Shown piece after piece: positions 1 through 64,000 of a DNA stretch of 64,000 nt. This DNA is from Oligoflexia bacterium (GTDB lineage: Bacteria; Bdellovibrionota; UBA1018): positions 48,092 to 112,091 of the forward strand of contig CAITVN010000080.1 in assembly GCA_903895855.1 (NCBI GenBank), given 5' to 3'. A model generated the notes under the pieces. The model was given only the letters and a program-made list of their open reading frames with translations. It was not told where the DNA came from and ran no database searches. How positions within the stretch are numbered: position 1 is the first letter of the stretch; each line of letters opens with the position of its first letter. Both the position numbers and the translations under genes were made by a program.

Positions 1-130
1 CAACGCGACCCCAGGCCGGAGCAAAATCGAACTTTTTCTCGGCAGAGTCTTCAACATCTGTCGGTGAGGCAGCGTGAGCAAACGAACTCACCATCAAAAA
101 CAGAACAAAAGTATAAAATTGAGTTTTCAT
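1..130 (-). CDS. partial CDS (N-terminus only; continues beyond window start); predicted secreted protein
   Basis: revcomp of 1..130 reads MKTQFYTFVLFLMVSSFAHAASPTDVED..., a typical Sec signal peptide; truncated by window edge. Confidence 0.4.
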   Translation of the reverse strand, partial: MKTQFYTFVLFLMVSSFAHAASPTDVEDSAEKKFDFAPAWGRV

Positions 131-157
131 CATCATTCCTCGTATTTTTTTAAAAAT

Positions 158-1552
158 TTACTTAATCAAACCCAAGAACTTCGCATGGTACGCTTCAGGC
201 TTTGAAGCCACCGGTGCTTTAGTTTTGATGTCGTTGTCAGACCAAGACGCATCCCAAAGGTCTTTGAAGTACAGACCATATTTCTTAGTCAACTCAGGTG
301 ATTGGGCCAAGTAGAAATTTTCCCAGTTATTTCTCATCGCTGCACCGGTGTACTGACCGGCACCAGAAAAGGTTCGTTTGCCACTCAAAATACAAAATTT
401 ATTGTGCATCATTTGACCGTTACCACCGGCATTGTGGTTAGTTTTGATGTATCTGATTTTAATGTTTGGGTGCTGAAGTGATGACGCCAAAAATTCTTGC
501 ACACCTTCAACTTCGCCTTCACCAGTCAGCAAGTCGTCATCAAAAATAATTCTCACGTCAACGCCAGCTTGAGCCGCTTGCATGAGTGCCGCGGCAATGC
601 CACCGTGTAAAAAGTGCTGAACGGCAATATACAGGTAACCATTTTTACCATCGGCAGCCACCTTTGCAATTTCTGCAGTGAAAGTTTTCACGACTTCATT
701 GTTGTTATTAGGCGAATACATCGGAGCCACTCCATCTTTTGCAATCGCTTTTTCAGCCTGATACATCGGGATCACGGCATTGTTCACGTAACAGCTCTCA
801 CGAGCGTCGATGTACGCTTGGGCCACCACACCGTCAAACTGGCTTTTCACTCCGCCTTCATACATTTTGACTTCAGTTGCCTTGGCATCAGCCGCAGTCA
901 AGCCTTCGAACACACAACGTTGAGCCTTCACTAAGTTGGTGTCTGGCGTAGCGGTGAGCACACCCCAATGGTCTAAGTGAATACTCGTGCCAAAGGCCGA
1001 AAGGTTTCCTGATGAAAAATTGATGTTGATGTACTCACCATTTCCCGGGTCAACCATCATCGTTTTATTGTGATGAAGTCTCCACGGTGTCGAAGTCATC
1101 CCGCCGAGAATGACGAGCTTCAAGTTCGGTTTCGCTTTGTCTTTTTGACAATCAGTCTTTAAAGCCTGAAGCTCTGGCGATACCGATCCCGCATCGATGT
1201 AGGCTTCAACCGGAATACCGGCCATACCAACCTCACAAAGTTTTTTCTGAATTTTTTTATTTGAAAAACTAAAATAGGCAATCGAGACCTTCGCTGTTTT
1301 TGGATTGGCAAGTGCACGATCGAGCTGAGCCGCAATTTTCGCACTCATACCTGATAACTCGTCCATCGCAATCATGTCTTCTTTGCCCTCACACCAAGTT
1401 TTAGGCATGCCCTCGTGTTTACAGTCTTGAACCGTGTGCATCATATCGAAAGTCACACCCGCATGTGCGGCGGCCGGTAGAAGCGCAGCCAAGATACCAA
1501 GCATTCCTGAATTCGAGAATAAATGAGCAAATCGAGTGTTCAGTTTTTTCAT
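158..1552 (-). CDS. secreted phospholipase D-family protein (two HKD motifs)
   Basis: 464-aa ORF; N-terminal signal peptide (LGILAALLPAAAHA); two HxK(x)4D-type motifs (HHNKTMMVD... and HNKFCILSG...) typical of PLD/cardiolipin-synthase superfamily. Confidence 0.65.
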   Translation of the reverse strand: MKKLNTRFAHLFSNSGMLGILAALLPAAAHAGVTFDMMHTVQDCKHEGMPKTWCEGKEDMIAMDELSGMSAKIAAQLDRALANPKTAKVSIAYFSFSNKKIQKKLCEVGMAGIPVEAYIDAGSVSPELQALKTDCQKDKAKPNLKLVILGGMTSTPWRLHHNKTMMVDPGNGEYININFSSGNLSAFGTSIHLDHWGVLTATPDTNLVKAQRCVFEGLTAADAKATEVKMYEGGVKSQFDGVVAQAYIDARESCYVNNAVIPMYQAEKAIAKDGVAPMYSPNNNNEVVKTFTAEIAKVAADGKNGYLYIAVQHFLHGGIAAALMQAAQAGVDVRIIFDDDLLTGEGEVEGVQEFLASSLQHPNIKIRYIKTNHNAGGNGQMMHNKFCILSGKRTFSGAGQYTGAAMRNNWENFYLAQSPELTKKYGLYFKDLWDASWSDNDIKTKAPVASKPEAYHAKFLGLIK

Positions 1553-1712
1553 GAAATTAGAGCTCCTATGGGCACTTGAAACATTGAGATTACCCCCTCG
1601 ACTACCACGACCCGACTTTATGCGTCAATTTTTTCAGTTTCAATCTTTATTGAACCGCGCTAATTCTCATAGACTGAGAATAATCGCTTCGAAAAACCGA
1701 TTGGAAAATTTA

Positions 1713-2687
1713 ATGAAAATACGCGTCGCCGCCGTTCAAATAAGACCACAACTCACAGTTTCTTTGACTGTCATTAGAGAGCTGTTCGAAACGGCACTCG
1801 ATTCGGGAGCTGAAATCATCGCTTTTCCTGAACATTTTTTCTTATTTCCAAAAGACAAAACTTCTTTTATTAAGCAAGCCAAAGAAGAATCAGAAATGCT
1901 CAAAGAGACCCTCATTGAGTGGGCCACTGAATACCAAGTGGGCATTATCGGTGGCACGATCCCCACGTTTGATTCACCACTTGGCGAAGAAACCTCAGAC
2001 GAAGATAACCCAAAGTCGGCGGCCAAATCACCCAAGTCGAAATCAAGTTCAAAGCCCACATCAAAATCAGTAGAGAAACCTCATTCAGCAAAGCCCTACA
2101 ACGAAACGTTCTTCATCACCCCTGACGGCGAGGTAGGAGCTCAGTATCAAAAGATTCACCTCTTTGATCAGGGCAAACACCCCGAGTCTGATTACTTTCA
2201 ACCGGGGTCAAAACCTGCGATCGCTGAGCTCGAGTCTGAAGAAGACAAAACAAAGCTCGGATTTGCGACTTGCTACGACCTTCGGTTTCCTGAACTGTTT
2301 CGTTATTATTATCATCAAAATGTTGAAATATTCGCACTACCTTCAGCCTTCACTCAAAAAACAGGCAGAGCACACTGGGACATTCTCACGCGCGCTCGCG
2401 CAGTTGAAAATCAAGCCTATGTGATTGCGCCAAACCTTTGGGGCGATGTTGATAGTGAACTCACCTTGCATGGTCACACCCGAATCATAGACCCATGGGG
2501 CCGTGTCATTGCCGAGCGACCTAGCGGCGATGGAGTGATCTGGGCCGATCTTGACATCACTGCCCTTAGGCACCTGAGGGCCGAGTTCAAATTAAAACCT
2601 CGAATCGATGCTTCAAAGCAGTTTCGACTCGCTCAAGACTCCACTCACCAACCACAAAAAGCTCACGACAAACCCAAGAAAAAATGA
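1713..2687 (+). CDS. carbon-nitrogen hydrolase (nitrilase superfamily) with low-complexity Lys/Ser-rich insertion
   Basis: MKIRVAAVQIRPQ start at ATG 1713 (the longer ORF 1536 overlaps upstream gene); catalytic Cys context GFATCYDLRFPE; internal KSAAKSPKSKSSSKPTSKS insert. Confidence 0.7.
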   Translation: MKIRVAAVQIRPQLTVSLTVIRELFETALDSGAEIIAFPEHFFLFPKDKTSFIKQAKEESEMLKETLIEWATEYQVGIIGGTIPTFDSPLGEETSDEDNPKSAAKSPKSKSSSKPTSKSVEKPHSAKPYNETFFITPDGEVGAQYQKIHLFDQGKHPESDYFQPGSKPAIAELESEEDKTKLGFATCYDLRFPELFRYYYHQNVEIFALPSAFTQKTGRAHWDILTRARAVENQAYVIAPNLWGDVDSELTLHGHTRIIDPWGRVIAERPSGDGVIWADLDITALRHLRAEFKLKPRIDASKQFRLAQDSTHQPQKAHDKPKKK

Positions 2688-3676
2688 GTTCAAGATTTCA
2701 GGCTGCGATTACTCGAGAAGCTCGGTCACCAATTTCTATCGAAGTATTGGGTTCTGGCGAAGCTTTCAGTGGACAAGACGGCAATACGTCATTCTTACTG
2801 CTTGCCCCGGGCAATCAACGCCTAGGTGGTGCTCACAAAAAGCTCAGCGCTACCCGCGAACGTTTGAGAGCTACCTTAGTTGACTGCGGATACCAAACTC
2901 CGGCGCGGCTTTTTTCTGATCCCAGAATATTTAGAAAAATCAGCCGAACCAAAAGAGCCCCGGCCTTTTCAATCGACCAAATCGTACTCACGCACTCGCA
3001 CGCTGACCACGCCTTTGGTGTGGTTCCGCTTTTGATGAAGTATTGGCAAGAAAAACGAACTAAACCTCTCATCATCATCGCCCCGCGCGGAACCCGAAAA
3101 GTCATCGAAACTTTTTTTAAACTCAGCTACCCGCCGGGCATTTCGCGAATGCAGTTTCAAATTCAGTGGATTGAATCTCAACCCTACTTACCCCTAAAAA
3201 GCCTGGGTTGGAATTTTGAATTCGTAAAGACCGATCACAAAGTGCTGAACTTGGGCTTTCGAGCCTTTCACGACACTCAACCTCACTTCTCACTCGCCGT
3301 CAGCGGTGATGGAGCGTTAACAGCCGAAGCTGTGGATGTTTTTTCAAAAGCCGATATTTGGTTTCAAGAAGTCTTTACCTTGGCTGAAATCATTCCGGGC
3401 CACACGACACTCAGGCAGCTAGAGCAATTCACGAAGAAATTGAAAAACCTACCGGCCACAGCCCCTCTCGCCACGCCAACAAAACCGCTTTCGATTGTGT
3501 GCACGCATCCGATGGACGAGTGCCGAGAAATGATCAGACGAGCAGTCGATCGAATCAATTTAAATGCGACGAAACAAAAGCGGGCCATCACTTTTGTTTC
3601 AGCAACATCAGAAGACAAAGCCATTCTAACAAAAAAAGGATTTCACTATGTCTGTAACCCCAAAATTAAACTCTGA
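2684..3676 (+). CDS. metallo-beta-lactamase fold hydrolase
   Basis: VLTHSHADHAFGVVPLL His motif of MBL fold; 330 aa; start uncertain (overlaps nitrilase stop). Confidence 0.55.
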   Translation: MSSRFQAAITREARSPISIEVLGSGEAFSGQDGNTSFLLLAPGNQRLGGAHKKLSATRERLRATLVDCGYQTPARLFSDPRIFRKISRTKRAPAFSIDQIVLTHSHADHAFGVVPLLMKYWQEKRTKPLIIIAPRGTRKVIETFFKLSYPPGISRMQFQIQWIESQPYLPLKSLGWNFEFVKTDHKVLNLGFRAFHDTQPHFSLAVSGDGALTAEAVDVFSKADIWFQEVFTLAEIIPGHTTLRQLEQFTKKLKNLPATAPLATPTKPLSIVCTHPMDECREMIRRAVDRINLNATKQKRAITFVSATSEDKAILTKKGFHYVCNPKIKL

Positions 3677-4874
3677 CCGCCCGATGGTCTTAGTCACAGT
3701 CACCGGCGTCGACTCGCCTGGAATTACTTCAGCAATGACTGAAATTCTCGCTACCGGTAACGTCGTGATTCACGACATTGGCCAAGCAGTGATCCATGAC
3801 CTGCTTTCACTATCGATCTTATTTGAACTGGGCCACGGGGCTGACGACAAGGCCGTCATCAAAGACTTGCTCTTCAAAGCCACTGAAATGGGATTAAAAC
3901 TTGATTTTCGGGTCTTCGATTCGAAATCTGAATCACAAAAAGAGCGTCTCAGATCAAAGGGCTACCGCTACGCCCTCACTTTAATTTCTGACAAAGTCAC
4001 AGCCAAGGCCCTACACGCAGTGACCGGCGTAGTGGCAAAATTCGGCCTCAACATCGATACGATCGAGCGCCTTTCTGATGCTGAATTTAGCTGTGTTGAA
4101 ATGATTGTCTCAAAAGAGCAGGCGCTCGAGCGCAGTGAATTAAAGAAAGAACTGCTCACCATCGCCAGAGAAACGGGCGTCGACGTTGCCCTTCAAGCCG
4201 AGGGCCTTTATCGCCGCGCCAAACGCATGGTCGTACTCGATATGGATTCAACCCTCATTCAATCAGAGGTGATTGATGAATTCGCGCGTGAACGCGGAGT
4301 TTACAAAGAAGTTGCTGAGATCACCGAAAGCGCCATGCGTGGCAATCTGCCTTTCGATGAAAGTTTAAAAAAGCGAGTCTCAAAGCTCGTTGGCCTGACC
4401 ACTGCCGAAATCGATGCGGTCTACAAACGCATCGAACTAACCCCAGGGGCCGAAGAACTCATACGTGTGCTCAAGAAGCTCGGTTACAAAACGGCCATCA
4501 TTAGCGGCGGGTTCTCAGTCATCGCTGAGCGATTTCGCGAACGTTTAGGTATCGACTATGCTTATGCCAACCAACTTGAAATGGAAAAAGGCATCGCCAC
4601 TGGTCGCGTGATACCGCCGATTGTAAATGCCGAACGAAAAGCCGACTTGCTTGATGTGATCGCGCAAAACGAACGCATTCACTTAGACCAAGTCATCGCC
4701 ATTGGCGACGGCGCCAATGATTTGCTCATGCTAGAACGCGCCGGACTCGGCATTGCTTTCAACGCCAAGCCGCTGGTGAGAGAAAAAGCTGATTTTTCGA
4801 TCAATCAAAAAAATCTCAAATCTATTCTTTATCTCTTGGGAATTTCAGGCCGCGATTTGACTGATCTTGCTTAG
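3648..4874 (+). CDS. serB: phosphoserine phosphatase SerB with N-terminal ACT-like regulatory domains
   Basis: HAD motif I VVLDMDSTLI, motif GDGANDL near C-term; N-terminal about 190 aa ACT-like duplication as in SerB2-type enzymes. Confidence 0.8.
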   Translation: MSVTPKLNSDRPMVLVTVTGVDSPGITSAMTEILATGNVVIHDIGQAVIHDLLSLSILFELGHGADDKAVIKDLLFKATEMGLKLDFRVFDSKSESQKERLRSKGYRYALTLISDKVTAKALHAVTGVVAKFGLNIDTIERLSDAEFSCVEMIVSKEQALERSELKKELLTIARETGVDVALQAEGLYRRAKRMVVLDMDSTLIQSEVIDEFARERGVYKEVAEITESAMRGNLPFDESLKKRVSKLVGLTTAEIDAVYKRIELTPGAEELIRVLKKLGYKTAIISGGFSVIAERFRERLGIDYAYANQLEMEKGIATGRVIPPIVNAERKADLLDVIAQNERIHLDQVIAIGDGANDLLMLERAGLGIAFNAKPLVREKADFSINQKNLKSILYLLGISGRDLTDLA

Positions 4875-4892
4875 ATTCGACTCTACTTCGGG

Positions 4893-4925
4893 TAATCACC
4901 ACCAGGTGACCGGTCATTTTCTATT
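4893..4925 (+). terminator. putative hairpin plus T-rich tract after serB
   Basis: ggtaatcaccaccaggtgaccgg hairpin followed by tcattttctattt. Confidence 0.3.
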
Positions 4926-5007
4926 TACAGTTTAACCTAACCAAGAGAGAGTTTAGCACTTGTTTGAAGTTTAACCGTTTTTGACCAACTCAAAAGGACA
5001 ACTTTTT

Positions 5008-5406
5008 ATGAAATTCAAATTGACCCTGACCGTCTCACTGGCGTCTAGCCTATTCCTGCTTACTGCATTTTCTTTTACCTCTACCAACGCATTAGCTTGT
5101 GCCTGTGACCAAGCAGGCGACAAAACTGGCACCGAAAGCGACAGCAAGTGTAGCTGCACAGATGCGACTAAATGCGAACACCATGATGGCGATACTTGCA
5201 AAGCCCATCACAAAGGCCACATGAAAAATGCGAATGGCAAAATGCACGGTAACGCTAAATACAAGAACCACAAACAAATGAAAGCGGCCGTTGAGCCAAT
5301 CGAAACACCAAACGGCGCGGGCAAAGATTCTGGTGACCACGAGGGCGACACCAAGAAAGCCGAAGACCCTGCTGCTCCTACTGAAGCCCAGCCAGCCAAG
5401 AAGTAG
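5008..5406 (+). CDS. Cys/His-rich secreted protein, putative periplasmic metal-binding protein
   Basis: ATG 5008 with AAAGGA SD 8 nt upstream; signal peptide then CACDQAGD...CSCTDATKCEHHDGDTCKAHHKGHMKN... rich in C/H/K/D; Pro/Ala-rich C-terminus. Confidence 0.5.
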   Translation: MKFKLTLTVSLASSLFLLTAFSFTSTNALACACDQAGDKTGTESDSKCSCTDATKCEHHDGDTCKAHHKGHMKNANGKMHGNAKYKNHKQMKAAVEPIETPNGAGKDSGDHEGDTKKAEDPAAPTEAQPAKK

Positions 5407-5432
5407 TTAAAAAATCGTCTCATTAACACAAC

Positions 5433-5473
5433 GGCCCTTGTCTTGATCGTCAACGGCGTTCAGACAAGGGCCA
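5433..5473. terminator. 11-bp-stem hairpin between convergent genes (metal-binding protein + / thiolase -)
   Basis: ggcccttgtct ... agacaagggcc perfect inverted repeat with 19-nt loop; no clear U-tract. Confidence 0.35.
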
Positions 5474-5606
5474 GTACTCATCGACTCAGAGCCAAACCGC
5501 ACTTTCGGCGACATAAGCGCAACCTTTTAGTCGGTTGATTTGCTGATCGAGTTTTTTTATCAGTTGATCAACTCGAGATTTTCGGAGCCAATTTTTTTAA
5601 GGCCAA

Positions 5607-6806
5607 CTACTTACGGTAAACCGTTACGACAGCAGCCCCACCTAGACCTAAGTTATGCTGAAGGGCCGCGCGAACATTGGGCACTTGGCGTTTTTCGGCC
5701 TTGCCGCGAAGCTGCCAACAAAGCTCAGCGCACTGTGCAAGTCCGGTGGCCCCTAGAGGATGCCCCTTTGAAATCAATCCCCCTGAAGGATTCACCACCC
5801 ACTGCCCACCGTAGGTCAGAGCGCCCGAATCAATGAGCTTTCCGCCCTCGCCTTCACCACAAAGCCCCAGCGCTTCATAAGTGATCAGCTCGTTGGCCGA
5901 GAAACAATCGTGAAGCTCAATGACTTGAATGTCATTCACCGTCAAACGCGCCTGTTTTAAGGCTTTTTGAGCCGCTACGGCACTCATTTCAGAACCGATC
6001 ATTTTAATGCAGCTTTTTTCAAACGACGACGCAAAATCAGTCGCCATTGCCATGCCTGCAATCTCGACCGCTTGGTCTTGAAGGTGGTTCGCCTTAACAA
6101 ACGCTTCACTACACAAGACTGCCGCGCCCGCACCGTTTGAAGTCGGGCAACACTGAAGCTTCGTTAGTGGGTCAAAAATCGTGGTCGAAGCCATCACTTC
6201 ATCAAGCGTGTAAACGGTTTGAAACTGGGCATAAGGATTATTCGCCGAATGGCGATGATTTTTTTCGGCGACTTTTGCAAATTGTAATTTGGTCGAACCG
6301 TAGCGCTCGATGTGCTCTCTTGCGGCCCCCCCAAACATCTGCACTGCCATTGGCCCCTCGGCTTCGCCTCTCACGCGATTCATCGTATCGATGTGACGCT
6401 GCAACGGATTGCGCCGATCGCTACCGCCTAAGTTGAGCGAACCTTTTTGCATTTTTTCAAACCCGAGCGCGAGCACACACTCAGCCAAGCCACCTTCGAT
6501 GAACTGTTTAGCCATGAAAAGCGCAGTCGACCCGGTTGAACAATTATTATTCACATTATAAATAGGAATTCCAGTCAACCCCAGTTCATAAACCGCTGCC
6601 TCGCCTGAAGTCGATTCGCCGTAAACATAACCCACACAGGCTTGCTCGATCTTATCGTAACTGACACCGGCGTCTTGCAAGGCTTTCGTACCTGCCTCAC
6701 GGGCCAAGTCGGTGTAATCGACCTCGCGTGCCCCTGGTTTTTCGAACTTCGTCATTCCGACGCCCACCACAAAAACTTTTCTACGAGCTTGATTGATGTC
6801 TGTCAT
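5607..6806 (-). CDS. thiolase family protein (SCP-x / nonspecific lipid-transfer-protein type acetyl-CoA C-acyltransferase)
   Basis: 399 aa; N-term [13 protein letters not shown]; thiolase motifs incl. C-terminal GHPLGATG and [12 protein letters not shown]; resembles SCP2-thiolase subgroup. Confidence 0.8.
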
Positions 6807-6839
6807 ATGCCAAAAGACTAGCCCCCGTTTTTGAGTTTG

Positions 6840-6911
6840 TCACCCGCAAGTTTGCTTCACGTGTCACCCGCAAGTTTGGCTCGGCTATCACCCGCAAGTT
6901 TGCCTCACTTG
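6840..6911. promoter_or_regulatory. three tandem 24-bp direct repeats (tcacccgcaagtttgNNtc) in divergent promoter region of thiolase / protein-glutaminase genes
   Basis: tcacccgcaagtttg occurs at 6840, 6864, 6888 with exact 24-bp spacing, 35-105 bp upstream of the thiolase start codon (minus strand). Confidence 0.45.
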
Positions 6912-7030
6912 TCTAGCCACCTGCCTAACCCGTAAACACCCCGGCCATCAATCTTGGCCCAGGCCGGCGTCTACGGTCGGCCTTTACGATGAGCCACAAT
7001 GTGGCACTCTAATTGCGATGCTAGTTCACC

Positions 7031-7825
7031 TTGATGAAACCAAAACCGAAAATTGAGCTGAACCACTTAAAAACCCTCATCGCGCTCACTGGCCTAATCG
7101 CTGCGACTTCAGCGTTAATCATGGCAAGTTTGCCCGCCCGAGCTGAACCACTCTACCCAACCAAACACCGACGACTACCCAATGTTGAATTTTCTTCAGA
7201 AAAACAGCTTACTGGTTGGATTCGCTTACTCAATTCTGCTTCGCAAGTGCTCGACTTTGGTTCACTCCCCGACGGAACCCTTCCAGGCGCAGACGGCAAG
7301 CCACTCGAAGTGAGCATTCTCACTGAGACCCAAGCCTTTGCGCTTTTCGATGAACTGTCACATCTGCAAACGCTTGACTTCAATGTGATTCGCGACGGCT
7401 GCTACGCACGCGCGCACGAGATGGCGCAAATTCTAGACTCAAAACAAGTGGTCTCAGCTAAAGTTTTTGTCACCGGAGACCTCAAAGCACGAAGCGTCAC
7501 AGAACCCACGGGATATGCTTATTGGCGGTATCATGTCGCGCCGGTTGTCTTAGTCTTGAATGAGAATCGCCCACACGACAAGCAGCCGAAAGCTGCCTTG
7601 AGGGCTTGGGTTTTTGATCCAGGCCTGTTTGATCGCCCCACCCCCATTCAAGACTGGATAGATGCCCTATCGATCGAAAATCCGTATGACAAGACAGAGA
7701 GACCTTTCTTTTCTTTCAACACTCGTTTCAGGTACTCAATCAATGACCCCGACCCGATTGACCATTACCGCGATGAAGACTTGCTACACCAAAGAGAGAC
7801 ACTCGCTAAACTGAAGCACCATTAG
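7031..7825 (+). CDS. secreted protein-glutamine glutaminase-like (papain-like Cys-His) enzyme
   Basis: signal peptide; DGCYARAHEMAQIL and WRYHVAPVVLVLN match the catalytic Cys/His segments (DGCYARAHKMRQIL / WSYHVAILV) of Chryseobacterium protein-glutaminase as I recall them. Confidence 0.55.
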   Translation: MMKPKPKIELNHLKTLIALTGLIAATSALIMASLPARAEPLYPTKHRRLPNVEFSSEKQLTGWIRLLNSASQVLDFGSLPDGTLPGADGKPLEVSILTETQAFALFDELSHLQTLDFNVIRDGCYARAHEMAQILDSKQVVSAKVFVTGDLKARSVTEPTGYAYWRYHVAPVVLVLNENRPHDKQPKAALRAWVFDPGLFDRPTPIQDWIDALSIENPYDKTERPFFSFNTRFRYSINDPDPIDHYRDEDLLHQRETLAKLKHH

Positions 7826-7838
7826 AAGTCTGATTCTA

Positions 7839-8119
7839 CACTTAGGCTTCGGTGGCAACCCAAATGGATAAAGCTCAATGCCATCATTCGGAACGGCTCC
7901 TGCCTTGCCTGCACTTCACGTAATTCCAAATAAAATAGCTTCGCCTTATTTTGAACTCGGGCGTCGCATGGAGGCGACAATAGCCCGCGAAAACAGGAGG
8001 TTTGCTTCAAAATAAGGTGAAGCTATTTTATTTGGAATTACGTGAAGACGCATCCGCTCGCAGGAATCCTTTGATGGCATTGAGCTTTATCCATTTGGGT
8101 TGCCAGCGAAGCCTAAGTG
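7839..8119. repeat. nested-palindrome repeat element (REP/MITE-like), copy 1: 48-bp outer inverted repeats, 42-bp inner inverted repeats, 50-bp unique core
   Basis: outer arms 7839-7886 / 8072-8119 (1 mismatch), inner arms 7912-7955 / 8006-8047 (1 mismatch); core 7956-8005 ctcgggcgtcgcatggaggcgacaatagcccgcgaaaacaggaggtttgc shared with element at 24759-24810. Confidence 0.75.
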
Positions 8120-8130
8120 ACTAATCACCA

Positions 8131-9333
8131 TTAGAACCGGTAACTCACCTGACCAATGCCCGTGATCGAATAGGCAGACGACGCGAAGAAAAAATCTACC
8201 CCCACGCCCAAGCGCAAATCTCGCTCGAGGTAATAAAAAACAGTCGGCGAAACGCCGTACCCCAAATCAACGAGCGTTACTTTGTATTTTGCCAAGCTTA
8301 AGCTCAAATCAGTAGTCCAATCGTCATTGAGCACGTAACTGCCGCCGAGTTCAAATGCATAATCAGGAAACGATTCGACCAAGCGTTTCAAACTACTCAA
8401 ACGAAAAGAACCTGAAGGCGCGCCGCCGTCTTCACCAGAGAAAACCGGAATGAGACTCAAAAAAGAAGTGGCATCTTTACTATAAAAATAAGAGGTGTGA
8501 GCGCCTCGCAAACTAAATCCGCGAGGATCTGAATACCCCACGCGCAACCCAACTCCCTCACGGCCCAACTCTTCAAAACGAGTTTGGTGCGTGTAGCCTA
8601 CTAAAAGATGAAAATCGAGAGTAGGAATGAGCTCTAACTGAATCACCGGCACATCATCAATACTACGGTATTTTTTGTTGATTCCGACTTCGTTGGCGCC
8701 AACTTCAGTTTCAGAATCTTCGTCGTCGTCATCAACCGCCCCAGTTTCGCGGTCGTCGATGTGATGTTTCACCTTCAGTTTTCGAGTACTGAGCGGCAGA
8801 GTGTATCCCAGCTCAAAATCAACACTACCGCGTCGATACGGATCTAATTGAAAGGCACTTTCAAATTTTATCTGAGATTTAAATTGAATTTGGTCGTTGG
8901 GCTCATACCCAAGGCCGGTTGAAAATGAGTTCAGTAGTGAAAACGAACTCGAATAAGTCATCTGATAACCCAAGAGCCAACTTAATTCTGAAGGTTCTTC
9001 TGGGTAGCTTTCTAGCTCTTCTTTTTCTGCTTTCGTGAGCCAAATATTAGTCAAATCACTCGAGGGCTTTCTCAGCCTTCCGCCTCCAGAAAAAGCCTGG
9101 CTAAAATAGCCGGGCCCCGCTGAACTCAGCGCTTGAAAAAACTGCCTGTCGTCGATGGGTTTGGCGTCATGAGTTTCGTTACGGTCACGAGCATCAACAT
9201 GCGAACGGCCTTGAGAACTCGGTTGAGAACTGGCGTGAGAAGATAAAACAAACGATCCAGAAAACGTCAGCAACAAAAACAAAGAGGCGGCCCTGTTGAA
9301 GGGGCCGCCTCTTAGAGTGCGAAAAACAACCAA
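8131..9333 (-). CDS. outer-membrane beta-barrel protein (hypothetical)
   Basis: C-terminal ...GIGQVSYRF aromatic terminus, alternating amphipathic strands; signal-like region NRAASLFLLLTFSGSFVLSSHASS; 5' end trimmed to TTG 9333 because longer ORF overlaps sod. Confidence 0.45.
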   Translation of the reverse strand: MVVFRTLRGGPFNRAASLFLLLTFSGSFVLSSHASSQPSSQGRSHVDARDRNETHDAKPIDDRQFFQALSSAGPGYFSQAFSGGGRLRKPSSDLTNIWLTKAEKEELESYPEEPSELSWLLGYQMTYSSSFSLLNSFSTGLGYEPNDQIQFKSQIKFESAFQLDPYRRGSVDFELGYTLPLSTRKLKVKHHIDDRETGAVDDDDEDSETEVGANEVGINKKYRSIDDVPVIQLELIPTLDFHLLVGYTHQTRFEELGREGVGLRVGYSDPRGFSLRGAHTSYFYSKDATSFLSLIPVFSGEDGGAPSGSFRLSSLKRLVESFPDYAFELGGSYVLNDDWTTDLSLSLAKYKVTLVDLGYGVSPTVFYYLERDLRLGVGVDFFFASSAYSITGIGQVSYRF

Positions 9334-9343
9334 TGACGTTAAT

Positions 9344-9925
9344 CTATGAAGCAAAGTTCTTCGCAGCAAACTCCCAGTTAACAAGCTTCCAAAAACTTTC
9401 AACGTACTTTGCTCGTGCGTTCCGATAGTCAATATAATACGCATGTTCCCAAACATCACAAGTGAGAAGTGGTTTTTTTTGTTCAGTGAGTGGGCACCCT
9501 GCGTTACTCGTACTCACCACTTCTAAAGTGCCGTCAGCCTTCTTCACCAACCAGCCCCAACCAGACCCAAAAGTTCCGACAGTGACTTGATTGAATTTTT
9601 CTTGAAACGACTTGAACGATCCAAAACTTTGGTTAATTGCCTGAGCTAAAGCCCCTGTTGGCTCGCCGCCGCCTTTTGGTGATAGCGAATTCCAGTAAAA
9701 AGTATGGTTCCAAATTTGGGCTGAATTATTAAAAATTCCTCCCGACGATTTTTTGACAATTTCTTCGAGAGTCAAATTTTCGAACTCAGTTCCGACAATC
9801 AGCTTGTTGAGGTTATCAACGTAAGTCTGATGGTGCTTGCCGTAATGAAATTCTAAGGTTTCTGCGCTAATCACGGGCGCCAATGCATTTTTCTCGTATG
9901 GTAGTGGTGGTAATTGATGAGTCAT
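9344..9925 (-). CDS. Fe/Mn superoxide dismutase
   Basis: [33 protein letters not shown]-terminal signature; DVWEHAYY metal ligand motif; 193 aa. Confidence 0.9.
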
Positions 9926-9962
9926 CTTGCCCCTTTCTTAGGAAACCCAATGTGAACCGGTC

Positions 9963-11600
9963 TTAGCGAAGTGTAAAGAGCAATCTAATGTCTTCGTCAT
10001 CAAATGTTAAGCCTGCTCCGACCGTCCATGCAGTCTTACCATTCACCTGACGAAGAGATTCAAACCCGGCCTTCACATAGGCAGCCGCTAGCAACGACGG
10101 TTTTCCAATCCAAGGCTGAGTCTGAAAATTTAACCGAGCGTTGATCGGATTTCCGATACCTGGCGCATAAATATCGGTTCTAAACTGATACAGCCACTCT
10201 CGGTGATCAGGCCCAAATCCCATAGCAGCAGAAACACAGCCATCGCCGTGAAGCGCTCCCGCTGAAACATCCAGACGATCCCAAAGCACTTTACCCAACA
10301 TGAACGTCAGAACGGCAACTGACTGTTCAACTTTTGTCTCGTTTATGACCTTAGTCACCGTCGAAACAGTGCCATCAGCCGCAGTCGTGGTCGTCTGCTT
10401 GGTGGTCTGAGTTTGATTGTTGAGGCCGCGCGGATCAAAACTAATGCCCAAGAGGTAATAGCGATTGTGCTCTGGCCAGACCCCTAATCGCAACCAACCT
10501 CTACCACTGGTGTGTGCGGGATGATACTCTGAGCCAAAATCGATGATGAATTGAACTTTCTTCACTTTACCCAAAAGTTTATTCAATGATTCAGCAGCCT
10601 CAGAAACCTGATTGGCGTACTTGGGATCATTGAGCAGCATTCCGAGTGACCCTTCGCCTCGATTAACGCGAGTGAGCATGTCTCTTAACTGTTCAATGCC
10701 GTCTTCGAGTTTTGCCAAAGTTCTTTGCGCAGTCGTATTCAACCCGCCCTCAGGCGAAAGTGTTTTCGAAGCATTTTCTAAAGTCTGGTTGAGTTTAGTC
10801 ATGGTTTGCTTGAGCTCAACCGGATCAATGGCTTCTTTCAAGTTACCGGTCAACGTGTGCATTTCTTCGACAAGACTATCGACCTGGTTAACCACGTGAT
10901 CCATGTCTTTGTCTCGCTGCCCAACGGGAATTTCTCGCGCAGCAAAGCTTGAATGTGAGAGCATCGAAACCACCAATGAACCCAATAAAACTTGCTTGCT
11001 AAAAAGCCGATCTAGACGACTTCTTATTTGTACTGGTCGATTCACCGATTGTTCTCCTTTACCCGATTTGGGGTCTTCATTTGATAATTTTTCGAGCACT
11101 ATCCCTTTGAGCTGTTTCGAACGTTCTCCCGAACGATCCTTCAAGTGATCTCGAATTGGCGAGGATTTGGGTTCACCGGCCTTCTCGGGCTTCTCAGGTT
11201 TATCATTTTCTTTCAAATTACCTTCTACCCGTTTTGCCCCTGTGTATTTCACGGGCCTTAACTCAACAAATTTATCACCCAAGATTCCGTCAGCCCGAAT
11301 GTAAGCCGTGGTCTGAGCCAGAATTTCAACCGGAGCCGTAATGCAAATTCCGAGTTTTACGTGAGTTTCTGAGAGTTCAACGGCTTGAAGGTAACCGATC
11401 TCTAACCCAAGAGAGCGAATCGGGCTTTTCAGCTTTAGTCCGGTCGCATCTTCAACACTGATTTGAACCAGCTGACAAGGACGCCACCAAAACGGGCGAT
11501 CGTTAACAAAAACGGTGACCGCACCAATCAAAGCGATACCAAGTAATGTGAACACTCCGACCCGAAAACGGGTTTCAATGCTGGCTGAATGTGAACTCAT
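9963..11600 (-). CDS. mlaD: MlaD/MCE-domain protein with long C-terminal extension
   Basis: N-terminal TM then MCE fold region (VSVEDATGLKLKSPIRSLGLEIGYLQAVEL); immediately downstream of mlaE-like permease on same strand. Confidence 0.55.
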   Translation of the reverse strand: MSSHSASIETRFRVGVFTLLGIALIGAVTVFVNDRPFWWRPCQLVQISVEDATGLKLKSPIRSLGLEIGYLQAVELSETHVKLGICITAPVEILAQTTAYIRADGILGDKFVELRPVKYTGAKRVEGNLKENDKPEKPEKAGEPKSSPIRDHLKDRSGERSKQLKGIVLEKLSNEDPKSGKGEQSVNRPVQIRSRLDRLFSKQVLLGSLVVSMLSHSSFAAREIPVGQRDKDMDHVVNQVDSLVEEMHTLTGNLKEAIDPVELKQTMTKLNQTLENASKTLSPEGGLNTTAQRTLAKLEDGIEQLRDMLTRVNRGEGSLGMLLNDPKYANQVSEAAESLNKLLGKVKKVQFIIDFGSEYHPAHTSGRGWLRLGVWPEHNRYYLLGISFDPRGLNNQTQTTKQTTTTAADGTVSTVTKVINETKVEQSVAVLTFMLGKVLWDRLDVSAGALHGDGCVSAAMGFGPDHREWLYQFRTDIYAPGIGNPINARLNFQTQPWIGKPSLLAAAYVKAGFESLRQVNGKTAWTVGAGLTFDDEDIRLLFTLR

Positions 11601-11700
11601 CTCAAAATTCCTCTCAATTAAACACCCAAACTCTTACCCAAACATCACCACCGTCTACGGTTGAACATCACCGCAGCCTATGGCTGAAAATACCCCAACC

Positions 11701-12588
11701 TCAGCGCCCCAAAAGATCTGGAATCGCCATCAACGCTTTTCGATAAGGCAAAATCGAAGTCAAAAGATAATCAGTGGCCAAAATCCACAGTAAAGCCGTG
11801 ACTACCGTCGACCGGGTAGCATAACCAACGGCAGACGCTCCGCCTTCAGCTTTTAACCCATGAAAACAGGCAATCGTACTGAACACAAAGCCAAAACAAA
11901 TACTCTTAATGGTTATGTGCCAAAGGTCAATCGAATCAACCCACTTTGCATACACATCCCAAAAAATCGCATGATCAAGCCCCATCACTCCGCAGCCAAT
12001 GAACTCAGCAGCTAGTGAGCCGACTCCTGCAAAAAAAACGGCCAGAAGCGGCATCATCAGCGTACTCGCCACCACCCTCGGCATCACTAAAAATTCGATC
12101 GGGTCAATCGCCATCACTTCCAGGGCATCAATCTGCTCGCTCACTTTCATAGAAGACAACTCGGCGGCCATCGCGGCTCCCGCTCGCCCACTCACCATAA
12201 TAGAAGCCATTACTGGCGCCATTTCGCGAAATAAACTCACACCCACAGCACCACCCAACATCGCCTGGGCGCCGAAAATCTGAAAAGAAATGTACAATTG
12301 ATACCCAAGAACTGACCCCATAAAAAGAGAAGCGATAATCACCACGGGCATTGAGCTTACGCCCACAAACTCACACTGATGTAAAAATGAGTCCCAGCGG
12401 TAAAAGAACCGACGAAGCGCTTTCAGCGTTTGAGCAACGAATAGGGTGTAGTCTCCAAAACCAAGCGTCCACCCCTGTGCCATTGCAAAAAAAGAGTGAG
12501 TCGACTCACCCAAAGCCTCAACTGACTCTGTGGCCAGGTCGATTTCACCACTCGAACTCGGTTTGTCAGTTTTTCGATCTTTCGTCAT
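11701..12588 (-). CDS. mlaE: MlaE-family ABC transporter permease
   Basis: 295 aa, 5-6 TM helices, conserved MlaE/YrbE segments ([36 protein letters not shown]); no mlaF ATPase adjacent in window. Confidence 0.75.
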   Translation of the reverse strand: [295 protein letters not shown]

Positions 12589-12608
12589 GAATGAGAGGGT
12601 AAACTAAT

Positions 12609-12986
12609 TTGTTTGCAATTTCGAGTACTCTGAGCTTTTTTGTTTGGCATATGAGCTCAACCGTAAATTTGATACCGACACACATCGAACCCCACAACGA
12701 TCACGAAATGAAAATTGCCTGGAACGCAGGCGACTCTTACGCCCTTTCTTACGAAGAAATGCGCTTTCAGTGCCCTTGCGCCGGCTGCGTTGACGAGCAC
12801 ACCGGTAAACGCACCCTAAAGCGCGAAGCCATCCGAAAAGACATCAAACCCAAGGGAGTCGAACTGATAGGCCGCTACGCCATTTCGGTCGCGTGGAACG
12901 ACAACCATTCAAGCGGAATGCTAAACTTCGACCGCCTGCGATCACTGTGCGAAGAACACGGCAAACTTCTCGAATCGGCAGTTTAG
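12609..12986 (+). CDS. DUF971 (gamma-butyrobetaine hydroxylase-like N-terminal domain) protein
   Basis: FQCPCAGCVDEHTGKR zinc-ribbon-like motif and AWNDNHSSG typical of DUF971; start uncertain. Confidence 0.5.
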   Translation: MFAISSTLSFFVWHMSSTVNLIPTHIEPHNDHEMKIAWNAGDSYALSYEEMRFQCPCAGCVDEHTGKRTLKREAIRKDIKPKGVELIGRYAISVAWNDNHSSGMLNFDRLRSLCEEHGKLLESAV

Positions 12987-13026
12987 CACTGAAGGGATTA
13001 CGACAGGGCTAAACCTAGGGCTGTAC

Positions 13027-14640
13027 CTAGGGCAAGTGGGCCAGCACCTTCAAAACCCGAGAGATCGCCGCCTCGTCCAGCGGCCCCATGAGGTCTGGCT
13101 GATCGCCATCACTCACGCGACAGCACTCAAAGTAACCAGCCTGAGCTTCCTGGTACTGATTGACCAGATCTGCGCCTTGTTTCTGAAGCGTCACCTCCCA
13201 CGCAATCGCCACTCGTAGTTTTTCAGCGATTTCAGAACCACCTGCGCCCTTTGGAGTATCTATCGCCCCAGGCAGCCCAAAATGCGCGAGACTGATCTCG
13301 TTAACCAGTTGTTGCTGGGTTTGCTGATTCTTGATCGCAAGAGCTTCAATCCGAAGCAAACGTTCGCCCAAAGCCCCCAGCAAAGACGACAAGCGCTCGG
13401 CTTGTGAAGGTCCAAAAGTTCCTCCCAAATAGGCCCCAATCATACCCTCGGCTTCGGCCTCACTCGACTCTTTAGTGAAAGACCCTTGAACCGAAAGTTG
13501 GTACCCGCGGCCCTCATCTTCGAATCCTAAGGCCAGTTTAGCGGCGTGGTGATCATCAAAATTAGTTTCGTAGCTCGTTTTCAGCATCATCGAATAAAGT
13601 CGATTACCGCCAATACTGCCTTTGCGCACGTAGGCGTCAATGAGCCCATAGAAATCACCCTCTTTTGTCGGATCGCCGTGCGATTGAATGTATTTTGCCC
13701 CGGCGGTGAGTTCAACCTCCCAGCCGGCAACCGAACCCAGGTGTTCGAGCCATTGACTCGTCACCATCGCCTGAAACGACCGCACTTCGGCGTCTTCTTT
13801 TGAATCTTTTTCAGCATTCAAATGTTCAATTCCGCCAATGCCTAGCGAAACGTAACGACTAGACAAGCGCAAACCGTAATCAAAAGTTGGAGTCCATTTA
13901 AATCCGAGGTCTTCGACCCCACCGTACCAGCCCAGCGCAAATTTGCCGTCGCCCACGTTTACGATTTTTCCGCTCATTCGAAGAGTGAGATTATCGTTAG
14001 CCGCGTAGAGTGCGGCCACTGCAAGACCCAGCCAAATATCGTAGCGCACGATATTGCGCTTCCATCTATTCCACGCTTTTAGGTCGTTTTTTTCTGGAAA
14101 AAACGAAAGCCTCGACAAAATAAAGACACCCAGATCGACCACCTCTGAGGTCGAGAAATGATTGCCAAACGCTGAAGCGAGATTAGAAACCATCTCTTCA
14201 CTCGCTTTGTCGTTCAAGACAACCGGTATCGGGTTCTCGCCTAACGACTCGCCACCTGGCGGGGGGCTCGCAATTTCAAGATGCTGAAGGTGTTCAGCCA
14301 AGAAAGTGAACAGTTCCATTCTCAGTCGTGGCGGCAACGTGAGGAGCTTCGCCTGGGTTGAGCGTTCAAGCATCCACGGATCACCGACCATTTCGTCAAT
14401 CATCGCATCGTTGACCAACCAAGGGCGGCCTGAGAGCAAAATCAATAGGCGATGTTTAAAATCTTCGATCCCACGAAACTCATGCTTTAAACTAGGAGCA
14501 GTGAACCCCACACCTGTACCCGAACGAATGGCACCCGGCAGGTCGGCTCGCGCTTGAGTGATTGCCAATAGCAAGAAGAGCGTCGTGATGAGCACGACGA
14601 CAGAAACGAGACCACGGTTAATCAATGAGGCAATCCACAT
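13027..14640 (-). CDS. hypothetical membrane-anchored/secreted protein
   Basis: 537-aa ORF with N-terminal hydrophobic anchor (LVSVVVLITTLFLLLAITQARA); no recognised domain. Confidence 0.4.
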   Translation of the reverse strand: MWIASLINRGLVSVVVLITTLFLLLAITQARADLPGAIRSGTGVGFTAPSLKHEFRGIEDFKHRLLILLSGRPWLVNDAMIDEMVGDPWMLERSTQAKLLTLPPRLRMELFTFLAEHLQHLEIASPPPGGESLGENPIPVVLNDKASEEMVSNLASAFGNHFSTSEVVDLGVFILSRLSFFPEKNDLKAWNRWKRNIVRYDIWLGLAVAALYAANDNLTLRMSGKIVNVGDGKFALGWYGGVEDLGFKWTPTFDYGLRLSSRYVSLGIGGIEHLNAEKDSKEDAEVRSFQAMVTSQWLEHLGSVAGWEVELTAGAKYIQSHGDPTKEGDFYGLIDAYVRKGSIGGNRLYSMMLKTSYETNFDDHHAAKLALGFEDEGRGYQLSVQGSFTKESSEAEAEGMIGAYLGGTFGPSQAERLSSLLGALGERLLRIEALAIKNQQTQQQLVNEISLAHFGLPGAIDTPKGAGGSEIAEKLRVAIAWEVTLQKQGADLVNQYQEAQAGYFECCRVSDGDQPDLMGPLDEAAISRVLKVLAHLP

Positions 14641-15049
14641 AGATGAGTCGCGTCATATCACAACTAACCTGATTGAAACAGTCAATAATTAAAGTGTGTG
14701 ATTTCAATTGGTTGACAGACACATTTTCAGCGCGTTGCCAAAAAATTCAGGGATTTTCACCCTCGCGTTTTTCGGCTTTCTTTCAGGCAATCTTTCACCA
14801 TTCCTCGGCCATGTAGAACGGCAGCGCTCGGTCTGATCGTTCGGGCCGGCACTTAGCCCGATCACTGAATTGCTGCAATTGGCGCCCCGACTCGCCACGA
14901 AATCTCGCCGCGAATTCGCGGTTTCAAATCGCGTGTGAAGTCTCATTTGAAATCTTGACTAAAATCTCGAGATTTTTTCTTCTTGTCGATATCTTTATGC
15001 CATGACATAAGTATCAAATAACCATTGCCCCATCAAATTGTTAAATTTT

Positions 15050-15664
15050 ATGAAAAACAAACGTCGCCCATACCAACCCATTTTTCCGGGCTTTAACCGA
15101 ACGACTGCCAAAGGTGCCCACGGCGGAGACCATACCTACGGAAAACGCAAGACTAAGCGCCCCTTTGATCCCAAACAGGCCCTGCATGTCGTTTTAAAAT
15201 CAAGCAAAGCGAAGGGGCAGTACTCCATGCTACACCCGCAACACTGCAATCACATCCGCAAGCTCATGACTCGACTAAAAACCCGCTGGCAAATCGCTGT
15301 TTATCGCTACGCAAACGTAGGAAACCACTTACACCTTCTCATACGGGCAAAATCTCTCGCAGACTGGCAGGGGTTTATTCGCGAGTTTTCTGGTGGCATT
15401 GCGATGATTGTAACGGGTGCTAAGAAAAGTCATGGCCTAGCCCGCTCAAAGTCAAAAGAGGTTTGCGAGAGCGCTAAGCGCGGTTTCTGGGATCACCTCG
15501 TCTTCACGCGCATCGTGCGTTTCGGGAAAGACTTCATAGCAGTCGCTGAATACGTTTTAAAAAACCTTTGGGAGGCCGCTGGAATACCCGTTCGCAAATT
15601 TCTTGCTAACGGCTACCGGATTCTCGAGTTTGACGAAGAAGGTTTTGTCTTGGTCGCTGAATAA
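15050..15664 (+). CDS. REP-associated tyrosine transposase (RAYT; IS200/IS605-like Y1 HUH transposase, domesticated single copy)
   Basis: HUH motif GNHLHLLIRAKS; C-terminal FWDHLVFTRIV...DFIAVAEYVLKNLWEAAG matches RAYT catalytic-Tyr block (fWdh..R......YIhlNPVkaGLV); ATG 15050 (ORF track start 15038 is TTG). Confidence 0.65.
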   Translation: MKNKRRPYQPIFPGFNRTTAKGAHGGDHTYGKRKTKRPFDPKQALHVVLKSSKAKGQYSMLHPQHCNHIRKLMTRLKTRWQIAVYRYANVGNHLHLLIRAKSLADWQGFIREFSGGIAMIVTGAKKSHGLARSKSKEVCESAKRGFWDHLVFTRIVRFGKDFIAVAEYVLKNLWEAAGIPVRKFLANGYRILEFDEEGFVLVAE

Positions 15665-15859
15665 ATAATGAACTTCATTATTCGGCCGTCGCGAGGTTTT
15701 CGCGCGAAGATGCACCTCAACTTCGCGAACTTTTCATCAAGACGATTGTATCGTTTAATCGCGAAATCTCTACCTCGAAAGAAGAAACAGTTCGAACACT
15801 GATTGTCGATTTTTTTTCGCTTTAGGCGCGCTAATTCCTATGCGTGCTGTTCGAAGACC

Positions 15860-16234
15860 TCAAGGCATCAATTCGCCATTCCAGAGCAATTCAATAAACT
15901 TCTTAAATGGCAAAACAATGATGCCGTCGTCGGTCTTTCGAATTTCAGTCTCCAGGCAAACGACATATCGCGCCTTCAACGGGGCCTCTTTCATCAAAAC
16001 ACGCAATCCCGAAAATTCGTTCTCAGTGAGGCGTGATTTACCCTTCACCTCAATCGCGACGTTTGGCTCCCCTTCTTGGATGTGTGATTAGCTTACGAAA
16101 GGCTTCATTCTCTAACAATGAATAGGTTTTAATGCCACTGAACTGCTGCGCAATGAGCCTCGTTTTACCCGTTTGTCTTGGCCCCAAAAGAAGCTGCGAC
16201 TTCTGAGAGAGTAGATCATCACCGAGAGCAGTCG
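15860..16234 (-). pseudogene. internally deleted remnant of a COG1373-type ATPase (AAA_14 + DUF4143)
   Basis: minus-strand frame reads ...QLLLGPRQTGKTRLIAQQF (Walker A) then in-frame TAA at 16088-16090 then ...NVAIEVKGKSRLTENEFSGLRVLMKE... (DUF4143-like PD-(D/E)xK ExK block); only about 125 codons vs about 430 in intact paralog at 18146..19450; no N-terminal start. Confidence 0.5.
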
Positions 16235-16493
16235 TTTAATATTGGGGCCTAAGTTTTTGGTACTCAAAGGATCACCTCAAGAACCCAGAATATCACCTTG
16301 CCTCGCACATGACGGCGCTGTCGTCATATTTCTAGTAAAATTGACGACAGCGCCGTTACGCAATAAAAAAACTTAAATAACAGATAGTTAAGTGTGACGA
16401 CCACCAGAAAACGACATTAAAGAAGACTCGCCGACGAAGAGCTCCTATCAGACATCATGCGAGTGGTGAATTCGATGTGGTCTTTAAGAAAAT

Positions 16494-17096
16494 CTACTCA
16501 TCAACGTGCTCACTCACCGATTCGAGTTCGACCGAATCGACTTCGTCTTCCACTGCGTTTTGCGATAGCTGATCATGGGTGTCCCAATAACCTTTTTCAG
16601 TTTTAAGAGAATGCAAAACAAACAAACTTCCAGAGGCGTCGCCTATGGCATCATCCAGATACTGCAAAAATGTGCCATAAAGGCAAACTTCGCTTGAACC
16701 TTCTAAAAGTGATTTCCAACGAAGAAGGGTTTTTTCAGTGTCTAACTGAAGATCGGTTTCGGGTGAAAATGCGAAATACTCATCAGCTCTCTCAATAGTA
16801 ACCTGAGGCCAATCTGTCCACGCGTCGGTTAATTTTATTTGAGCTTTTTCGATCTTGACTTGGTCAACCCGAAAACACATCTCTCGACTGTAGGTTTCCC
16901 AGCCATTATGAGATTCACCAGCGCCACTTGTCGTTTGGCGACTTTGCTCATCAGTGAATTCAAAACCAACCTCATCAGAAGCCAATAACGAATTTTGGTC
17001 CAAGCTCAGCAAGGGGCTTGAAACAAATAGCAATGAAATTGGCAAAATGAGAAAAGCGTTTTTATTAATGTATTTACTCAAAGTTATTTTCCGCAT
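16494..17096 (-). CDS. secreted acidic protein, co-transcribed partner of SLT-domain protein
   Basis: 200 aa; Sec signal (NAFLILPISLLFVSSPLLSL); Asp/Glu-rich; 13-nt overlap with upstream SLT gene. Confidence 0.5.
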   Translation of the reverse strand: MRKITLSKYINKNAFLILPISLLFVSSPLLSLDQNSLLASDEVGFEFTDEQSRQTTSGAGESHNGWETYSREMCFRVDQVKIEKAQIKLTDAWTDWPQVTIERADEYFAFSPETDLQLDTEKTLLRWKSLLEGSSEVCLYGTFLQYLDDAIGDASGSLFVLHSLKTEKGYWDTHDQLSQNAVEDEVDSVELESVSEHVDE

Positions 17097-17971
17097 TTTT
17101 TTAGTGCCTCATCGTTCATCAAGAACGCCTTCATATTCTTCTCAACCTGCCTTGGGCCTTTATTAGAGAGGCCTTTGTATTCCTTGATCGCTTCTTCCCA
17201 ACTAGCCGAATGGCCAAGCTTTTGTGAAGCCCTTTCTCGCTTATAAATGAGCCATCTCACACCAGCGCAAATATTGTTATTGGGGTCATTCAGATCTGAC
17301 TTAGTCACATCTATATAGTGATCTTTTAGCTCACGTTTTTCATTTCCAAGAATTTTACGAGTTTCATTTGTAATTTGCATGAGCCCACGCGCGCTGTTGG
17401 AATTCTTCTTATTAGCAAGCTTGTTAGGATCAAATCCCGACTCGCTCGCAATGAGCGCTTTGACACAATTGGGTTCGAGCGGAATAGGAGGTTTCATGAC
17501 CTCATTCCAATACTGTACCCACCCCGCAATCAAGTCGTCATATTTACTGCCATTCTTAAACCTTAAAGGCAAAGGGCATGGCTTATCTTTCAGGCCAAAA
17601 AAGTTTTGCGTTGCAATCTCACTCATTTCTTCAGGATAGAGTTGATCTCTTCCTGAAGGATTATGCGCACAATGCTCATGCCTTGTTGTAGCTGAACCTG
17701 CAGGATCTTTCTTGCTCGGTGGTACATGCAATGAATGGGTTTTTACCCAATGTTGGCCATAAGGACAAACACGCCAAGGATGAATCTTTTCGTTAGAGAG
17801 CTTACCCTCTAAATGGATTTCTACTTGTTCTTCGTGAATAATCTTTTTGCTATTGGTTCTTCGATGCTTTTTTGAAGACTGTTTCGCTTCTGAACGCGTA
17901 CCCCGAAGGCCTCCGCCATTTTTTGCTCCCGCGTGTTCAGTTTTAGTTTTTAATCGTTTACTGAGCGACAT
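17084..17971 (-). CDS. lytic transglycosylase (SLT domain) with basic N-terminal region and Cys/His cluster, no signal peptide
   Basis: SLT family-1 motif ALIASESGFDP...ARGLMQITNET with catalytic Glu; N-terminal 110 aa K/R/H-rich incl. CPYGQH...HEHCAH; ATG at 17971. Confidence 0.7.
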   Translation of the reverse strand: MSLSKRLKTKTEHAGAKNGGGLRGTRSEAKQSSKKHRRTNSKKIIHEEQVEIHLEGKLSNEKIHPWRVCPYGQHWVKTHSLHVPPSKKDPAGSATTRHEHCAHNPSGRDQLYPEEMSEIATQNFFGLKDKPCPLPLRFKNGSKYDDLIAGWVQYWNEVMKPPIPLEPNCVKALIASESGFDPNKLANKKNSNSARGLMQITNETRKILGNEKRELKDHYIDVTKSDLNDPNNNICAGVRWLIYKRERASQKLGHSASWEEAIKEYKGLSNKGPRQVEKNMKAFLMNDEALKKCGK

Positions 17972-18145
17972 TTTATTGGCCCTCTTTGAATACCTTCGGG
18001 AATACCTTTCGAAAAGGTCTGGAGTACTATCCGACCAATCTACTGAATCGCAACTATTCTAGTCTTAAACCACAGCCTATTTCTGAGATCAAGGATAGCC
18101 TGAATGTCTCCAATGTAAACTCGCAACTTATCGAAAACAAAGGTG

Positions 18146-19450
18146 CTACAACTCCAGCGACTCAACAAAATCCAAATAATTTCCTGGCGACACAGGCTCA
18201 AGCGTCAGCCCCAACTCACGCTTGAGTGCTCGCGCAGTATTTTGTTCAACCCTTTCTTCTTGAGCTGCCGAATCGAGACTCACTTGAAACGCGCGCCGAG
18301 ATTTCGACCTTAGGTTAACCGCAATAAAGTCGACTTCACCCCCTTCTTGAGTGAGGTAGTAAAAGACTTCACAACCAGCTCGACGCAAATCAAGATACAC
18401 TAAATTTTCGAATAAGTGGCCAGTATTTTCAGCGCCAGCGAAACTCACTACATGGTGAAATTGAGCATCAATGATGTAGTTCTTTTTGGGATTTGAGTCT
18501 TGCTTGCGCCTAGACTCTGAATACAACGGGCACTGAAAACTGAGGTAAGCGTCTTCGATAAAGGCCAGCCAATCATAAACACTATCTTTACTCACTGAGT
18601 GCCCTTGGCTTTTTAGAGAAAGGTATAGCTTATTAGCCGAAATCAACTGACCTGGATTTCTTAATAACTGTAACACAAGGCCCTTCAATGCTGACTCATT
18701 TTTGATACTGTGACGTTCGATCAGATCACGCAAGAGCATCACGTCAAGGTAGTTTCTCATCAGGTCAAGCTTCAAAGATTTGGCAGTCATCGCAATCTCA
18801 GGCAAACCACCTTCATTTAAGTACTCGAAAAACCACTGTTGAATCTGATCAGCAACGCGTTGATCGGTGTTACGCAAATCCTCGTCAAGAACATACCCTT
18901 TCAACTCACGCCATTCGCGAAATGAGAATGGAAAAATTTCTCGCCCTAGCCCTCGGCCGCGCAATGAACCAGCAATTTCACGACTCAGCATTTTAGCCGA
19001 AGAACCGGTCACGATCATTTCACAATCACGCGTCTCAATAATTCTTCGTAACGGCAAAGCCCAGCCATCGACGTGTTGAATTTCATCAAAAAATAGGTAA
19101 TTTTTTTGGGAATGTCTTTGTGGGCTCATTTTGAAAAATTCGTCAATGAGCTTACCCAATACTTTATTGTCCATCGGTAAAAGGCGTTCATCTTCAAGAT
19201 TTAAGTACAGTATGTTATTCTCTAATCCTTGCTTAATGAGTGCTTCAATATGATTGAGTAACAAAGTGCTCTTACCTACACGCCGCAGACCTATGAGAGC
19301 TAACGCTTTCTTCGACTGACATTGAAGCGAGACATTTCGTAAAATGCGTTCACTCCTTAGGCGCTCAGTCAAACCGACCCAGGAAAACCTTATCATTTCA
19401 GAATGTTCCGATTCTCTCCTTCCCATAAGGAAAGAATACATAAAATCCAT
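18146..19450 (-). CDS. COG1373-family ATPase (AAA_14 N-terminal domain + DUF4143 C-terminal restriction-endonuclease-like domain)
   Basis: Walker A LIGLRRVGKSTLLL, Walker B LFFDEIQ; C-terminal EVDFIAV block; 434 aa. Confidence 0.75.
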   Translation of the reverse strand: MDFMYSFLMGRRESEHSEMIRFSWVGLTERLRSERILRNVSLQCQSKKALALIGLRRVGKSTLLLNHIEALIKQGLENNILYLNLEDERLLPMDNKVLGKLIDEFFKMSPQRHSQKNYLFFDEIQHVDGWALPLRRIIETRDCEMIVTGSSAKMLSREIAGSLRGRGLGREIFPFSFREWRELKGYVLDEDLRNTDQRVADQIQQWFFEYLNEGGLPEIAMTAKSLKLDLMRNYLDVMLLRDLIERHSIKNESALKGLVLQLLRNPGQLISANKLYLSLKSQGHSVSKDSVYDWLAFIEDAYLSFQCPLYSESRRKQDSNPKKNYIIDAQFHHVVSFAGAENTGHLFENLVYLDLRRAGCEVFYYLTQEGGEVDFIAVNLRSKSRRAFQVSLDSAAQEERVEQNTARALKRELGLTLEPVSPGNYLDFVESLEL

Positions 19451-19674
19451 CCTTATTGCAAGGAAAGCTTTTTTTGGTATTCAGCCAGGTCTTTGCGCCA
19501 AGTTTTTGCGAACGATACCGAAAAAACGGGCAATTTACACCCAACTTCTGCCACTCCAAAGGGTCCATAAACTCAAAACCCCAAGTAGTCTTCTCCAGAC
19601 CACTCAGGGTTTTGTTGTTTTGACTTTTACATTAACCGTTCGTCAGAAGCTGAATTCCTGCGGTGGCTTCGCAG

Positions 19675-21441
19675 TTAGATTCCGATTGCACCGCCACTGC
19701 CTTCGCAGATCGGGCCAGTACAGATTGGCACTTGGTCAATCGGCACTGGAGTCTCAGTCGGAGTAGGCGTCGGACTCGGTGTCGGATCAGGGGTTGGCTC
19801 TGGCGTGACAGTCGGTGTTGGAGTCGGATCTGGAGTCACCGTCACAGTCGGGCTCGGAGTTGGAGTCGGATCTGGAGTCACTGTCACAGTTGGGCTCGGA
19901 GTTGGAGTCGGATCTGGAGTCACCGTCACAGTTGGGCTCGGTGTTGGAGTTGGGTCTGGAGTCACCGTCACAGTTGGGCTCGGTGTTACAGTCGGTACAG
20001 GACTCGGTGTTGGCGTTGGAGTCGCTGTCGGGCTTGGTACTGGGCTCGGAGTTACGGCAGGGATTTTCTCGCAGTACTGCACTTCAACTTTTGAACCAGC
20101 GGCGCCAGCGTTTTCTACTCGAACGAGATTTTTAGTCGCGCTGTATTCGCCACTCACTAATTGCCCGTCAACTTTGATTTTAATCGAAGCGACGTCAATG
20201 TCTTTCAAAATTTTCGTCAACACGAACTCGTGATTGAGTGTGAGTTTCTGGCTAGTGATAGCGCCAATTTGGGCCAAACCAGGAACGTAATTGGTTGAAG
20301 CTAGATCAACCACTGGACCTTTTGCGTAGTTGATCACATCTAAGTAACCGTAACCGAGTTCGTTTTCACCCGAATGCGGAATGGTTTTCAAATTGTTATA
20401 GAGAATGCCGCCCACGACAAGAGGTTGGGTTCCTTGAAGGACTCTTAATTTCGACAATAGACTGGTAGGGCTGATCGCTGCACAGTCTCTTTTCTTCGCA
20501 GGCACTTCGTAACCATCGGGGTCTGCTACTGGTTTAATGCCGGCCGGATACACCGCACAGATATCATTTTCATCAGCCACAAAGATCACCGCGAGAGCTG
20601 CAGTTTTTCTAAAAAATCCTTTTGCTCTAGCTTCAGTCAAGTGCCCCGTGTCTAGCGCATTCGTCAGAGAATACAACCCCTCTTCACCACCGTCACTAAA
20701 ACGATCTACGGGCTGATGGGTCATGAGAAATTTGAGGTTTGACCGAATCTGGGTGATCGATTGTTTCTTAGAACTCAATACCGGGCCAACCGAAGCATAC
20801 TGCCAGAGGCGCCCCATGTAAGGCGACCGACTGCCGTGAGCAGGCATCACGGCGATTTGGTAATCGACATCTTTTGGGAGCTCACGAACAAAGGCATCAA
20901 TGCCGTCAGCGATTTGAGACTTCTCTTGAACCATTGATCCTGAAGTATCAGTCACAAATAAAATATCTAATGATTGTGTAATGGTCACTGCGGGCTGCTG
21001 AAACTGATCGATTGAACAGTCAGCCACCGCTACTGGCGAAGGCACGACAGAAGGAGTCGGTGAAGGCGAAACATTGTGGCCACATCCGGCTGAGTGGTGG
21101 TGATCTTTGTCGTCATCGTCTTTGTCATGATTGCCCTTTTGTTTTTCGTGCTCCCTTTCGTTTTCTCTATCTTTTTCTCTATCTTGGCGTTCTTTATCTT
21201 TCGCCCTAGCGCGACTCAAGAGTTCCATAATTCTGTCAGTGAATGACATGTGCTTATCGACTGACTGGTCACTCTGAATTTGGGTGGTTTGAGCTGAACC
21301 CGCAGCCGAGTCAGCTGCGACTGGAACGCCTGGTTCAGATTGGCAGCCAGCACCAAAGGCAGTTAGTGATGAAAGGCTAATTAATACGAGCACTTGTCTC
21401 GACTTAAACCTACGACTCAAGAGTTGGATTTGGGTTTTCAT
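19675..21441 (-). CDS. secreted/lipoprotein von Willebrand factor A (vWA, MIDAS) domain protein with charged His-rich segment and C-terminal Pro/Thr tandem repeats
   Basis: signal peptide with FGAGC; MIDAS DTSGSM (DxSxS); [13 protein letters not shown]...DDDDKDHHH low-complexity; 4x [14 protein letters not shown]; Cys-rich tail CTGPICEG. Confidence 0.7.
19790..20010. repeat. 42-bp tandem coding repeats (about 4.5 copies) encoding PT-rich linker of vWA protein
   Basis: unit ggagtcggatctggagtcaccgtcacagttgggctcggagtt repeated head-to-tail; generates spurious ORFs on + strand (19663..20094, 19805..20233, 19815..20135). Confidence 0.8.
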
Positions 21442-21764
21442 AAGTTATGTTTTGTTAATAAAATTAACCTTTCTTAACTTTTAGACTAAAGCATTTCGAT
21501 TTGACTAGCAAGAAAAATCGCAGCGCCCGCGTTAAACTCCTCAAGGTGACGCCCACTATTTTAAAAATGCCATTTAATATCAAATGGATATCATCTGAGT
21601 CGGCGAAGCCCATAAAAGCGAGTATACCCTTCGGTTTGAATTATTGACTAAAATAGTCAGCTAATGAGATTGGCTCCCCAACACTCAACAGGAGTGCTAC
21701 CCCACATCACACTTAACCGAATTTCATCACTTGAGCCCCCAATAGCCGAAGCCAAGCTTTCTTC

Positions 21765-21924
21765 AAAAACTACCATTTTACCAGATATGCGATCAACAGG
21801 TAGTTTTTATCACACTGATTTTATTGGATTTTACTAAGAAAATGAATACCAACATAACTAACTTATTGATATTATTATATAAAAAAACTACCGCTTTACT
21901 CTAAACCCATAAACAGGTAGTTTT
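21765..21924 (+). promoter_or_regulatory. two copies of a about 44-bp hairpin unit (aaaaactacc-N24-ggtagtttt) in the 5' region of ATPase gene 21930
   Basis: inverted repeats 21765-21774/21799-21808 and 21883-21892/21916-21924; second unit ends 5 nt before ATG 21930. Confidence 0.45.
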
Positions 21925-21929
21925 AGCTC

Positions 21930-23408
21930 ATGACGAACCCACAAACACTACTTGGCAGATCGGCCGAACTAAAAGAACTATCAGAGTTCGCAACTGCAAA
22001 AAAAGCGGGGTTCACGTATGTCAGAGGGCGACGCCGAGTAGGAAAATCAACACTTCTCAAAGAACTCCAACGCACCATTCCTCATGTCTTCTATTTTTTT
22101 GGAGCCGATGATTCAACCACGAAAGGCCTTCTCAACTCGTTTGCAGAACAATGGGACAGATTCACAGGCAAAACACGGCTCACAGAACTTAAGACACTCA
22201 CCTGGAACCGTATCTTTTCTGAAATATCGAGTCACGTTGGCCAATGCAAAATCGGTTTAGTTCTCATATTCGATGAAATCCAATGGATTGCAAAAACCAA
22301 ATCTGGCTGTACCGGCGCTCTTAAAGAAGCCTGGCTAGACTGGGAGCGCCTAGAAGTAAAAGTCATCATCTGCGGATCATCTAATAAGTTTTTTTTGCAA
22401 AAAACCGGAAGCGAAGAAGCCATTCTTCGCGGATTGAAAACCAGGTCTGATATCTGGATACATCCCTTTTCTCTTGGCCAAGTCAAAAAATTCTACTTCC
22501 CGAAGTGGAAAAACGAAGAAGTCGCTCTCACCTATATGATGCTGGGTGGAGTTCCCTACTACCTCAACCGAATCAACAACCCCAGCCGCGGATTCATTCA
22601 ATGCCTTAACGACGCCATTTTTACACAAGATGCCATTTTTTTAGAAGAAATCGACGAAGTACTCCGCCTCGAATTTAAAGAGCACGGCCTAAAAACCGCA
22701 AAGACAATATTGAGTTGTCTAGGGCAATCCGGAACTTCCCAAGCCGAGATTCAAAAAATAACTGGTCTTGCACTCACCACAGTCGTCCATTCACTCGAAA
22801 GTCTTTCAAATTATGGACTCGTTTTTCAGAAAATTCCCGCGCATAGAAAAAAACAGAACGAAGCGGGCGCACTCTACTTCATGAAAGATTTCTATCTCAA
22901 TTTTTATTTTCAAGTTCTTCTCGCATACAAGTCGAAAATTGAATCGAATAGAAACAAGGGTTTATTATTTCCGCAAGTTTTCGCCAACAACAATAGACAT
23001 TATTTTATCCAGAACTTCACAGGAAAATCTTTTGAACTCTTAGTGCGTTACATTCTTGAAAGAAAAACAACACCCGACCCCGCACTACACCAACGACTTC
23101 ACCTGCGTGACCATGAGTATGACGTACTTTCGTACTGGGACCAGCAAACAGAAATCGATATCCTGGTAGAACACCAAAAAGACCGCATTGCTCGCATCAT
23201 TGAATGCAAATGGATAAGCCCTGATAACAATGAAGGATCAAAATACCTTGAAGAACTGATCAACAAAAAATACATTCCACACCCCACCTACTCAATCAAG
23301 CGATACCTGTGCCTCTCAAAAGACACGCCCCCTCAACTGAAAGCTAAGGCAGAAGAAAAAGGCGTCACATTGATTTGCCTCGAACACCTTTTTGACGAAC
23401 AGTCCTAA
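21930..23408 (+). CDS. COG1672-type ATPase (archaeal-type ATPase_2 domain + DUF234 C-terminal domain)
   Basis: Walker A VRGRRRVGKSTLLKEL, Walker B LVLIFDEIQW; 492 aa; ATG 21930. Confidence 0.7.
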   Translation: MTNPQTLLGRSAELKELSEFATAKKAGFTYVRGRRRVGKSTLLKELQRTIPHVFYFFGADDSTTKGLLNSFAEQWDRFTGKTRLTELKTLTWNRIFSEISSHVGQCKIGLVLIFDEIQWIAKTKSGCTGALKEAWLDWERLEVKVIICGSSNKFFLQKTGSEEAILRGLKTRSDIWIHPFSLGQVKKFYFPKWKNEEVALTYMMLGGVPYYLNRINNPSRGFIQCLNDAIFTQDAIFLEEIDEVLRLEFKEHGLKTAKTILSCLGQSGTSQAEIQKITGLALTTVVHSLESLSNYGLVFQKIPAHRKKQNEAGALYFMKDFYLNFYFQVLLAYKSKIESNRNKGLLFPQVFANNNRHYFIQNFTGKSFELLVRYILERKTTPDPALHQRLHLRDHEYDVLSYWDQQTEIDILVEHQKDRIARIIECKWISPDNNEGSKYLEELINKKYIPHPTYSIKRYLCLSKDTPPQLKAKAEEKGVTLICLEHLFDEQS

Positions 23409-23770
23409 GTCGTCGCGCTTCCACCTGCATCACCGGCAGGAAAAAAGCGATTATGTCGTGCTTTTTTCGCTAGACAGTGATTTTATTAAATTTTACAGGT
23501 GCGCTTTTTTTCCTCAGAAAGGCTGTAAAGTGGCCTTAAACGATCGCATTTACCCCAGTAACAACCGGTGAACTTAGAGGTTCAAGAAAGTGAAGAAATA
23601 CTCGGCGAGGTCGATAAATGCCGACACGAATTAGTACCGAACTCCATCTATTTGCCTCACTTCGATTCGAAGGGGCGCGTGTCCTTCCAACGGACCTATG
23701 TCGGATTAAAAGACGAATTCTACCTCAACACGGTGGCGCAAATTCGGCGAAGCCACACCACACACCACGA

Positions 23771-24703
23771 TCAGCTGAGTTTCATCACCTGAGCCAACCC
23801 AGACGGAGTGCGAACCACTCCCGAGGCCCAAGGCGAAAGCGAAAATAGGCCCTTAACGTTTTCTGGCGCTGAGACGATTTGGCTATCGACGCCATCAACG
23901 GCGTAGACTTTAAGACCACTGTGGGTTGCAATGCAGATCCATTGATCTCCCATTTCACCTTGCCAATTCAGAGCCCCCTTGAGGTCAAGAAGCTGATGGG
24001 CTTTTCCGTCAATGACCACTTTCTGGGTCATGCGAGCCTCAGCAGCGATGCGACCAAACCCTACGAGCTTTTTCATTTCGAGCGCAATCTTTCGACCACA
24101 GACTCGAAACACTAAGTAGCGATCATCAGCGCCCAACACCGCAGCCCAATCAAAACCAGCCGCACCACCCAGGGCATCGACCCACTCGTCACTCAGTGAA
24201 TCAAAGGCCATTGAAATGAGTTCGCCGTTCCATTTACGAATGTGAATCTGATTTGCCTGAATCGAATCGATTAAGTGAACCGGCACCAACGCCTCACGTC
24301 CGCCTTCAAGGGTGACCTCATAAGCGGGGCAACTTAAAAAATCATGATTCAACCTAATTTGTTGATAAAATCCACCGCCCGCGTTCAACCCAACGTGGCG
24401 CCGACAATTGATGACACCCTTTTTACCAGTCTGCACCACTTCAACGATCAAATGCTGCGAATCAGGCGAAAGCGCTAAGCGATCAAGGGTGTCGTGAATC
24501 TCTTCAAAAAGCTCGAAACTCAGCTCTCCAGAAACCTGCACCCGCCAGTCATGAAAACGATTCAATTGCCCCAGATTTGCGATTTCATTTTGAGTGATCA
24601 AGATCGGTATTTCCTCAACTGACCTATCGTCAATCGAACAAAAACCCTTGATACGCCTTACTTGCCCAGTGTTGGCACCTGTCAGCCCAAGAACTAGCGC
24701 CAA
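23771..24703 (-). CDS. hypothetical protein (TTG start; reading frame stays open into upstream palindromic element)
   Basis: 310-aa ORF without internal Met until about residue 165; no recognised motif. Confidence 0.35.
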   Translation of the reverse strand: MALVLGLTGANTGQVRRIKGFCSIDDRSVEEIPILITQNEIANLGQLNRFHDWRVQVSGELSFELFEEIHDTLDRLALSPDSQHLIVEVVQTGKKGVINCRRHVGLNAGGGFYQQIRLNHDFLSCPAYEVTLEGGREALVPVHLIDSIQANQIHIRKWNGELISMAFDSLSDEWVDALGGAAGFDWAAVLGADDRYLVFRVCGRKIALEMKKLVGFGRIAAEARMTQKVVIDGKAHQLLDLKGALNWQGEMGDQWICIATHSGLKVYAVDGVDSQIVSAPENVKGLFSLSPWASGVVRTPSGLAQVMKLS

Positions 24704-24720
24704 TTCACTTTTAATCTCAT

Positions 24721-24846
24721 TTAAGGATTTGGCAGATTTGGTTTGAGTTATTTTTGGAACAAACCTCCTGTTTTCGCGGGCTTTTGTCGCATCCGTGCGA
24801 CGCCCGAGTCCAAAAATAACTCAAACCAAATCTGCCAAATCCTTAA
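24721..24846. repeat. nested-palindrome repeat element copy 2 (inverted orientation): 38-bp inverted-repeat arms flanking the same 50-bp core as 7956-8005
   Basis: arms 24721-24758 / 24809-24846 perfect; core 24759-24810 is reverse complement of copy-1 core (about 44/50 identical) while arms are unrelated to copy-1 arms. Confidence 0.75.
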
Positions 24847-24970
24847 GTGCGTAAGGGCAGGTTAACGCAAGGATGCGGTCCCATTCTTGGGTGGCCCGAG
24901 CTTGAGCGCCGCTAACCCGTGTTGAACGATAATTCAAATGAGGAGACGCTCCAATCTGGGCGAAGGGCCT

Positions 24971-25855
24971 CTAAGGCCTCTGACAAACCGGGCTGGTCCC
25001 GGCAGCTTTTGCCGCCTCATACTTCGGCATGGCTTCTCTAAAGTGTGCCTGCAAGTTCGCTATGCGGTTTTCACTCGCCGGATGAGTCGACATCCACTCG
25101 GGCGGAGCTTTTCCGCCATGGTCGCCGATCATGTTTTTCCAAAGCTGAACGCTTTCTCTCGGATCAAACCCAACCCGGGCCATCAAATCTAAACCAATCA
25201 AATCAGCTTCACTTTCTTGAGTGCGACCAAACGGCAACAAAATGCCGTATTGAGCGCCTAATCCTAAAGCTGCCATGAGTGCGTTATTTTTCGCACCGCC
25301 TTGCTCACCCAATGCCGCAGAAGCCACCACCAGCCCCCCCTGGGTCAGCATTCCTTGAGAAACCCTCTCTTTGCCGTGCTTTGCGATCACATGCCCCACT
25401 TCATGCCCTAGCACCGCCGCCAACTGCGAGTCGGTCTTAGCTACTTTCAACAAACCGGTGTGAACCCCAATCTTACCACCCGGTAAAGCGAACGCATTGG
25501 CGGTATCGTCTTGAAATAGGCGAATTTCCCACTGGTCACCCGGAATGCCACTATTTGAAGCGGCTGCGATGGGCCTCGCGATACACTGAATGTATTTAGC
25601 CATCGGCGTATCGACCTCGGTATGAACTTTGGTTTTCATCTCACTGTAAGCAGCCGACCCCATTGAATTCATCTGCGCGTCAGGCACGAGACTGATTTGC
25701 GAACGCCCCAACGGTGAGGTGGCGCAACCACTCATTATGATGATAACCACACCCACCTTCGCCATCAAAGTGATTACGCCGAAAAGACCTTTTGATTTCA
25801 GAGATATGCTCATTGCCATGACTACCAGTTCTAGCAAAGCCTCCACCATTTTCAA
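24971..25855 (-). CDS. M48-family zinc metallopeptidase (lipoprotein/periplasmic)
   Basis: HEVGHVIAKH HExxH motif; signal peptide with SGC lipobox-like. Confidence 0.7.
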   Translation of the reverse strand: MKMVEALLELVVMAMSISLKSKGLFGVITLMAKVGVVIIIMSGCATSPLGRSQISLVPDAQMNSMGSAAYSEMKTKVHTEVDTPMAKYIQCIARPIAAASNSGIPGDQWEIRLFQDDTANAFALPGGKIGVHTGLLKVAKTDSQLAAVLGHEVGHVIAKHGKERVSQGMLTQGGLVVASAALGEQGGAKNNALMAALGLGAQYGILLPFGRTQESEADLIGLDLMARVGFDPRESVQLWKNMIGDHGGKAPPEWMSTHPASENRIANLQAHFREAMPKYEAAKAAGTSPVCQRP

Positions 25856-25873
25856 CCCTCAATTGCAAAATTC

Positions 25874-27508
25874 ATGACTGGGTGGCTCAAAGAAAATTGT
25901 AAAGATTTATCTAGTAAGCGTCGAAAAGTTGTCATGTCTAAATTGACCAAACTAATACCGACGCATGAGATCAATCGACCCCGCTCTTTTCTTTGTTTGG
26001 GAGCTTTGACCGTATTTATCTACTTTGTATTTAATAATTTTACACCCCTAGCAAACGTATTTGCCGAACCGGTGTTGATCATTCACACCAACGATCTGCA
26101 CTCACACCTCGACCACGCAGACACGCCAGAAATCGGTGGCTACGCCGCTGTGAAAACTAAAATCGATGAACTCAAGCTCGAAGCCGAAAGCCAAGGCATT
26201 CCCGTTTTGGTTTTAGACGCCGGTGACTTCACCGAAGGCAGCGAATTCAACTACGCCGACAAAGGCCTCTGGGGCTGGCAAGCCATGAGCCAAATGGGCT
26301 ATGACGCTGTCACTCTAGGTAATCACGACTGGCTTCAAGGTTTAACCGACCTATCGCGAGTCATCGACGCTACTCAGCCCGGCTTTTCGGTTCTCGCCGC
26401 AAATTTTGATTTCGATAAGGCCAAATTTCCCGTGCTCGGTAAATTCATCAAGCCCTCAATTGAACTCTCGGTTGGACAGCAAAAAATAGCCATCTTAGGC
26501 CTCACGACCAGCGACCTGACTTACAGTTGGCGCGCCCGTGATGGAGCTATAGGCCCCGCAATACCGGCGGCATGGGATCAAGTACCCAAGCTTCGATCGC
26601 GAAACGATTTTCTCATCGCACTGACCCACATTGGTTACCAATCAGATATCGCGCTAGCGAAAAAAGTCGAAGGAATTGACCTGATCGTCGGCGGCCACAG
26701 CCACACCCGACTCGATCAAGTTGACTTAACAAAAAATGAGAAAACCCATCGCCCCATTCCTATCGTGCAAACTGGCTCGGCTGGTCGGTACGTGGGCCGA
26801 CTTCTGGTTGACCTCACCAAGGGTGAACCCGTGCAGGTTTTGTCGTATCAACTGGTGCCAATCTACAGCGCTGAAGCTAAAATCTCTCAACTGACTGACA
26901 CCGTAGAAAAAGCAAAAGCTGCGTACCGAGATCACTTCGGTCCGAGCTGGCTTTCTGAAATCATCGGTTACTCAGAAGTGAACTTAGACACCCAAGGCGG
27001 ATCAGGTCCGACCACATTTTCTAATCTCGTAGCCGATGGCATGCGAGAAAGTTCGAAAGCCGACGTGGCATTTGACATGGGAGTTTTTGAGGGATTTTCT
27101 CAGCCGGCCGGCCCAATCACCCGAGAATCACTGATCAAGCTGTATCCACGTTCATTTGATTTTAACCAGAAATATGGCTGGAACATTTGGACCGTAAAAA
27201 TCAGAGGGTGGGTTTTAAAATCGGCTATCAAACTCTTGGCAAAAATCGACGGTGGTTTCACTTTTTCAGGCATCACCTACACCACCAGCAGTAAAGGAAA
27301 GCTCAGCAATTTTAAAATCAACGGCTCAAAATTAAAATTATTACACAATTATACTTTAGCCGTGCCAGAAGGGGTGGGCCGTGGGGCTCATGACATCGCC
27401 CAAATTCTCAAGACCATCTTGAAAAACCCGACAAACACGGGCATTCCCGTCTGGACCGCTCTCGAAGATCAATTCAGAAAACACAGCCCCATCAAGGCTA
27501 TTCCTTAA
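25874..27508 (+). CDS. metallophosphoesterase / 5'-nucleotidase family protein
   Basis: IIHTNDLHSHL, VLDAGDFTEGS, GNHDW, GGHSH calcineurin-like motifs plus C-terminal 5'-nucleotidase domain; N-terminal TM; start uncertain. Confidence 0.7.
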   Translation: MTGWLKENCKDLSSKRRKVVMSKLTKLIPTHEINRPRSFLCLGALTVFIYFVFNNFTPLANVFAEPVLIIHTNDLHSHLDHADTPEIGGYAAVKTKIDELKLEAESQGIPVLVLDAGDFTEGSEFNYADKGLWGWQAMSQMGYDAVTLGNHDWLQGLTDLSRVIDATQPGFSVLAANFDFDKAKFPVLGKFIKPSIELSVGQQKIAILGLTTSDLTYSWRARDGAIGPAIPAAWDQVPKLRSRNDFLIALTHIGYQSDIALAKKVEGIDLIVGGHSHTRLDQVDLTKNEKTHRPIPIVQTGSAGRYVGRLLVDLTKGEPVQVLSYQLVPIYSAEAKISQLTDTVEKAKAAYRDHFGPSWLSEIIGYSEVNLDTQGGSGPTTFSNLVADGMRESSKADVAFDMGVFEGFSQPAGPITRESLIKLYPRSFDFNQKYGWNIWTVKIRGWVLKSAIKLLAKIDGGFTFSGITYTTSSKGKLSNFKINGSKLKLLHNYTLAVPEGVGRGAHDIAQILKTILKNPTNTGIPVWTALEDQFRKHSPIKAIP

Positions 27509-28176
27509 TGAGAGCGTTTCACCCTTAGGCAACGATGAGCTAAGTTTTCAGTATCACTCTGAGCCATGTCGGTGAACCGATCTAGCAAAAATTCAAGCAC
27601 ACTCACTTTTACTGTGCCGGGTTCTTGAAAACTAAGCGGAGTGAGCACTAAGTCAGGTCTTTTTTTCGCCACATCAACGAAATCAACCCAACTGATCCTG
27701 GCAGCGCCTCCACGGTCTTTCATCATGTCATCCATCATCGCGAAGCACAGACTTTCATTTCCAACGGGTACCGTCATTTTCCAAGTAATCGGCTTAGACT
27801 GAAGCAGGTCGTACCGCTCACAGGTCCACGCAAAGGCCTTTTCGTCACCAGCGATGATCACTCGATTTTCACGCATGCGCGTGAGAATTTCAGTGCGGAT
27901 ACGCTCATGGCGATCAAAAGCAGAGCACTTTTTCAAACCTTCATACACCTGTACGTAAGAGTCAGTCACCTGCGGAGCCAACAAAGACGGAATGTTCCGC
28001 AACTCAAGGTTCAAATCTGAATAACCGTCATTTAAAAAATACGTAAAATTTGCGTCAGCCATCACGGTCTTCGGGGCCAACACCGACAACACCGCACACG
28101 TGAACAACAACGCAACTCGCTTGGTAATGGTTTTCAATGAGCACTCCTTCCCAGAGTGCCAATTCGAGTAACTCAA
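27505..28176 (-). CDS. hypothetical secreted protein
   Basis: 223-aa ORF with signal peptide (ALLFTCAVLSVLAPKTVMA). Confidence 0.4.
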   Translation of the reverse strand: MSYSNWHSGKECSLKTITKRVALLFTCAVLSVLAPKTVMADANFTYFLNDGYSDLNLELRNIPSLLAPQVTDSYVQVYEGLKKCSAFDRHERIRTEILTRMRENRVIIAGDEKAFAWTCERYDLLQSKPITWKMTVPVGNESLCFAMMDDMMKDRGGAARISWVDFVDVAKKRPDLVLTPLSFQEPGTVKVSVLEFLLDRFTDMAQSDTENLAHRCLRVKRSH

Positions 28177-28240
28177 TTAACACATAGCGTCAATTTAACT
28201 TGAAAAATTTATCACGCCCTGCAATTCATCAGTAGGAAAT

Positions 28241-28843
28241 TTAAACGGCCACTACTTCTAGAACTTCTGGAATCGCTTGTCTCAAGCGGGTTTCAATACC
28301 CATCTTCAAGGTCGCCGTCGAGCTTGGGCATCCAGCACAAGATCCTTGCATATAAAGGTAAACCACGCCTGCCTCAAAACGATCAAACGTAATGTCGCCG
28401 CCGTCCATCGCTACCGCTGGGCGAATTTCGGCATCTAAGATTTCTTTGATGCGACTTTCAAGATCTGAATTTCCACCCTTGTGTCCATCATTTTCAATGG
28501 CCTCAGCTGTCAGAATCATTAAGCCCGCCTGCAGATGAGACTCGAGCGCTGTCGAGCATGACTTGTGAACGAGGTCCCAATCGCCTTCTTCAGTTTTCGT
28601 CACGGTCACGAAATCACGACCCAACATCACCGCCGCGACGCCAGCCACATCAAAAAATTTTGCCGCTAAGGGTGACAGACGAACCGCTTCTTCTTTTTTC
28701 AGAAAGTTCATCGCGCCTCTTTCTAGAATTTGGCGATTAACCGAATATTTTAAGGTATTTGGATTCGGAGTGAACTCGAGCGAAACATAAACATCACTAT
28801 TTGAATTAGTCATGGTCAGATCCATAACACAGAGGTTTGCCAC
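28241..28843 (-). CDS. nfuA: Fe-S cluster assembly protein Nfu (Nfu_N + NifU C-terminal domain)
   Basis: C-terminal GSCAGCPSSTATLKMGIE CxxC motif of NifU-like domain; N-terminal Nfu_N-like region. Confidence 0.65.
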   Translation of the reverse strand: MANLCVMDLTMTNSNSDVYVSLEFTPNPNTLKYSVNRQILERGAMNFLKKEEAVRLSPLAAKFFDVAGVAAVMLGRDFVTVTKTEEGDWDLVHKSCSTALESHLQAGLMILTAEAIENDGHKGGNSDLESRIKEILDAEIRPAVAMDGGDITFDRFEAGVVYLYMQGSCAGCPSSTATLKMGIETRLRQAIPEVLEVVAV

Positions 28844-28879
28844 TTGCTAGTGTCTGCCTTTTAATGATGAAATAGAAAA

Positions 28880-29677
28880 ATGAAGCCATCCGCACCATCG
28901 TCCCTGTCACACTCAGTCGTTTTGCTTTTCGCCGTCTGTCTACAGTTTGTGATGGTTTCAAAATTAGTCTGGGCTGAATCGCCGATTGTCTCGAATATTC
29001 AACCAGCACCCGGCCCAGGTGAAGTTGACTGGAACACAGTTCAAATCGATACCGCCGCCACTGAAGGAATTCGCCTCAAATCGACTGCAAAACCGAGTTG
29101 GTCACTTTCAATTGATACCGGACTTCGCGAAGTCGCCGCATTCGGCCTACTTCAAAACTCGATCAAGTCGGCAGCACCGCACCTTCTCATCAAGGGGCGC
29201 CCAATGGGCTTAAGCAACTCCGAACCTTCGCTTTTTTTACTCACCGTTCACACGCAAACCAACCGATCAAAACTGAGTTCCCCCCAAGCTCAACAATTCG
29301 TCTACCCGGGCACAATCACAGACCCAAAAACCGGCGAGAGGGTCTACGAGGCGAGGGCCTTTTTTGGATCGTGCTTGAGCAATCGCCCTGCTGTCTACGT
29401 GAGCTTCCAAAAAGAAAAGGTAGACCGCAAACACAAGAGCCAACCCAGCGTCTTTATCGCCGAACCTGTCGGTGATTTGATCGAAGAGACCTTAATCGAA
29501 AGACGCCCTCCATCGATACAAGCGACCCTAAAAGCTGTAAAACGCGGAACTTGCAAAGAAATTGCTGGCATATCGAGAAGAATCTTGGCAAAACCACTCG
29601 ACTTGACACCGAGAAAAAATGGTGATGAATCAACCGATCTGACCGATGACGCCAAAGAAACAAATCGAGACGAATAA
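28880..29677 (+). CDS. hypothetical secreted protein
   Basis: 265-aa ORF with signal peptide (VVLLFAVCLQFVMVSKLVWA). Confidence 0.4.
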   Translation: MKPSAPSSLSHSVVLLFAVCLQFVMVSKLVWAESPIVSNIQPAPGPGEVDWNTVQIDTAATEGIRLKSTAKPSWSLSIDTGLREVAAFGLLQNSIKSAAPHLLIKGRPMGLSNSEPSLFLLTVHTQTNRSKLSSPQAQQFVYPGTITDPKTGERVYEARAFFGSCLSNRPAVYVSFQKEKVDRKHKSQPSVFIAEPVGDLIEETLIERRPPSIQATLKAVKRGTCKEIAGISRRILAKPLDLTPRKNGDESTDLTDDAKETNRDE

Positions 29678-29717
29678 GTCAGTCAGTTACCAGTCGACCT
29701 ACATTAAGGAAAGCCGA

Positions 29718-30194
29718 ATGCCGCAGAAAAAGACAGCTAAGACTAGCGCTACCGCTCAACCCACAGCCGGGTCAACTGCAGGAGCAACCACTGGGCCAGC
29801 GTCTGGCCCCATGACTAACACCCGACCCGATGGCGCGCGAATGATCACTGAGGCTAAGCTTGAACGGTTCAAGAACCGAACGAAGCATCGACAATATACC
29901 GTAGAATTTAGCTGCCCTGAATTTACCTGTGTTTGCCCGGCTTCAGGGTTTCCTGATTTTGCAGTCATTCACATTAAATACGTACCACGCGACTGGTGCG
30001 TTGAACTCAAAAGTCTCAAGCTTTACATCAATCAATTTCGCGATAAGGGCATCTTTCACGAAGATGTGGTAAACCTCATTTTAGATGATCTACTCAAGCT
30101 CTTAGACCCTCATCGAATTGAAGTTGTTGGTGATTTTAACGTCAGAGGAAACATTAAGACTATCATCAGAGCTGAGCATGTTCGTCAAAACTAA
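29718..30194 (+). CDS. queF: NADPH-dependent 7-cyano-7-deazaguanine reductase QueF (type I) with Ala/Thr/Gly-rich N-terminal extension
   Basis: EFSCPEFTCVCPASGFPDFA (catalytic Cys) and QueF motif region HEDVVNLILDDL; ATG 29718 preceded by AAGGAAAG SD. Confidence 0.8.
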   Translation: MPQKKTAKTSATAQPTAGSTAGATTGPASGPMTNTRPDGARMITEAKLERFKNRTKHRQYTVEFSCPEFTCVCPASGFPDFAVIHIKYVPRDWCVELKSLKLYINQFRDKGIFHEDVVNLILDDLLKLLDPHRIEVVGDFNVRGNIKTIIRAEHVRQN

Positions 30195-30309
30195 CCCAAA
30201 CCCATTATTTTACATTGTAACTATTTAACAAAAACCTTATAACCACTCAAACCCATAGCTGCCAAGAAGCCAACTAAAGCTTTCTGTCGGTCAACCGATC
30301 AAGGATCTT

Positions 30310-32163
30310 ATGTCATATACTCAAATTCGTAACGCCTGCATCATCGCCCACGTCGACCATGGTAAAACTACCTTAGTTGATCACCTGCTTCGACAATCAG
30401 GCACCTTTCAATCACACCAACGTGTTGAAGAACGAGTCATGGACTCAATGGACCTTGAGCGAGAGCGCGGCATCACGATTTTAGCTAAGAACACTTCGGT
30501 TCGAGTGGGTGACGCAAAGATCAACATCGTCGACACCCCGGGCCACGCTGACTTTGGCGGCGAAGTTGAACGCATCATCGGCATGGTTGACGGAGCTTTG
30601 TTGCTTGTCGACGCGGCCGAAGGCCCACTACCTCAAACTCGATTCGTGCTGAGAAAAGCCCTCACACAAGGTCTGAAGGTGATCTTGGTTATCAACAAAG
30701 TTGATCGCCCTGACGCGAGAACTGACGAAATCGTTAACGCCGCGTTTGACCTATTCATTGACCTTGGCGCCACTGACGAGCAAGCGCATTTTCCGATCGT
30801 TTACGCCTGCGCACGACAAGGGTGGTGCACCACCGATCGCGCTGAAATGGAATTACTACTCAGCGGTGAGAAAAAAGGAAATTTGAAGCCCCTTTTCGAC
30901 CTGATCTTAAACACCGTACCACCGCCAAAAGTTCAAAAACTTGAACCCTTCGCCATGATGATTTCAAACCTTTCGTATTCTGATTATGTCGGTCGCCTTT
31001 CGATTGGCCGAGTTACCGCAGGCACCATCAAAAAGAATCAACGCATTTGGAGATTGAACGAAGGCAAACCCCAGAGCTTTGTTGCCACCCAACTCTATGT
31101 GTTCGAAGGACTCAAGCAAACTGAAGTTCAAGAACTCGAAGCCGGAGAAATCGGCGTCATCGCTGGTTGCGAAGAAACTGAAATCGGCGACACCATCGCT
31201 GACTCTGAGTTGACCCAACCCATGGTACGAATCGTGGTCGAAAAACCGACCCTCGCGATGCTGTTCTCTGTGAACACCTCACCGCTTTCAGGCAAAGAAG
31301 GCGAAGCCATTCAGTCTCGAAAATTAAGAGACCGCTTGCTTCGTGAAGTGAGGCAAAATGTGGCCTTACGACTTGAAGAAACACCGACCACCGACCAATT
31401 TAGAGTCTTAGGTCGGGGTGAACTTCAGTTTGCGATCTTGATTGAACAAATGAGACGAGAAGGTTTCGAGTTCATGATCGGCAAACCGACCGTGCTTTAC
31501 AAAATTGCCGAAGATGGCGGCCGCTTAGAGCCGATGGAGCGAGTCATCGCCGATGTACCTGAAAAGTACGCTTCAGACGCAACCCGACTGTTTCAAGAAC
31601 GAAAAGGCTTATTACTCAAGTACGAAGGCGGATCATCTCACGGCGGTGACCGCGTACGCCTCGAGTTTGAACTGCCTACCCGCGGCTTACTCGGTATGCG
31701 CTCGAAATTCATGACCATCACTCGTGGCGAAGGTCTGCTCAATACCTTCTTAAACGGCTTTGCGCCGCACAAAGGCGAGCTACCTCACCGAAACAGTGGT
31801 GCGCTGATTTCTGACCGCGCCGGCGATACCGTTGAATACGCCCTTCTCACACTCGAAGAACGCGGCGTCTTATTCTTGCGCCAAGGCGTGCCGGTGTACG
31901 AAGGCATGATCATCGGTGAGAACGCCAAAGAAAACGACATGAACGTCAACCCTTGCAAAGCCAAGAAGCTCACGAACATTCGTGCGGCTCACGCCGAACT
32001 CCTGGTCACTTTGTCTGGCATTCGAGACATGTCACTTGAGCAAACCCTCGAGTGGATCGACGAAGACGAGTGGATTGAAGTCACTCCGAAGTCGATTCGC
32101 ATTCGCAAGAAAGTGCTCTCGGGCAATCTTCGAAGCGTGAAGCGAGAAGACCGAATTAAGTAA
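30310..32163 (+). CDS. typA: translational GTPase TypA/BipA
   Basis: [23 protein letters not shown]1, DTPGHADF G3, NKVDR G4; 617 aa. Confidence 0.9.
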
Positions 32164-32178
32164 GATTTTCTCAGGTAA

Positions 32179-32227
32179 GAAAAAAAAGGGGGCCTAGGTG
32201 ATCTTCGATCAACTAGGCCCCCTTTTC
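32179..32227. terminator. bidirectional rho-independent terminator between convergent typA and downstream gene
   Basis: aaaaaaaa-gggggcctag-(15 nt loop)-ctaggccccc-ttttc. Confidence 0.7.
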
Positions 32228-32248
32228 ATTTATTATAAGACTTCGCCC

Positions 32249-34036
32249 CTACTTCATGAGTTGAATGTAGGTGGGTCGCAAGACCTGCCTCATCAAGAAA
32301 GAGCTGGCGTTTTGAATCAAAGTGGCTTGAGTCTTGATTTCTGAGTATTGAGCCCCAGCCCCAGCAGCACTCGTAATGATGCGCCAGTAGTGATGATCGA
32401 GGGTTGAAAGCGAAACCGTTCGAACAGGTGACATCGCGTTGCCCCAGTCTTCTAGAGTGAAAAGTTCCCACACATTGATGTGATTCGAGTTGATATTAAA
32501 GCCTTCGCCGCCACCATTTTCGGCAGTCAAATACACTCCTTCAGAGTCTCGAAAGGCACCTTTATAAACCTTGGTTCCATCATTTTGGGTATACGGTATT
32601 TCTAGGTAATCAAACCCACACCACTGTCCTGCCTGATTACCCCCCACTTCACTAAACATGACGAGTGAGGCCTCTTCAGAAAAATCTGACCTTCGCAGGC
32701 AGCGATTATCTTTCAACGTATTAGAATTCTGAAGAATCACTTTAACTCCTTCTAAATCAACCAGGTCAAACGACTCCCAAACTGAAGGCTGCACACCAGC
32801 AACATTCACCTCGCCACCTCCGCCGAGCTTTGCTTGAAGAAAATGATTTTTGTCTGAAGACCTAAACCCAACTGTTCCGTTTGGTTTAGACACTGACTTA
32901 AAAATCTCCCAAGAATCTAATTGAGTTGCAGAGGTGTCTGTTTTGCCACCACCCCCATTTTTTGCCGAAATGTAATTACCGTTGGGCAATTTGAAGGCAA
33001 TGCTATTCGAAGACTGCGAGTTCAAATAACCGAGGTCAATCAATCTAAGCGTCGTCTCAGGTATGATGTAAGTAGCCTCGGCATTTAAGTTACTTTGATT
33101 CTGCAAGTTCACTCCCACATAAGTGCCAGTTTGAGTCTTCAGTGCAACTCGACGGCCATTTAACTCAACCACTTTGAGAGTGGTGGTGAGGTCTTTGAGT
33201 TTTCCTAGACCAGTGAGAAGAGTCGAAGTTAAATTTGAAGTCCCCAGCAGCATACCATAATAGGTGTGCAAATAATCAGTCTTCGAAACCGATCTGAAGT
33301 GATCAAACAACTCCCAGTCGTCGATGTGGTCTTTCGAAGCCGTAATTGCGCCTAATCCGTTGTCGGCACTCAAGTACAAGCCATTCTTTTTTGAGCGATA
33401 GGCAAAGGTTCCATCAAGAAGGTCTACCCGGTAAAACGTTTCATCGGTGCCAATCCAGCGTGAATCAAACTTTACGGTGCCATCGTCATAAGCACGTAAG
33501 TATTTCTCAAGGTACTGGTGGCGAATCGCAACGGGTTCGCCATTTAACCAAATTCCTTTAAATTGAGCTTGTTTAATATTTGAAGTCACGGCGGTCGCTT
33601 CAAGAATCCACTGGCCATCGGTTTTTTCAGTAATTCTCAAAAACTTGCCGTTTGCTGCCACAAATGCCCAAGTATTCGAAAATAGGTCTAAAGAAACCAT
33701 CCTAAAAGTCTCGTTCATCCCAGGATTCGACACCTTCATCGCGCGAATGAGACCCGAATCTGAATTGATCAAACTGAAATACAATCCGCCATTCGTCTTA
33801 AGTTGAGCCTGATTGTCAAACCCAGTGTTGTCAAATGACTGGGCCGGACCAATTTTTTGAGACTCGGCGGCAATGGTTTTCAGTTCTGACGGGTCAGATT
33901 CTTGAATACTGAGATACAGACCGTTATAGGCACGATAGGCCCTACTTCCCGCATTTGCACCAGAAGTCGTTAAAGTAGCGATTACAAGTAGCATCGATGT
34001 CATCATTTTTTTCATAGGCTTTATTCCTTTTTGCAC
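32249..34036 (-). CDS. secreted protein of tandem fascin-like beta-trefoil repeats (paralog A)
   Basis: signal peptide; about 11 repeats of G-x-Y-L-S/T-A...G...W-E-L/I-F pattern (e.g. KKNGLYLSADNGLGAITASKDHIDDWELF); about 75% identical to 37580..39391. Confidence 0.55.
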   Translation of the reverse strand: MQKGIKPMKKMMTSMLLVIATLTTSGANAGSRAYRAYNGLYLSIQESDPSELKTIAAESQKIGPAQSFDNTGFDNQAQLKTNGGLYFSLINSDSGLIRAMKVSNPGMNETFRMVSLDLFSNTWAFVAANGKFLRITEKTDGQWILEATAVTSNIKQAQFKGIWLNGEPVAIRHQYLEKYLRAYDDGTVKFDSRWIGTDETFYRVDLLDGTFAYRSKKNGLYLSADNGLGAITASKDHIDDWELFDHFRSVSKTDYLHTYYGMLLGTSNLTSTLLTGLGKLKDLTTTLKVVELNGRRVALKTQTGTYVGVNLQNQSNLNAEATYIIPETTLRLIDLGYLNSQSSNSIAFKLPNGNYISAKNGGGGKTDTSATQLDSWEIFKSVSKPNGTVGFRSSDKNHFLQAKLGGGGEVNVAGVQPSVWESFDLVDLEGVKVILQNSNTLKDNRCLRRSDFSEEASLVMFSEVGGNQAGQWCGFDYLEIPYTQNDGTKVYKGAFRDSEGVYLTAENGGGEGFNINSNHINVWELFTLEDWGNAMSPVRTVSLSTLDHHYWRIITSAAGAGAQYSEIKTQATLIQNASSFLMRQVLRPTYIQLMK

Positions 34037-34048
34037 ACGTTAATTATT

Positions 34049-34891
34049 TTATTCACACGCCGGAGTCGTCACCACGATTGTGGTTCCGTCTTCGGGTTTT
34101 GAAGTCACCCAAACGGGGCAAGCTCCGTTTGAACAATCGCGAAGTTGGGCTTCAGTTGAGGGTTGAGAACCAGACATTCCGCCTCCGTCGACATGAAGGG
34201 TAATGACCAGGCCACACTGGTTTTTCGGAGTCACTTCAATATCAAACACCGCCAGAGAATTCGGAAGCAATTCAGAATCGTACAACCCAGTGACGGCAAA
34301 AGCCGAAGAGGTTCGTTTACCCAAGGCTTTAAAACTTTCACTCTCGACCGACTTCAATCCCCCACTCTGAAATTCGCCGAGAACACTTCCGCCAACCTTG
34401 ATTTGCTGTATAGAATTTTTATCAGTTGTCGAGACAACCACAAAAACTGGCTTCAATACCCATCGGTTTTTTAACGATATCTTTTTTTGAGAGTTCAATG
34501 GCCAATCTGCGCGAGTATTCACCAAAGCAATCTTAAAGACTCGAGGTGTAGTCGCGGCTTCAGTGCCATCGGCCAGAGTGCCATCGGTGTGATAGTAGTA
34601 TTCAGGCGAGTAAGACCATCCATAGATCTCGTTAGTGCTCTTTTGGTCTTCTCGAGAATGGGGATCTCGAAGAATATTTCCAGCAAGAAACGATGGGCAC
34701 ACAATGACTCCGTCGGTCCAGGCATCAGTATTCATGGCACTGGTGACAAATTCAGGCACTTCGCTCGGCAAAAGGTTTGGCCTAAAATCGACGGGATTAT
34801 CAGACACACAACCAGCGACCCCGGCGACGAAGCCCGAAACACTCAGGGCGGCAACTAGGCGATACATTAGATTTGAGATAATCAGTTTCAC
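34049..34891 (-). CDS. hypothetical lipoprotein (operon partner of paralog A)
   Basis: lipobox VAGC after signal peptide; 280 aa; 12-nt gap to upstream gene. Confidence 0.45.
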   Translation of the reverse strand: MKLIISNLMYRLVAALSVSGFVAGVAGCVSDNPVDFRPNLLPSEVPEFVTSAMNTDAWTDGVIVCPSFLAGNILRDPHSREDQKSTNEIYGWSYSPEYYYHTDGTLADGTEAATTPRVFKIALVNTRADWPLNSQKKISLKNRWVLKPVFVVVSTTDKNSIQQIKVGGSVLGEFQSGGLKSVESESFKALGKRTSSAFAVTGLYDSELLPNSLAVFDIEVTPKNQCGLVITLHVDGGGMSGSQPSTEAQLRDCSNGACPVWVTSKPEDGTTIVVTTPACE

Positions 34892-35010
34892 AAATTGATC
34901 CTTTCAAGTTTGTTGAGTCAATACTAGACTAAAACGATCAAGTCAATATAGCCGGGCACTTATATTCTTGGCATTACGTTTACCTAATGAGTTGCCGCAG
35001 TTAGCGCTGA

Positions 35011-36816
35011 ATGATAGCAATCGCCGAAATGCTGACAACTCTGATTACGTTATTTTTATTCGTCGAAACCCAAACCCACGCTTCTGTCGATCAAGTAGCC
35101 GTCGGAGGGTTTCACACCTGTGCTATCTCGGGCGACACCCTGACCTGTTGGGGAAACAATCAACTCGGCCAAACCGAAGTGCCAGCTGATCTTGGCATAC
35201 CGCTTTCAGTTGCAGCAGGAACCACTCGAACCTGCGTGCTCGCGCTGAAAGACTCAAAAAAATCGCTTCACTGTTGGGGTGAAGGTAACAACGAAGAGAA
35301 AGAATACCCTCGCCCATCAGATGTCGAAGGCATGACTGCAATCAAAGGCGGAGTAGAAGGCTTTTGTGGAGTGTATCAAGACTCTAGCACCCTCAAGTGC
35401 TGGGGGTCGCCATACTCGATACCACGACGCCATTCGCTACCCGACAGCCTGGCATTTGGAGTCGGCTGGGCGTGTGGACTTTTACCCGATGGTGCAATCG
35501 CTTGCTCGGGAGAAGTTGATCCTGCCTCTCAAAAAATTCCCGCTCAAGTACTGGGCGGCAACGCGGGCCAGATTTGCTGGGCAGACTCAACCGGCTTACA
35601 CTGTGAAACGTCGCTTGGGGCTAACATTCCGGGATCACTCAAGACTCCTTCGATCAACAGACAAATCAGAAAAATCGTCGGAGGACTTCGATTTGGCTGC
35701 GCACTCGACGAAAGTCGCACGCTCATTTGCTGGGGCAACGATTTTGGATCGCTGCCCTGGAATAAGAAAATTGGTCGCCAGGTAGAAGCTGTAGACGACG
35801 TCTTTTCGTCAGGCGTGGGCTTACACCTTTGTCTAAAGAGAAATGGCGCGCTAGAATGTTTTGGTGACAATTCGTACGGGCAACTCGATGTCCCGCAATC
35901 TCTCAGCCCAGCAAAACCGACACCTGCGGCGCCAGAAAACATAGCCAAAAACGTGAGCGATCAAGATGTGCGCGTCACTCAAATTGGTGTTGGCGCCTGG
36001 CATACCTGCGCTAATGTCAATGACACTCCTAAATGCTGGGGCGGTTTCACGCTCTATGGCCCGGCAAAAATTCCTTCTCGGGTAAAAAATGTCATTCGGT
36101 TTACAGGCGGTGCCATGCACACTTGCGCTCTCACTGAACCAGAAACGGGTAAACGAAAAGTCGAGTGCTGGGGAGCACAAGATCCAGAAAATCTAACAGG
36201 ACCTCCACTTTTTCCGATTTTTCCGGTGCCTGAAGATTTAGGTTTTGTCACCGAAATTGCCTCGGGCAACACTCATGTCTGTGCACTCAATTCCGATCAC
36301 GAGATGCGCTGCTGGGGAGAGCTAGACCCTCCTCACTTTGTCGCGGGGGTCAGGTCAATGGCATTAGGCCTTCATTTTACTTGCTACATTGACTTAGAAG
36401 GGTCAGTTCATTGCTCAGGCCCAGACAGTCCTAATTTACCTGAGAATGAATTGAAAAATGTAAAGGCGATCGGAGCCACACTCGAATCGATCTGTGCAGC
36501 GTTCGAAAGCGAAGTGAAATGCTTTAATCTAGAAAAATTAATGCCAGCTTCGCTCAAACTAGTAGGAGTGCGCAAGATTGTTGGCGGCTGGAGCCATGTC
36601 TGCTTTTTAACTGTGTCAGAAGAGTTGCACTGTGTGAGCGAGAAGAAATTAGAAAGCCTCATCAGCTCGCCCATTCCTGAGCACCTATCTGAAGTACAAG
36701 ATGTCGTTTCACAGTCTGGTCAACACATCTGCATCCAGACACAAACAGGGGTAGCTTGTTATGGCAACAACTCGTTTGGCGGTCAATCCCTCACCCCTTC
36801 GAACGGAGACCTATGA
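35011..36816 (+). CDS. secreted RCC1-repeat (beta-propeller) protein
   Basis: signal peptide; about 10 repeats with CWG/GQL signatures (VGGFHTCAISGDTLTCWGNNQLGQ, LECFGDNSYGQLDVP, KCWGG, ECWGAQD, RCWGELD). Confidence 0.6.
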   Translation: MIAIAEMLTTLITLFLFVETQTHASVDQVAVGGFHTCAISGDTLTCWGNNQLGQTEVPADLGIPLSVAAGTTRTCVLALKDSKKSLHCWGEGNNEEKEYPRPSDVEGMTAIKGGVEGFCGVYQDSSTLKCWGSPYSIPRRHSLPDSLAFGVGWACGLLPDGAIACSGEVDPASQKIPAQVLGGNAGQICWADSTGLHCETSLGANIPGSLKTPSINRQIRKIVGGLRFGCALDESRTLICWGNDFGSLPWNKKIGRQVEAVDDVFSSGVGLHLCLKRNGALECFGDNSYGQLDVPQSLSPAKPTPAAPENIAKNVSDQDVRVTQIGVGAWHTCANVNDTPKCWGGFTLYGPAKIPSRVKNVIRFTGGAMHTCALTEPETGKRKVECWGAQDPENLTGPPLFPIFPVPEDLGFVTEIASGNTHVCALNSDHEMRCWGELDPPHFVAGVRSMALGLHFTCYIDLEGSVHCSGPDSPNLPENELKNVKAIGATLESICAAFESEVKCFNLEKLMPASLKLVGVRKIVGGWSHVCFLTVSEELHCVSEKKLESLISSPIPEHLSEVQDVVSQSGQHICIQTQTGVACYGNNSFGGQSLTPSNGDL

Positions 36817-37571
36817 AGATCATGAGTTTCACCTCGCTTCTGACTACCTTTTTCGCCATTGCCAATTTTTCGCCCAGTATCGCACCCGCACTTGCCGGTG
36901 ATCCGGCTGATGATTCACCTCATGATTCATCTCATGTTACAATCGAGCCCGCTCAGATTGATTACCTTTGCATCGCAAGCTTAGTGCAGTTTGCTCCGAA
37001 CACTTCTAAACCCACATTATTAAACTCAGATTCAGCCCCAATCGTCTTTCGACGCAAAGTAGCGAGTTCACTTGGCGGTTCACCAGGTATTTCATCAAAC
37101 AATATAATTGAAGAAACGTATCGATTTAGAATTGCTGCCACCAATCTGTTAACTAATTTAACCAATCGGGCCGAAGAGATAATCCCCCTTCATTCTTTAA
37201 GAGAAGAATTTCCGGGTGTTTCACACCCGAAAGTTGTCGTGTCGTTTACACAATCTGGCCCAGTCAGCAATTGGCCTGGTCAGTATGTATTTGGTGCCAT
37301 TCAAAATGATCAAGGCGACTTCGCTGGTTGCCAAACATTCAGCTATCCTACCGTTAGGTCTTGCAGTGCCACAGTCGCAGTGAATGACGCCGCCCGCGAC
37401 TTTTCGGGTCTTGCCCAACTACACTGTGCTTCGACTGACGAATTGAAGCAAGATCAGGTCAAGCTGTTCAGTTCCAACTCAAAGGCTGACGTCGGAACCC
37501 AAGAACTATTGAGTGAAGTGACTCGCACCGTAAAAGCTTCAGCAAAAAAGACGCCATCGAAAAATCAATAA
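36813..37571 (+). CDS. hypothetical secreted protein
   Basis: ATG 36813 after GGAGA SD; signal peptide MKIMSFTSLLTTFFAIANFSPSIAPALA. Confidence 0.4.
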   Translation: MKIMSFTSLLTTFFAIANFSPSIAPALAGDPADDSPHDSSHVTIEPAQIDYLCIASLVQFAPNTSKPTLLNSDSAPIVFRRKVASSLGGSPGISSNNIIEETYRFRIAATNLLTNLTNRAEEIIPLHSLREEFPGVSHPKVVVSFTQSGPVSNWPGQYVFGAIQNDQGDFAGCQTFSYPTVRSCSATVAVNDAARDFSGLAQLHCASTDELKQDQVKLFSSNSKADVGTQELLSEVTRTVKASAKKTPSKNQ

Positions 37572-37579
37572 TTTTAGCC

Positions 37580-39391
37580 TCACGGCTTCATCAATTGAAT
37601 GTAGTTTGGTCGCAAAAACTGACGCATCAAGAATGAGGTACCATTCTGAATCAACTTTGTCTGCGCAGTAACCTCAGAGACTTGAGTTGAATCAGCGGGA
37701 TAAACAATTCTCCAAAAGTGCTGATCTAAGGTCGAAATCGAAACCGTTCGCACAGGCGAATTCGCGCTACCCCAATCATTTAGAGTAAACAATTCCCACA
37801 CATTAATGTGGTCGCTATTAATCTCAAACGCTTCGCCACCACCGTTACTGGCCGTTAGGTAATTTCCCTCGGTATTGCGAAAAACGCCTTTGACCACCTT
37901 AGAGCCGTCAGGCTGAATGTACGGAATTTCAATGTAATCAAATGAACACCAAATTCCTGCTTGATTGCCTCCAACTTCAGGATTCATAGCCAAGCTGGCT
38001 TCATCAGCAAGACCTATCGTGCGCACACACCGGTTGTCTTTCAAGGTATTCGAGTTTTGAAGAATCACCTTTTTTCCTTCTAGGTCGACCACTTCGAACG
38101 ACTCCCACTGGCCCGATTGCGTTCCCGTCACATTCACACTACTGCCTCCACCCGAAGCCGCTTGAAGGTAGTGCTTTTTGTCAGAAGTTCGAAATGACAG
38201 CACTCCGTTCGGTTTCGATACGACCTTAAAGATTTCCCACGAGTCGACGGCGGTTGCAGTCGTACCGACGCTAGTACCACCGCCATTTAAAGCAGTGAGG
38301 TATTTGCCATTAGAAAGTTTGATTGCAACTGCATTGGCTGCCAAAGAATCGAGATAACCTAAATCAACGAGGTTCATCACTGCCTCTGAAGGTATTTGAA
38401 TAGTCTCGGCCTTAAGCGGCTGTTGCGCCTCTGCGTCTAGAGTCACATAATTGCCGGACTGGGTCTTGAGCGCAACCCGTCGGCCATTGAGCTCGACCAC
38501 CTTAAGCATGGTTGTGAGGTCTTTGGTTTTTCCAACTCCACTCAAAAGGTCAGACGTTTTCGATGCGGTACCCAAGAGCATGCCATAGTAGGTATGAAGG
38601 TAATCGTTCTTCGCTGTCGTTTGAAAATGGTCAAAAAGCTCCCAGTCGTCAATGTGATCTTTCGACGCGGTGACCAAACCCAGCCCGTCTTCGGCACTGA
38701 AATACAAACCGTTCTTTTTTGAGCGATAGGCAAACGTACCGTCAAGAAGATTCACTCTGTAGAATGTTTCGTCTGCACCAATTCGATTAGAGTCGAACTT
38801 TAATGTTCCATCATCGTATGCCCGCAGATACTTTTCAGGGTATTGATGACGAATTGCTACCGGCTCACCATTTAACCAAATTCTTTTAAACTGAGCTTGT
38901 TTAATAGAAGTTGAGGTAGCAGTGGCCTCCAGAACCCATTTGCCATCTGGCTGTGCTGTAATTCTCAGATACTTACCATTCGCGGCCGCAAACGCCCAAG
39001 TGGTGTAAAACGGATCGAGCGAAACCAATCTGAAAGTCTCATTGGGTCCCGGCGTCGAAGTTTGAATTGCACCCATAAGTCCTGAGTTAAAGTCTATGAC
39101 ACTAAGGTAAAAGCCATCGCTTGTTTTCAACTGCGCTTGATCACCTCCTATTATTGGGTTTTCAAAACTCTGAGAAGGACCGATTCGTTGAGAATCAGCT
39201 ACGACAGTTTTCAATCCGGTTGATGATGAATCTTGAACACTGAGATAAAGATTATTGTAGGCACGATAAGCTCTTGGGCCGGCGCTTGCCAGTGTTGAGA
39301 TCGACAGACTCGCAGCGAAAACGATTAAAACAGCGAGAGCACTCTTTGTCAGATTCAGCATTTTATTTTTCATAAACGTCTTTCTTTTCAT
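37580..39391 (-). CDS. secreted protein of tandem fascin-like beta-trefoil repeats (paralog B)
   Basis: 603 aa; collinear with paralog A throughout (shared RAYRAYN, GEPVAIRHQY, DHIDDWELFDHF, NVWELFTL, SFLMRQ). Confidence 0.55.
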   Translation of the reverse strand: MKRKTFMKNKMLNLTKSALAVLIVFAASLSISTLASAGPRAYRAYNNLYLSVQDSSSTGLKTVVADSQRIGPSQSFENPIIGGDQAQLKTSDGFYLSVIDFNSGLMGAIQTSTPGPNETFRLVSLDPFYTTWAFAAANGKYLRITAQPDGKWVLEATATSTSIKQAQFKRIWLNGEPVAIRHQYPEKYLRAYDDGTLKFDSNRIGADETFYRVNLLDGTFAYRSKKNGLYFSAEDGLGLVTASKDHIDDWELFDHFQTTAKNDYLHTYYGMLLGTASKTSDLLSGVGKTKDLTTMLKVVELNGRRVALKTQSGNYVTLDAEAQQPLKAETIQIPSEAVMNLVDLGYLDSLAANAVAIKLSNGKYLTALNGGGTSVGTTATAVDSWEIFKVVSKPNGVLSFRTSDKKHYLQAASGGGSSVNVTGTQSGQWESFEVVDLEGKKVILQNSNTLKDNRCVRTIGLADEASLAMNPEVGGNQAGIWCSFDYIEIPYIQPDGSKVVKGVFRNTEGNYLTASNGGGEAFEINSDHINVWELFTLNDWGSANSPVRTVSISTLDQHFWRIVYPADSTQVSEVTAQTKLIQNGTSFLMRQFLRPNYIQLMKP

Positions 39392-39559
39392 TGGCTATTG
39401 ATTGGCTACCTATTGGGTATAGTTATTCTGTCTTCAAACTCCACCACCAATACCTGACCATATTAGTTAAGTCAATAAAACCTGGCCTTATCTTATTGTC
39501 ACACAAGATCGGGTCAATTAACTCACTGCCAAGAAACCGAATAAACGACGCCCTCAAAA

Positions 39560-39975
39560 AAAAACGCAAAGTTCTTAGTCACTTTGTCTGGAATTCGAGA
39601 CATGTCACTTGAGCAAACACTTGAGTGGATCGACGAAGACGAATGGATCGAAGTCACTCCGAAATCGATTCGCATTCGCAAAAAAGTACTCTCGGGTAAC
39701 CTTCGCAGCGTGAAGCGAGAAGACCGAATTAAGTAAGATTTTCTCAGTAAATAAAAAGACTTCGCCCCAACTTCATGAGTTGAATGTAGTTTGGTCGCAA
39801 AAACTGCCGCATCAAGAATGAGGTACCCTTCTGAATCAACTTTGTCTGCGCCGTAACCTCAGAGACTTGAGTTGAATCAGCGGGATAAACAATTCTCCAA
39901 AAATGCTGATCTAAGGTCGAAATCGAAACCGTTCGCACTGGCGAATTCGCGCTACCCCAATCATTTAGAGTAAAC
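39560..39975. pseudogene. segmental-duplication remnant: copy of typA 3' end (last about 50 codons + stop) fused to copy of last about 75 codons of beta-trefoil paralog
   Basis: 39586-39735 about 90% identical to 32014-32163 (typA 3' end); 39770-39970 near-identical to 37580-37800 (paralog B 3' end) but junction sequence resembles paralog A stop region; terminator hairpin of original locus absent. Confidence 0.7.
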
Positions 39976-40168
39976 TGCAACCGCACAAATAACACCCAGT
40001 CTAATGTTTAATTTTAAATTAAATTATATCGAATAAATTAATTAAATAAACCTAGTAGATTTAATAATTAACAAGTACTTCACCTTTCGAAGCAACAACA
40101 CCCTCACCATCGATGAGGTTTGCGGTCACCACACGCCCCCCCTATTTCTCAAGGCAACTTGAGAAGCT

Positions 40169-41080
40169 ATGAAAGGAATTTGCAGCATGTCAACCCCCAC
40201 TTTTATTCGCTCTCTTAAACCACTTACGCCATTAGCGCTCAGTTTCATCTCTGCGCTGGCAATCGCAGACATCCATGCCGACGAATTGGGTGATCACAGT
40301 TTAGAAATTCATCAACGCCGCCTTCACGTTGGCGAGGTACAAATCGACAGTGGATTTGTAAAAACTCAAGACGGCAGCGGAACCGACGTTAGAATTCAAA
40401 CGTCTCTCGCATCGTTTGACAACACGTTTGGAGACGCAAAGACACTTTACCTTCAATGGACATACCTCGCCGATCAAAAGGGCTACCGAGTACACTTTGG
40501 ACTTGAAGATTCTCAAGTTCTCTTTTTTTGCACCACCTCGAACGGCACGAGCCTCAGTTTTCTTAAATTTATGTCTGATTGCAAACCCAGCACCTTTGCT
40601 GTCGGCGGCAAAGTCCTCGACGTACAAGTCGACACAAACACATCGCGCTGGGCTGTTCGTTGGGCCGAACTCACCGGGGTGATCAATGCACTACAGAACG
40701 GAAACGATGACAGTTACCAGCATAAGCGGCTCAATTTTCTAGGGGGCGCAAGCATTGACACGATTTTTCCGGGCAACACCACAGTGACCCGACTCAACGC
40801 CGGAATGATCGGCATGATTCGCTCAAGAGACAATCACTGGGAACTGCGTGGACAATTCAATTATCGCCCCAACGTTGGCAATATGGCCGACTATGCAATC
40901 GAAGCTAAAGCCTCGGCAGGTTACAACTTCATGATGGGCCCAAGCGCGTTTGCGACAATCGCGGCCACCAGCGAATACGCCCATTGGAGTATGCCCTGGC
41001 ATTCGATCGGTGATTTCACCTCAGATACCGCGACCGACACCGTTTATACTGGACTCTTATTTGATATCAAATGGCAATAG
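40169..41080 (+). CDS. hypothetical secreted/outer-membrane protein
   Basis: signal peptide LALSFISALAIADIHA; beta-rich; ends ...FDIKWQ. Confidence 0.4.
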   Translation: MKGICSMSTPTFIRSLKPLTPLALSFISALAIADIHADELGDHSLEIHQRRLHVGEVQIDSGFVKTQDGSGTDVRIQTSLASFDNTFGDAKTLYLQWTYLADQKGYRVHFGLEDSQVLFFCTTSNGTSLSFLKFMSDCKPSTFAVGGKVLDVQVDTNTSRWAVRWAELTGVINALQNGNDDSYQHKRLNFLGGASIDTIFPGNTTVTRLNAGMIGMIRSRDNHWELRGQFNYRPNVGNMADYAIEAKASAGYNFMMGPSAFATIAATSEYAHWSMPWHSIGDFTSDTATDTVYTGLLFDIKWQ

Positions 41081-41117
41081 ATCATGCGAAAATAAGGGGT
41101 TAGTTTACCGAGGTTGA

Positions 41118-41930
41118 CTACGTAGAATCGACTCGAAAAAAATCAAGGGTGAGCCCAAAAAGTTGTTCTTCTTTTGACTGCTGTACCGTTTTGAGCCATT
41201 CGGTGAGATCATGAGTCATTTTCGCCTTTAGCCGAACGGCATCTTCGGCCGAAAGGGTTACCACCGATGAGTAATGAACTGTCTCACCAACATGGCGCTC
41301 ACCCAGCGAATCGAGCGAGCGTAATCGCCAATTGGTGTGATGTTGAAAGATCAGGGGCGAGTCATTCTCTAAATGAAGAAGTACTGTTCCTGGCTCAATC
41401 TTGTCTGCGGTCACTTTCACCAGACCGACTTGCTTTAAAAACGAAACCACTTCACCGAGTTTACGAGCCGATAGGCGAAGGGCTTTTTCTAATTTCTTTT
41501 TTTCTTGAAGCGACGGAATGGTCACTGCCATGTGTACGGCTGCATAATGCCACGAACTATAATAAATCGTTTGATTTTCTCTTGATAAGGTATCGTGAAT
41601 TTTTACTTGTTTTTTTAATACCAGTGCTCGTTTTCGTAGATCGTTGAGCTGCTCACTCAAAAGACTGCGTAGCGATTCGGTTCCTGCTCTCGCAAATTCA
41701 ACCAGTACTAAGAAATACCGAATCTCGTCACGATTCAAATTCAAAAACCGTCCGGCGGCCTCAGACTGTTCCATATTGAAATGTTTCGGACCCCCTAGCA
41801 CTTGCGAAACATACGCCGTATGACAGTGGGTCGCCTCAGCAAGCGATAACCGAAATCCCCGAGGGCTCGCTTTTGCCCAATCTAAGAGATATTCTTTATA
41901 GTTTGTGTATTCATAAAGGGTTTTATTCAT
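41118..41930 (-). CDS. TIGR02147-family protein (Fibrobacter/Bdellovibrio paralogous family, putative HTH regulator)
   Basis: N-terminus MNKTLYEYTNYKEYLLDWAKASPRGFRLSLAEATHCHTAYVSQVLGG matches remembered TIGR02147 consensus. Confidence 0.55.
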   Translation of the reverse strand: MNKTLYEYTNYKEYLLDWAKASPRGFRLSLAEATHCHTAYVSQVLGGPKHFNMEQSEAAGRFLNLNRDEIRYFLVLVEFARAGTESLRSLLSEQLNDLRKRALVLKKQVKIHDTLSRENQTIYYSSWHYAAVHMAVTIPSLQEKKKLEKALRLSARKLGEVVSFLKQVGLVKVTADKIEPGTVLLHLENDSPLIFQHHTNWRLRSLDSLGERHVGETVHYSSVVTLSAEDAVRLKAKMTHDLTEWLKTVQQSKEEQLFGLTLDFFRVDST

Positions 41931-42118
41931 GCTGCTTCTATCGTATCGGATTACATCGATACTTAAATAAAAATTAAATAACCATCAGTTTATTAATTAC
42001 AAAATCCTATTCTATACTAAATACATCAACTATACATTGACTCATCGAGTTAATAAAGTTATAAGCGCTTGCCACACCGGTAGGCACGGCTCAGCTCGAA
42101 TAGACAAAGGAAATAGTT

Positions 42119-43501
42119 ATGCGCATGAAATTAAAAGCAAAAACTGATCACCGCCTAAAGTTAATGCCTACTGGTAACACGCCAAGAGCTCTCACCTGCC
42201 TGGCCGCTCTCATCGCGCTCATTGGCCTGAGCTCCACTGTCAACGCCGAATCGAACGAAGGCGGAATCAGCGGTGGCGGTGGCGGTTTTGCCGAAATCAA
42301 AATGAAATCGATTCGCGACGAATTACTCACTTGGGTCAAAAGCCCTGGACCATCATCGCTTGACTTTAGAAAGGCCCACGGACTTACCGAAGCTGAATAC
42401 CGCCTAAAAATGAAAGATATTTTATCTAATTTAAGTGTGCAAATTGGGTCGATTTCGGCTGAAGAAGAATCCAAAACTAACGATCCCGATCTCAAAGTTC
42501 GCGTACAAAACGAACCCAAAGATTGCCGGGGGAGCTTGTGGGCGCGAGACGGACTTCCTCACATTTTGTGCATCGAAAAGCCATTTATGGATGCCAGCTC
42601 AAGTGATCAGTATCGAATGATTCATCACGAATATGCCGGGCTCATCGGGATCGAAAAAAACATCGGACCCAACTCTGACTACAATCTTTCGGAGCAACTC
42701 ACCGAATACGTCGAACCGCAAGTGACCGATCGCCTAGGTATCAAACGAAAACACAAACGAGAACTCACCGGAGATACACTCCGCTATTGGATTATTGATC
42801 ACACCCGCGGACTGACCGTTGAATCATTTTGGCGAAAGACCAGCCTAAAGTTTGACGAAGTCGACGAAAATGGAGAATCCATTTATCAAACGCAGTACAT
42901 GGAACAACCGCAAGCAAGCAAAGGTCGACTTTTTGATTTCGGTTCTGGTTATCCCTACCCTGATGGCACCCCATCGCGACTTGCCGATCGAATCGTCGAC
43001 CATTCGCAAGATGCCGAGGCACTTTTTAAGGCCAATTCGCAAGATAAAGAACCCCTACTGGTTTGTGAGACTGCTAGCCCTATGGAATCACTTAAATTGA
43101 AATTCTCGTTTTATGTTGGCGAGTCTGAGTCAGACCTCCATTGGCGACTTGAGGTCATCAAGCCAACTTACTTCTGGAGTATTCAATTAGGCGCAAAGAA
43201 TCTCAGCGAGCAAGGGCTCTACGAAGCCACGGGGCACTGCGATGCACCAAGCGCTGTAGGTATCACACGCGATGAAGAATTCGCCTCGCTGGCACTAGCA
43301 GATTTCGAATTCAATCACGTGACCCTTGATAATGTCGAAACTGTCTACGACCTTAAGCACTCGGACCATAATCCTAATTTAAGGATGCTTTTTTTGACGA
43401 GACTTTTTGTGCCAGGTGCAAGCTTTGGTGCGGTTCTCGAAGACATCCAAGACTTATCTCCGCAAACTGTGTCAGTGCTAAACTGTCGGGCTGCGAAGTA
43501 A
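42119..43501 (+). CDS. hypothetical secreted protein
   Basis: 460 aa; signal peptide ALTCLAALIALIGLSSTVNA followed by Gly run. Confidence 0.4.
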   Translation: MRMKLKAKTDHRLKLMPTGNTPRALTCLAALIALIGLSSTVNAESNEGGISGGGGGFAEIKMKSIRDELLTWVKSPGPSSLDFRKAHGLTEAEYRLKMKDILSNLSVQIGSISAEEESKTNDPDLKVRVQNEPKDCRGSLWARDGLPHILCIEKPFMDASSSDQYRMIHHEYAGLIGIEKNIGPNSDYNLSEQLTEYVEPQVTDRLGIKRKHKRELTGDTLRYWIIDHTRGLTVESFWRKTSLKFDEVDENGESIYQTQYMEQPQASKGRLFDFGSGYPYPDGTPSRLADRIVDHSQDAEALFKANSQDKEPLLVCETASPMESLKLKFSFYVGESESDLHWRLEVIKPTYFWSIQLGAKNLSEQGLYEATGHCDAPSAVGITRDEEFASLALADFEFNHVTLDNVETVYDLKHSDHNPNLRMLFLTRLFVPGASFGAVLEDIQDLSPQTVSVLNCRAAK

Positions 43502-43682
43502 TTTGTTCGAGCCATTTCGAAACCACTCGTTTTGCCAGACCGTGCTCACCACTGTATTTTCAGAGGGCCAACTTTTTCGTCATGTCGTTCGCTGCGTCCG
43601 GAGGCCAGAGCTTCGGTAAAATGCCGCTTACCGGCACGGTTGTATTCATCTGGTGAATTCAAACCCGGTGAGCTAATAACTC

Positions 43683-44627
43683 TCAGGCCCAGCGACGAGT
43701 TCGCCACTGCGCTTGAAGCGTTTCACCTAAGAAGGTCCAGGCCACAATTCGGCTTTTTTTCTGACCTTGCGCCATTTCTAACGTTCGGTACTCGAAGGTT
43801 TCGGCTTTATCTAGGGCCCGATAAATGCTCGGCAAATTCGTTTCTTTCGAAATCAGGGTCGTAAACCAAAACACTTGGTTCGCCACACTTTGACTTTCAT
43901 TAATCAGTTGGCACACAAACGCGACTTCGCCACCTGAGTAACAAAGTTCAGTGGGTTGTCCGCCAAAATTAAGACCTTTTGCCTTACCTAGATTTTTTGT
44001 TTTTCTTTCGCTTCCGGCCTTGGCATCTGCCATCGAAGAGTGAAATGGCGGATTACACACGACCAAATCAAACTGGCCTTGCTCACTGGGTAAACCCACA
44101 TCAACAATGCCCTCGAGCACCTTCGCGGCATTCGCCTGCACTCGAAACTCGATGTGTTTGAGTACATCAGGGTTCGCTCGCACGATCTTTTTAGCAGAAT
44201 CGATCGCCACAACATCGACGTCTGAGCCGACGAAGCTCCAGCCATACTCACAGTGCCCGATGATGGGGTAAATGCAATTTGCGCCCACGCCAACATCTAA
44301 GACTCGTATTTGCTTGCCACGCGGAATTTTGGCGCCCTCACCCAAAAGATCAGCAACTAAATGCACGTAATCGGCGCGGCCAGGCACCGGCGGGCAAAGA
44401 TACCGCGCCGGAATTTCCCAAGTCTTTAAACCATAAAAGTGCGCCAACAGTGCCAGATTCAAGGCCCTAACGGCTTCGGGATCGGCAAAATCGATCGACT
44501 GATTGTGATACTGATTAATCACAACAAAAGGTGCTAACTTTGGACAAACCTCAATCAACCGATCAAAGTCATAATGACCTTGATGCCGATTTCGAGGATG
44601 GTGCGACGAAACCCTATCTTTTTTCAT
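43683..44627 (-). CDS. rlmF: 23S rRNA (adenine1618-N6)-methyltransferase RlmF
   Basis: HPRNRHQGHYDF N-term, LCPPVPGRADYVHLVADLL, catalytic VVCNPPFH; ATG 44627 (ORF-track GTG start further upstream). Confidence 0.8.
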   Translation of the reverse strand: MKKDRVSSHHPRNRHQGHYDFDRLIEVCPKLAPFVVINQYHNQSIDFADPEAVRALNLALLAHFYGLKTWEIPARYLCPPVPGRADYVHLVADLLGEGAKIPRGKQIRVLDVGVGANCIYPIIGHCEYGWSFVGSDVDVVAIDSAKKIVRANPDVLKHIEFRVQANAAKVLEGIVDVGLPSEQGQFDLVVCNPPFHSSMADAKAGSERKTKNLGKAKGLNFGGQPTELCYSGGEVAFVCQLINESQSVANQVFWFTTLISKETNLPSIYRALDKAETFEYRTLEMAQGQKKSRIVAWTFLGETLQAQWRTRRWA

Positions 44628-44957
44628 GATCTCTAGCACTTTCCTGAGCTAGGTAGTCTGACTATTTCTTTTTAGCGCCTGCTGTTTGCTTTGCTGCAGT
44701 CGCCTGATTTTTTTGGCTATTAGCCTTGTCATTTTTTGCTTGCTTCTGATTTGCATTTTTCTTTGTATTTTTTGGAGACTTGTCGCCCATGATGATTGAC
44801 TCTTTTCTATTGAGATCGTTATTCGACTTACGTACTCAAGAATGCCCTACGTCGACATCGAACGCCATACCTAACTGTTTTTTCATCTACTGAGAACCCG
44901 ATGCGATTATTTGACGCACACCTTTGAATCAGGGTATGCCTCAACTGGGGGTATTCA

Positions 44958-45884
44958 GTGTTAAATCAATTTTATTTAATAAAACATTCTGTTTATCAGT
45001 TTTCTAAGGCAAACCACCCTCAGATCAACTCAAACGCCCCCCAAGCCCCCCAAGCCCGCCGAGCACACTGGGTAACCTTTACTTTGATTGCCGCCGGCAT
45101 ATCGGCCACTTATGCGACTCAATCACTTTTACCCAGCTTATCTCAGGCAGCGGCCCCCTCGCTCCCGGTGTTCAGCAATCAAGTGACCACTGAATGGAAA
45201 AATCCTGACCCCAACTCAACGTTAAAACGAGTGATCTCTCGAACTTCAGATTACAGTGTCAAAATTGGCGATTCGCTAAGTCTCGGCAAACGCATGGACA
45301 TTGGCTTTGAGACCGACACCGTTTCTCACTTAACTGACTATGTGGTCGTTCAGTTTTTAAGGGGCTGTAGCTTCACGAGCCGTTACCACCTTGAGACCAA
45401 AACGACTGAAGCGGTTTTCGATGTGAGCCACTATTCATGGAGCGCCATTGAACCCTTCAAACATGCAGATTGGATTGTTGATTCGGTTGATAAAGACCCC
45501 GTCTACAATAGCTCAGATGACGAAGGTCTCGCTAGGCACTTTGCCTACCGATCGCAACCTAAAATCGGTGGTTTTGAAAAAAGCCAAGGTGAAAAATATT
45601 TCGGAGTCTCGGCACCAGTAAGCCCTTGGATCTACGTGGTCGATCGTCCCGGCACGGTTTTCGTGGGTGACGCAGGCGAAGATGCAAAAAACATTTCACT
45701 CGAATTTCAAACCTGTGTTTATAAAAACTCGGAAGTACCCAACCACTTAAGCAGCGCTCAAGCGGTCGGTGAAATCAAATCAGTACCCCTCTACTGCACC
45801 ACCTGGGCAAGTTCTTTTATCTATAATTTTGAAACCAAAAAATTTGAACGCCCCCAAGGAATTAGCCCGCTTTGCGGCTTCTAA
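44958..45884 (+). CDS. hypothetical secreted protein
   Basis: 308 aa; hydrophobic segment FTLIAAGISATYATQSLLPSL after N-terminal region. Confidence 0.35.
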   Translation: MLNQFYLIKHSVYQFSKANHPQINSNAPQAPQARRAHWVTFTLIAAGISATYATQSLLPSLSQAAAPSLPVFSNQVTTEWKNPDPNSTLKRVISRTSDYSVKIGDSLSLGKRMDIGFETDTVSHLTDYVVVQFLRGCSFTSRYHLETKTTEAVFDVSHYSWSAIEPFKHADWIVDSVDKDPVYNSSDDEGLARHFAYRSQPKIGGFEKSQGEKYFGVSAPVSPWIYVVDRPGTVFVGDAGEDAKNISLEFQTCVYKNSEVPNHLSSAQAVGEIKSVPLYCTTWASSFIYNFETKKFERPQGISPLCGF

Positions 45885-45924
45885 AAAATTATAATCTCAA
45901 ATATCGATTTTTTACCGATTTTCG

Positions 45925-46137
45925 TTAAGGCCTGCGAACGTTCTTGGCGAGAAAACCTTTGGGCGAATCGTAGAGGTCAAACTCAACTTCTTCGCCTTCA
46001 ATCAGGGTTCGAAATCCCTTTGATGCCACTTCACTGATCGCTGAGTAGTGCACAAAAATTTCATTGCCGTCAAAACGCTCAATGAACCCAAATCCTTTTT
46101 TTTCGTTGAACCATTTCACTCTACCAACGGCCATCAC
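45925..46137 (-). CDS. cspA: cold-shock protein (CspA family)
   Basis: [21 protein letters not shown]1 motif; 70 aa. Confidence 0.9.
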
Positions 46138-46170
46138 TCACGCCCCTTTTGAAATATTATCAACCGATTT

Positions 46171-46476
46171 CTACCTCTTTGATTTTATCGTCTGCCCAGC
46201 CAGCCTCGGTGCATTCGTTGGGCTCGATGCAAAATCAAAAACAATTTCATCGGCTCCAGTATACCCTAGGACTCGCCTAATCTGCCTTTCTTGCACAAAT
46301 GCATTTTTTTCAAGCCGCGAAACCTCGTCTTCAACCGCCGTCATCTCTTTTTCTAATTTGGTACGGGTCGCATTTCTTTGATCAAGAAGTAACCTCAACT
46401 GCAGCGCCTGCCAAACCCCAGGTGACCCCACCCAATGGTTGGCGATACCAGACAAAAACACCAACCAAGAGATCAA
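46171..46476 (-). CDS. ftsB: septum formation initiator FtsB/DivIC-like
   Basis: N-terminal TM, coiled coil, then QERQIRRVLGYTGADEIVF matching FtsB C-terminal motif; immediately downstream of eno (conserved eno-ftsB arrangement). Confidence 0.55.
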   Translation of the reverse strand: MISWLVFLSGIANHWVGSPGVWQALQLRLLLDQRNATRTKLEKEMTAVEDEVSRLEKNAFVQERQIRRVLGYTGADEIVFDFASSPTNAPRLAGQTIKSKR

Positions 46477-46505
46477 AATGCATCCCCAAATGGTATCGGC
46501 TACCC

Positions 46506-47858
46506 TCAGACGACACTCCTTTGCTCGCGCTTGAATGCGGCCATTCCTGCAAAACGAGCGTTTTCACCCAACGCCTCTTGAATTCTAATCAACTGATTGT
46601 ACTTCGCGATTCGATCGGTTCTTGAAGCCGACCCAGTCTTGATCTGACCACAGTCGGTGCCGACAGCGAGTTCAGCGATAAACGTGTCTTCGCTTTCACC
46701 GCTACGATGTGAGGCGATCGAAGCATAATTATTTTGTTTTGCTAACTTCATCGTGCTCAAGGTTTCGCTTAAGGTACCAATCTGGTTCAGCTTGATCAAA
46801 ATTGAATTTGCCGTTTTTTGCTCGATTCCTTTTTTTAGAAACTTTGGATTCGTCACAAACAAATCATCACCCACTAACTGACATTTACCACCAAGCGCTG
46901 TGGTAGCCTGAGCCCAGCCTTTCCAATCGTGCTCGGCCAAGCCATCTTCTATAGAAATAATAGGATAAGTCTCTACCCATTGGCTATACAGTTGTACCAT
47001 TTCTGACGAATTTAACCGTTTACCCTCAAATTGATACGCCTCACCTTGATAAAATTCACTTGCGGCACAGTCGAGCGCCAAATAAATGTCGCGACCTGCT
47101 TGATACCCGGCCAGTTTAATAGCAGTCAATATAGACTGCATCGCCTGCTCATGGGGTTTTTCGCCGCTAAAATGCGGGGCAAAGCCCCCCTCGTCGCCCA
47201 CCCCAGTCGCTAGCCCTCTTTCGTTGAGAACTTTTTTCAAATGATGAAACACTTCAGCGCCCGCTCTCAGGCTTTCAGAAAACTTCTTGAATCCAACAGG
47301 CACAATCATGAACTCTTGAATCGCTAACCCATTATCGGCGTGCTTGCCGCCATTGAGAATATTCATCAAAGGCACTGGCAGTGTTTGCCCCTGAGACCCA
47401 AAAGTTTCGGCAATGAGTTGATAAAGCGGTTTTGCTTGCGAGTTAGCCAAAGCGCGCGCAAAAGCCATACTGACAGGCAAAATGGCGTTAGCTCCGAGTT
47501 CTGTTTTATTTTCAGTGCCATCAAGGTCGAGTAGCACTTCATCTAATGCGGCGAACGAATTAAAAGAACGACCAACAATTGACGGCGCAATTTTTGTGCG
47601 CACATTCTCAACTGCTTTCAAAACGCCCTTTCCCAAATACCTAGCCTTATCTTGATCGCGCAGCTCAAGCGCCTCGCCTTCACCCGTTGAAGCCCCTGAC
47701 GGCACGATTGCCTGGCCTCTAAATTCGTGAATCGAATCTGCACTCGAATCTGGCGTTTTACCACTTGAAGTCGAAGCAAACACTTCAACTTCAACGGTTG
47801 GAAACCCACGTGAATCTAACACTTCTCTCGCTAAGACTTTATTGATAGTTAATTTCAT
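46506..47858 (-). CDS. eno: enolase
   Basis: [35 protein letters not shown], full-length 450 aa. Confidence 0.95.
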
Positions 47859-47902
47859 ATGCGTTCTAATATTTCACACAGATGAACCTGAATCAAGGTG
47901 AT

Positions 47903-49039
47903 TTAGGCTGCGTTTTTATTTCTGCGTATGAGCTGGGTATACCAGTCAGGGGGGGTAAATTTATCCCGTGGAAACGGAAGCCGGTTGACCTCAATTTCTT
48001 CCATGAATGTTGGCAAATTACCAATCGGCACGATCTCGCCGACAATTTTTCCTTCAGGGGTTTTTCCGCGCTGAACGAAACGGTAGATATCTCGAATCGT
48101 ATACCTGCCTTGCTCATCGATCTCAGGAATGACTTCTGAAATATAAGTCACTTTTCTCGATCCGTCATCCATGCGCTTAATTTGAACCACTAAATGAATC
48201 GCTGCCGCAATTTGTCTTTTTACCGCAGCAATCGGCACCTGAGTATCGCCCATCATTGCCAAGGTTTCAAGGCGAACCAGCGCATCATACGGCGTATTGG
48301 CATGAGCCGTACCCATCGAACCACCATGACCCGTATTCATCGCAGTGATGAGATCAAGAGCCTCACCGCCTCTCACCTCACCGACCACAATGCGATCGGG
48401 TCTAAGCCTCAAAGCGGCCCGAATCAGATCTCGAATCTCAACTTTGCCTTTACCCGATTCGCCGCCTTGTTTTGTTTCAAAATACACCACGTGGTCAGTT
48501 TTGATTTTCAGTTCTGACGAATCTTCGATGATTAGCAATCTTTGGGTGCCCGGAATTCGCGAACCCAAAACGTTCAAAAATGTCGTTTTACCTGAGCCAG
48601 TACCACCAGAGATGATGGTATTCTTTGCCAGGTAAACGCAAACGTCTAAGAATCTGGCAGCATCTTTCGAAATACTGCCGCGGTTGATCAAATCTACAAA
48701 CGTGGGGCTACCTTTTGAAAATTTTCGAATCGATAGTGTCGTACCCTTTCGTGAACACGGTGGCAGCACCGCAGCCACCCGTGATCCATCAGGAAGTCTA
48801 GCATCGAGAATCGGATTTTCTTCATCTATGCGTTTTTGTACAAATTGAGCGATATTTCGAACCGCCGCCTGAAGTGCTTGTTCATCGCGAAATTTTGCGT
48901 TGACTTGTTCGAGTAATCCGCGCCTTTCAACAAAGATTTCGTTGGGGCCGTTCACAAGCACTTCAGACACCGAGTCATCATCAAGATACTCTTTAATCGG
49001 AAGTAAGAAGCCTGCAACGCTATCTTCAAATACACCCAC
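47903..49039 (-). CDS. cpaF: CpaF/TadA-type secretion ATPase (VirB11 superfamily)
   Basis: Walker A ISGGTGSGKTTFLNVL, Walker B LLIIEDSSEL, VGEVRGGEA and TGHGGSMGTAHANT His box. Confidence 0.8.
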   Translation of the reverse strand: MGVFEDSVAGFLLPIKEYLDDDSVSEVLVNGPNEIFVERRGLLEQVNAKFRDEQALQAAVRNIAQFVQKRIDEENPILDARLPDGSRVAAVLPPCSRKGTTLSIRKFSKGSPTFVDLINRGSISKDAARFLDVCVYLAKNTIISGGTGSGKTTFLNVLGSRIPGTQRLLIIEDSSELKIKTDHVVYFETKQGGESGKGKVEIRDLIRAALRLRPDRIVVGEVRGGEALDLITAMNTGHGGSMGTAHANTPYDALVRLETLAMMGDTQVPIAAVKRQIAAAIHLVVQIKRMDDGSRKVTYISEVIPEIDEQGRYTIRDIYRFVQRGKTPEGKIVGEIVPIGNLPTFMEEIEVNRLPFPRDKFTPPDWYTQLIRRNKNAA

Positions 49040-49041
49040 TT

Positions 49042-49878
49042 TTATTGCACTCCTGCTACCGCACGATCAGCGCTTGACTGAATTTTAGAATCTTCTTTCA
49101 CGACTAGCGACCCTTCCATTCCATTCACTGGACAATAGAATCGGTAAGTCCCGGCTACCGTTGGAGTGAACAGCACTTCTTCGACTTTGAATGAACTCAG
49201 TTGCTTGCGAACCTGAAAGCTATCAATCATCACGCAGAGCGTTTGCTTCGAGGTTCCAGTGGCGAATAACTTCACAGGAATGCCTTTGGTCACAAAAACT
49301 GTTTTTGGAAAATAGCCGAGATCACCGGCAATAATTGCAACTTCTTGCACTCCTCGGGCGCTGGCTTTTGATTCTCCCAATTTTTCTGTTTCGAATATTC
49401 CGGCTGTTCTTTGACTACCCGCCTGAGCTTTTTCGATAAAATCCGGTCCAGAAATCGCATTTTTTTCGGCGAGGTCTCCGCCATTTTCAATTGCTGAAAA
49501 CTGGCGATTGCCAACTCCAGCGGGCGAACGCCCTGTTGGCTTCTTACCTGCTAGATTCGTTTTATCCCACTCATCTGACTCTTCAGCTGCCTCAATCTTG
49601 AGCTTGCCACTGACCGCATCGGCCGGGGCATACCCAAATCGACTTTCGGGGAACGCTTCTTTGTCTCGTGAAATTTGTTTTGCCGTAGGTGGCGCGATGA
49701 ACTGGGTGCCTGCCCGGGCGACCTCACCAAACAAAATCAGTAAACTCAAGGTAACTAACGGTACAATCCACATGCCGTGATTCACACTCAACTGAGTGAG
49801 ATATTCACCCAAGCGTCTGATTTGACCTAGGTAACTGCCATTTTTTCTCGATGCCAAACACTGAGCAATCCTTTCCAT
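49042..49878 (-). CDS. hypothetical membrane-anchored protein upstream of cpaF, C-terminal cupredoxin-like beta domain
   Basis: TM MWIVPLVTLSLLILF; C-terminus GTYRFYCPVNGMEGSLVV resembles cupredoxin strand-loop but lacks His ligand. Confidence 0.35.
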   Translation of the reverse strand: MERIAQCLASRKNGSYLGQIRRLGEYLTQLSVNHGMWIVPLVTLSLLILFGEVARAGTQFIAPPTAKQISRDKEAFPESRFGYAPADAVSGKLKIEAAEESDEWDKTNLAGKKPTGRSPAGVGNRQFSAIENGGDLAEKNAISGPDFIEKAQAGSQRTAGIFETEKLGESKASARGVQEVAIIAGDLGYFPKTVFVTKGIPVKLFATGTSKQTLCVMIDSFQVRKQLSSFKVEEVLFTPTVAGTYRFYCPVNGMEGSLVVKEDSKIQSSADRAVAGVQ

Positions 49879-50352
49879 AGAGAGCTCTCCTTCATGCTAC
49901 CCATCGGAATCGAGCGAAATAACTTGAAAAAATAACCAGAACTCGCGCGGTTAATACTTGATTGTTTTTATCTAGTTATGAAGTTTTTCCCCGATTTCTC
50001 AGAGCCTTGATCAACTCATGGGCAGCGAGCAGTCACCCGAGCCCACCTCGCTCGTCGAAGGCCGCGTAATGACTAAGAAAATAACACTCAACACTAGTCA
50101 AGTATTACCCTAAAAAACAAAGTAGCTCTCAACCTGCTGAATTTAAATGTGAAAGTTCTAATATAGCAAGACCACCCCACCTGCGAGACCCCACTGACCC
50201 GCGAAGCCACTTTGACTATTTTAGCGACGATTTCACCACTTCACATCGAAAAAAGACGCACGGCATCAACCTTGCTCTAGTGTATCTGTGCCTGATGCAA
50301 CCCCCAAAAACATCACCACGAATCAAACGTCAGGCGAGAAAGAAGATTACCC

Positions 50353-50649
50353 ATGAGCAACGTCATTTCAATTAAACGAGCCAGAGAGATTAAAGAAACA
50401 AAGTCACAAGACCTCGACTACCAGGCAAAAATTTTATCAATGAGCAAAGTTGAATTATTAGAAGAGATGGTTCGTTTTCAAGAAGAGCGCACCGAAAAAG
50501 GCGCCCTCACCGTCGAGATGATGGTGCGTGGCCAGTACCTTTTCACCCAACTCGAGAAGAGTGCCGAGACCGCAGAACTCAAATCACTCACCAAAGCGTA
50601 TCGCCGGCACCTGAGTCATGAACTCAGAGCTCATGCACAGTGGAAGTGA
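50353..50649 (+). CDS. hypothetical small helical protein
   Basis: 98-aa ORF, no motif; codon usage consistent with neighbours. Confidence 0.3.
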   Translation: MSNVISIKRAREIKETKSQDLDYQAKILSMSKVELLEEMVRFQEERTEKGALTVEMMVRGQYLFTQLEKSAETAELKSLTKAYRRHLSHELRAHAQWK

Positions 50650-50679
50650 TCGTCACCTTGTGATAACTTCAGAAACACG

Positions 50680-51123
50680 ATGAATCACTCACCCCACAGT
50701 CTTTGGAAAAATACCCCGACCATTGCCGAACTCAATCAACTATCGAAAAACACGATTCACGAGTCTCTCGGAATTGAGTTCACTCAAATAGAAAATGATT
50801 TCATTGAAGCCCGCATGCCGGTTGACCGACGCACCCATCAACCGTTCGGACTGCTTCACGGCGGAGCTTCAGTGGTACTCGCCGAATCTCTCGGAAGCGT
50901 GGCTTCAACCCTAGTGACTTGGGGCGAGGGCAAGACTTGCGTCGGAGTCGAAGTCAACGCCAATCACTTAAAAAGCGTTAAAGCGGGCGCCGTACTCGGA
51001 CGAGTCAGCGCAATCAAAATCGGAAGAACTCTGCATGTCTGGGAAATTCGACTACACGACGAATCTTCTGGCGCACTCGTTTGCATCAGCCGGTTAACCG
51101 TTGCGGTTTCGGCCAGAAACTAA
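50680..51123 (+). CDS. PaaI/hotdog-fold acyl-CoA thioesterase
   Basis: GLLHGGASVVLAESLGS hotdog thioesterase signature; 147 aa. Confidence 0.7.
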   Translation: MNHSPHSLWKNTPTIAELNQLSKNTIHESLGIEFTQIENDFIEARMPVDRRTHQPFGLLHGGASVVLAESLGSVASTLVTWGEGKTCVGVEVNANHLKSVKAGAVLGRVSAIKIGRTLHVWEIRLHDESSGALVCISRLTVAVSARN

Positions 51124-51196
51124 CCCCCACCGAGAATTTTCAAGGGCTCTTCTTTTTGGTTTTTTGAAGACGTCCTCGCCTTTGGATCGACGTACG

Positions 51197-51324
51197 TTTT
51201 TTAAGAGTTGCGCGTAGGTGCTCATCTATTCTTGCTCCTCTTGCGAGGCACGATGCCGAGAGCAAGAAAACAGGATGTTTGTGGAGCAAGAACAGATGAG
51301 CACCTACGCGCAACTCTTAAAAAA
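51197..51324. repeat. perfect 31-bp-stem inverted repeat with structured 66-nt loop between convergent genes (possible bidirectional terminator or mobile/structured element)
   Basis: ttttttaagagttgcgcgtaggtgctcatct (51197-51227) vs agatgagcacctacgcgcaactcttaaaaaa (51294-51324); inner palindrome ttcttgctc/gagcaagaa and repeated gagcaagaa. Confidence 0.6.
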
Positions 51325-51402
51325 TACACAACACAGTGACTACGGCTGCGGAATGTCTTCTAAAAACCAAAAAGAAGAGCCCTTGAAAATTCTCGGTGAC
51401 GA

Positions 51403-52710
51403 TTAAGTTAACTGCTTTTCGAGTTTTAAAAATCGGCCTTTACGAAGCTTACCCTGTAAACCGATCACGCGATTAGCAGGGTTAAAGAGTCTTCGTGCCA
51501 AGTCTTGAATGTCTTCGCGGCTAACCGCACGAAATCTCGCTTTCCAATCAGCCAAATTCTTAGGCAACGGCAAATCAAACAACTCAATCTCGCCAAGCCG
51601 AATACCCCAAATTCCCGCTCTTTCAAAGAGCTGATCTGCTTCACGTGATAACCTCGCTTGCACTTTTTCAAACTCGGCTTCTGGTATCAATTCGCTTTGA
51701 AGTTTTTCAAACTCTTCTAGAATCAAGTCGATCACTTCACTTAGATTTCGATCACTCACCCGAAACGAAACTTCGAATAGCCCACAAATACTGAGCGTGT
51801 CGGTCGATGCGTTGATATCGTAGAGAAGCCCACGATTTTCACACAAACTACGCTGTAAACGCGACGACAACCCGTCGTCGAGTAGGCGTTCAAGAAAGAG
51901 CTGAGAAAAAAATTCAGGCTCACTTTCTGAAAACCCGCGAAAGCTTATTAGAGTCTCAATTTGTGAGCTCGACTCTTCAAGATAATAAAGCCGTGGCCCG
52001 ACAAACGTTCCATGCACAGGGTAACTACCCTCTAAACCAGAAAAATCACCCGTGGGAAACTTCGAGGCAAATGAGAGGTACTTTTCACCCCAGTAAAAAA
52101 AATCAGACTCATTCACCGCCCCTGCACACACGACGATCATTTGAGAGGGGGCATAGAAATGATTGAAAAAATGCCGAACATCTTCGGAAGTCAAGGCCCC
52201 TACCGAAGGTTTTCGCCCTAAAATCGGCTTCGCCACTGGCTCAGAGCCGTAAATCATCGAGCGACTGACATTTTCTAAGAGGTTTTCACTTCCTTGTTCG
52301 TCGAGCTCTTCTTGAATCTCTTCAAACACAATTCCTTTTTCAGTTTCGATTTCTTTCAAAAGTGGACCTGAAAACAAGAGCCCTAGCGCTCGAATAGCTG
52401 CCTCGAGGTTTTCACGTGGCACTTCAATTGAATAATTACTGTACTCTCTAGTCGTCGCACCTTGAAGGCCATCGCCCAGAGTTTCGAAATGTGCGTTGAG
52501 CTCAGTGCTAGAGGGATACTCGGCACACCCCCGAAATAACAAATGCTCAACGAAGTGACCAATACCCGAAAATTTTGAATTTTCAAATCGTGGCCCGGAC
52601 TTCACAAACACTTGCAGCACTGCAAACTTGCTGATCGTATCATTAATGTACGGAGCACAGATCAACCTTAGGCCATTGCCTAAAGTACGGGTATCAATTT
52701 GACTCAACAT
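51403..52710 (-). CDS. M16-family zinc peptidase (pitrilysin-like)
   Basis: inverted zinc motif HFVEHLLF (HxxEH); 435 aa. Confidence 0.7.
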   Translation of the reverse strand: MLSQIDTRTLGNGLRLICAPYINDTISKFAVLQVFVKSGPRFENSKFSGIGHFVEHLLFRGCAEYPSSTELNAHFETLGDGLQGATTREYSNYSIEVPRENLEAAIRALGLLFSGPLLKEIETEKGIVFEEIQEELDEQGSENLLENVSRSMIYGSEPVAKPILGRKPSVGALTSEDVRHFFNHFYAPSQMIVVCAGAVNESDFFYWGEKYLSFASKFPTGDFSGLEGSYPVHGTFVGPRLYYLEESSSQIETLISFRGFSESEPEFFSQLFLERLLDDGLSSRLQRSLCENRGLLYDINASTDTLSICGLFEVSFRVSDRNLSEVIDLILEEFEKLQSELIPEAEFEKVQARLSREADQLFERAGIWGIRLGEIELFDLPLPKNLADWKARFRAVSREDIQDLARRLFNPANRVIGLQGKLRKGRFLKLEKQLT

Positions 52711-52716
52711 ATTTCA

Positions 52717-54036
52717 CTACAACAAATTGCTCGCGAGTTCAGAAAGTTTCGAACGTTCACCCTTAGATAGCGTGATGTGTGCTGAAATCGACTCATCTTT
52801 AAATCGATCAACCAAGTAAACAAGACCGTTATTTGCCGAATCGACATACGGATTATCAATCTGAAAACTATCGCCGGTTAAAACAATCTTTGTATCATCA
52901 CCCGCACGAGTAACAATGGTCTTGATTTCATGAGGAGTCAAATTCTGCGACTCGTCGACAATCAAGTACTGCGCCGGAATTGAACGCCCACGAATATAAG
53001 TGAGCGGCTCAATTTGCAGCAACCCCTGATTCATCAGCTCTTGACAACCCTTACCTGCCCCGCGCCGGCCCTTTGAACCCGTTGATCCAAATAAGAAGTC
53101 AATATTATCGTAAATAGGCTGCATCCAAGGATTTAACTTGTCTTCAATGCTTCCTGGCAAGAACCCAATGTCTTTACCGAGTGGAAACACAGGACGCGAC
53201 ACGAGTAACCGGTGATAAATACCTTCGTCGACTGTTTTAACTAAGCCAGCAGCAATGGCGAGCAACGTTTTGCCGGTTCCGGCTTTACCCACTAAGCTCA
53301 CGAGCTTGATCTCGTCATTCAATAAAGCATCGATTGCAAACGCCTGTTCGGCATTTTTTGGAAAAATTCCCCATAACCCCTCAGCCGGCTTAAACAACGG
53401 CACCAAGCAATCTAACTCTCGAGAATAGCGACCCATCGCCGTGTGGTTTGGATTCGCCGAATCTTTTATAATCACATATTGATTGGGTTTTAGATTCTGA
53501 TCTTTAACGACCAATTTTTTTTGCGAATAGAACTCATCTACTAAGTGCGAATCGACCGAAATCATCGTTGTTCCTGAGTACAACTGATCGGGTTCGACAT
53601 TCGACGGTTCGTAGTCTTGAGCCAAAATTCCGAGGGCGTCAGCTTTAATTCTTAAATTGGTGTCTTTGGTTACCAAAACCACTGGCCGTTTGGGTTGTTC
53701 TTTTTTCAACCCCATCGCCATCGCTAAAATTCGATTATCGGCTTTGTCCATCTGAAGTTCAAAGGGCAAAGGCCCCATGTCGCCCAGTTCAACCGTAAGT
53801 AGGCCGCCACTTGGCAATCGAACGCCTTTGGCGAGCTCTCCGCCGCCCTTTCTCATGTCATCGATCAGACGCGAAAATTGGCGCGCGTGGCGACCATTCT
53901 CGCCCATATCACGTTTGAATCGATCAATTTCTTCGATAACTACAATCGGAATAATCAGGTCATTATTTCCAAACTTGTTAATCGCATTGGGATCAAAGAG
54001 AATCACGTTGGTATCGAGTATGAATGCTTGGCGCAC
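52717..54036 (-). CDS. PhoH2-type protein (N-terminal PIN domain + PhoH-like ATPase)
   Basis: PIN start FILDTNVILFD; Walker A LVGKAGTGKTLLA; GTG start. Confidence 0.8.
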   Translation of the reverse strand: MRQAFILDTNVILFDPNAINKFGNNDLIIPIVVIEEIDRFKRDMGENGRHARQFSRLIDDMRKGGGELAKGVRLPSGGLLTVELGDMGPLPFELQMDKADNRILAMAMGLKKEQPKRPVVLVTKDTNLRIKADALGILAQDYEPSNVEPDQLYSGTTMISVDSHLVDEFYSQKKLVVKDQNLKPNQYVIIKDSANPNHTAMGRYSRELDCLVPLFKPAEGLWGIFPKNAEQAFAIDALLNDEIKLVSLVGKAGTGKTLLAIAAGLVKTVDEGIYHRLLVSRPVFPLGKDIGFLPGSIEDKLNPWMQPIYDNIDFLFGSTGSKGRRGAGKGCQELMNQGLLQIEPLTYIRGRSIPAQYLIVDESQNLTPHEIKTIVTRAGDDTKIVLTGDSFQIDNPYVDSANNGLVYLVDRFKDESISAHITLSKGERSKLSELASNLL

Positions 54037-54075
54037 GGTTAAGTCCCCCTTATTTAGCCACTCTAGATGAAACTC

Positions 54076-55188
54076 TTAGAGTTGGAAAGTCATTTGAAGG
54101 ACCCATCGTCTTTCGATGTTCTGCCGCACAAATGTGCCAAGTTCTTCGGCATAGCTGTAAGCCATGATGTTCATCACCCAAACATCAATGCCGATGCCGT
54201 AGCTGAAATAGATCTGATTGACTCCGCCATACAGAGAAAGGATTGGCCACTTCATTTGAAGGCCAAAGTGATTCTTTTTGCGCCAATCACTGACTGCGCC
54301 GACGTTTCGATAGTCGTAGGCAAAAATATATTCAGCAAGCCTTGGCTTCCATTTATAAGCTAGACCAAAACTTAGATTAGACCTCATCGCATCAGCCTGC
54401 GGCGATGCAAAGGTAGTGTCGCCAATATTGGTCATTGCAATGCCTGTTAAAATCGAAGTGACCGAGTCGAGCTTTTTTTCATACTGAAGCCCAGTATCAA
54501 CCCCAATACCCAATCCGAAATTACCGGCCATCGCCTGAAGGCGGGTAACATTGATATTGAATAAATCGATCAAAGGTAGATTCTTAAACCCACCTCGGCG
54601 AAACATGACTTTCACAGAAGCCCCCGCACGAAGATCGCTTCGCCCGTGCCGACCACGCATCAAAGAGACACCGGTACCTACTTGAACCCCTTGAGTTGTC
54701 TGGTAACCTAGTTCTAACTTCGGATAGACCTTGTCTTTCATTCTCAAAGCGATTTGAGCGTCGACCAACAACCCTACCGCTAATCCAGGCATCGCCCATG
54801 CAGTAACAATCTGTTCTTGAGTGGCAATGTTTTTTCCCATCAGCTTGCCGACGCCAGATATTCCGAGGCTCGCATAGGTCGAAACGTTTTGGCGAATATC
54901 AAAGAGAATATCGTCAGACAATGACGTGTCTGACTGAGCAAACTTGAATATCGCACTTTCGGTGGTCGCCAACCCAGCTGGATTGAGAAACAAAGAGTCA
55001 GTCCCCTCGACAAAAGCCGTGCTTGTGCCACCCATTCCCATCGAACGCGATGATCGAAAGTATTCAGGCAGTTCAGTCGCCCACAAAAAAGGCGATACAC
55101 CGCAAAACACTATCGCAATGAATGCGCAATCAAGAAGACTGCGCTTCTCACTGACTAATTTGCGATGCTTGAAAAAAACTCGCTTCAT
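54076..55188 (-). CDS. hypothetical outer-membrane beta-barrel-like protein
   Basis: N-terminal hydrophobic segment, Gly/aromatic-rich alternating strands, C-terminal LQMTFQL. Confidence 0.35.
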   Translation of the reverse strand: MKRVFFKHRKLVSEKRSLLDCAFIAIVFCGVSPFLWATELPEYFRSSRSMGMGGTSTAFVEGTDSLFLNPAGLATTESAIFKFAQSDTSLSDDILFDIRQNVSTYASLGISGVGKLMGKNIATQEQIVTAWAMPGLAVGLLVDAQIALRMKDKVYPKLELGYQTTQGVQVGTGVSLMRGRHGRSDLRAGASVKVMFRRGGFKNLPLIDLFNINVTRLQAMAGNFGLGIGVDTGLQYEKKLDSVTSILTGIAMTNIGDTTFASPQADAMRSNLSFGLAYKWKPRLAEYIFAYDYRNVGAVSDWRKKNHFGLQMKWPILSLYGGVNQIYFSYGIGIDVWVMNIMAYSYAEELGTFVRQNIERRWVLQMTFQL

Positions 55189-55190
55189 TC

Positions 55191-56255
55191 TTAATTAGCC
55201 CACCCTAATGGACTCAGACTAATAAAACTCGCAATGCCAGCAGCAGCGCAACGAGCTTTATCGTCTTGATCAGAAATCAAATCTTTTGTCGCACAAGTTT
55301 TTCGATTTCGAAGGGCCGGCAAGCACGGCTGTTTTGCGCTATTGGCACACACTCCGGCTGCGAAGGTACAGTTTGCTCCCGTCGGAAAAAGCCCCTGACA
55401 ACCAGCATCACACGCTTGATCAATCACACTTCCAAAGGCTGAAGCAATAGTTGCCATGGTAGTTTTGGCACTACTCGTGAGATTGTCTGCCACATCATTC
55501 ATCGAATCAAGCATGGTCACAATTGAGCCAGCGTAACCACAGGCCGCTTCGTCAACATACTCTTCTAGTGTCCAGCCAAGCGCATTACCCGTCGTTTGCC
55601 CTAGTATCTGTCCTCTTGCGAAAGTTGTCGGATCTGGCGCCCCATAGCGAGCCTGAGTATTTCCGATAATCGACATCGCAACGAAAATATGAAAAAGATT
55701 AGAATTCACTAGGCGATCAGACACCATAATGCTGCCCGGATTATCAGACTCAGGAAAGGTAATGTTTAAAGGTGAAATACTGACCCCTGGATTAATGATC
55801 GATAGTAACGAGTCGCTTGAATTCCACCCCGAGATCATTCGTGATTCGTGTTTTGAATTGCGCTGCTCATCAGTGTAGGCAACTGCATCGGTATCAGCAA
55901 CAAAGAACAACTCGGTCAAAGTTTTCCATAATCCAGGGCCCGCTAACCCACTTGAGTTTTCAATTATCTGATTGAGCAAAGTCAATAAATCAGTCACGCC
56001 CGCCGAACACGCATGAGAAGCGGCCCTCGCTTCTCGCACATTATTGTCAGTGTATTTTGAGTTATACAGCCCTTCAACAGTCGATACCGCATCATAACAA
56101 TCGGCGCTGGTCAAAAGCAGGTGCACCCGATCGAGAATAGCGGCTTTACCCTCAATTGTCGTAATGTCGTATGCTGGTGCGCCACACCCGGAGTTAAAAA
56201 ATAAAACCCCAAAAACAGCGGCACCTGCAAAAAATCTACTAAGAATTTTCGACAC
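55191..56255 (-). CDS. hypothetical Cys-rich lipoprotein
   Basis: signal + lipobox NSGC; about 10 Cys in last 80 aa; 3-nt gap to downstream gene. Confidence 0.4.
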   Translation of the reverse strand: MSKILSRFFAGAAVFGVLFFNSGCGAPAYDITTIEGKAAILDRVHLLLTSADCYDAVSTVEGLYNSKYTDNNVREARAASHACSAGVTDLLTLLNQIIENSSGLAGPGLWKTLTELFFVADTDAVAYTDEQRNSKHESRMISGWNSSDSLLSIINPGVSISPLNITFPESDNPGSIMVSDRLVNSNLFHIFVAMSIIGNTQARYGAPDPTTFARGQILGQTTGNALGWTLEEYVDEAACGYAGSIVTMLDSMNDVADNLTSSAKTTMATIASAFGSVIDQACDAGCQGLFPTGANCTFAAGVCANSAKQPCLPALRNRKTCATKDLISDQDDKARCAAAGIASFISLSPLGWAN

Positions 56256-56305
56256 TCACTCTCCCTTCCATGGGTAAAGTTACGAAGTTAAGACAGAGCT
56301 AAAGT

Positions 56306-57532
56306 CTAACGGTTCACAAACTCAACCAAGCGATCCATACCTTTTTTTAGAGACACTTCATCAGTCGCAAAACTGAGACGAATCGAGCGGTCATGTCCAA
56401 AGGGCGACCCTGGCACTACGGCTACTTTCGCCTCGACCAAGATTCTCTCAGCAAACGCCATGATGTCTTCTTGTGGTCTCATGCACTGATCGACTTCCAT
56501 AAACAAATAGAAAGCTCCTTCACACCGATACACCCTTAGTTTGCCTGCTTTTTTCAAAGATTCAAAGGCCAGATCTCGCCTACGTCTAAAAGTTGACACT
56601 TCATTCGAAAACTCTGACTCGGGTAACTGCAAACCCTTCACCGCAGCCCACTGCGCTGGAGCACAAATCCCTGAGGTGCTTTGCCCTTGCAGGGTAATGA
56701 GCGCTTGGGTAATCGGCGCAACAGCAACACTCCACCCCACTCGCCAACCCGTCATTGCGGCGCTTTTCGACAATCCGTTGACGGTAACGGTTTGAGTAAA
56801 CAGTTTCGGATTAGCCTCAAGAAACGAACAAAACTTCTGATCAGTGAACAAAATGCGATCGTAGATCTCGTCACTGAGCACGTAGAGCGGATCAATCGGC
56901 TGATTTCGGCCCTTTGATTCGATCACCTGCCCCAAGACCTCAAACTCGCCTTGCGAATACACAGCTCCGGTCGGGTTTGACGGTGAATTGAGAATGAGCA
57001 GCTTTGCGCGAGGAAACAGATCAAGGGCGGCACTAAAAGTCTTCTTGGTTAATTTGAACGAATCGTCAAACGTCGTTTCAATTAGGCGTGGAACTCCGCC
57101 GGCTAGCTTTACCATCTCGGGGTAACTCAGCCAGTAAGGAGTCGGAATCAACACTTCGTCACCAGGATTGATCAAAGCCAAAATGGTATTAAAAATGGCT
57201 TGTTTTCCGCCATTTGAAACTACCACTTCAGACGCCGCCCACGTTTTTCCGTGCCGGCCTAAATTTTCTTGCTGGCGATTTGTCTTTTGCACAATCGCTT
57301 CTCGAAGTTCAGGAATTCCAGCAACGGGAGTGTACTTGCTCTTATTGGCGTTGATGGCCTCAACCATCGCTTCTTTGATCTTAGGGTTTACCGCAAAATC
57401 GGGCTCGCCCGCTGTCAGGTTAACCACATCCTCGCCTTTTGCTTTCATTTCTTGAACTCTGGCATTGAGTTTTAAGGTGGCACTTTCTGAAACACCGTCC
57501 AACCGTTCGGCCAGTTTGAATTGTTGATTCAT
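56306..57532 (-). CDS. class I/II pyridoxal-phosphate aminotransferase (aspartate aminotransferase-like)
   Basis: PLP-Lys block VNGLSKSAAMTGWRVGW; NPSNPTG motif; 408 aa. Confidence 0.8.
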   Translation of the reverse strand: MNQQFKLAERLDGVSESATLKLNARVQEMKAKGEDVVNLTAGEPDFAVNPKIKEAMVEAINANKSKYTPVAGIPELREAIVQKTNRQQENLGRHGKTWAASEVVVSNGGKQAIFNTILALINPGDEVLIPTPYWLSYPEMVKLAGGVPRLIETTFDDSFKLTKKTFSAALDLFPRAKLLILNSPSNPTGAVYSQGEFEVLGQVIESKGRNQPIDPLYVLSDEIYDRILFTDQKFCSFLEANPKLFTQTVTVNGLSKSAAMTGWRVGWSVAVAPITQALITLQGQSTSGICAPAQWAAVKGLQLPESEFSNEVSTFRRRRDLAFESLKKAGKLRVYRCEGAFYLFMEVDQCMRPQEDIMAFAERILVEAKVAVVPGSPFGHDRSIRLSFATDEVSLKKGMDRLVEFVNR

Positions 57533-57558
57533 AAACTAGACTCCTTTAATTTTTGAAT

Positions 57559-58101
57559 TTATTTTTTTTGAGATTTTTTCGGTTGCTTGGTTTTTAACCA
57601 TTCTAGAACTTTGGCCGGCACATAAGACTTGATATCGCCCCCATAATGAAACAATTCTTTTACCATCGACGAAGAAATAAAATACAAATTCTGCCCGGTC
57701 ATCATAAAAACAGTTTCAACTTCTGGCCTGATTTGCTTGTTCATACTGGCCATCATGAATTCATACTCAAAATCACTGGCGGCTCTCAACCCTCTCACCA
57801 CTGCATTGATTTGTTTTTCGTGACAGTAATCCATGATGAGCCCCGGCCAAAGATCGACCTTAACTTGCTTTCTCTCACTCACCACTTCGCGAATGAGCTC
57901 AATTCTTTCTTCGGGGGTAAATAACGGATTTTTATGCCCAGAGCCTGCAACCACCACAATGACTTCAGAAAAGAGTGAGCACGCACGATCAAGGATGTCG
58001 AGATGCCCATTGGTGATCGGATCAAACGAACCCGGATAGATCGCCCTTAGGCCGTTTTTGTTCGTAGCCGTAGTCGTAGCCAAAGTCATACCCAAAGTCA
58101 T
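57559..58101 (-). CDS. coaD: phosphopantetheine adenylyltransferase
   Basis: AIYPGSFDPITNGHLDIL nucleotidyltransferase motif; start may be a few codons downstream. Confidence 0.85.
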   Translation of the reverse strand: MTLGMTLATTTATNKNGLRAIYPGSFDPITNGHLDILDRACSLFSEVIVVVAGSGHKNPLFTPEERIELIREVVSERKQVKVDLWPGLIMDYCHEKQINAVVRGLRAASDFEYEFMMASMNKQIRPEVETVFMMTGQNLYFISSSMVKELFHYGGDIKSYVPAKVLEWLKTKQPKKSQKK

Positions 58102-58694
58102 ACAATGACCCCTTCTTCTTCTCTATTTTCTTCTGCCCGACGGTAATGAGTGAGCACACTATCACCGTAAATTTTTTCTCTTTTTTTTGTGAGGCCATTG
58201 ATCGAGTCGGGCAACACCCCTACTTTCGATTTGAGCTTTCCCCACTCTAAAATAAACAAACCTGAAGGGGTCAAAAGCTTATCCCAGTTAAAATCTTCAA
58301 GTAATTTCATTTCAAATCCACCTTGATAAGGCGGATCGGCTAAAATAATATCAAATGGCCCCACTGAGTATAGGTAATCGCGAACACTCAAAACGGTTGC
58401 CTTGAGTACCTGGGTCAATTCTTGAACTTCAAACTCTTCAATGTTGCGCTCGAGACATTTCAATGCGGGCAACGCTGATTCAACGAAAACCACTTCACCA
58501 GCCCCTCGAGACAGAGCTTCAAAACCCAAAGTACCAGCACCCGAAAATAAATCGAGAATTTTGGCGCCTTGAACTTCAAATTGAATCGAATTGAATAGCG
58601 CTTGGCGCAACCGTGCCTGCGTGGGTCGCGTGAGGTGTGAGTCAGGAGTTTTTAGGGCTCGGCCTTTCCATGTCCCTGCAGTCATGCAGATCAT
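58098..58694 (-). CDS. rsmD: 16S rRNA (guanine966-N2)-methyltransferase RsmD
   Basis: LDLFSGAGTLGFEALSRGA SAM motif, ADPPY motif IV; overlaps coaD by 4 nt. Confidence 0.8.
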   Translation of the reverse strand: MICMTAGTWKGRALKTPDSHLTRPTQARLRQALFNSIQFEVQGAKILDLFSGAGTLGFEALSRGAGEVVFVESALPALKCLERNIEEFEVQELTQVLKATVLSVRDYLYSVGPFDIILADPPYQGGFEMKLLEDFNWDKLLTPSGLFILEWGKLKSKVGVLPDSINGLTKKREKIYGDSVLTHYRRAEENREEEGVIV

Positions 58695-58703
58695 GGACCT
58701 AGT

Positions 58704-59603
58704 TTACGCAGCTTTTCTTTTAACCGGAATCTTAAATTCAGTTCCATCACTTAATTCTACTTTTAGACACTGATCCACAAATCCAATGGTCACTTCTTGT
58801 CCCTCAAACTCATATTTGAGCTTTAGGGTCATTTGCCCGCTGAGGGTCATGCTCAGACATCCCTCAGATTTTGAGGGTTCTCCCCAGGCTTCCGTCGGTG
58901 TTGGACGAAGCTGAGTGACGTTTTGAGCGGCTTGCTGAATCGGCTTAGCACTCGTTTGAATAGAACTATTCATGGCACCTCCCGAAACTTCAGGCTTTGA
59001 CTGAAGATTCATAATTTGATCGGCCGTTCCTTGAACCTTATTCACATTATTGGTCGGCACATCTGCCTCTTCATGAGCTGTCGCTTCCATAGCCTGAACT
59101 GCGGCATCGAGCTCAGCTTCTGTAAACTCTTCAGAATCGGCTTCAGCGACGGCTTGTTCTATTAATCGATCAGCTTCAGAAGTTAAAGAGGCCGCAGACT
59201 CCTCAACGCCCAGGTCGCCCAGAGTATCTTCTAACGCAGGGGCAGAGCTAGCTCCCGCTGGTCCGCTTTCAGCCCGAAACTCTGCCATCGCAGCCTCGGT
59301 GGCAGCAAAGATTTCTTCAGCTGGATCAATCACCTTTAACTGTGGTTTTTCGACGGCTGGTTTAGAGACTGGGGGTGCAGCTGCAACCGTCACTGGCGGT
59401 GGCGCCGCTTGACTGGGTACAGCAGCCACCTGCGCAACTGGCGCAGTCACAGGTTTAGCCGCGACCGGCGCGGCCGGCTTAGCAGCCTGACTCACAGCAG
59501 GAGCCGGAGGTGGTGGTGTTGAAGGAGCTTGTTCACCAGACATCTGAGCCTGCAAGTTCTCGATTTCACTCATTATTTTATCAATTTCGCTTTGTGGATC
59601 CAT
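58704..59603 (-). CDS. hypothetical Pro/Ala-rich protein with small C-terminal globular domain
   Basis: N-terminal coiled segment, APSTPPPPAPAVSQAAKPAAPVAAKP... low complexity, C-terminal about 45-aa beta segment; first gene of rsmD-coaD operon. Confidence 0.4.
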   Translation of the reverse strand: MDPQSEIDKIMSEIENLQAQMSGEQAPSTPPPPAPAVSQAAKPAAPVAAKPVTAPVAQVAAVPSQAAPPPVTVAAAPPVSKPAVEKPQLKVIDPAEEIFAATEAAMAEFRAESGPAGASSAPALEDTLGDLGVEESAASLTSEADRLIEQAVAEADSEEFTEAELDAAVQAMEATAHEEADVPTNNVNKVQGTADQIMNLQSKPEVSGGAMNSSIQTSAKPIQQAAQNVTQLRPTPTEAWGEPSKSEGCLSMTLSGQMTLKLKYEFEGQEVTIGFVDQCLKVELSDGTEFKIPVKRKAA

Positions 59604-59706
59604 TATTTTTGCTCCCTATTGTGCTGACAACTCACAAAGTACTTTTCGGCAGATCCAGCCAAAATTTTAGTTTTGCTTATTAGCGGTCTCAGGTACTAAC
59701 AAAAGT

Positions 59707-62592
59707 TTGGGGGAGAACGCTCTGGAACCGTCAGAAGGTAGCCAAATAATCAATCAGTTGCTCGAAAGTGCTAACTTGCCAATCCAAAGGCTCGATCCCA
59801 GTCAAAGCGATCTCATGTCTGAGCTACTGATGTCTCAAGATTCGACCAACTCACGACAGGCTCCGAAGCAGCTTTCTTCAAGCACCGCCCAAAATTCACC
59901 ACACTCCGGACTGCTGAATCAATCTGAACTCTCATTTGATCATTCTCAGTCGAGCGCATCGGTTAATCAGGTGTTACGCTCACTGTTGGGTGAGCAAGCT
60001 GAAGACATCGCTACGCCAATCCAAAAAAATTATCTTTTAAACGCATCGATCACTAACCAAAGCTATTTGCCTTTTGTCGAAGACTTTAGCCTCACTCTAC
60101 AATCTGAGTTAGCACTCAGTACTGAAAAACTACTCAAGCTAAACCGAACAAGAAGAGAAGCGCTCGTCGCTCATTTAGAGTCGTTACTCGAAAAAAAATC
60201 TGGTTGTATCACCAAGAAAACAACCTCAGCCACTCGAGATTCTGAAGAAGAACTTCGAGAATGGTTAAGTCAGCCAAAGTCGTCGCAACACCACGCTGCA
60301 CTTCGAAGCTACTTCGGCGAAGTCGCTTGGTACACACTGGCACAAATCATTTTACTGAAAAGCTGGTCAGACCGAAAGATTCGAATTTGGAAAGAAGACG
60401 AACTCAAACAAATCAACTGGACGCTCTCATCAGCACTCAAACCTCACATCGCCCACAATCGTGAGCCATGGCAGATCACACGTCCCAATCTGTACTCTTG
60501 GTACACGCCTTCGCCTGGTTTTCAAAAACGTCTTTGGGAAACCCTCGATCGTTGGAACCTATCAGATGATGGATTTCCGTTACTTCAAACCCTGGTTTCT
60601 CAGCAACTTTCTGAAATTGGAGTGTCTCTTTACGACCCGAGACTCTTTGAAGTTTTGTACCGCGAATCTTCTGCGTTTGGTTTAACCTTGGCTTCGAGCC
60701 CCCAACAGACACAATCAGGAGTACTCAATCGAATCAAGTTCGCCTACACTCCGACACTGCGAGAAGGCTCACTGGTTCAATTAAGCCCACGAGGTCTGCA
60801 TTGGTTAGGCTGCGAATCAAACCCTTTCTTACTACTCATTGCCGAACTCGTTCAACTTTGGTGGGGCCCTTGCAATCCGCCACTTTGGATTCCTAATTTC
60901 GGAACTGAAATTCAAACAAGAGATCAACTCCACATGGACTGGTCACCGGCCAAAAAAAGCCTTCACGATCAAATCGGTGAAATTGGCGCTTGCGACCTTT
61001 CGATAGTCACCGAAGAATCACCGACTCGCATTAACGCCAAATCGATCGAAGCCAGCCTTGCCAGGGCCGAAATTCAGAAATCTCTCGAAAAACAAGGCGA
61101 ATCTAAGCACCCATTAATTTCACAACAAACGAGTTTAGGAACTCTTCAAACAGCAATCGCACTCTCAAAACTCAGACCCGGCGGACTTCTCTGGTGGGCT
61201 CGAGAAGAACCCCTCACCGCTTCAGAAGGCCACTCGGTACTTTCTTATTTGTTTGAAAAGGGTACCCTCATCGCCGAGTGGAATTTCTCTCAACTACAAC
61301 ATTCACTGCAAGGAACCAAACTTCCTTTTCCGAAGTATTTGTACCTATTCAAGCGAGATCCCATTGCTCTATCTCGTTGGTCAAATCACCCCATGAGAAT
61401 TACGGTTCAAGGCAGTTTAAGAAGCTACATTGAGCTCACCTCTTTACTTGACGACTGCATCACCAGTCTCAGTAAAAACCACGACCAAGACCAGTCGTCG
61501 GTTCAAAAAACAAACTGGAAAATTTTTCTACACAAAAGCCCCTCTTCACAAAAAGATTGGCTTGATAAATGGCCTCAAGTTTCTGATGAAACCTTGATTG
61601 CTGAAGCCGAAAGCATGAAGCTTGTCGGAATTCCACTCGGGCAACTCACGACCATTAGACAAGGAGCCATGAGGCAAGGTCAGGGTTTTTTCATTTGGCC
61701 TGACCTTTGCGACAAGAGTGACCGCCTACTAAAAATCGCAGCCTTCGATGCTGACAGCGAAGAGCTGAAAAAAGCGCAAAAAAAGAACCTAGTTTTTTCG
61801 ATTCTTTGTTCTGAAACTTCCTGGCTAGCTCCTCTGCGCCACTACCTTGAATCAAAGCAAGTTCACCGCTACCTTGAAATTCGTTGTGACCGAAAACAAG
61901 AACGATGGGTCTTTGACGAAGCACTACTTCGAACCCTTCCGATACCTCGAGACCTCGTCGTTGCGCTCAGCTCTGCGAATCAGCTCAGTCAACACCTACC
62001 AAGCCAACTTGAAGAAATCATTTCAGAGCTCTCGTTCTCGCCCGAAATGGCGATGAGAAATTTCACGACACAAATGAGCACCGAAGAAAAGCGTTCGTAC
62101 AAGTGGACCTTCTTTCTTGAAACGTCAAAAGAACTCAACCGGTACACCCAAACCCATCGCCCGATTATTGAACTCATGTCGTCACCCGGTAAACTCAATT
62201 GGGCGAAACTCATCAACCTCTTGCCACAAAATGAATTCATTTCACCCACCTTGCATCCGCAGGTCAGAAATTCGGGTTCACTTCCCTCTCATTTACCTAT
62301 CTCGAAATGGGAACGAGTCAAACAACCACTACCGGGCATCATTTTTCTCACCGATGGAGGGTTTCATTTACACCTCGGCTTCGAATCGACGCTGCTTCTC
62401 GACCTGATCACCAATCAACTAGAAGGGCTGCAGCACCCTACCTGGAGCGAGTTAAGTAGCCACCTGAGGCTACCGAGAAACCTCGACTGGTGGAAAATTA
62501 CCATTGAAGAAATTCTCAAGGCCCACGAAGCTCATCGCAAACGCCTCGACACTTTAAAAAACACGCTCACTCAATTACTCAATTTATGCTGA
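59707..62592 (+). CDS. large hypothetical protein (961 aa), no confidently recognised domain
   Basis: TTG-initiated long ORF with consistent codon usage; Ser/Gln-rich N-terminus; weak MTase-like strings (LGCESNPFLL, NPPLW, KLRPGGLLWW) of uncertain significance. Confidence 0.45.
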   Translation: MGENALEPSEGSQIINQLLESANLPIQRLDPSQSDLMSELLMSQDSTNSRQAPKQLSSSTAQNSPHSGLLNQSELSFDHSQSSASVNQVLRSLLGEQAEDIATPIQKNYLLNASITNQSYLPFVEDFSLTLQSELALSTEKLLKLNRTRREALVAHLESLLEKKSGCITKKTTSATRDSEEELREWLSQPKSSQHHAALRSYFGEVAWYTLAQIILLKSWSDRKIRIWKEDELKQINWTLSSALKPHIAHNREPWQITRPNLYSWYTPSPGFQKRLWETLDRWNLSDDGFPLLQTLVSQQLSEIGVSLYDPRLFEVLYRESSAFGLTLASSPQQTQSGVLNRIKFAYTPTLREGSLVQLSPRGLHWLGCESNPFLLLIAELVQLWWGPCNPPLWIPNFGTEIQTRDQLHMDWSPAKKSLHDQIGEIGACDLSIVTEESPTRINAKSIEASLARAEIQKSLEKQGESKHPLISQQTSLGTLQTAIALSKLRPGGLLWWAREEPLTASEGHSVLSYLFEKGTLIAEWNFSQLQHSLQGTKLPFPKYLYLFKRDPIALSRWSNHPMRITVQGSLRSYIELTSLLDDCITSLSKNHDQDQSSVQKTNWKIFLHKSPSSQKDWLDKWPQVSDETLIAEAESMKLVGIPLGQLTTIRQGAMRQGQGFFIWPDLCDKSDRLLKIAAFDADSEELKKAQKKNLVFSILCSETSWLAPLRHYLESKQVHRYLEIRCDRKQERWVFDEALLRTLPIPRDLVVALSSANQLSQHLPSQLEEIISELSFSPEMAMRNFTTQMSTEEKRSYKWTFFLETSKELNRYTQTHRPIIELMSSPGKLNWAKLINLLPQNEFISPTLHPQVRNSGSLPSHLPISKWERVKQPLPGIIFLTDGGFHLHLGFESTLLLDLITNQLEGLQHPTWSELSSHLRLPRNLDWWKITIEEILKAHEAHRKRLDTLKNTLTQLLNLC

Positions 62593-63695
62593 ACCTATTC
62601 AATAACAACGCTGAAACAATCACCCAGTTCTTACGCCTGTCATTTTTTGGCAATCCCGTTCACCGGTGGCTAACTGGAAGTGCTCTTTTTTTGTTTTCAT
62701 ACCTAGCTCTAAAAATCGTGCGTTCAATAGCCCGAAAAACCGTTGCTAAGAATGCCTCAAGAACAGTCACTCAAATGGACGACTGGGTTGTCTTACTGAT
62801 CGAAAAAACCCGATCATGGTTTTTGTTTGCGACCTCTTCATTTCTGGCTCTTCAAATCATTCACCTCGAACCAAAAATTGACACGTTATCTGAAAAGACA
62901 ATTGTGCTATTTTTCTTAGCTCAAATTATTGTTTGGGCGAACCACTCTCTCGATTTTTGGGTGAAATTGCGGTTGAGCCATGAATCGCATGCGAGTCCCG
63001 CTAAACACACGACGCTTGGATTTATCGCCTTAGCCATCAGAGTTTCTGTTTATGCACTCATCTCGCTCGTGGGTTTACACAACCTGGGATTCAACATCAC
63101 TGCGCTCATCGCCGGTCTGGGCGTTGGCGGTATCGCCATCGCGCTAGCTGTTCAAAACATCTTAGGTGATTTGTTTGCGTCACTGACTATCGTGTTAGAC
63201 AAACCGTTTGAAGTGGGCGACAGCATTTCTGTGGGTGATATCACCGGAACCATTGAAAAAATCGGTCTGAAAACGACTCGATTAAGAGCCGGAAGCGGCG
63301 AACAAATCATTTTTTCAAACGGCGACTTGCTCCATAGCCGAATTCGAAACACGAGCCGATTACGTGAAAAAAGAGTCGTCTTTCAAACACTCCTCGCCAC
63401 TCACACGCCGAGCCAAAAGCTCAGTGAGGTTCCCGAACTGATCAAGCGCTCAGTACTCGGGGCAGCAGGTCTGCCAACATTTACCCATTTCTCGGTGTCT
63501 TTTGAGCGCTCTCATTTATCAAGCCTTACCGACCTAGGCGCCAACTTCGAAACCTCCTATGTGGTCACGAGTAGCGTTGCCATTGACCAGCTAAACTTGC
63601 ATCAGTCGGTTTTGCTCCTATTAGCCGAAAAGCTTGAAAATTCAGGTATCAAATTAGCAAGTCGTTCGGCAAATCTTGCCTCTTATGAAAAGTAG
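62586..63695 (+). CDS. mscS: small-conductance mechanosensitive channel (MscS family)
   Basis: three N-terminal TM helices; LAGLGVGGIAIALAVQNILGDLFASLTIVLDKPFEVGD MscS pore/beta-domain signature. Confidence 0.8.
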   Translation: MLNLFNNNAETITQFLRLSFFGNPVHRWLTGSALFLFSYLALKIVRSIARKTVAKNASRTVTQMDDWVVLLIEKTRSWFLFATSSFLALQIIHLEPKIDTLSEKTIVLFFLAQIIVWANHSLDFWVKLRLSHESHASPAKHTTLGFIALAIRVSVYALISLVGLHNLGFNITALIAGLGVGGIAIALAVQNILGDLFASLTIVLDKPFEVGDSISVGDITGTIEKIGLKTTRLRAGSGEQIIFSNGDLLHSRIRNTSRLREKRVVFQTLLATHTPSQKLSEVPELIKRSVLGAAGLPTFTHFSVSFERSHLSSLTDLGANFETSYVVTSSVAIDQLNLHQSVLLLLAEKLENSGIKLASRSANLASYEK

Positions 63696-63728
63696 TTCCT
63701 TTCAGCTACTCTCTTAAGAGGTGATGAA

Positions 63729-64000
63729 TCCCCAATTTGAAATCATTTCAGACGTTAATTTACTCAGAGAGCAATCATTCGACCGCCAAGCGAGAGAGTC
63801 ACTGCTCATCGACCTAGCCAATCGTGAAGGTTGGCAACTCGCCTACCTTCATCAAGCGAAGTCACACGAAAAACGAAATTTAGTGGCGTTTATCATTTCA
63901 TCACTGAGTGTTTCGGGTGCGTGCCTGTCATTGGCAATTGAGTGGGGTTCAAAGGCGCTTGATCCGGCGCGATTGGCTGACACCCAGTATTGGCAATCGA
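63729..64000 (+). CDS. partial CDS (N-terminus; continues beyond window end), hypothetical
   Basis: open frame from ATG 63729 to window end, MNPQFEIISDVNLLREQSFDRQARESL... Confidence 0.35.

What the first reader, a model, noticed from the sequence alone, without database searches (positions are those of the whole stretch)
7839..8119. Large nested-palindrome element (48-bp outer and 42-bp inner inverted repeats around a 50-bp core) between convergent genes
Two concentric, near-perfect inverted-repeat pairs with one mismatch each enclose a unique 50-bp core. The core itself contains a short hairpin (gtcgca-loop-tgcgac) and a cccgcgaaaacaggagg motif. This is far longer and more elaborate than an ordinary terminator. 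It has no coding capacity; the internal ORF 7822..8010 is an artefact. The architecture suggests a MITE/REP-type mobile or structured-RNA element.
Basis: seen in the sequence. Interest (0 to 1): 0.65.

Follow-up and report, generated by a model that had tools for sequence, protein, structure and literature searches.

The report
Hairpin repeats: shared core, private arms
The nested palindrome is real. It is one of three copies in this window of a non-coding hairpin element whose roughly 70-base centre is conserved while the long, near-perfect arms differ at every site, a layout unlike ordinary terminators or classical bacterial mini-transposons.

Summary
At 7839-8119 (extended 7831-8127), a 48-nt outer and a 42-nt inner inverted repeat, each with one mismatch, enclose a 50-nt core between convergent stop codons.

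The element is not unique. Two more copies lie at 51121-51405 (E2, same nested geometry, also between convergent genes) and 24718-24849 (E3, inner hairpin only, opposite orientation).

- **Conserved part:** only the core plus about 11 nt of adjoining arm is shared. E1 and E3 are 94% identical there. E2 is diverged, with compensatory changes in two small core helices.
- **Private parts:** the distal 30 nt of the arms, the spacers and the outer arms are unrelated between copies, yet perfectly paired within each copy.
- **DNA-level copying:** arm differences between copies are mirrored on both arms, including an indel, and wobble pairs are not favoured. This points to arm-to-arm copying rather than RNA-level selection.
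- **Insertion signal:** E1 is flanked by an 11-nt direct repeat holding both stop codons (p about 7e-4).
- **What it lacks:** no T-tract, promoter, conserved ORF, Rfam family or nearby transposase.
- **No relatives:** none found in genomes, metagenomes, phages or plasmids.

Best reading: a lineage-restricted, MITE/REPIN-like hairpin repeat family in which a small conserved module is surrounded by locus-specific palindromes. These were probably built and kept perfect by replication template switching. The mechanism is inferred, not shown.

The parts
7814..7827 (.). Left copy of the flanking direct repeat AAGCACCATTAGAA. It contains the TAG stop (7823-7825) of the + strand gene.
   Evidence: 13 of 14 match. 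11 nt are exact, p about 7e-4 in 20000 shuffles.
7831..7886 (.). E1 outer left arm (near-perfect from 7839).
7887..7913 (.). E1 left spacer, 27 nt. It is not complementary to the right spacer and is not conserved in E2.
7914..7955 (.). E1 inner left arm, 42 nt. The single mismatch is G7943 opposite T8018.
7945..8015 (+). Conserved module: short inverted ends TTATTTTGAA / TTCAAAATAA plus the core. This is the only part shared with E3 (and, diverged, with E2).
7956..8005 (+). E1 core. Helix P1 is 7958-7962 with 7983-7987. Helix P2 is 7963-7967 with 7974-7978. Conserved single-stranded GAAAACAGGAGGTTTG is at 7989-8004 (AGGAGGT 7995-8001), which may form a weak AAAC/GUUU mini-hairpin.
8006..8047 (.). 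E1 inner right arm, 42 nt.
8048..8071 (.). E1 right spacer, 24 nt.
8072..8127 (.). E1 outer right arm (near-perfect to 8119).
8123..8136 (.). Right copy of the direct repeat AATCACCATTAGAA. It contains the stop (8131-8133, TTA on +) of the - strand gene.
51121..51405 (+). E2, second nested copy. Outer arms 51121-51171/51355-51405 (44 nt near-perfect at 51128-51171/51355-51398). Spacers 51172-51196 and 51325-51354. Inner arms 51197-51238/51283-51324. Core 51239-51282. It lies between convergent stops at 51121-51123 and 51403-51405.
24718..24849 (-). E3, single-level copy in reverse orientation. Arms 24718-24758/24809-24849 (41 nt, one mismatch), core 24759-24808. It lies in a 369-nt spacer between two - strand genes.

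Best explanation
E1 belongs to a lineage-restricted family of non-coding, hairpin-forming intergenic repeats in an isolated, probably Bdellovibrionota-related, genome.

The heritable unit is a module of about 70 nt. It has short inverted ends (TTATTTT(T)GRA) around a core that folds, as a single strand, into a small stacked hairpin (P1+P2) followed by the conserved tail GAAAACAGGAGGTTTG. This module has been copied to several intergenic sites (inferred from 94% identity between E1 and E3).

Around it, each site carries its own long, near-perfect inverted repeats. I infer these are made and kept perfect at the DNA level, by reverse-complement copying of one arm onto the other. Candidate processes are replication template switching (quasipalindrome correction and expansion) or intra-palindrome conversion. 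They are not conserved transposase-binding ends.

The element sits where it does no harm, exactly filling the gap between convergent stop codons in E1 and E2. When transcribed from either side it would form a hairpin of about -190 kcal/mol. That hairpin would act as a barrier to read-through, to exonucleases, or as an RNase III substrate. This functional step is inference only.

Shown: the anatomy, the family, conservation confined to the module, DNA-symmetric arms, the direct repeat at E1, and the reality of all three copies in independent assemblies. Inferred: mobility of the module, the origin of the arms by template switching, and any effect on transcripts.
For: - **Three copies only.** The covariance model scores 100.7, 100.1 and 62.6 bits; the next best hit is 17 bits.
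- **Core similarity.** E1 and E3 cores match at 46 of 49 positions. E1/E2 and E3/E2 cores are significantly similar (z 5.5 and 7.4).
- **Same core fold.** All three cores fold into the same P1-P2 topology. E2 carries different base pairs (CUUGC/GCAAG for CGGGC/GCCCG; GGCA/UGCC for GUCGC/GCGAC).
- **Private arms.** The distal 30 nt of the arms are unrelated (z 0.1-1.2). Full arms of E1 and E3 are similar only through the proximal 11 nt (z 2.95).
- **Mirrored differences.** In that proximal part E1 and E3 differ by TTTT versus TTTTT and GAA versus GGA, and both changes are mirrored on the other arm.
- **No wobble preference.** Each 41-48-nt arm pair has exactly one mismatch. The wobble lies on the core's AGGAGG strand in only 1 of the 3 inner pairs.
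- **Nothing else like it.** No long palindrome without a core exists in the window.
- **Insertion signal.** E1 is bracketed by an 11-nt exact direct repeat that contains both stop codons (p about 7e-4). Convergent genes with overlapping stops exist elsewhere in the window (27505-27508).
- **Real sequence.** Independent assemblies give identical sequence for E1, E2 and E3.
- **Published mechanism.** Template switching is documented to create perfect stems in one event, to fix pairing, and to homogenise and expand inverted repeats (PMC8794818, PMC5941160; abstracts of PMC8604942 and PMC13100816 as listed).
Against: - Only three copies from one uncultured genome are available.
- The core was not found in 596 Gb of genomes, in JGI metagenomes, or in viral contigs. 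All hits were chance ribosome-binding sites.
- No empty orthologous site could be examined, because the nearest homologues are only 37-41% identical.
- Template switching does not by itself explain why the inner arms are 42, 42 and 41 nt in all copies. It also does not explain why E1 and E2 share the whole nested geometry (185 versus 183 nt between outer arms).
- A direct repeat flanks only E1 and does not abut the palindrome exactly.
- No mobilising gene lies in the window.
- An ancient RNA family under strong structural selection on both strands could produce a similar picture.
Confidence: 0.4

Rival explanations
1. Structured RNA family. The elements are cis-acting or small RNAs in which a conserved apical three-way junction displays a Shine-Dalgarno-like AGGAGGU (or, on the other strand, an anti-SD-like ACCUCCU) at the tip of a long helix. 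The helix needs only to pair, so its sequence drifts. The RNA would bind ribosomes or a protein, or be processed by RNase III.
For: Compensatory changes occur in P1 and P2 of the core, and a sequence-conserved single-stranded tail follows them. Extreme folding energies are found on both strands. All copies lie downstream of a gene. E3's AGGAGG strand is the strand of its flanking genes. AGGAGGT is stronger than any real ribosome-binding site among 33 genes checked.
Against: - There is no promoter-like or terminator-like signal.
- There is no Rfam match, even for the isolated module.
- Stems are perfect Watson-Crick with no G-U enrichment, and an indel is mirrored on both arms. This is the signature of DNA copying.
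- E2 has AGGAUG instead of AGGAGG.
- AGGAGGT is not over-represented in the window.
- Perfect 42-48-bp duplexes are unusual for functional bacterial RNAs.
Confidence: 0.2
2. Self-nesting. The nested form arose when a complete inner element (arm-core-arm, 128-134 nt, like E3) inserted into the central part of an older element of the same kind, splitting its centre into the two spacers.
For: The lengths fit in both nested copies. In E1, 134 + (27+24) = 185. In E2, 128 + (25+30) = 183. So the split centres would be 51 and 55 nt, close to a 44-50-nt core. E3 shows the single-level form exists on its own.
Against: The joined spacers do not resemble a core in either orientation (z 0.5-2.0), nor each other. 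Yet the outer arms are as perfect as the inner ones (one mismatch in 44-48 nt), so the outer element is not visibly older. No target duplication flanks the inner elements (and inspection).
Confidence: 0.2
3. DNA-level recognition site. The core hairpin plus its conserved 3' single-stranded tail is the cis site of a structure-specific enzyme (for example an HUH/Y1 nuclease, as for REP/RAYT or IS200/IS605 ends). The enzyme moves the module through a single-stranded or hairpin intermediate and, with a fixed reach, generates the 41-42-nt arms.
For: A covarying hairpin next to a sequence-conserved single-stranded motif is how HUH enzymes read their sites (established knowledge, not tested here). 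The constant arm length suggests a ruler. E1 has a flanking direct repeat. The tip may fold as a long stem with two small hairpins.
Against: No such gene lies in the window or in 27 kb of extra flanks. No known system makes inverted target duplications of 30 nt. The second small hairpin is weak and shows no covariation.
Confidence: 0.12
4. Just elaborate bidirectional terminators that evolved in place at each locus.
For: E1 and E2 fill the gap between convergent stop codons almost exactly.
Against: A 50-nt core that is 94% identical at unlinked loci cannot arise independently. No T-tract follows any stem. The genome's ordinary terminator-like hairpins have 20-nt arms with A/T tracts. E3 is not between convergent genes.
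Confidence: 0.04

Closest known systems
MITEs, e.g. Neisseria Correia elements (my knowledge of the family)
   Same: Small (130-300 nt), non-coding, intergenic, able to fold into a long hairpin, several copies per genome, often next to gene ends. E1 has a flanking direct repeat of 9-14 nt.
   Different: In MITEs the terminal inverted repeats are the conserved, transposase-bound part and the interior varies. Here the termini are unrelated between copies and only the centre is conserved. Two of the three copies have no flanking direct repeat.
REP / REPIN elements mobilised by RAYT (Y1) transposases (my knowledge)
   Same: Extragenic palindromes, common between convergent genes, that form hairpins. 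They are thought to move as single-stranded hairpins.
   Different: REPs are short (20-40 nt), sequence-conserved palindromes present in tens to hundreds of copies. In REPINs the two arms are conserved and the loop is free. The pattern here is the reverse, and no RAYT gene was seen.
BIMEs of enterobacteria (PU - conserved central motif - inverted PU; my knowledge)
   Same: A conserved non-palindromic central motif lies between inverted palindromic units, at gene 3' ends.
   Different: The flanking units in BIMEs are themselves conserved REPs. There are no private 40-50-nt perfect arms and no nesting.
Template-switch (quasipalindrome) mutations that create and maintain perfect hairpins (PMC8794818, PMC5941160)
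   Same: One-step reverse-complement copying explains perfect arms, mirrored substitutions and indels, the absence of wobble intermediates, and locus-specific arm sequence.
   Different: The documented events are mostly short (a few to tens of nt) and sporadic. They do not account for a recurring conserved core, a constant 41-42-nt arm, or a repeated two-level geometry.
Intrinsic (Rho-independent) bidirectional terminators
   Same: Position between convergent stop codons, and dyad symmetry usable on both strands.
   Different: There is no U/T tract. The stems are 2-5 times longer. A 50-nt structured loop takes the place of a 3-8-nt loop, and that loop is shared between loci.

Membership tests
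MITE | Terminal inverted repeats conserved among copies (transposase-binding ends) | tested here: not met
   Distal inner arms and outer arms of E1, E2 and E3 show no similarity (z -2.1 to 1.95). Arms are unique in the window.
MITE | Target-site duplication flanking each copy | tested here: inconclusive
   E1 has an 11-nt exact (13 of 14) direct repeat, p about 7e-4, but offset 11 and 3 nt from the palindrome. E2 and E3 have nothing above chance.
MITE | Small, non-coding, multicopy | tested here: met
   Elements are 132-297 nt. ORFs inside are mirror-image artefacts. A six-frame core peptide query found nothing in 5.8 billion proteins. The window holds 3 copies.
MITE | Parent insertion sequence with matching ends in the genome | not testable with these tools
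   Only about 91 kb of this genome is reachable. No transposase lies in it.
REP / REPIN | Short sequence-conserved palindrome as the repeated unit | tested here: not met
   The repeated unit is the non-palindromic core plus 8-11 nt of arm. The long palindromic parts are private.
REP / REPIN | Associated RAYT (Y1 transposase) gene | not testable with these tools
   None lies in the window. A weak Y1_Tnp gene was seen only in a distant relative (L033), which lacks the element.
Intrinsic terminator | G+C-rich hairpin with a short loop, followed by a U tract | tested here: not met
   The scan finds no terminator-like site at the base of any of the long stems, and no T tract follows them (sequences).
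Any Rfam RNA family | Score at or above the family gathering threshold | tested here: not met
   The whole window has 0 matches at gathering score. Only plant microRNA-precursor models match, at 37-46 bits against thresholds of 83-100, because any long hairpin fits them. The isolated module gives nothing at E up to 10.
Invertible DNA switch (inverton) | Segment found in both orientations between its inverted repeats | tested here: not met
   All independent contigs reaching the cores of E1, E2 and E3 show one orientation. Assemblies would hide a minority orientation, so this is weak evidence.

The most novel reading that the evidence does not exclude
The roughly 70-nt module is a new kind of mobile or recombinogenic seed. 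Wherever it lands, a dedicated mechanism with a fixed reach builds a perfect, locus-specific palindrome of 41-42 nt per arm around it, and can repeat the process one level out. This yields 'private-arm' hairpins. The mechanism could be a structure-specific nuclease or polymerase, or hairpin-primed synthesis. Under this reading the arms are products of the element's propagation, not recognition sites. That would be a mode of insertion creating inverted rather than direct duplications, which has not been described in bacteria.
Probability: 0.15. Interest if true: 0.8.

Novelty: new variant of a known kind. Interest (0 to 1): 0.55.

Why it matters
Bacterial intergenic palindromic repeats are normally defined by conserved arms. 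A family with a conserved structured centre and site-specific, near-perfect arms reverses that logic.

If the arms are generated around the module, these loci would be a natural, repeated example of template-switch or hairpin-primed palindrome formation. Such formation is usually seen only as sporadic mutations. The loci would also show how long perfect hairpins can arise in one step at gene ends.

Practically, such elements break metagenome assemblies, and several contigs end at them here. They also create spurious mirror-image ORFs and microRNA-like hits. Recognising them improves annotation of Bdellovibrionota-like MAGs.

Tried and rejected
1. **Copies elsewhere.**
   - The core 19-mer in genome contigs and the core 18-mer in metagenome contigs gave only chance ribosome-binding-site hits, mostly a Sphingomonas gene start. 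Their flanks were inspected.
   - A core 18-mer and 20-mers from the three inner arms found nothing in viral contigs.
   - blastn of the inner element against plasmids and phages found nothing.
   - A chimeric query of all six reading frames of the core against 5.8 billion proteins found nothing at E up to 10.
2. **Orthologous empty sites.** The flanking proteins have no relatives above 41% identity. Loci from the nearest relatives (L031-L034, L041) carry neither the core nor any long palindrome. In L041 the M16 peptidase gene is followed by a convergent gene after 9 nt, but the neighbour differs.
3. **Extra sequence from the same genome.** L014, L027 and L030 add about 27 kb and contain no further copy.
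4. **'Spacers are a split old core'.** Not supported statistically. The spacers are also not similar between E1 and E2, nor complementary.
5. **Degenerate outer arms around E3.** None above chance.
6. **Coding.** The small ORFs are mirror images produced by the palindrome. The reading frame after the AGGAGG motif is open in E1 and E2 but not conserved, and it is closed in E3.
7. **Flip-flop of the core.** Not seen in any assembly.
8. **Assembly artefact.** Rejected, because independent assemblies agree.
9. **attC-like ends in E1 (CTTAGGC...GCCTAAG).** These are in the wrong order for an integron attC site. I judged this by eye only.

Full report
**1.

The interval contains two concentric inverted repeats.
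- Outer pair: 7831-7886/8072-8127 (56 nt, 93% complementary). Its inner 48 nt (7839-7886/8072-8119) have a single mismatch.
- Inner pair: 7914-7955/8006-8047 (42 nt, one mismatch), around a 50-nt core at 7956-8005.
- Between the pairs lie two non-complementary spacers of 27 and 24 nt.

Neither arm recurs in the window, and shuffles never reproduce them. Either strand folds at about -190 kcal/mol, z about -20.

The element fills the gap between the stop of a glutaminase-like gene (TAG 7823-7825) and the stop of a convergent ORF (8131-8133). An independent metagenome contig carries the identical sequence (L016).

**2. It is one of a family**

A window-wide search for long inverted repeats returned only five pairs, and all belong to three loci.
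- **E2 (51121-51405)** has the same two-level geometry. Outer arms are 51 nt (44 near-perfect). Spacers are 25 and 30 nt. Inner arms are 42 nt and the core is 44 nt. The outer arms are 183 nt apart, against 185 in E1. It also lies between convergent genes, a thioesterase and an M16 peptidase, and both stop codons are the outermost triplets of the palindrome.
- **E3 (24718-24849)** has only the inner level: 41-nt arms and a 50-nt core, in the opposite orientation. It sits in the middle of a 369-nt spacer between two genes on the minus strand.

The cores are homologous.
- E1 and E3 match at 46 of 49 positions.
- E2 is diverged but significantly similar (z 5.5 and 7.4).
- A covariance model built on core plus 12 nt of each arm finds exactly these three sites (100.7, 100.1 and 62.6 bits) and nothing else above 17 bits with filters off.
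- E2 and E3 are identical in several independent assemblies.

**3. What is conserved and what is not**

*The core.* All three cores fold the same way. A 5-6-bp helix P1 encloses a 4-6-bp hairpin P2 with an asymmetric internal loop. A tail GAAAACAGGAGGTTTG follows, which may form a weak AAAC/GUUU mini-hairpin. E2 keeps both helices with different pairs (CUUGC/GCAAG for CGGGC/GCCCG; GGCA/UGCC for GUCGC/GCGAC). So folding of a single strand matters. The tail is conserved in sequence (15 of 16 in E2).

*The arms.* Conservation extends about 11 nt into the arms (TTATTTTGAA in E1, TTATTTTTGGA in E3, TATTCTTG in E2) and then stops abruptly. The distal 30 nt of the arms are no more alike than shuffled sequence (z 0.1-1.2). 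The outer arms and spacers of E1 and E2 are likewise unrelated. The arms also match nothing else in the window.

So a module of about 70 nt is shared. Everything around it is private to the locus, yet internally almost perfectly complementary.

**4. The palindromy looks like a DNA property**

- Every arm pair of 41-48 nt has exactly one mismatch.
- The three inner-arm mismatches are transitions. They give a G-U on the strand carrying AGGAGG in E1, but an A-C on that strand in E2 and E3. So wobble pairs are not favoured on one transcript (from the sequences).
- Where E1 and E3 differ in the proximal arm, an extra T and an A-to-G change, the same differences are mirrored on the other arm.

A mirrored indel is what arm-to-arm copying produces. 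It is hard to obtain by independent compensatory mutations.

Replication template switching is documented to create perfect stems in one event and to repair pairing in existing stems (PMC8794818). It is also documented to correct imperfect inverted repeats to perfect ones in proteobacteria (PMC5941160). The abstracts of PMC8604942 and PMC13100816 (listed) describe homogenisation and expansion of repeat arms. I therefore take DNA-level copying as the most likely source of the private arms. It does not explain the constant arm length or the repeated two-level geometry, which remain unexplained.

**5. Signs of insertion**

E1 is bracketed by AAGCACCATTAGAA (7814-7827) and AATCACCATTAGAA (8123-8136). 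Eleven bases are exact, p about 7e-4. Each copy holds one of the two stop codons.

A single copy would give convergent genes with overlapping stops (caTTAGaa). That arrangement exists elsewhere in the window (27505-27508). This fits an insertion with a 9-14-bp target duplication that preserved both reading frames.

However, the repeats are offset from the palindrome, and E2 and E3 have none.

**6. What it is not**

- Not an intrinsic terminator, and no sigma-70-like promoter is present. The window's ordinary terminator-like hairpins have 20-nt arms.
- Not in any Rfam family. The only hits are plant microRNA-precursor models far below threshold, which any long hairpin attracts.
- Not coding. 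The internal ORFs are mirror images of one another and are not conserved.
- No transposase, integrase, reverse transcriptase or Cas gene is nearby. The window is ordinary chromosome with enolase, BipA, SOD, NifU, QueF, Mla and others.
- No evidence of inversion of the core.

**7. Distribution**

The host appears to be an isolated lineage. The best homologues of two flanking proteins are 37-41% identical, and several are labelled Bdellovibrionales or Bdellovibrionota.

The core was absent from the genome and metagenome collections, from viral contigs and, by blastn, from plasmids and phages. The nearest relatives sampled lack it.

About 27 kb of additional sequence from the same genome holds no further copy. 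That gives three copies in roughly 91 kb.

**8. Verdict**

The 'MITE/REP-type or structured RNA' reading is partly right: this is a repeated, non-coding hairpin element. But it fails the defining test for MITEs and REPs, because the arms are not the conserved part.

The best explanation (confidence about 0.4) is a lineage-specific repeat family. A small conserved module has spread to several sites and is surrounded by locus-specific palindromes made and maintained by DNA-level reverse-complement copying. Any terminator-like or RNase III-substrate role would be secondary.

Rivals are an RNA with a conserved apical motif, self-nesting of elements, and a recognition site for a structure-specific enzyme.

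The finding is a new variant of a known kind and of moderate interest. It would rank higher if whole-genome data confirm that the arms are generated around the module.

Noticed in passing
window 51121-51405 and 24718-24849: Two further elements with the same conserved core as the finding. One is nested like it, between convergent genes. The other is a single-level hairpin in reverse orientation between tandem genes.
   Followed up: yes
L035/L036/L038 ends (window 51290, 51299, 51281); L044 start (window 24855); L014/L015 ends (window 7754): Independent metagenome assemblies repeatedly break inside or beside the elements, although the arms are shorter than k=141. This suggests coverage loss at the hairpins or population heterogeneity.
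   Followed up: partly
window 51260-51277 vs 51283-51300: In E2 the 3' part of the core (GAGCAAGAAAACAGGATG) resembles the start of the right inner arm (GAGCAAGAACAGATG), z 2.85 and 35 of 2000 shuffles. This is a possible trace of internal copying.
   Followed up: partly
window 6838-6913: A 24-nt unit repeated 3.2 times (78% matches) in the divergent region between the thiolase-like gene and the glutaminase-like gene. Possibly operator or regulatory repeats.
   Followed up: no
window 19812-19995: A 42-nt tandem repeat, 4.4 copies at 92%, inside the 588-aa ORF that weakly matches a Bdellovibrio MIDAS adhesin model. It is a coding repeat.
   Followed up: no
window 27505-27508; 37571-37580; 41080-41118: Convergent gene pairs with overlapping or nearly abutting stop codons. 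The genome tolerates zero-length convergent spacers, which makes the inferred pre-insertion state of E1 plausible.
   Followed up: partly
window, 33 ATG-start genes: Only 10 of 33 genes have even a 4-mer Shine-Dalgarno-like motif upstream, and none has AGGAGG. The AGGAGGT in the E1 and E3 cores is stronger than any real ribosome-binding site seen here.
   Followed up: partly
window 32249-34036 and 37580-39391: Two paralogous proteins of about 600 aa with DUF7910, fascin-like and FRG1-like domains flank an RCC1-repeat protein (35011-36816).
   Followed up: no
L033 16153-17725 (Bdellovibrionales MAG GCA_018645025.1): A weak Y1_Tnp (IS200/RAYT-type) gene followed by a 900-nt non-coding gap in a distant relative. 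The element studied here is absent from that locus.
   Followed up: no
L030 6790-8744 (about 5-7 kb beyond the window start): A 491-aa protein with a weak HNH match next to an EVE-domain protein, preceded by a 358-nt AT-rich gap. Possibly a small defence or mobile island.
   Followed up: no

What the first reader, a model, noticed from the sequence alone, without database searches (positions are those of the whole stretch)
24721..24846. Second copy of the same 50-bp core, inverted, but flanked by completely different 38-bp inverted-repeat arms
The core 24759-24810 is the reverse complement of 7956-8005 at about 44/50 identical, with differences concentrated in the small hairpin loop. The flanking perfect 38-bp inverted repeats share no similarity with the copy-1 arms. 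A conserved core embedded in non-homologous palindromes is unusual. It implies one of two things. The core may be a mobile unit that inserts into pre-existing hairpin apices, as IS200/IS605-RAYT-type elements and some MITEs do. Alternatively it may be a conserved protein/RNA-binding module presented on variable stems. The downstream gene 23771..24703 starts with TTG, and its frame stays open through the whole element for more than 40 codons. The insertion may therefore have displaced that gene's original start.
Basis: seen in the sequence. Interest (0 to 1): 0.7.

Follow-up and report, generated by a model that had tools for sequence, protein, structure and literature searches.

The report
Foldback insertion element with conserved tip
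A small non-coding DNA element occurs three times in this uncultured Bdellovibrio-like genome: the same roughly 50-base folded tip sits on long, near-perfect hairpin stems that differ at every copy, and it matches no described repeat or RNA family.

Summary

- **Copies.** The window holds three copies of the core, not two: 7956-8005 (+), 24759-24808 (-) and 51239-51282 (+).
- **Inner stems.** Each core sits exactly at the tip of a 41-42-nt inverted repeat with at most one mismatch. The stem sequence is different in every copy.
- **Outer stems.** Copies 1 and 3 are enclosed in a second, unrelated inverted repeat of 44-56 nt. This gives 285-298-nt hairpin-in-hairpin structures that fill the gap between convergent genes from stop codon to stop codon.
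- **Core fold.** The core folds as a three-way junction. One branch is a bulged hairpin whose stems vary by paired changes. The other is a mini-hairpin inside a 16-nt block, GAAAACAGGAKGTTTG, that is conserved 15-16 of 16.
- **Evidence of insertion.** Copy 1 as a whole is bracketed by an 11-bp direct repeat, CACCATTAGAA, that carries the stop codons of both neighbouring genes. The structure is therefore inserted DNA.
- **Independent support.** Separate assemblies reproduce copies 1 and 2 base for base.
- **No known relatives.** Nothing matches in Rfam, phage, plasmid or viral collections. Genome and metagenome pattern scans gave only chance hits.

My best reading, at moderate confidence, is a lineage-specific foldback-type insertion element. 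I infer that its stems are written and kept perfect by fold-back (template-switch) copying around the core.

The link to the REP-associated tyrosine transposase (RAYT) gene and the "displaced start codon" idea are not supported.

The parts
24718..24758 (-). Copy 2, core-proximal-to-gene arm (right arm in core orientation); perfect part 24721-24758
   Evidence: Inverted repeat I5/I6, 41 nt, 98%; identical in L228-L230
24759..24808 (-). Copy 2 core: three-way junction module (P1 CGGGC/GCCCG, P2 GTCGC/GCGAC, P3 AAAC/GTTT), 16-nt conserved block at 24760-24775
   Evidence: covariance-model hit 81.9 bits
24809..24849 (-). Copy 2, distal arm (left arm in core orientation); perfect part 24809-24846; contains the in-frame stop of the extended ORF
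7817..7827 (+). Copy 1 left direct repeat CACCATTAGAA; contains stop TAG (7823-7825) of gene 7031-7825
   Evidence: 0 of 2000 shuffles reach 11 nt; present in L231
7831..7886 (+). Copy 1 outer left arm (best part 7839-7886, 1 mismatch in 48)
   Evidence: 56 nt, 93%; fold
7887..7913 (+). Copy 1 left spacer (unpaired bubble, 27 nt)
   Evidence: not similar to partner, core or copy 3 spacers
7914..7955 (+). Copy 1 inner left arm
   Evidence: 42 nt, 98%
7956..8005 (+). Copy 1 core; 16-nt conserved block at 7989-8004
   Evidence: 81.7 bits
8006..8047 (+). Copy 1 inner right arm
8048..8071 (+). Copy 1 right spacer (24 nt)
8072..8127 (+). Copy 1 outer right arm
8126..8136 (+). Copy 1 right direct repeat CACCATTAGAA; contains stop TTA (=TAA, 8131-8133) of the minus-strand gene 8131-...
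51121..51171 (+). Copy 3 outer left arm (best part 51128-51171, 1 mismatch in 44); starts at stop TAA of gene 50680-51123
   Evidence: 51 nt, 92%
51172..51196 (+). Copy 3 left spacer (25 nt)
51197..51238 (+). Copy 3 inner left arm
   Evidence: 42 nt, 98%
51239..51282 (+). Copy 3 core (diverged: P1 CTTGC/GCAAG, P2 GGCA/TGCC, P3 AAACA/TGTTT); conserved block 51266-51281 GAAAACAGGATGTTTG
   Evidence: covariance-model hit 23.6 bits, E 1e-4
51283..51324 (+). Copy 3 inner right arm
   Evidence: short-read contigs L099/L100 stop 16 nt into it
51325..51354 (+). Copy 3 right spacer (30 nt)
51355..51405 (+). Copy 3 outer right arm; ends on stop TTA (=TAA) of M16 peptidase gene 51403-52710(-)
23771..24601 (-). 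Gene downstream of copy 2 as called in public data (276 aa, TTG start with GAGGA upstream); context, not part of the element
15050..15664 (+). HUH-Y1 (IS200/RAYT-like) ORF; candidate enzyme only, no sequence link to the element

Best explanation
The finding is one of three copies of a lineage-specific, non-coding, hairpin-forming (foldback-type) insertion element in an uncultured Bdellovibrionota genome.

**Shown: anatomy**
- Each copy has a conserved 44-50-nt apical module that folds into a three-way junction.
- One branch is a bulged hairpin (P1 enclosing P2). The other is a mini-hairpin (P3) that displays AGGAG or GGA in its loop.
- The module contains an almost invariant 16-nt block, GAAAACAGGAKGTTTG.
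- The module sits exactly at the tip of a 41-42-bp near-perfect stem whose sequence is unique to each copy.
- In two copies this hairpin is enclosed, after unpaired spacers of 24-30 nt, by a second unique stem of 44-56 bp.

**Shown: insertion**
- At copy 1 the whole nested structure is inserted DNA. It is bracketed by an 11-bp direct repeat.
- Deleting the element together with one copy of the repeat restores two convergent genes with overlapping stop codons (TTAG).

**Inferred: origin of the stems**
- The stems are neither inherited with the module nor pre-existing targets.
- They are written by fold-back (template-switch or self-primed) DNA synthesis that uses the structured module as the turn-around loop and copies whatever lies beside it.
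- This could happen at the replication fork or on a single-stranded mobilisation intermediate. The same process would keep the two arms identical.
- A second round, priming about 25-30 nt outside the first hairpin, would give the outer stem and the unpaired spacers.

**Inferred: effect**
- Both convergent mRNAs would end in a very stable hairpin, -169 to -188 kcal/mol as RNA.
- That hairpin probably blocks read-through or protects 3' ends, so the insertions are tolerated or useful.

The enzyme that mobilises the element is unknown.
For: **Copies and structure**
- Three copies share the same architecture.
- The 16-mer is enriched, 3 found against 0.16 expected.
- All three copies give the same three-way-junction fold, with both RNA and DNA parameters and on both strands.
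- P1 changes from CGGGC/GCCCG to CTTGC/GCAAG, and P2 and P3 are also kept by paired changes, while the 16-nt block stays 15/16.
- A covariance model finds exactly these three copies and no solo core in 111 kb.

**Stems are copy-specific**
- Cores 1 and 2 are 94% identical, yet their arms are unrelated beyond 7-11 nt.
- All five inverted repeats are unique within about 80 kb of this genome.
- All five carry 0-1 internal mismatch.
- There is no core-less long palindrome in the window or the extensions.

**Insertion**
- The 11-bp direct repeat CACCATTAGAA at 7817-7827 and 8126-8136 holds both stop codons. None of 2000 shuffles reached 11 nt.

**Real sequence**
- Independent assemblies agree with the window.

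**Literature**
- Template switching is an established way to create and homogenise inverted-repeat arms (PMC5941160, read).
- PMC8794818 and PMC8604942 make the same point in their abstracts.
Against: - Only three copies from one 64-kb window, plus about 16 kb of extensions, could be studied. The rest of the genome and any close relative were unreachable.
- The two nested copies have very similar geometry: outer arms 56 and 51 nt, 185 and 183 nt between them, and inner arms of 42 nt in both. That is more regular than random template switching predicts. It would be natural for a conserved mobile unit.
- The direct repeat at copy 1 encloses the complete nested structure, as for an ordinary miniature transposon that moved as a unit.
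- No significant direct repeat flanks copy 2, copy 3 or any inner hairpin.
- No ancestral, arm-less state has been seen.
- Nothing shows transcription or any effect on the neighbouring genes. The terminator scan found no classical terminator.
Confidence: 0.4

Rival explanations
1. Conventional miniature transposons. Arms plus core, and outer arms plus everything inside them, are fixed repeat units belonging to several subfamilies. Each subfamily would be present elsewhere in the genome with the same terminal inverted repeats and would be moved by transposases that recognise those repeats. The window simply samples one member of each subfamily.
For: - An 11-bp direct repeat brackets the full nested copy 1, like a target-site duplication.
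- The elements are small, carry no ORF and sit between genes.
- The two nested copies have the same overall size and geometry.
- REPs embedded in longer conserved palindromes are known (PMC3733652, section 7).
Against: - Five different inverted-repeat pairs occur in about 80 kb and none is repeated.
- Cores 1 and 2 are 94% identical while their arms are at random similarity. That needs module swapping between families.
- The three elements share no terminal sequence, so no single end-binding transposase could act on them.
- No significant duplication flanks copies 2 and 3.
- No DDE transposase gene lies in the window.
Confidence: 0.22
2. The core, about 64-72 nt with its own short inverted repeat, is a tiny single-strand transposon of the IS200/IS605-RAYT type. 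It inserts into the single-stranded tips of palindromes that were already there.
For: - Cores 1 and 2 share 7-11 nt of flanking inverted repeat, so the conserved unit is slightly larger than the loop (I1).
- A HUH-Y1 ORF with HLH and YVLKN motifs lies 7-9 kb away.
- Hairpin tips are single-stranded, which this transposase class prefers (established knowledge of IS200/IS605).
Against: - There are no empty long palindromes in about 80 kb. Every one carries a core or a core-bearing hairpin.
- Without the core, the inner arms would be loop-less perfect palindromes of 62-84 bp. That is not a normal genomic feature.
- Hitting the exact centre three times, and twice more for inner-in-outer, would need very strict targeting.
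- The flanks of the Y1 gene are not similar to the core.
- The Y1 ORF scores below the curated cut-offs.
Confidence: 0.1
3. A functional RNA scaffold. The conserved tip is a protein- or ribosome-binding module, with AGGAGG presented in a loop. The roughly 42-bp duplex stems are the variable, information-carrying part, for example precursors of double-stranded or guide RNAs, or locus-specific regulators. The palindromes would be maintained by selection on the RNA.
For: - Stem length is constant at 41-42 bp in all three copies.
- The structured tip is conserved with paired changes.
- A perfect Shine-Dalgarno-like AGGAGG lies in the P3 loop of copies 1 and 2.
Against: - The single arm mismatches are G-T compatible on different strands in different copies, so there is no strand-specific signal (read from the sequences).
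- The arms match nothing else in about 80 kb of the genome.
- One 23-nt stretch of each inner arm gave no exact match in viral contigs.
- No promoter-like site was found.
- No Rfam family matches.
- There are no expression data.
Confidence: 0.1
4. Purely local replication errors. The core is an ordinary conserved regulatory or terminator sequence that is not mobile. The palindromes are independent template-switch mutations at three unrelated loci.
For: Template switching makes perfect inverted repeats de novo (PMC5941160, read; PMC8794818, abstract).
Against: - The 11-bp direct repeat shows that copy 1 is an insertion between genes that formerly overlapped.
- The core is absent from the syntenic regions of relatives that could be read.
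- The core occurs in both orientations and in different gene contexts.
Confidence: 0.08

Closest known systems
REP / REPIN elements with RAYT transposases (PMC3116915, PMC3733652)
   Same: Both are short, non-coding, hairpin-forming intergenic repeats, often at the 3' ends of convergent genes. A HUH-Y1 gene is present in the same genome. REPs can lie inside longer palindromes (PMC3733652, section 7).
   Different: - REPs are 20-40-nt units with a GTAG or CGTC tag. They are homologous across tens to hundreds of copies, and a REPIN is two inverted copies of the same REP.
- Here the long arms are not homologous between copies and only the loop module is conserved.
- No tag is shared by all three cores. 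CGTC occurs only in cores 1 and 2.
- The Y1 gene is not flanked by the element.
Bacterial palindromic miniature transposons (MITEs: Correia, ERIC/IRU and RPE elements; own knowledge)
   Same: Size of 130-300 bp, no ORF, whole-length hairpin potential, intergenic insertion, and a direct repeat at the borders of copy 1.
   Different: In those families the terminal inverted repeats are the conserved part, recognised by the transposase, and the interior varies. Here the conservation pattern is reversed and the ends share nothing.
IS200/IS605-derived palindrome-associated elements (own knowledge)
   Same: A small conserved DNA hairpin as the likely recognition feature, no terminal inverted repeat consensus, and a possible single-strand intermediate.
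   Different: Those elements have two different subterminal hairpins, make no target duplication and insert next to a fixed tetra- or pentanucleotide. Here there is one central module, long perfect arms and an 11-bp direct repeat at copy 1.
Template-switch (quasi-palindrome) mutations that create or perfect hairpins (PMC5941160, PMC8794818, PMC5453318)
   Same: This mechanism produces near-perfect arms flanking an unchanged spacer, homogenises arms and can invert spacers. It explains unique arms around a common loop.
   Different: It is described as sporadic, short (mostly under 20 nt) events at unrelated sites. It is not described as a recurrent 42-56-nt process tied to one conserved, dispersed module.
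Eukaryotic foldback elements and hairpin (Stowaway-like) miniature transposons (own knowledge)
   Same: Elements that are almost entirely a long inverted repeat around a short central loop.
   Different: Their arms are family-specific repeats. They are unknown in bacteria in this form, and there is no evidence of common descent.

Membership tests
REP / REPIN (RAYT-associated) | 20-40-nt imperfect palindrome with a conserved GTAG or CGTC tag at one end | tested here: not met
   Cores 1 and 2 contain CGTC overlapping P2. Core 3 has neither CGTC nor GTAG (sequences).
REP / REPIN (RAYT-associated) | A REPIN is two inverted copies of the same REP, homologous between copies in the genome | tested here: not met
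   The arms are not similar between copies and are unique in about 80 kb.
REP / REPIN (RAYT-associated) | The RAYT gene is flanked by its own REPs | tested here: not met
   350 nt on each side of ORF 15050-15664 show no significant similarity to any core, p at least 0.096. The ORF scores below the curated cut-offs.
REP / REPIN (RAYT-associated) | Tens to hundreds of copies per genome | not testable with these tools
   Only about 80 kb of the genome was reachable, with 3 copies.
Miniature inverted-repeat transposable element (transposase-dependent) | Terminal inverted repeats conserved within the family | tested here: not met
   The outer and inner arms of the three copies share no sequence.
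Miniature inverted-repeat transposable element (transposase-dependent) | Target-site duplication of fixed length at every copy | tested here: inconclusive
   An 11-bp direct repeat flanks copy 1 (0 of 2000 shuffles). None is significant at copies 2 and 3 or at the inner arms.
Miniature inverted-repeat transposable element (transposase-dependent) | Short (under 600 bp) and non-coding | tested here: met
   132-298 nt. Only short chance ORFs are present, and no conserved peptide is shared between copies (and reading of the sequences).
IS200/IS605-derived palindrome-associated element | Distinct subterminal hairpins at both ends, no target duplication, insertion 3' of a fixed short motif | tested here: not met
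   There is a single central module. Copy 1 has an 11-bp direct repeat. The left flanks share no motif.
Any described RNA family (Rfam 15, including self-cleaving ribozymes and 6S RNA) | Covariance-model match at or near the gathering score | tested here: not met
   No hit at the gathering threshold in the window. At E up to 10, the only notable hits are generic microRNA-precursor hairpin models far below their cut-offs.
Intrinsic (bidirectional) terminator | Short G+C-rich hairpin followed by a U tract | tested here: not met
   The scans give no more sites than shuffles, and none at the base of the large hairpins.
Integron attC site | Conserved boxes at the stem base with a variable centre; integron integrase and a cassette array nearby | tested here: not met
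   Conservation is at the tip, not the base. No integrase was found among the window ORFs scanned.
Template-switch-generated inverted repeat | One arm is ancestral and the other replaced or added, shown by comparison with an outgroup | not testable with these tools
   No close relative exists in the collections; the best M16 peptidase homologue is 41% identical. Syntenic loci of distant relatives lack the element.

The most novel reading that the evidence does not exclude
A palindrome-writing mobile module. This would be a structured DNA or RNA element of about 50-70 nt that is recognised by its three-way-junction tip rather than by terminal sequences. During mobilisation or replication it would self-prime fold-back synthesis. 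Every new copy would then acquire long perfect arms copied from whatever flanked the donor. Repeated rounds would build hairpin-in-hairpin structures with unpaired spacers. The model predicts that the arms and spacers of one copy match the flanks of another copy elsewhere in the genome. A related possibility is that the constant 42-bp duplexes are functional, programmable stems.
Probability: 0.25. Interest if true: 0.85.

Novelty: new variant of a known kind. Interest (0 to 1): 0.6.

Why it matters
Bacterial intergenic repeats such as REPs and miniature transposons are defined by conserved ends or conserved palindromes. Here the pattern is reversed: a conserved tip sits on unique, near-perfect stems, in two nested layers.

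If the stems are written by fold-back copying around a mobile module, this would be a natural system in which long perfect hairpins are made to order from arbitrary sequence. That bears on three questions:
- how new RNA hairpins and long palindromes arise;
- how genomes tolerate them;
- whether structure-guided, rather than end-sequence-guided, mobilisation exists in bacteria.

There is also a practical point. Short-read contigs stopped inside copy 3, although copies 1 and 2 were assembled through, so such elements may be under-reported in metagenome-assembled genomes.

Tried and rejected
**Searches that found no relative**
- Known RNA families. Rfam was run on the whole window and on single cores. 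The only notable hits were generic hairpin models. My recalled resemblance to a twister ribozyme and to a CRISPR repeat got no support and was dropped.
- Public collections. The 16-mer in viral contigs gave 26 loci, none with flanking inverted repeats. The 17-mer in 185,579 species genomes gave 72 loci, all chance. The source genome is evidently not in that set.
This scan is inconclusive.
- blastn of the core against plasmids and phages found nothing. One 23-nt stretch of each inner arm gave no exact match in viral contigs.
- tRNA or tmRNA origin: none found.

**Ideas tested on the sequences and rejected**
- *The spacers are an older, split core, giving nested insertion of like into like.* The summed spacer lengths, 51 and 55 nt, fit a core. 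However, the spacers are not significantly similar to the cores, to each other or to their partners.
- *Flank motifs such as TCCTNGCNTT are conserved outside the arms.* Not significant.
- *The arms were copied from elsewhere in the locus.* No match in about 80 kb.
- *The proximal arm of copy 2 is old coding sequence of the downstream gene.* Homologues cover only residues of about 217-331, and the public gene call starts downstream.
- *A small peptide is translated from the AGGAGG.* No start codon lies at a usable distance, and no peptide is conserved (reading).
- *The cores resemble the RAYT flanks.* Only a shared 9-mer, not significant.

**Attempts to get more sequence or empty sites**
- Orthologous empty sites. 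The lineage has no close relative. Distant relatives keep the PhoH-M16 and BipA synteny but have no long inverted repeats.
- More of the same genome through paralogues. The search found only the in-window paralogue.
- Strain polymorphism or core inversion. All independent assemblies are identical in sequence and orientation.

Full report
**1. What is there**

The sequence at 24718-24849 is as described. A perfect 38-nt inverted repeat, 41 nt with one mismatch, encloses a 50-nt core. The core is the reverse complement of 7956-8005 at 46/49. The internal differences lie in the small hairpin loop (two) and the bulge (one).

The window holds a third copy that the finding did not mention. Its core is at 51239-51282 and its 42-nt arms are at 51197-51238 / 51283-51324.

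Copies 1 and 3 are also enclosed by a second, unrelated inverted repeat:
- copy 1: 7831-7886 / 8072-8127, 56 nt at 93%;
- copy 3: 51121-51171 / 51355-51405, 51 nt at 92%.

Non-complementary spacers of 24-30 nt separate the outer repeat from the inner hairpin. The best-paired parts of all five inverted repeats carry zero or one mismatch.

Such repeats are rare elsewhere.

**2. It is real sequence**

- Three assemblies from other samples contain copy 2 with identical sequence and orientation.
- A fourth assembly spans the whole nested copy 1, including its flanks.
- Two short-read contigs reach copy 3 and stop 16 nt into the inner arm.

**3. The core**

All three cores fold the same way with RNA or DNA parameters and on either strand. 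They form a three-way junction at the tip of the long stem. It has these parts:
- a 5-6-bp stem, P1;
- a 4-5-bp hairpin, P2, enclosed by P1, with a 4-nt bulge;
- a mini-hairpin, P3 (AAAC/GTTT).

Core 3 is diverged but keeps every stem through paired changes: P1 CGGGC/GCCCG becomes CTTGC/GCAAG, P2 GTCGC/GCGAC becomes GGCA/TGCC, and P3 becomes AAACA/TGTTT.

The 16-nt block GAAAACAGGAKGTTTG stays 15/16. It occurs three times in the window against 0.16 expected.

With effectively two independent sequences, this covariation is suggestive rather than statistical.

A covariance model built from cores 1 and 2 finds core 3 at E about 1e-4. It finds nothing else in 111 kb, made up of the window, 16 kb of the same genome and 28 kb of relatives. 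There are therefore no solo cores.

**4. The arms**

Between copies the arms, the spacers and the outer flanks are at random similarity. The one exception is the 7-11 nt next to the core in copies 1 and 2 (I1).

No arm or spacer matches anything else in about 80 kb of this genome. One 23-nt stretch of each inner arm gave no exact match in viral contigs.

The loop and bulge positions of cores 1 and 2 differ at only 3 of about 10 sites. Arms inherited with the core should therefore still be recognisably similar, and they are not. The arms were acquired independently of the core.

**5. Insertion signature**

Copy 1 as a whole is bracketed by the 11-bp direct repeat CACCATTAGAA, at 7817-7827 and 8126-8136. 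None of 2000 shuffles reached this length, and the repeat is also present in the independent assembly.
- The left copy supplies the stop TAG of the plus-strand gene.
- The right copy supplies TTA (= TAA) of the minus-strand gene.

Removing the element and one repeat reconstructs two convergent genes with overlapping stops (TTAG). This explains why the structure fills the gap from stop to stop. It also shows that all 298 nt between the repeats are inserted DNA.

Copy 3 likewise reaches from stop to stop, but it has no significant direct repeat. A 3-bp TAA repeat is possible but carries no statistical weight. Copy 2 and the inner hairpins have none.

**6. Context**

The window is ordinary chromosome. 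It encodes enolase, BipA, PilT, superoxide dismutase, Mla proteins and peptidases.

BipA is 72-77% identical to its best-matching homologues, several of which are labelled Bdellovibrio, Bdellovibrionia or Oligoflexia. A less conserved protein has no homologue above 41%. The lineage is therefore isolated, and no orthologous empty site could be obtained. Syntenic loci of distant relatives contain no long inverted repeats.

The window contains no reverse transcriptase, integrase, DDE transposase or cas gene. The only candidate enzyme is a HUH-Y1 ORF at 15050-15664:
- it has HLH and YVLKN motifs;
- it scores below the Pfam and NCBIfam cut-offs;
- its flanks are unrelated to the core.

**7.

The extended frame of gene 23771-24703 is open only from inside the distal arm, where an in-frame stop lies. 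Public gene calls start the protein at TTG 24601, preceded by GAGGA. No homologue covers the upstream part. A displaced start is not supported.

**8. Interpretation**

These observations fit best with arms that are written next to the core by fold-back copying:
- a near-identical core on unrelated arms;
- five unique, near-perfect inverted repeats;
- arms that abut the core exactly on both sides;
- no core-less palindromes and no solo cores.

Fold-back here means template switching at the fork or self-priming on a single-stranded intermediate. This process is known to create and homogenise inverted repeats (PMC5941160, read; abstracts of PMC8794818 and PMC8604942). The direct repeat at copy 1 adds that the structure, or its precursor, arrived by insertion.

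The main competing reading is ordinary miniature transposons with several arm subfamilies. Two facts favour it: the direct repeat encloses the whole nested unit, and the two nested copies have nearly the same geometry. Only a whole-genome census can decide between the two readings.

Any function is inferred from position and stability alone (-169 to -188 kcal/mol as RNA). Candidates are a read-through block or 3'-end protection for convergent genes that previously overlapped.

**9. Comparison with known kinds**

The element works most like REP/REPIN and palindromic miniature transposons, being a small, hairpin-forming, intergenic insertion. It nevertheless fails their defining tests:
- no shared GTAG or CGTC tag;
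- arms not homologous between copies;
- ends not conserved;
- the Y1 gene not flanked by it.

It is not in Rfam. I therefore file it as a new variant of the known kind "bacterial palindromic intergenic repeat". Its distinctive trait is reversed conservation: a constant tip on variable stems, in nested layers.

**10. Limits**

The evidence rests on three copies in one uncultured genome. The genome and metagenome pattern scans are exhausted, and the metagenome scan was truncated. There are no expression or population data. Confidence in the mechanism is moderate to low.

Noticed in passing
window 19728-20062 (best array 19812-19995): A tandem array with a 42-nt period, 4.4-7 copies at 92% match. 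It lies inside the 588-aa ORF 19675-21441, which weakly matches a Bdellovibrio MIDAS-family adhesin model. It is probably a repeat-length-variable surface protein.
   Followed up: no
window 31991-34036, 37566-39391 and 39564-39975: Two paralogous Fascin/DUF7910 genes (32249-34036 and 37580-39391) are 66% identical as proteins. A 205-nt segment, 37586-37790, is repeated at 97% at 39771-39975, and the upstream region is repeated at 90% (31991-32184 and 39564-39757). This points to recent local duplication. No further paralogue was found in public data.
   Followed up: partly
window 6838-6913: Three tandem copies of a 24-nt unit (TGTCACCCGCAAGTTTGCCTCACC, 78% match) lie in the intergenic region between the thiolase gene (5607-6806, minus strand) and ORF 7031-7825. 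It may be a regulatory repeat.
   Followed up: no
window 32184-32226 and 16312-16356: Two 20-nt near-perfect palindromes with 3-5-nt loops. The first is AAAAGGGGGCCTAGGTGATC / GATCAACTAGGCCCCCTTTT, between the convergently oriented BipA gene and ORF 32226-32471. They look like the ordinary bidirectional terminators of this genome. They contrast with the far larger hairpins studied here.
   Followed up: no
window 15050-15664: A HUH-Y1 (IS200/RAYT-like) ORF with NHLHLL and EYVLKN motifs and a basic N-terminal extension. It scores below the curated cut-offs. Its flanks carry small hairpins (AATAATGAA/TTCATTATT and GCGAAG/CTTCGC) that are unrelated to the core.
   Followed up: partly
L099/L100 ends (window about 51309) and L231 end (window about 7755): Short-read contigs of this organism stop reproducibly 16 nt into the inner arm of copy 3. 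L231 ends near 7755, inside the gene left of copy 1, and by my coordinate arithmetic a second contig for which no DNA was returned starts at about the same point. Nested palindromes may fragment metagenome assemblies and so be under-sampled in genome collections.
   Followed up: partly
whole window: GC skew is negative throughout the window, about -0.02 to -0.18. The window therefore lies within one replichore, with the plus strand C-rich. The cores lie in both orientations relative to it.
   Followed up: no
window 51403-52710 and relatives L225, L226: The lineage is very isolated. The M16 peptidase has no homologue above 41% identity among 5.8 billion proteins, while BipA reaches 77%. The PIN-PhoH gene is followed by the M16 peptidase gene in two distant relatives, as in the window.
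   Followed up: partly

Follow-up and report, generated by a model that had tools for sequence, protein, structure and literature searches.

Two paralogous exported proteins of four tandem beta-trefoils, candidate multivalent lectins, in a Bdellovibrionota genome

A block of five genes in the genome of an uncultured Bdellovibrionota bacterium encodes two paralogous proteins, A and B, whose mature chains are made of beta-trefoils. It is moderately probable that both are stand-alone, trefoil-only members of the fascin-like/CBM92/DUF7910 family and that they act as exported multivalent lectins with about four sites each. In the proposed mechanism, a polysaccharide located outside the cytoplasm would be tethered or cross-linked by A and B, which would bind its terminal sugars. 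The outer-membrane-type lipoprotein encoded next to A could hold A at the membrane surface. The features of the locus are collected in Table 1; the window is the whole stretch of 64,000 nucleotides that was analysed.

Table 1. Features of the locus (positions in the window)
Feature	Position	Strand	Remarks
typA	30310-32163		adjoins A; convergent with A
Candidate terminator hairpin	32184-32226	.	between convergent typA and A; flanked by an A-run and a T-run
Paralog A	32249-34036	-	595 aa from GTG start, 588 aa from Met8 (gene callers' version); ORF list, Pfam, identity to B
Trefoils of A	T1 33545-33955; T2 33161-33544; T3 32753-33160; T4 32252-32752	-	
Lipoprotein gene	34049-34891	-	lipobox; directly upstream of A
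RCC1/BLIP-II-like gene	35011-36816	+	601 aa; RCC1_2, BLIP-II match
Orphan with signal peptide	36813-37571	+	252 aa; gene calls in independent contigs
Paralog B	37580-39391	-	603 aa; Pfam, hhalign, AlphaFold, Foldseek, PDB sequence matches
Trefoils T1-T2 of B	T1 38873-39286; T2 38489-38872	-	residues 36-173; 174-301
Trefoils T3-T4 of B	T3 38081-38488; T4 37583-38080	-	residues 302-437; 438-603
Fossil typA tail	39575-39736	+	last 54 codons including stop
Fossil B-type trefoil gene tail	39771-39975	-	last 67 codons; convergent with fossil typA tail

The original prediction had placed two paralogs of about 600 aa at the ends of a region directly following typA, with a divergent unit between them. 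All of this is borne out: typA lies immediately upstream, and the ORF list and Pfam place the lipoprotein gene on the minus strand, followed by the RCC1-repeat gene and the signal-peptide orphan on the plus strand. The paralogs had also been described as inverted. Instead, A and B are both encoded on the minus strand and are thus direct copies. The GC content of the block does not stand out from that of its surroundings, and no tRNA gene or other island marker was seen in the window. The typA product is at best 77% identical to those of Bacteriovoracaceae and Oligoflexia MAGs. A TIGR02147 gene is also found near the block. The hairpin between typA and A (RNA fold of -34.1 kcal/mol, z = -4.0, equalled in stability by none of 200 shuffles) is probably a bidirectional intrinsic terminator for both genes. 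Consensus scans for promoters and terminators gave counts at chance level, and the fossil copy of the typA/A spacer lacks the hairpin.

A and B share 66% protein identity and 65% nucleotide identity (BLASTP: 808 bits over 589 aa), which is lower than the 75% or so that had been estimated. The duplication is old. The synonymous sites (dS) are saturated and dN amounts to 0.27, at odds with the recent duplication that had been proposed for the paralogs. The suggested comparison of substitution rates yields a dN/dS of about 0.13-0.14 where computable and, judged from these rates, both copies are retained under purifying selection. Conservation differs between the trefoils: T2 is the best conserved (81-85% identity), whereas T3, the most canonical sugar-binding trefoil, is the most diverged (57%). 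This divergence of T3 would fit differing ligand preferences of A and B. One Cys pair in T4-alpha is conserved in both proteins. As predicted, both also carry a signal peptide of the Sec type, read from the sequence as ...TTSGANA/GS in A and ...STLASA/GP in B. In a diderm such a signal implies export to the periplasm only, and not secretion.

The arrangement is found outside the assembly itself. Two independent contigs span it entirely. One matches the window at 100%, the other at 99.86% owing to a single indel of about 17 nt. Three further contigs cover parts of the locus at 100%, giving five independent metagenome assemblies in all. An assembly artefact, in which A and B would stem from a collapsed or duplicated repeat, had been named as one of two conditions that would undo the prediction. 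Short repeats are indeed present, namely the fossil tails of typA and B, and the ends of some contigs fall near them, but with a DNA identity of just 65% between the copies and the independent contigs at hand the chance of such an artefact is practically nil.

The sole recent-looking duplicate at the locus is a 400-bp fossil (39575-39975) of the junction between typA and a B-type gene, which indicates that the locus has been rearranged. Its typA tail is about 92% identical to positions 32002-32163, the codon differences being 12 synonymous and none non-synonymous. Its trefoil tail, matched by the A1 profile at 1.3e-39, is 96.6% identical to B at 37586-37790 with five synonymous differences and one non-synonymous difference, and has lost the stop codon. 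An overlapping 121-nt family (39751-39871) is about 77% identical to A. The junction combines an A-type flank with a B-type coding part. The fossil typA allele, searched as an exact 77-mer, was not found in the JGI metagenomes.

Each paralog can be divided into 12 subdomains of about 43 aa that make up four tandem beta-trefoils, T1 to T4. Matches above the Pfam cut-offs were obtained for A (DUF7910 at 3.5e-21, plus FRG1 and Fascin) and for B (DUF7910 at 7.5e-22, FRG1 at 7e-13 and Fascin at 5e-11). NCBIfam has no family name for either protein. Searched singly, each of the four segments gives a weak trefoil-family match. In hhalign against a 120-member trefoil profile, they align in register at 96.9% (T1), 96.8% (T2), 99.7% (T3) and 97.3% (T4). 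No catalytic or other domain was detected in A or B by Pfam or NCBIfam; the trefoils account for the whole mature chain. An AlphaFold model of B was built from an 11-row alignment of multi-trefoil fragments (pTM 0.55). It has a pLDDT of 70-90 over residues 39-440, and T1, T2 and T3 contain exactly 12 strands each. T4 is only partly modelled, confidence being low in part of this trefoil and over the final 60 residues. Two other inputs were set aside: the alignment of A and B alone gave a model with a pLDDT of 28, which was replaced by the above, and an alignment padded with single-trefoil fragments was discarded after MAFFT had stacked all of these on T3/T4, out of register. The profile and structure predictions proposed as a check of the fold thus came out in favour of trefoils.

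In Foldseek, the model matches human fascin-1 best (E of about 1e-20, with about 530 columns aligned); next come two multi-trefoil lectin/toxin components, MTX and HA33. The original prediction of a fascin-like architecture of four trefoils hence stands for the trefoils, which are supported by hhalign, AlphaFold and Foldseek alike, but a fascin-like arrangement of them is not supported. The global TM-score to fascin structures is just 0.23-0.30 with an rmsd of about 20 Å (at a model pTM of only 0.55 from the 11-row alignment), so that the packing in this model probably differs from that of fascin. This also bears on the idea that A and B are bacterial fascin homologs that bundle cytoskeletal filaments. 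Four fascin-type trefoils in one chain, the top fold match and the Pfam Fascin match would all agree with it. However, both proteins carry signal peptides and their sequence relatives are glycan-binding modules, and together with the poor global superposition this makes filament bundling barely conceivable.

The only significant matches of B to the sequences of solved structures are CBM92 modules: 7zoh (5.3e-9) and 7zoi (2.2e-7) with the whole protein, and 1.1e-9 and 6.3e-8, respectively, with the T3 profile. The WExF motifs of B align with those of CBM92. In these modules, the Trp stacks on a glucosyl unit while the Glu hydrogen-bonds O3 and O4; a WExF motif closing each of the three subdomains is typical of the family, although not universal (PMC11039641). 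In the beta and gamma sites an Arg additionally contacts O2 of the sugar, whereas the alpha sites contain a Ser instead and still contribute to binding (PMC11039641). In A and B a complete WExF is present in four of the 12 subdomains, namely in T2-beta, T3-beta, T3-gamma and T4-beta (0, 1, 2 and 1 from T1 to T4). The Trp residues are W241, W376, W420 and W523 in A and W250, W385, W429 and W532 in B. The remaining eight subdomains lack the Trp-Glu motif: one has W-C-x-F (WCGF at W472 in A), two have x-E-T-F and five are degenerate. The about 11 signature repeats noted earlier are thus real as repeats, 12 in number, but the full W-E-x-F half occurs in just four per protein. Six positions before the Trp, where CBM92 has its Arg, B has Lys (T2-beta), Ala (T3-beta), Gly (T3-gamma) and Ser (T4-beta), and is in this respect similar to the alpha site of CBM92 with its Ser.

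With CBM92 as the nearest characterised relatives and four Trp-Glu sites common to A and B, the predicted role as a carbohydrate-binding module is plausible. Two features would speak against lectins: the eight subdomains without a complete motif and the replacement of the CBM92 Arg at each of the four sites that B retains. Moreover, T2 is the best conserved trefoil (81%) yet has one site only, so selection may act on a role other than sugar binding, e.g. a protein contact. A and B could accordingly be protein-binding scaffolds or adhesins, in which a rigid trefoil array contacts the lipoprotein, the propeller protein or a surface protein of a target cell and the WExF motifs are structural relics. 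Eukaryotic fascin, which tops the fold search, binds protein with the same fold, and A lies in an operon-like arrangement with the lipoprotein gene. On the other hand, A and B agree in each of the four WExF motifs and in the WCxF in spite of synonymous saturation and 66% identity, and it is by these very residues that their closest characterised relatives bind glycans. The scaffold role is consequently considered unlikely, and multivalent lectins remain the preferred explanation. A precedent for exported trefoil-only proteins is given by P0008 (five trefoils) and P0023 (four trefoils), both of which have signal peptides.

Export signals are found on all five products of the block. The lipoprotein has the lipobox VAGC (...GFVAGVAG/C), as is seen in the ORF itself, which reads ...LSVSGFVAGVAG/CVSD. 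Its gene is separated from A by 12 to 33 nt on the same strand and is probably co-transcribed with it. The lipoprotein belongs to no Pfam or NCBIfam family, and a word-indexed search of 5.8 billion proteins returned no homolog but itself. The RCC1-like gene is divergent from the lipoprotein gene. The propeller assignment made for it earlier is supported by sequence: the Pfam family RCC1_2 is matched in six stretches (2.9e-29) and RCC1 at 5e-10, while the PDB sequence matches are BLIP-II (7e-18) and ACR4 (4e-8). Its 28 Cys form 14 C-x9-14-C pairs, one pair per short blade, and ACR4 likewise has one disulfide-type Cys pair per blade. A Pro-rich linker near residues 296-315 divides the 14 blades into two sets of seven, and the protein probably folds into two seven-blade propellers. 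The orphan gene begins within the last 4 nt of the RCC1-like gene (start and stop codons overlapping in ATGA), so that the two genes form an operon. The orphan has the signal peptide MKIMSFTSLLTTFFAIANFSPSIAPALA/GD, as read from the ORF, and no Pfam or NCBIfam match. The propeller and orphan are tied to the trefoil paralogs by adjacency alone, in one genome population.

No full-length relative of A or B was found among 1.84 billion representative proteins, and none of any kind in 185,579 GTDB species genomes. With B as the query, the word-indexed search of 5.8 billion proteins gave A and B only, plus two partial matches. None of the five proteins of the block has a relative in any of 80 typA neighbourhoods of Bdellovibrionota (0/80). 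In metagenomes, the propeller protein matches only a giant repeat protein that is unrelated (24% identity) and has no trefoil gene in its vicinity, and the gene neighbourhoods of P0008 and P0023 are unrelated to this locus. The literature search gave nothing on Bdellovibrio with trefoils and, for DUF7910, one unrelated plant paper. Judged from the 80 typA neighbourhoods, the five-gene block is lineage-specific.

This distribution is relevant to the question of whether the five genes form one module for predation or host interaction. The trefoils would then recognise a surface or periplasmic glycan of the prey, and the double propeller would neutralise a prey protein by binding to it. The membership in the Bdellovibrionota (from the typA product and the nearby TIGR02147 gene), the export signals and the lineage-specific block are in line with such a module. 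So is the nearest solved relative of the propeller, since BLIP-II is a tight protein inhibitor. The combination of genes, however, occurs in no other genome searched, and a predation module is held to be improbable. A more elaborate version, to be regarded as highly speculative, is that the block is the target-recognition module of a possibly predatory, Bacteriovoracaceae-like bacterium. Here, two tetravalent lectins with open, alpha-type CBM92 sites would grip terminal beta-linked glucosyl units, e.g. of beta-1,2/beta-1,6 periplasmic glucans or of a prey surface polysaccharide. The lipoprotein would anchor one of the lectins and the double propeller would bind a prey protein. Returning to the preferred multivalent lectins, A and B could, in a Bdellovibrionota genome, point to a glycan-recognition step.

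The closest known system is CBM92 (CpCBM92A/B from Chitinophaga pinensis, PDB 7ZOI/7ZOH; PMC11039641). As in A and B, its beta-trefoil consists of three subdomains (about 42 aa each), and the signature 'G-x-Y-v-x-A-E-GGG ... W-E-x-F' with the Trp-Glu sugar motif is common to both. CBM92 modules are single trefoils on glycoside hydrolases, whereas A and B are stand-alone four-trefoil chains lacking a catalytic domain. CBM92 also usually has three WExF sites per trefoil, with Arg in beta and gamma, while the fewer sites of A and B are without that Arg. Fascin-1 (PDB 3LLP, 1DFC) likewise is a single chain of about 500-600 aa with four tandem trefoils, which belong to the same Pfam clan; it is collinear with the model over about 530 columns, but at 13-15% sequence identity. 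Moreover, the actin-bundling fascin-1 resides in the cytoplasm, while the bacterial A and B carry export signals. Both P0008 (740 aa) and P0023 (613 aa) resemble A and B in having a signal peptide followed by DUF7910/Fascin trefoils only, and in mixing WExF with degenerate xETF subdomains. They are about 25-27% identical to B and contain long Gly/Pro-rich linkers between the trefoils, which A and B do not have.

Tandem beta-trefoils for multivalent sugar binding are also known from HA33 (botulinum), MTX (mosquitocidal toxin) and CEL-III, which are the next-best fold matches. Their trefoils are of the ricin-B type (QxW) and act with a toxin partner, while those of A and B are of the fascin/CBM92 type with no recognisable partner. 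For the middle gene, BLIP-II (PDB 1JTD) and the 'crinkly' repeat propeller of ACR4 share the short RCC1-type blades of about 40 aa; they have seven blades, compared to 14, probably in two propellers, in the protein encoded here.

CBM92/fascin-like trefoils have hitherto been characterised only as single modules on glycoside hydrolases. An exported four-trefoil chain in which a fixed subset of the sites is retained would make a natural multivalent lectin, with a domain count equal to that of eukaryotic fascin. If A and B do bind such ligands, the uses of the domain family would extend to enzyme-free glycan tethering, and a first functional handle would be obtained on the trefoil-only secreted proteins of bacteria, an unstudied class that is common in databases. 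The value in practice is modest, since neither the fold, nor the family, nor the probable chemistry of binding is new. Overall, A and B are a modest variation on a known domain family and not a new kind of system.

A and B, the paralogous proteins encoded at the two ends of a five-gene block, are exported proteins composed of four beta-trefoils and belong to the bacterial fascin-like/CBM92 family. In Pfam, both proteins as a whole match DUF7910 (E ~1e-21), FRG1 and Fascin, all three beta-trefoil families, above the curated cut-offs. B was divided into the segments T1 (residues 36-173), T2 (174-301), T3 (302-437) and T4 (438-603). When scanned singly, each segment gave trefoil-family matches (significant in T3, weak in T1, T2 and T4), and in hhalign, against a profile of 120 single trefoil domains built from exhaustive-search matches, they scored 96.9%, 96.8%, 99.7% and 97.3%, respectively, all in the proposed register. 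An AlphaFold model from an alignment of A and B only was unusable (pLDDT 28). With an 11-row alignment including multi-trefoil homologs, the mean pLDDT was 64.5 (70-90 over residues 39-440). Exactly twelve strands are present in each of T1, T2 and T3; T4 was modelled in part, with low confidence for residues 540-603. The four tandem trefoils of the original prediction are thus borne out. In a Foldseek search of the PDB, human fascin-1 came first (E ~1e-20, ~530 aligned columns), followed by a four-trefoil mosquitocidal toxin and the two-trefoil HA33. The proposed fascin-like architecture holds for the number and type of domains; however, the global TM-scores to fascin (0.23-0.30) do not support a match in packing.

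The ORF list places five genes in 32249-39391, immediately preceded by typA, as had been noted. The divergent unit of lipoprotein gene, RCC1-repeat gene and secreted hypothetical (the orphan) was also described correctly, as strands, lipobox and the clear signal peptide of the orphan agree; the signal peptide of the RCC1-like protein is weaker. A and B, however, are not inverted: both lie on the minus strand and are direct copies. They carry ordinary Sec signal peptides (ending ANA/G in A and ASA/G in B). Two of the products are orphans: neither the lipoprotein nor the 252-aa protein matches a family in Pfam or NCBIfam, and the lipoprotein has no homolog among 5.8 billion proteins either. Between typA and A lies a strong 19-bp hairpin that contains a single internal mismatch and is bordered by an A-run and a T-run (-34 kcal/mol, z = -4.0 by RNA folding); it is probably a bidirectional terminator.

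Features of the trefoil locus (window coordinates) and retained WExF motifs (residue numbers)
Feature	Position	Strand	Remarks
typA	30310-32163	plus	directly upstream of block, convergent with A
Hairpin	32184-32226
Gene A	32249-34036	minus	595 aa
Lipoprotein gene	34049-34891	minus	280 aa; lipobox VAGC
RCC1-repeat gene	35011-36816	plus	601 aa
Orphan gene	36813-37571	plus	252 aa; start overlaps stop of RCC1-repeat gene by 4 nt
Gene B	37580-39391	minus	603 aa
Fossil	39575-39975		400 bp, 185 bp upstream of B
Fossil part 1			last 54 typA codons + stop codon
Fossil part 2			spacer homologous to typA-A spacer, without terminator hairpin
Fossil part 3			last 67 codons of B-type trefoil gene, 96.6% identical to B
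TIGR02147/DUF4423 gene	41118-41930		compared with L001 515-1357
ORFs without Pfam/NCBIfam family	28880-29677, 40169-41080, 42119-43501, 44958-45884, others		several with signal peptides
WExF, T2-beta	B W250, A W241
WExF, T3-beta	B W385, A W376
WExF, T3-gamma	B W429, A W420
WExF, T4-beta	B W532, A W523

The paralogs could have been a collapsed or duplicated assembly repeat. This was ruled out: their DNA identity of 65% makes such a repeat impossible, and five independent metagenome contigs, drawn from several samples and projects, carry the locus (four match the window at 100% identity, one at 99.86%); two of them cover both paralogs, the intervening genes and the fossil. Contig ERZ18647913 (L001) equals the window over 11.8 kb, apart from one ~17-nt indel in the TIGR02147/DUF4423 gene. 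With it, the predicted product is 280 aa long instead of 270 aa (92% identical where the two align); the indel looks like a population-level polymorphism. L001 and a second independent contig, L002, both stop exactly at 30665, inside typA, suggesting that strain-variable or repeated sequence just upstream breaks assemblies.

At the protein level, A and B share 66% identity over 589 residues, rather than the estimated ~75%. The dN is 0.27 and dS is saturated; by NG86, dS is undefined for the whole gene and 1.9-2.7 in T3 and T4, giving a dN/dS of ~0.13-0.14. The duplication is therefore old, with both copies under purifying selection. The suspected signs of recent duplication do not apply to A and B; the one recent-looking duplicate is the fossil, a short copy of the typA tail and a B-type trefoil tail.

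The fossil combines an A-type flank with a B-type coding part. A 121-nt repeat family overlapping its trefoil tail is ~77% identical to A. Compared to the live genes, the typA part shows 12 synonymous and 0 non-synonymous differences and the trefoil tail, whose stop codon is lost, 5 and 1. Such near-exclusively synonymous differences do not fit a slowly decaying pseudogene; they imply that the fossil came, through recombination or rearrangement, from an allele that had diverged yet was functional. In that allele, a B-type gene was convergent with typA, where A now sits. A search of the JGI metagenome collection for a 77-mer of the fossil allele gave no exact match.

The RCC1-repeat assignment of the middle gene is in line with its strong RCC1_2 matches in Pfam. 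The sequence contains 14 short blades with one Cys pair each (28 Cys); a Pro-rich linker separates the first seven from the last seven. Among solved structures, BLIP-II (7e-18) and the ACR4 ectodomain (4e-8) are nearest, and the protein resembles BLIP-II and the 'crinkly' repeats of plant ACR4 more than it does RCC1 proper. The protein is best described as two putative BLIP-II-like seven-bladed propellers that are probably disulfide-rich, which would place it outside the cytoplasm.

The typA protein is at most 77% identical to that of MAGs labelled Bacteriovoracaceae, Oligoflexia or Bdellovibrionia, and a TIGR02147 paralog lies close to the locus; together these point to an uncultured member of the Bdellovibrionota without a close GTDB representative. 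No relative of any of the five block genes was found in 80 related typA loci (flanks up to 10 kb), and the block is therefore lineage-specific. The upstream order nfu, orphan, queF, typA is preserved in several of these loci. The GC content of the block is unremarkable, and the window contains no tRNA genes. Comparative evidence supports neither a single functional unit of propeller cluster and trefoil proteins nor a role for them in prey recognition. The surroundings are rich in lineage-specific exported proteins: many ORFs without a family are interspersed with housekeeping genes (nfu, queF, typA, rlmF-like, enolase, mlaDE).

Each trefoil protein comprises 12 subdomains of 41-59 aa (alpha, beta and gamma in each trefoil), where ~11 repeats of one signature had been counted. 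The 'G-x-Y-L-x-A' first half is recognisable in ten, but the W-E-x-F second half is complete in four only. T4-alpha has W-C-x-F, T1-beta and T2-alpha have x-E-T-F, and the other five are degenerate. The pattern is the same in A and B, with all four Trp-Glu motifs kept in both; assuming independent positions, we estimate the chance retention of all 12 W, E and F residues at ~0.007 for a background identity of 66%. Of the four trefoils, T2 is conserved best (81% identity) and T3, which is the most canonical for sugar binding, least (57%).

An A+B profile, run against 1.84 billion representative proteins, retrieved 1512 at E <= 0.001. Nearly all of these, besides A and B, match the T3-beta/gamma region; outside the A/B cluster, none matches over the full length. 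In a word-indexed search of 5.8 billion clusters, A and B were the only full-length matches. The best domain-level matches are trefoil arrays joined to peptidases, phosphoesterases, RTX or cadherin-like regions. A few relatives are likewise trefoil-only and secreted, such as the uncharacterised P0008 (five trefoils) and P0023 (four trefoils, 613 aa), at ~25% identity to B and with gene neighbourhoods unrelated to the A/B locus.

Among solved structures, significant sequence similarity is limited to the CBM92 modules CpCBM92B and CpCBM92A (7zoh, 7zoi), with E-values of 5e-9 for whole B and 1e-9 for the T3 profile. Each WExF motif of CBM92 holds a glucosyl unit through stacking by the Trp and binding of O3 and O4 by the Glu; in the beta and gamma sites an Arg six residues before the Trp contacts O2, and the alpha sites have Ser there (PMC11039641). 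In the four retained sites of B this position is K, A, G or S, which likens them to the more open alpha-type site of CBM92. A and B are probably multivalent lectins, tethering or cross-linking a polysaccharide outside the cytoplasm, and A may work with the lipoprotein encoded just upstream. A and B represent a divergent, stand-alone variant within a known domain family; the finding merits a note and is unsurprising.
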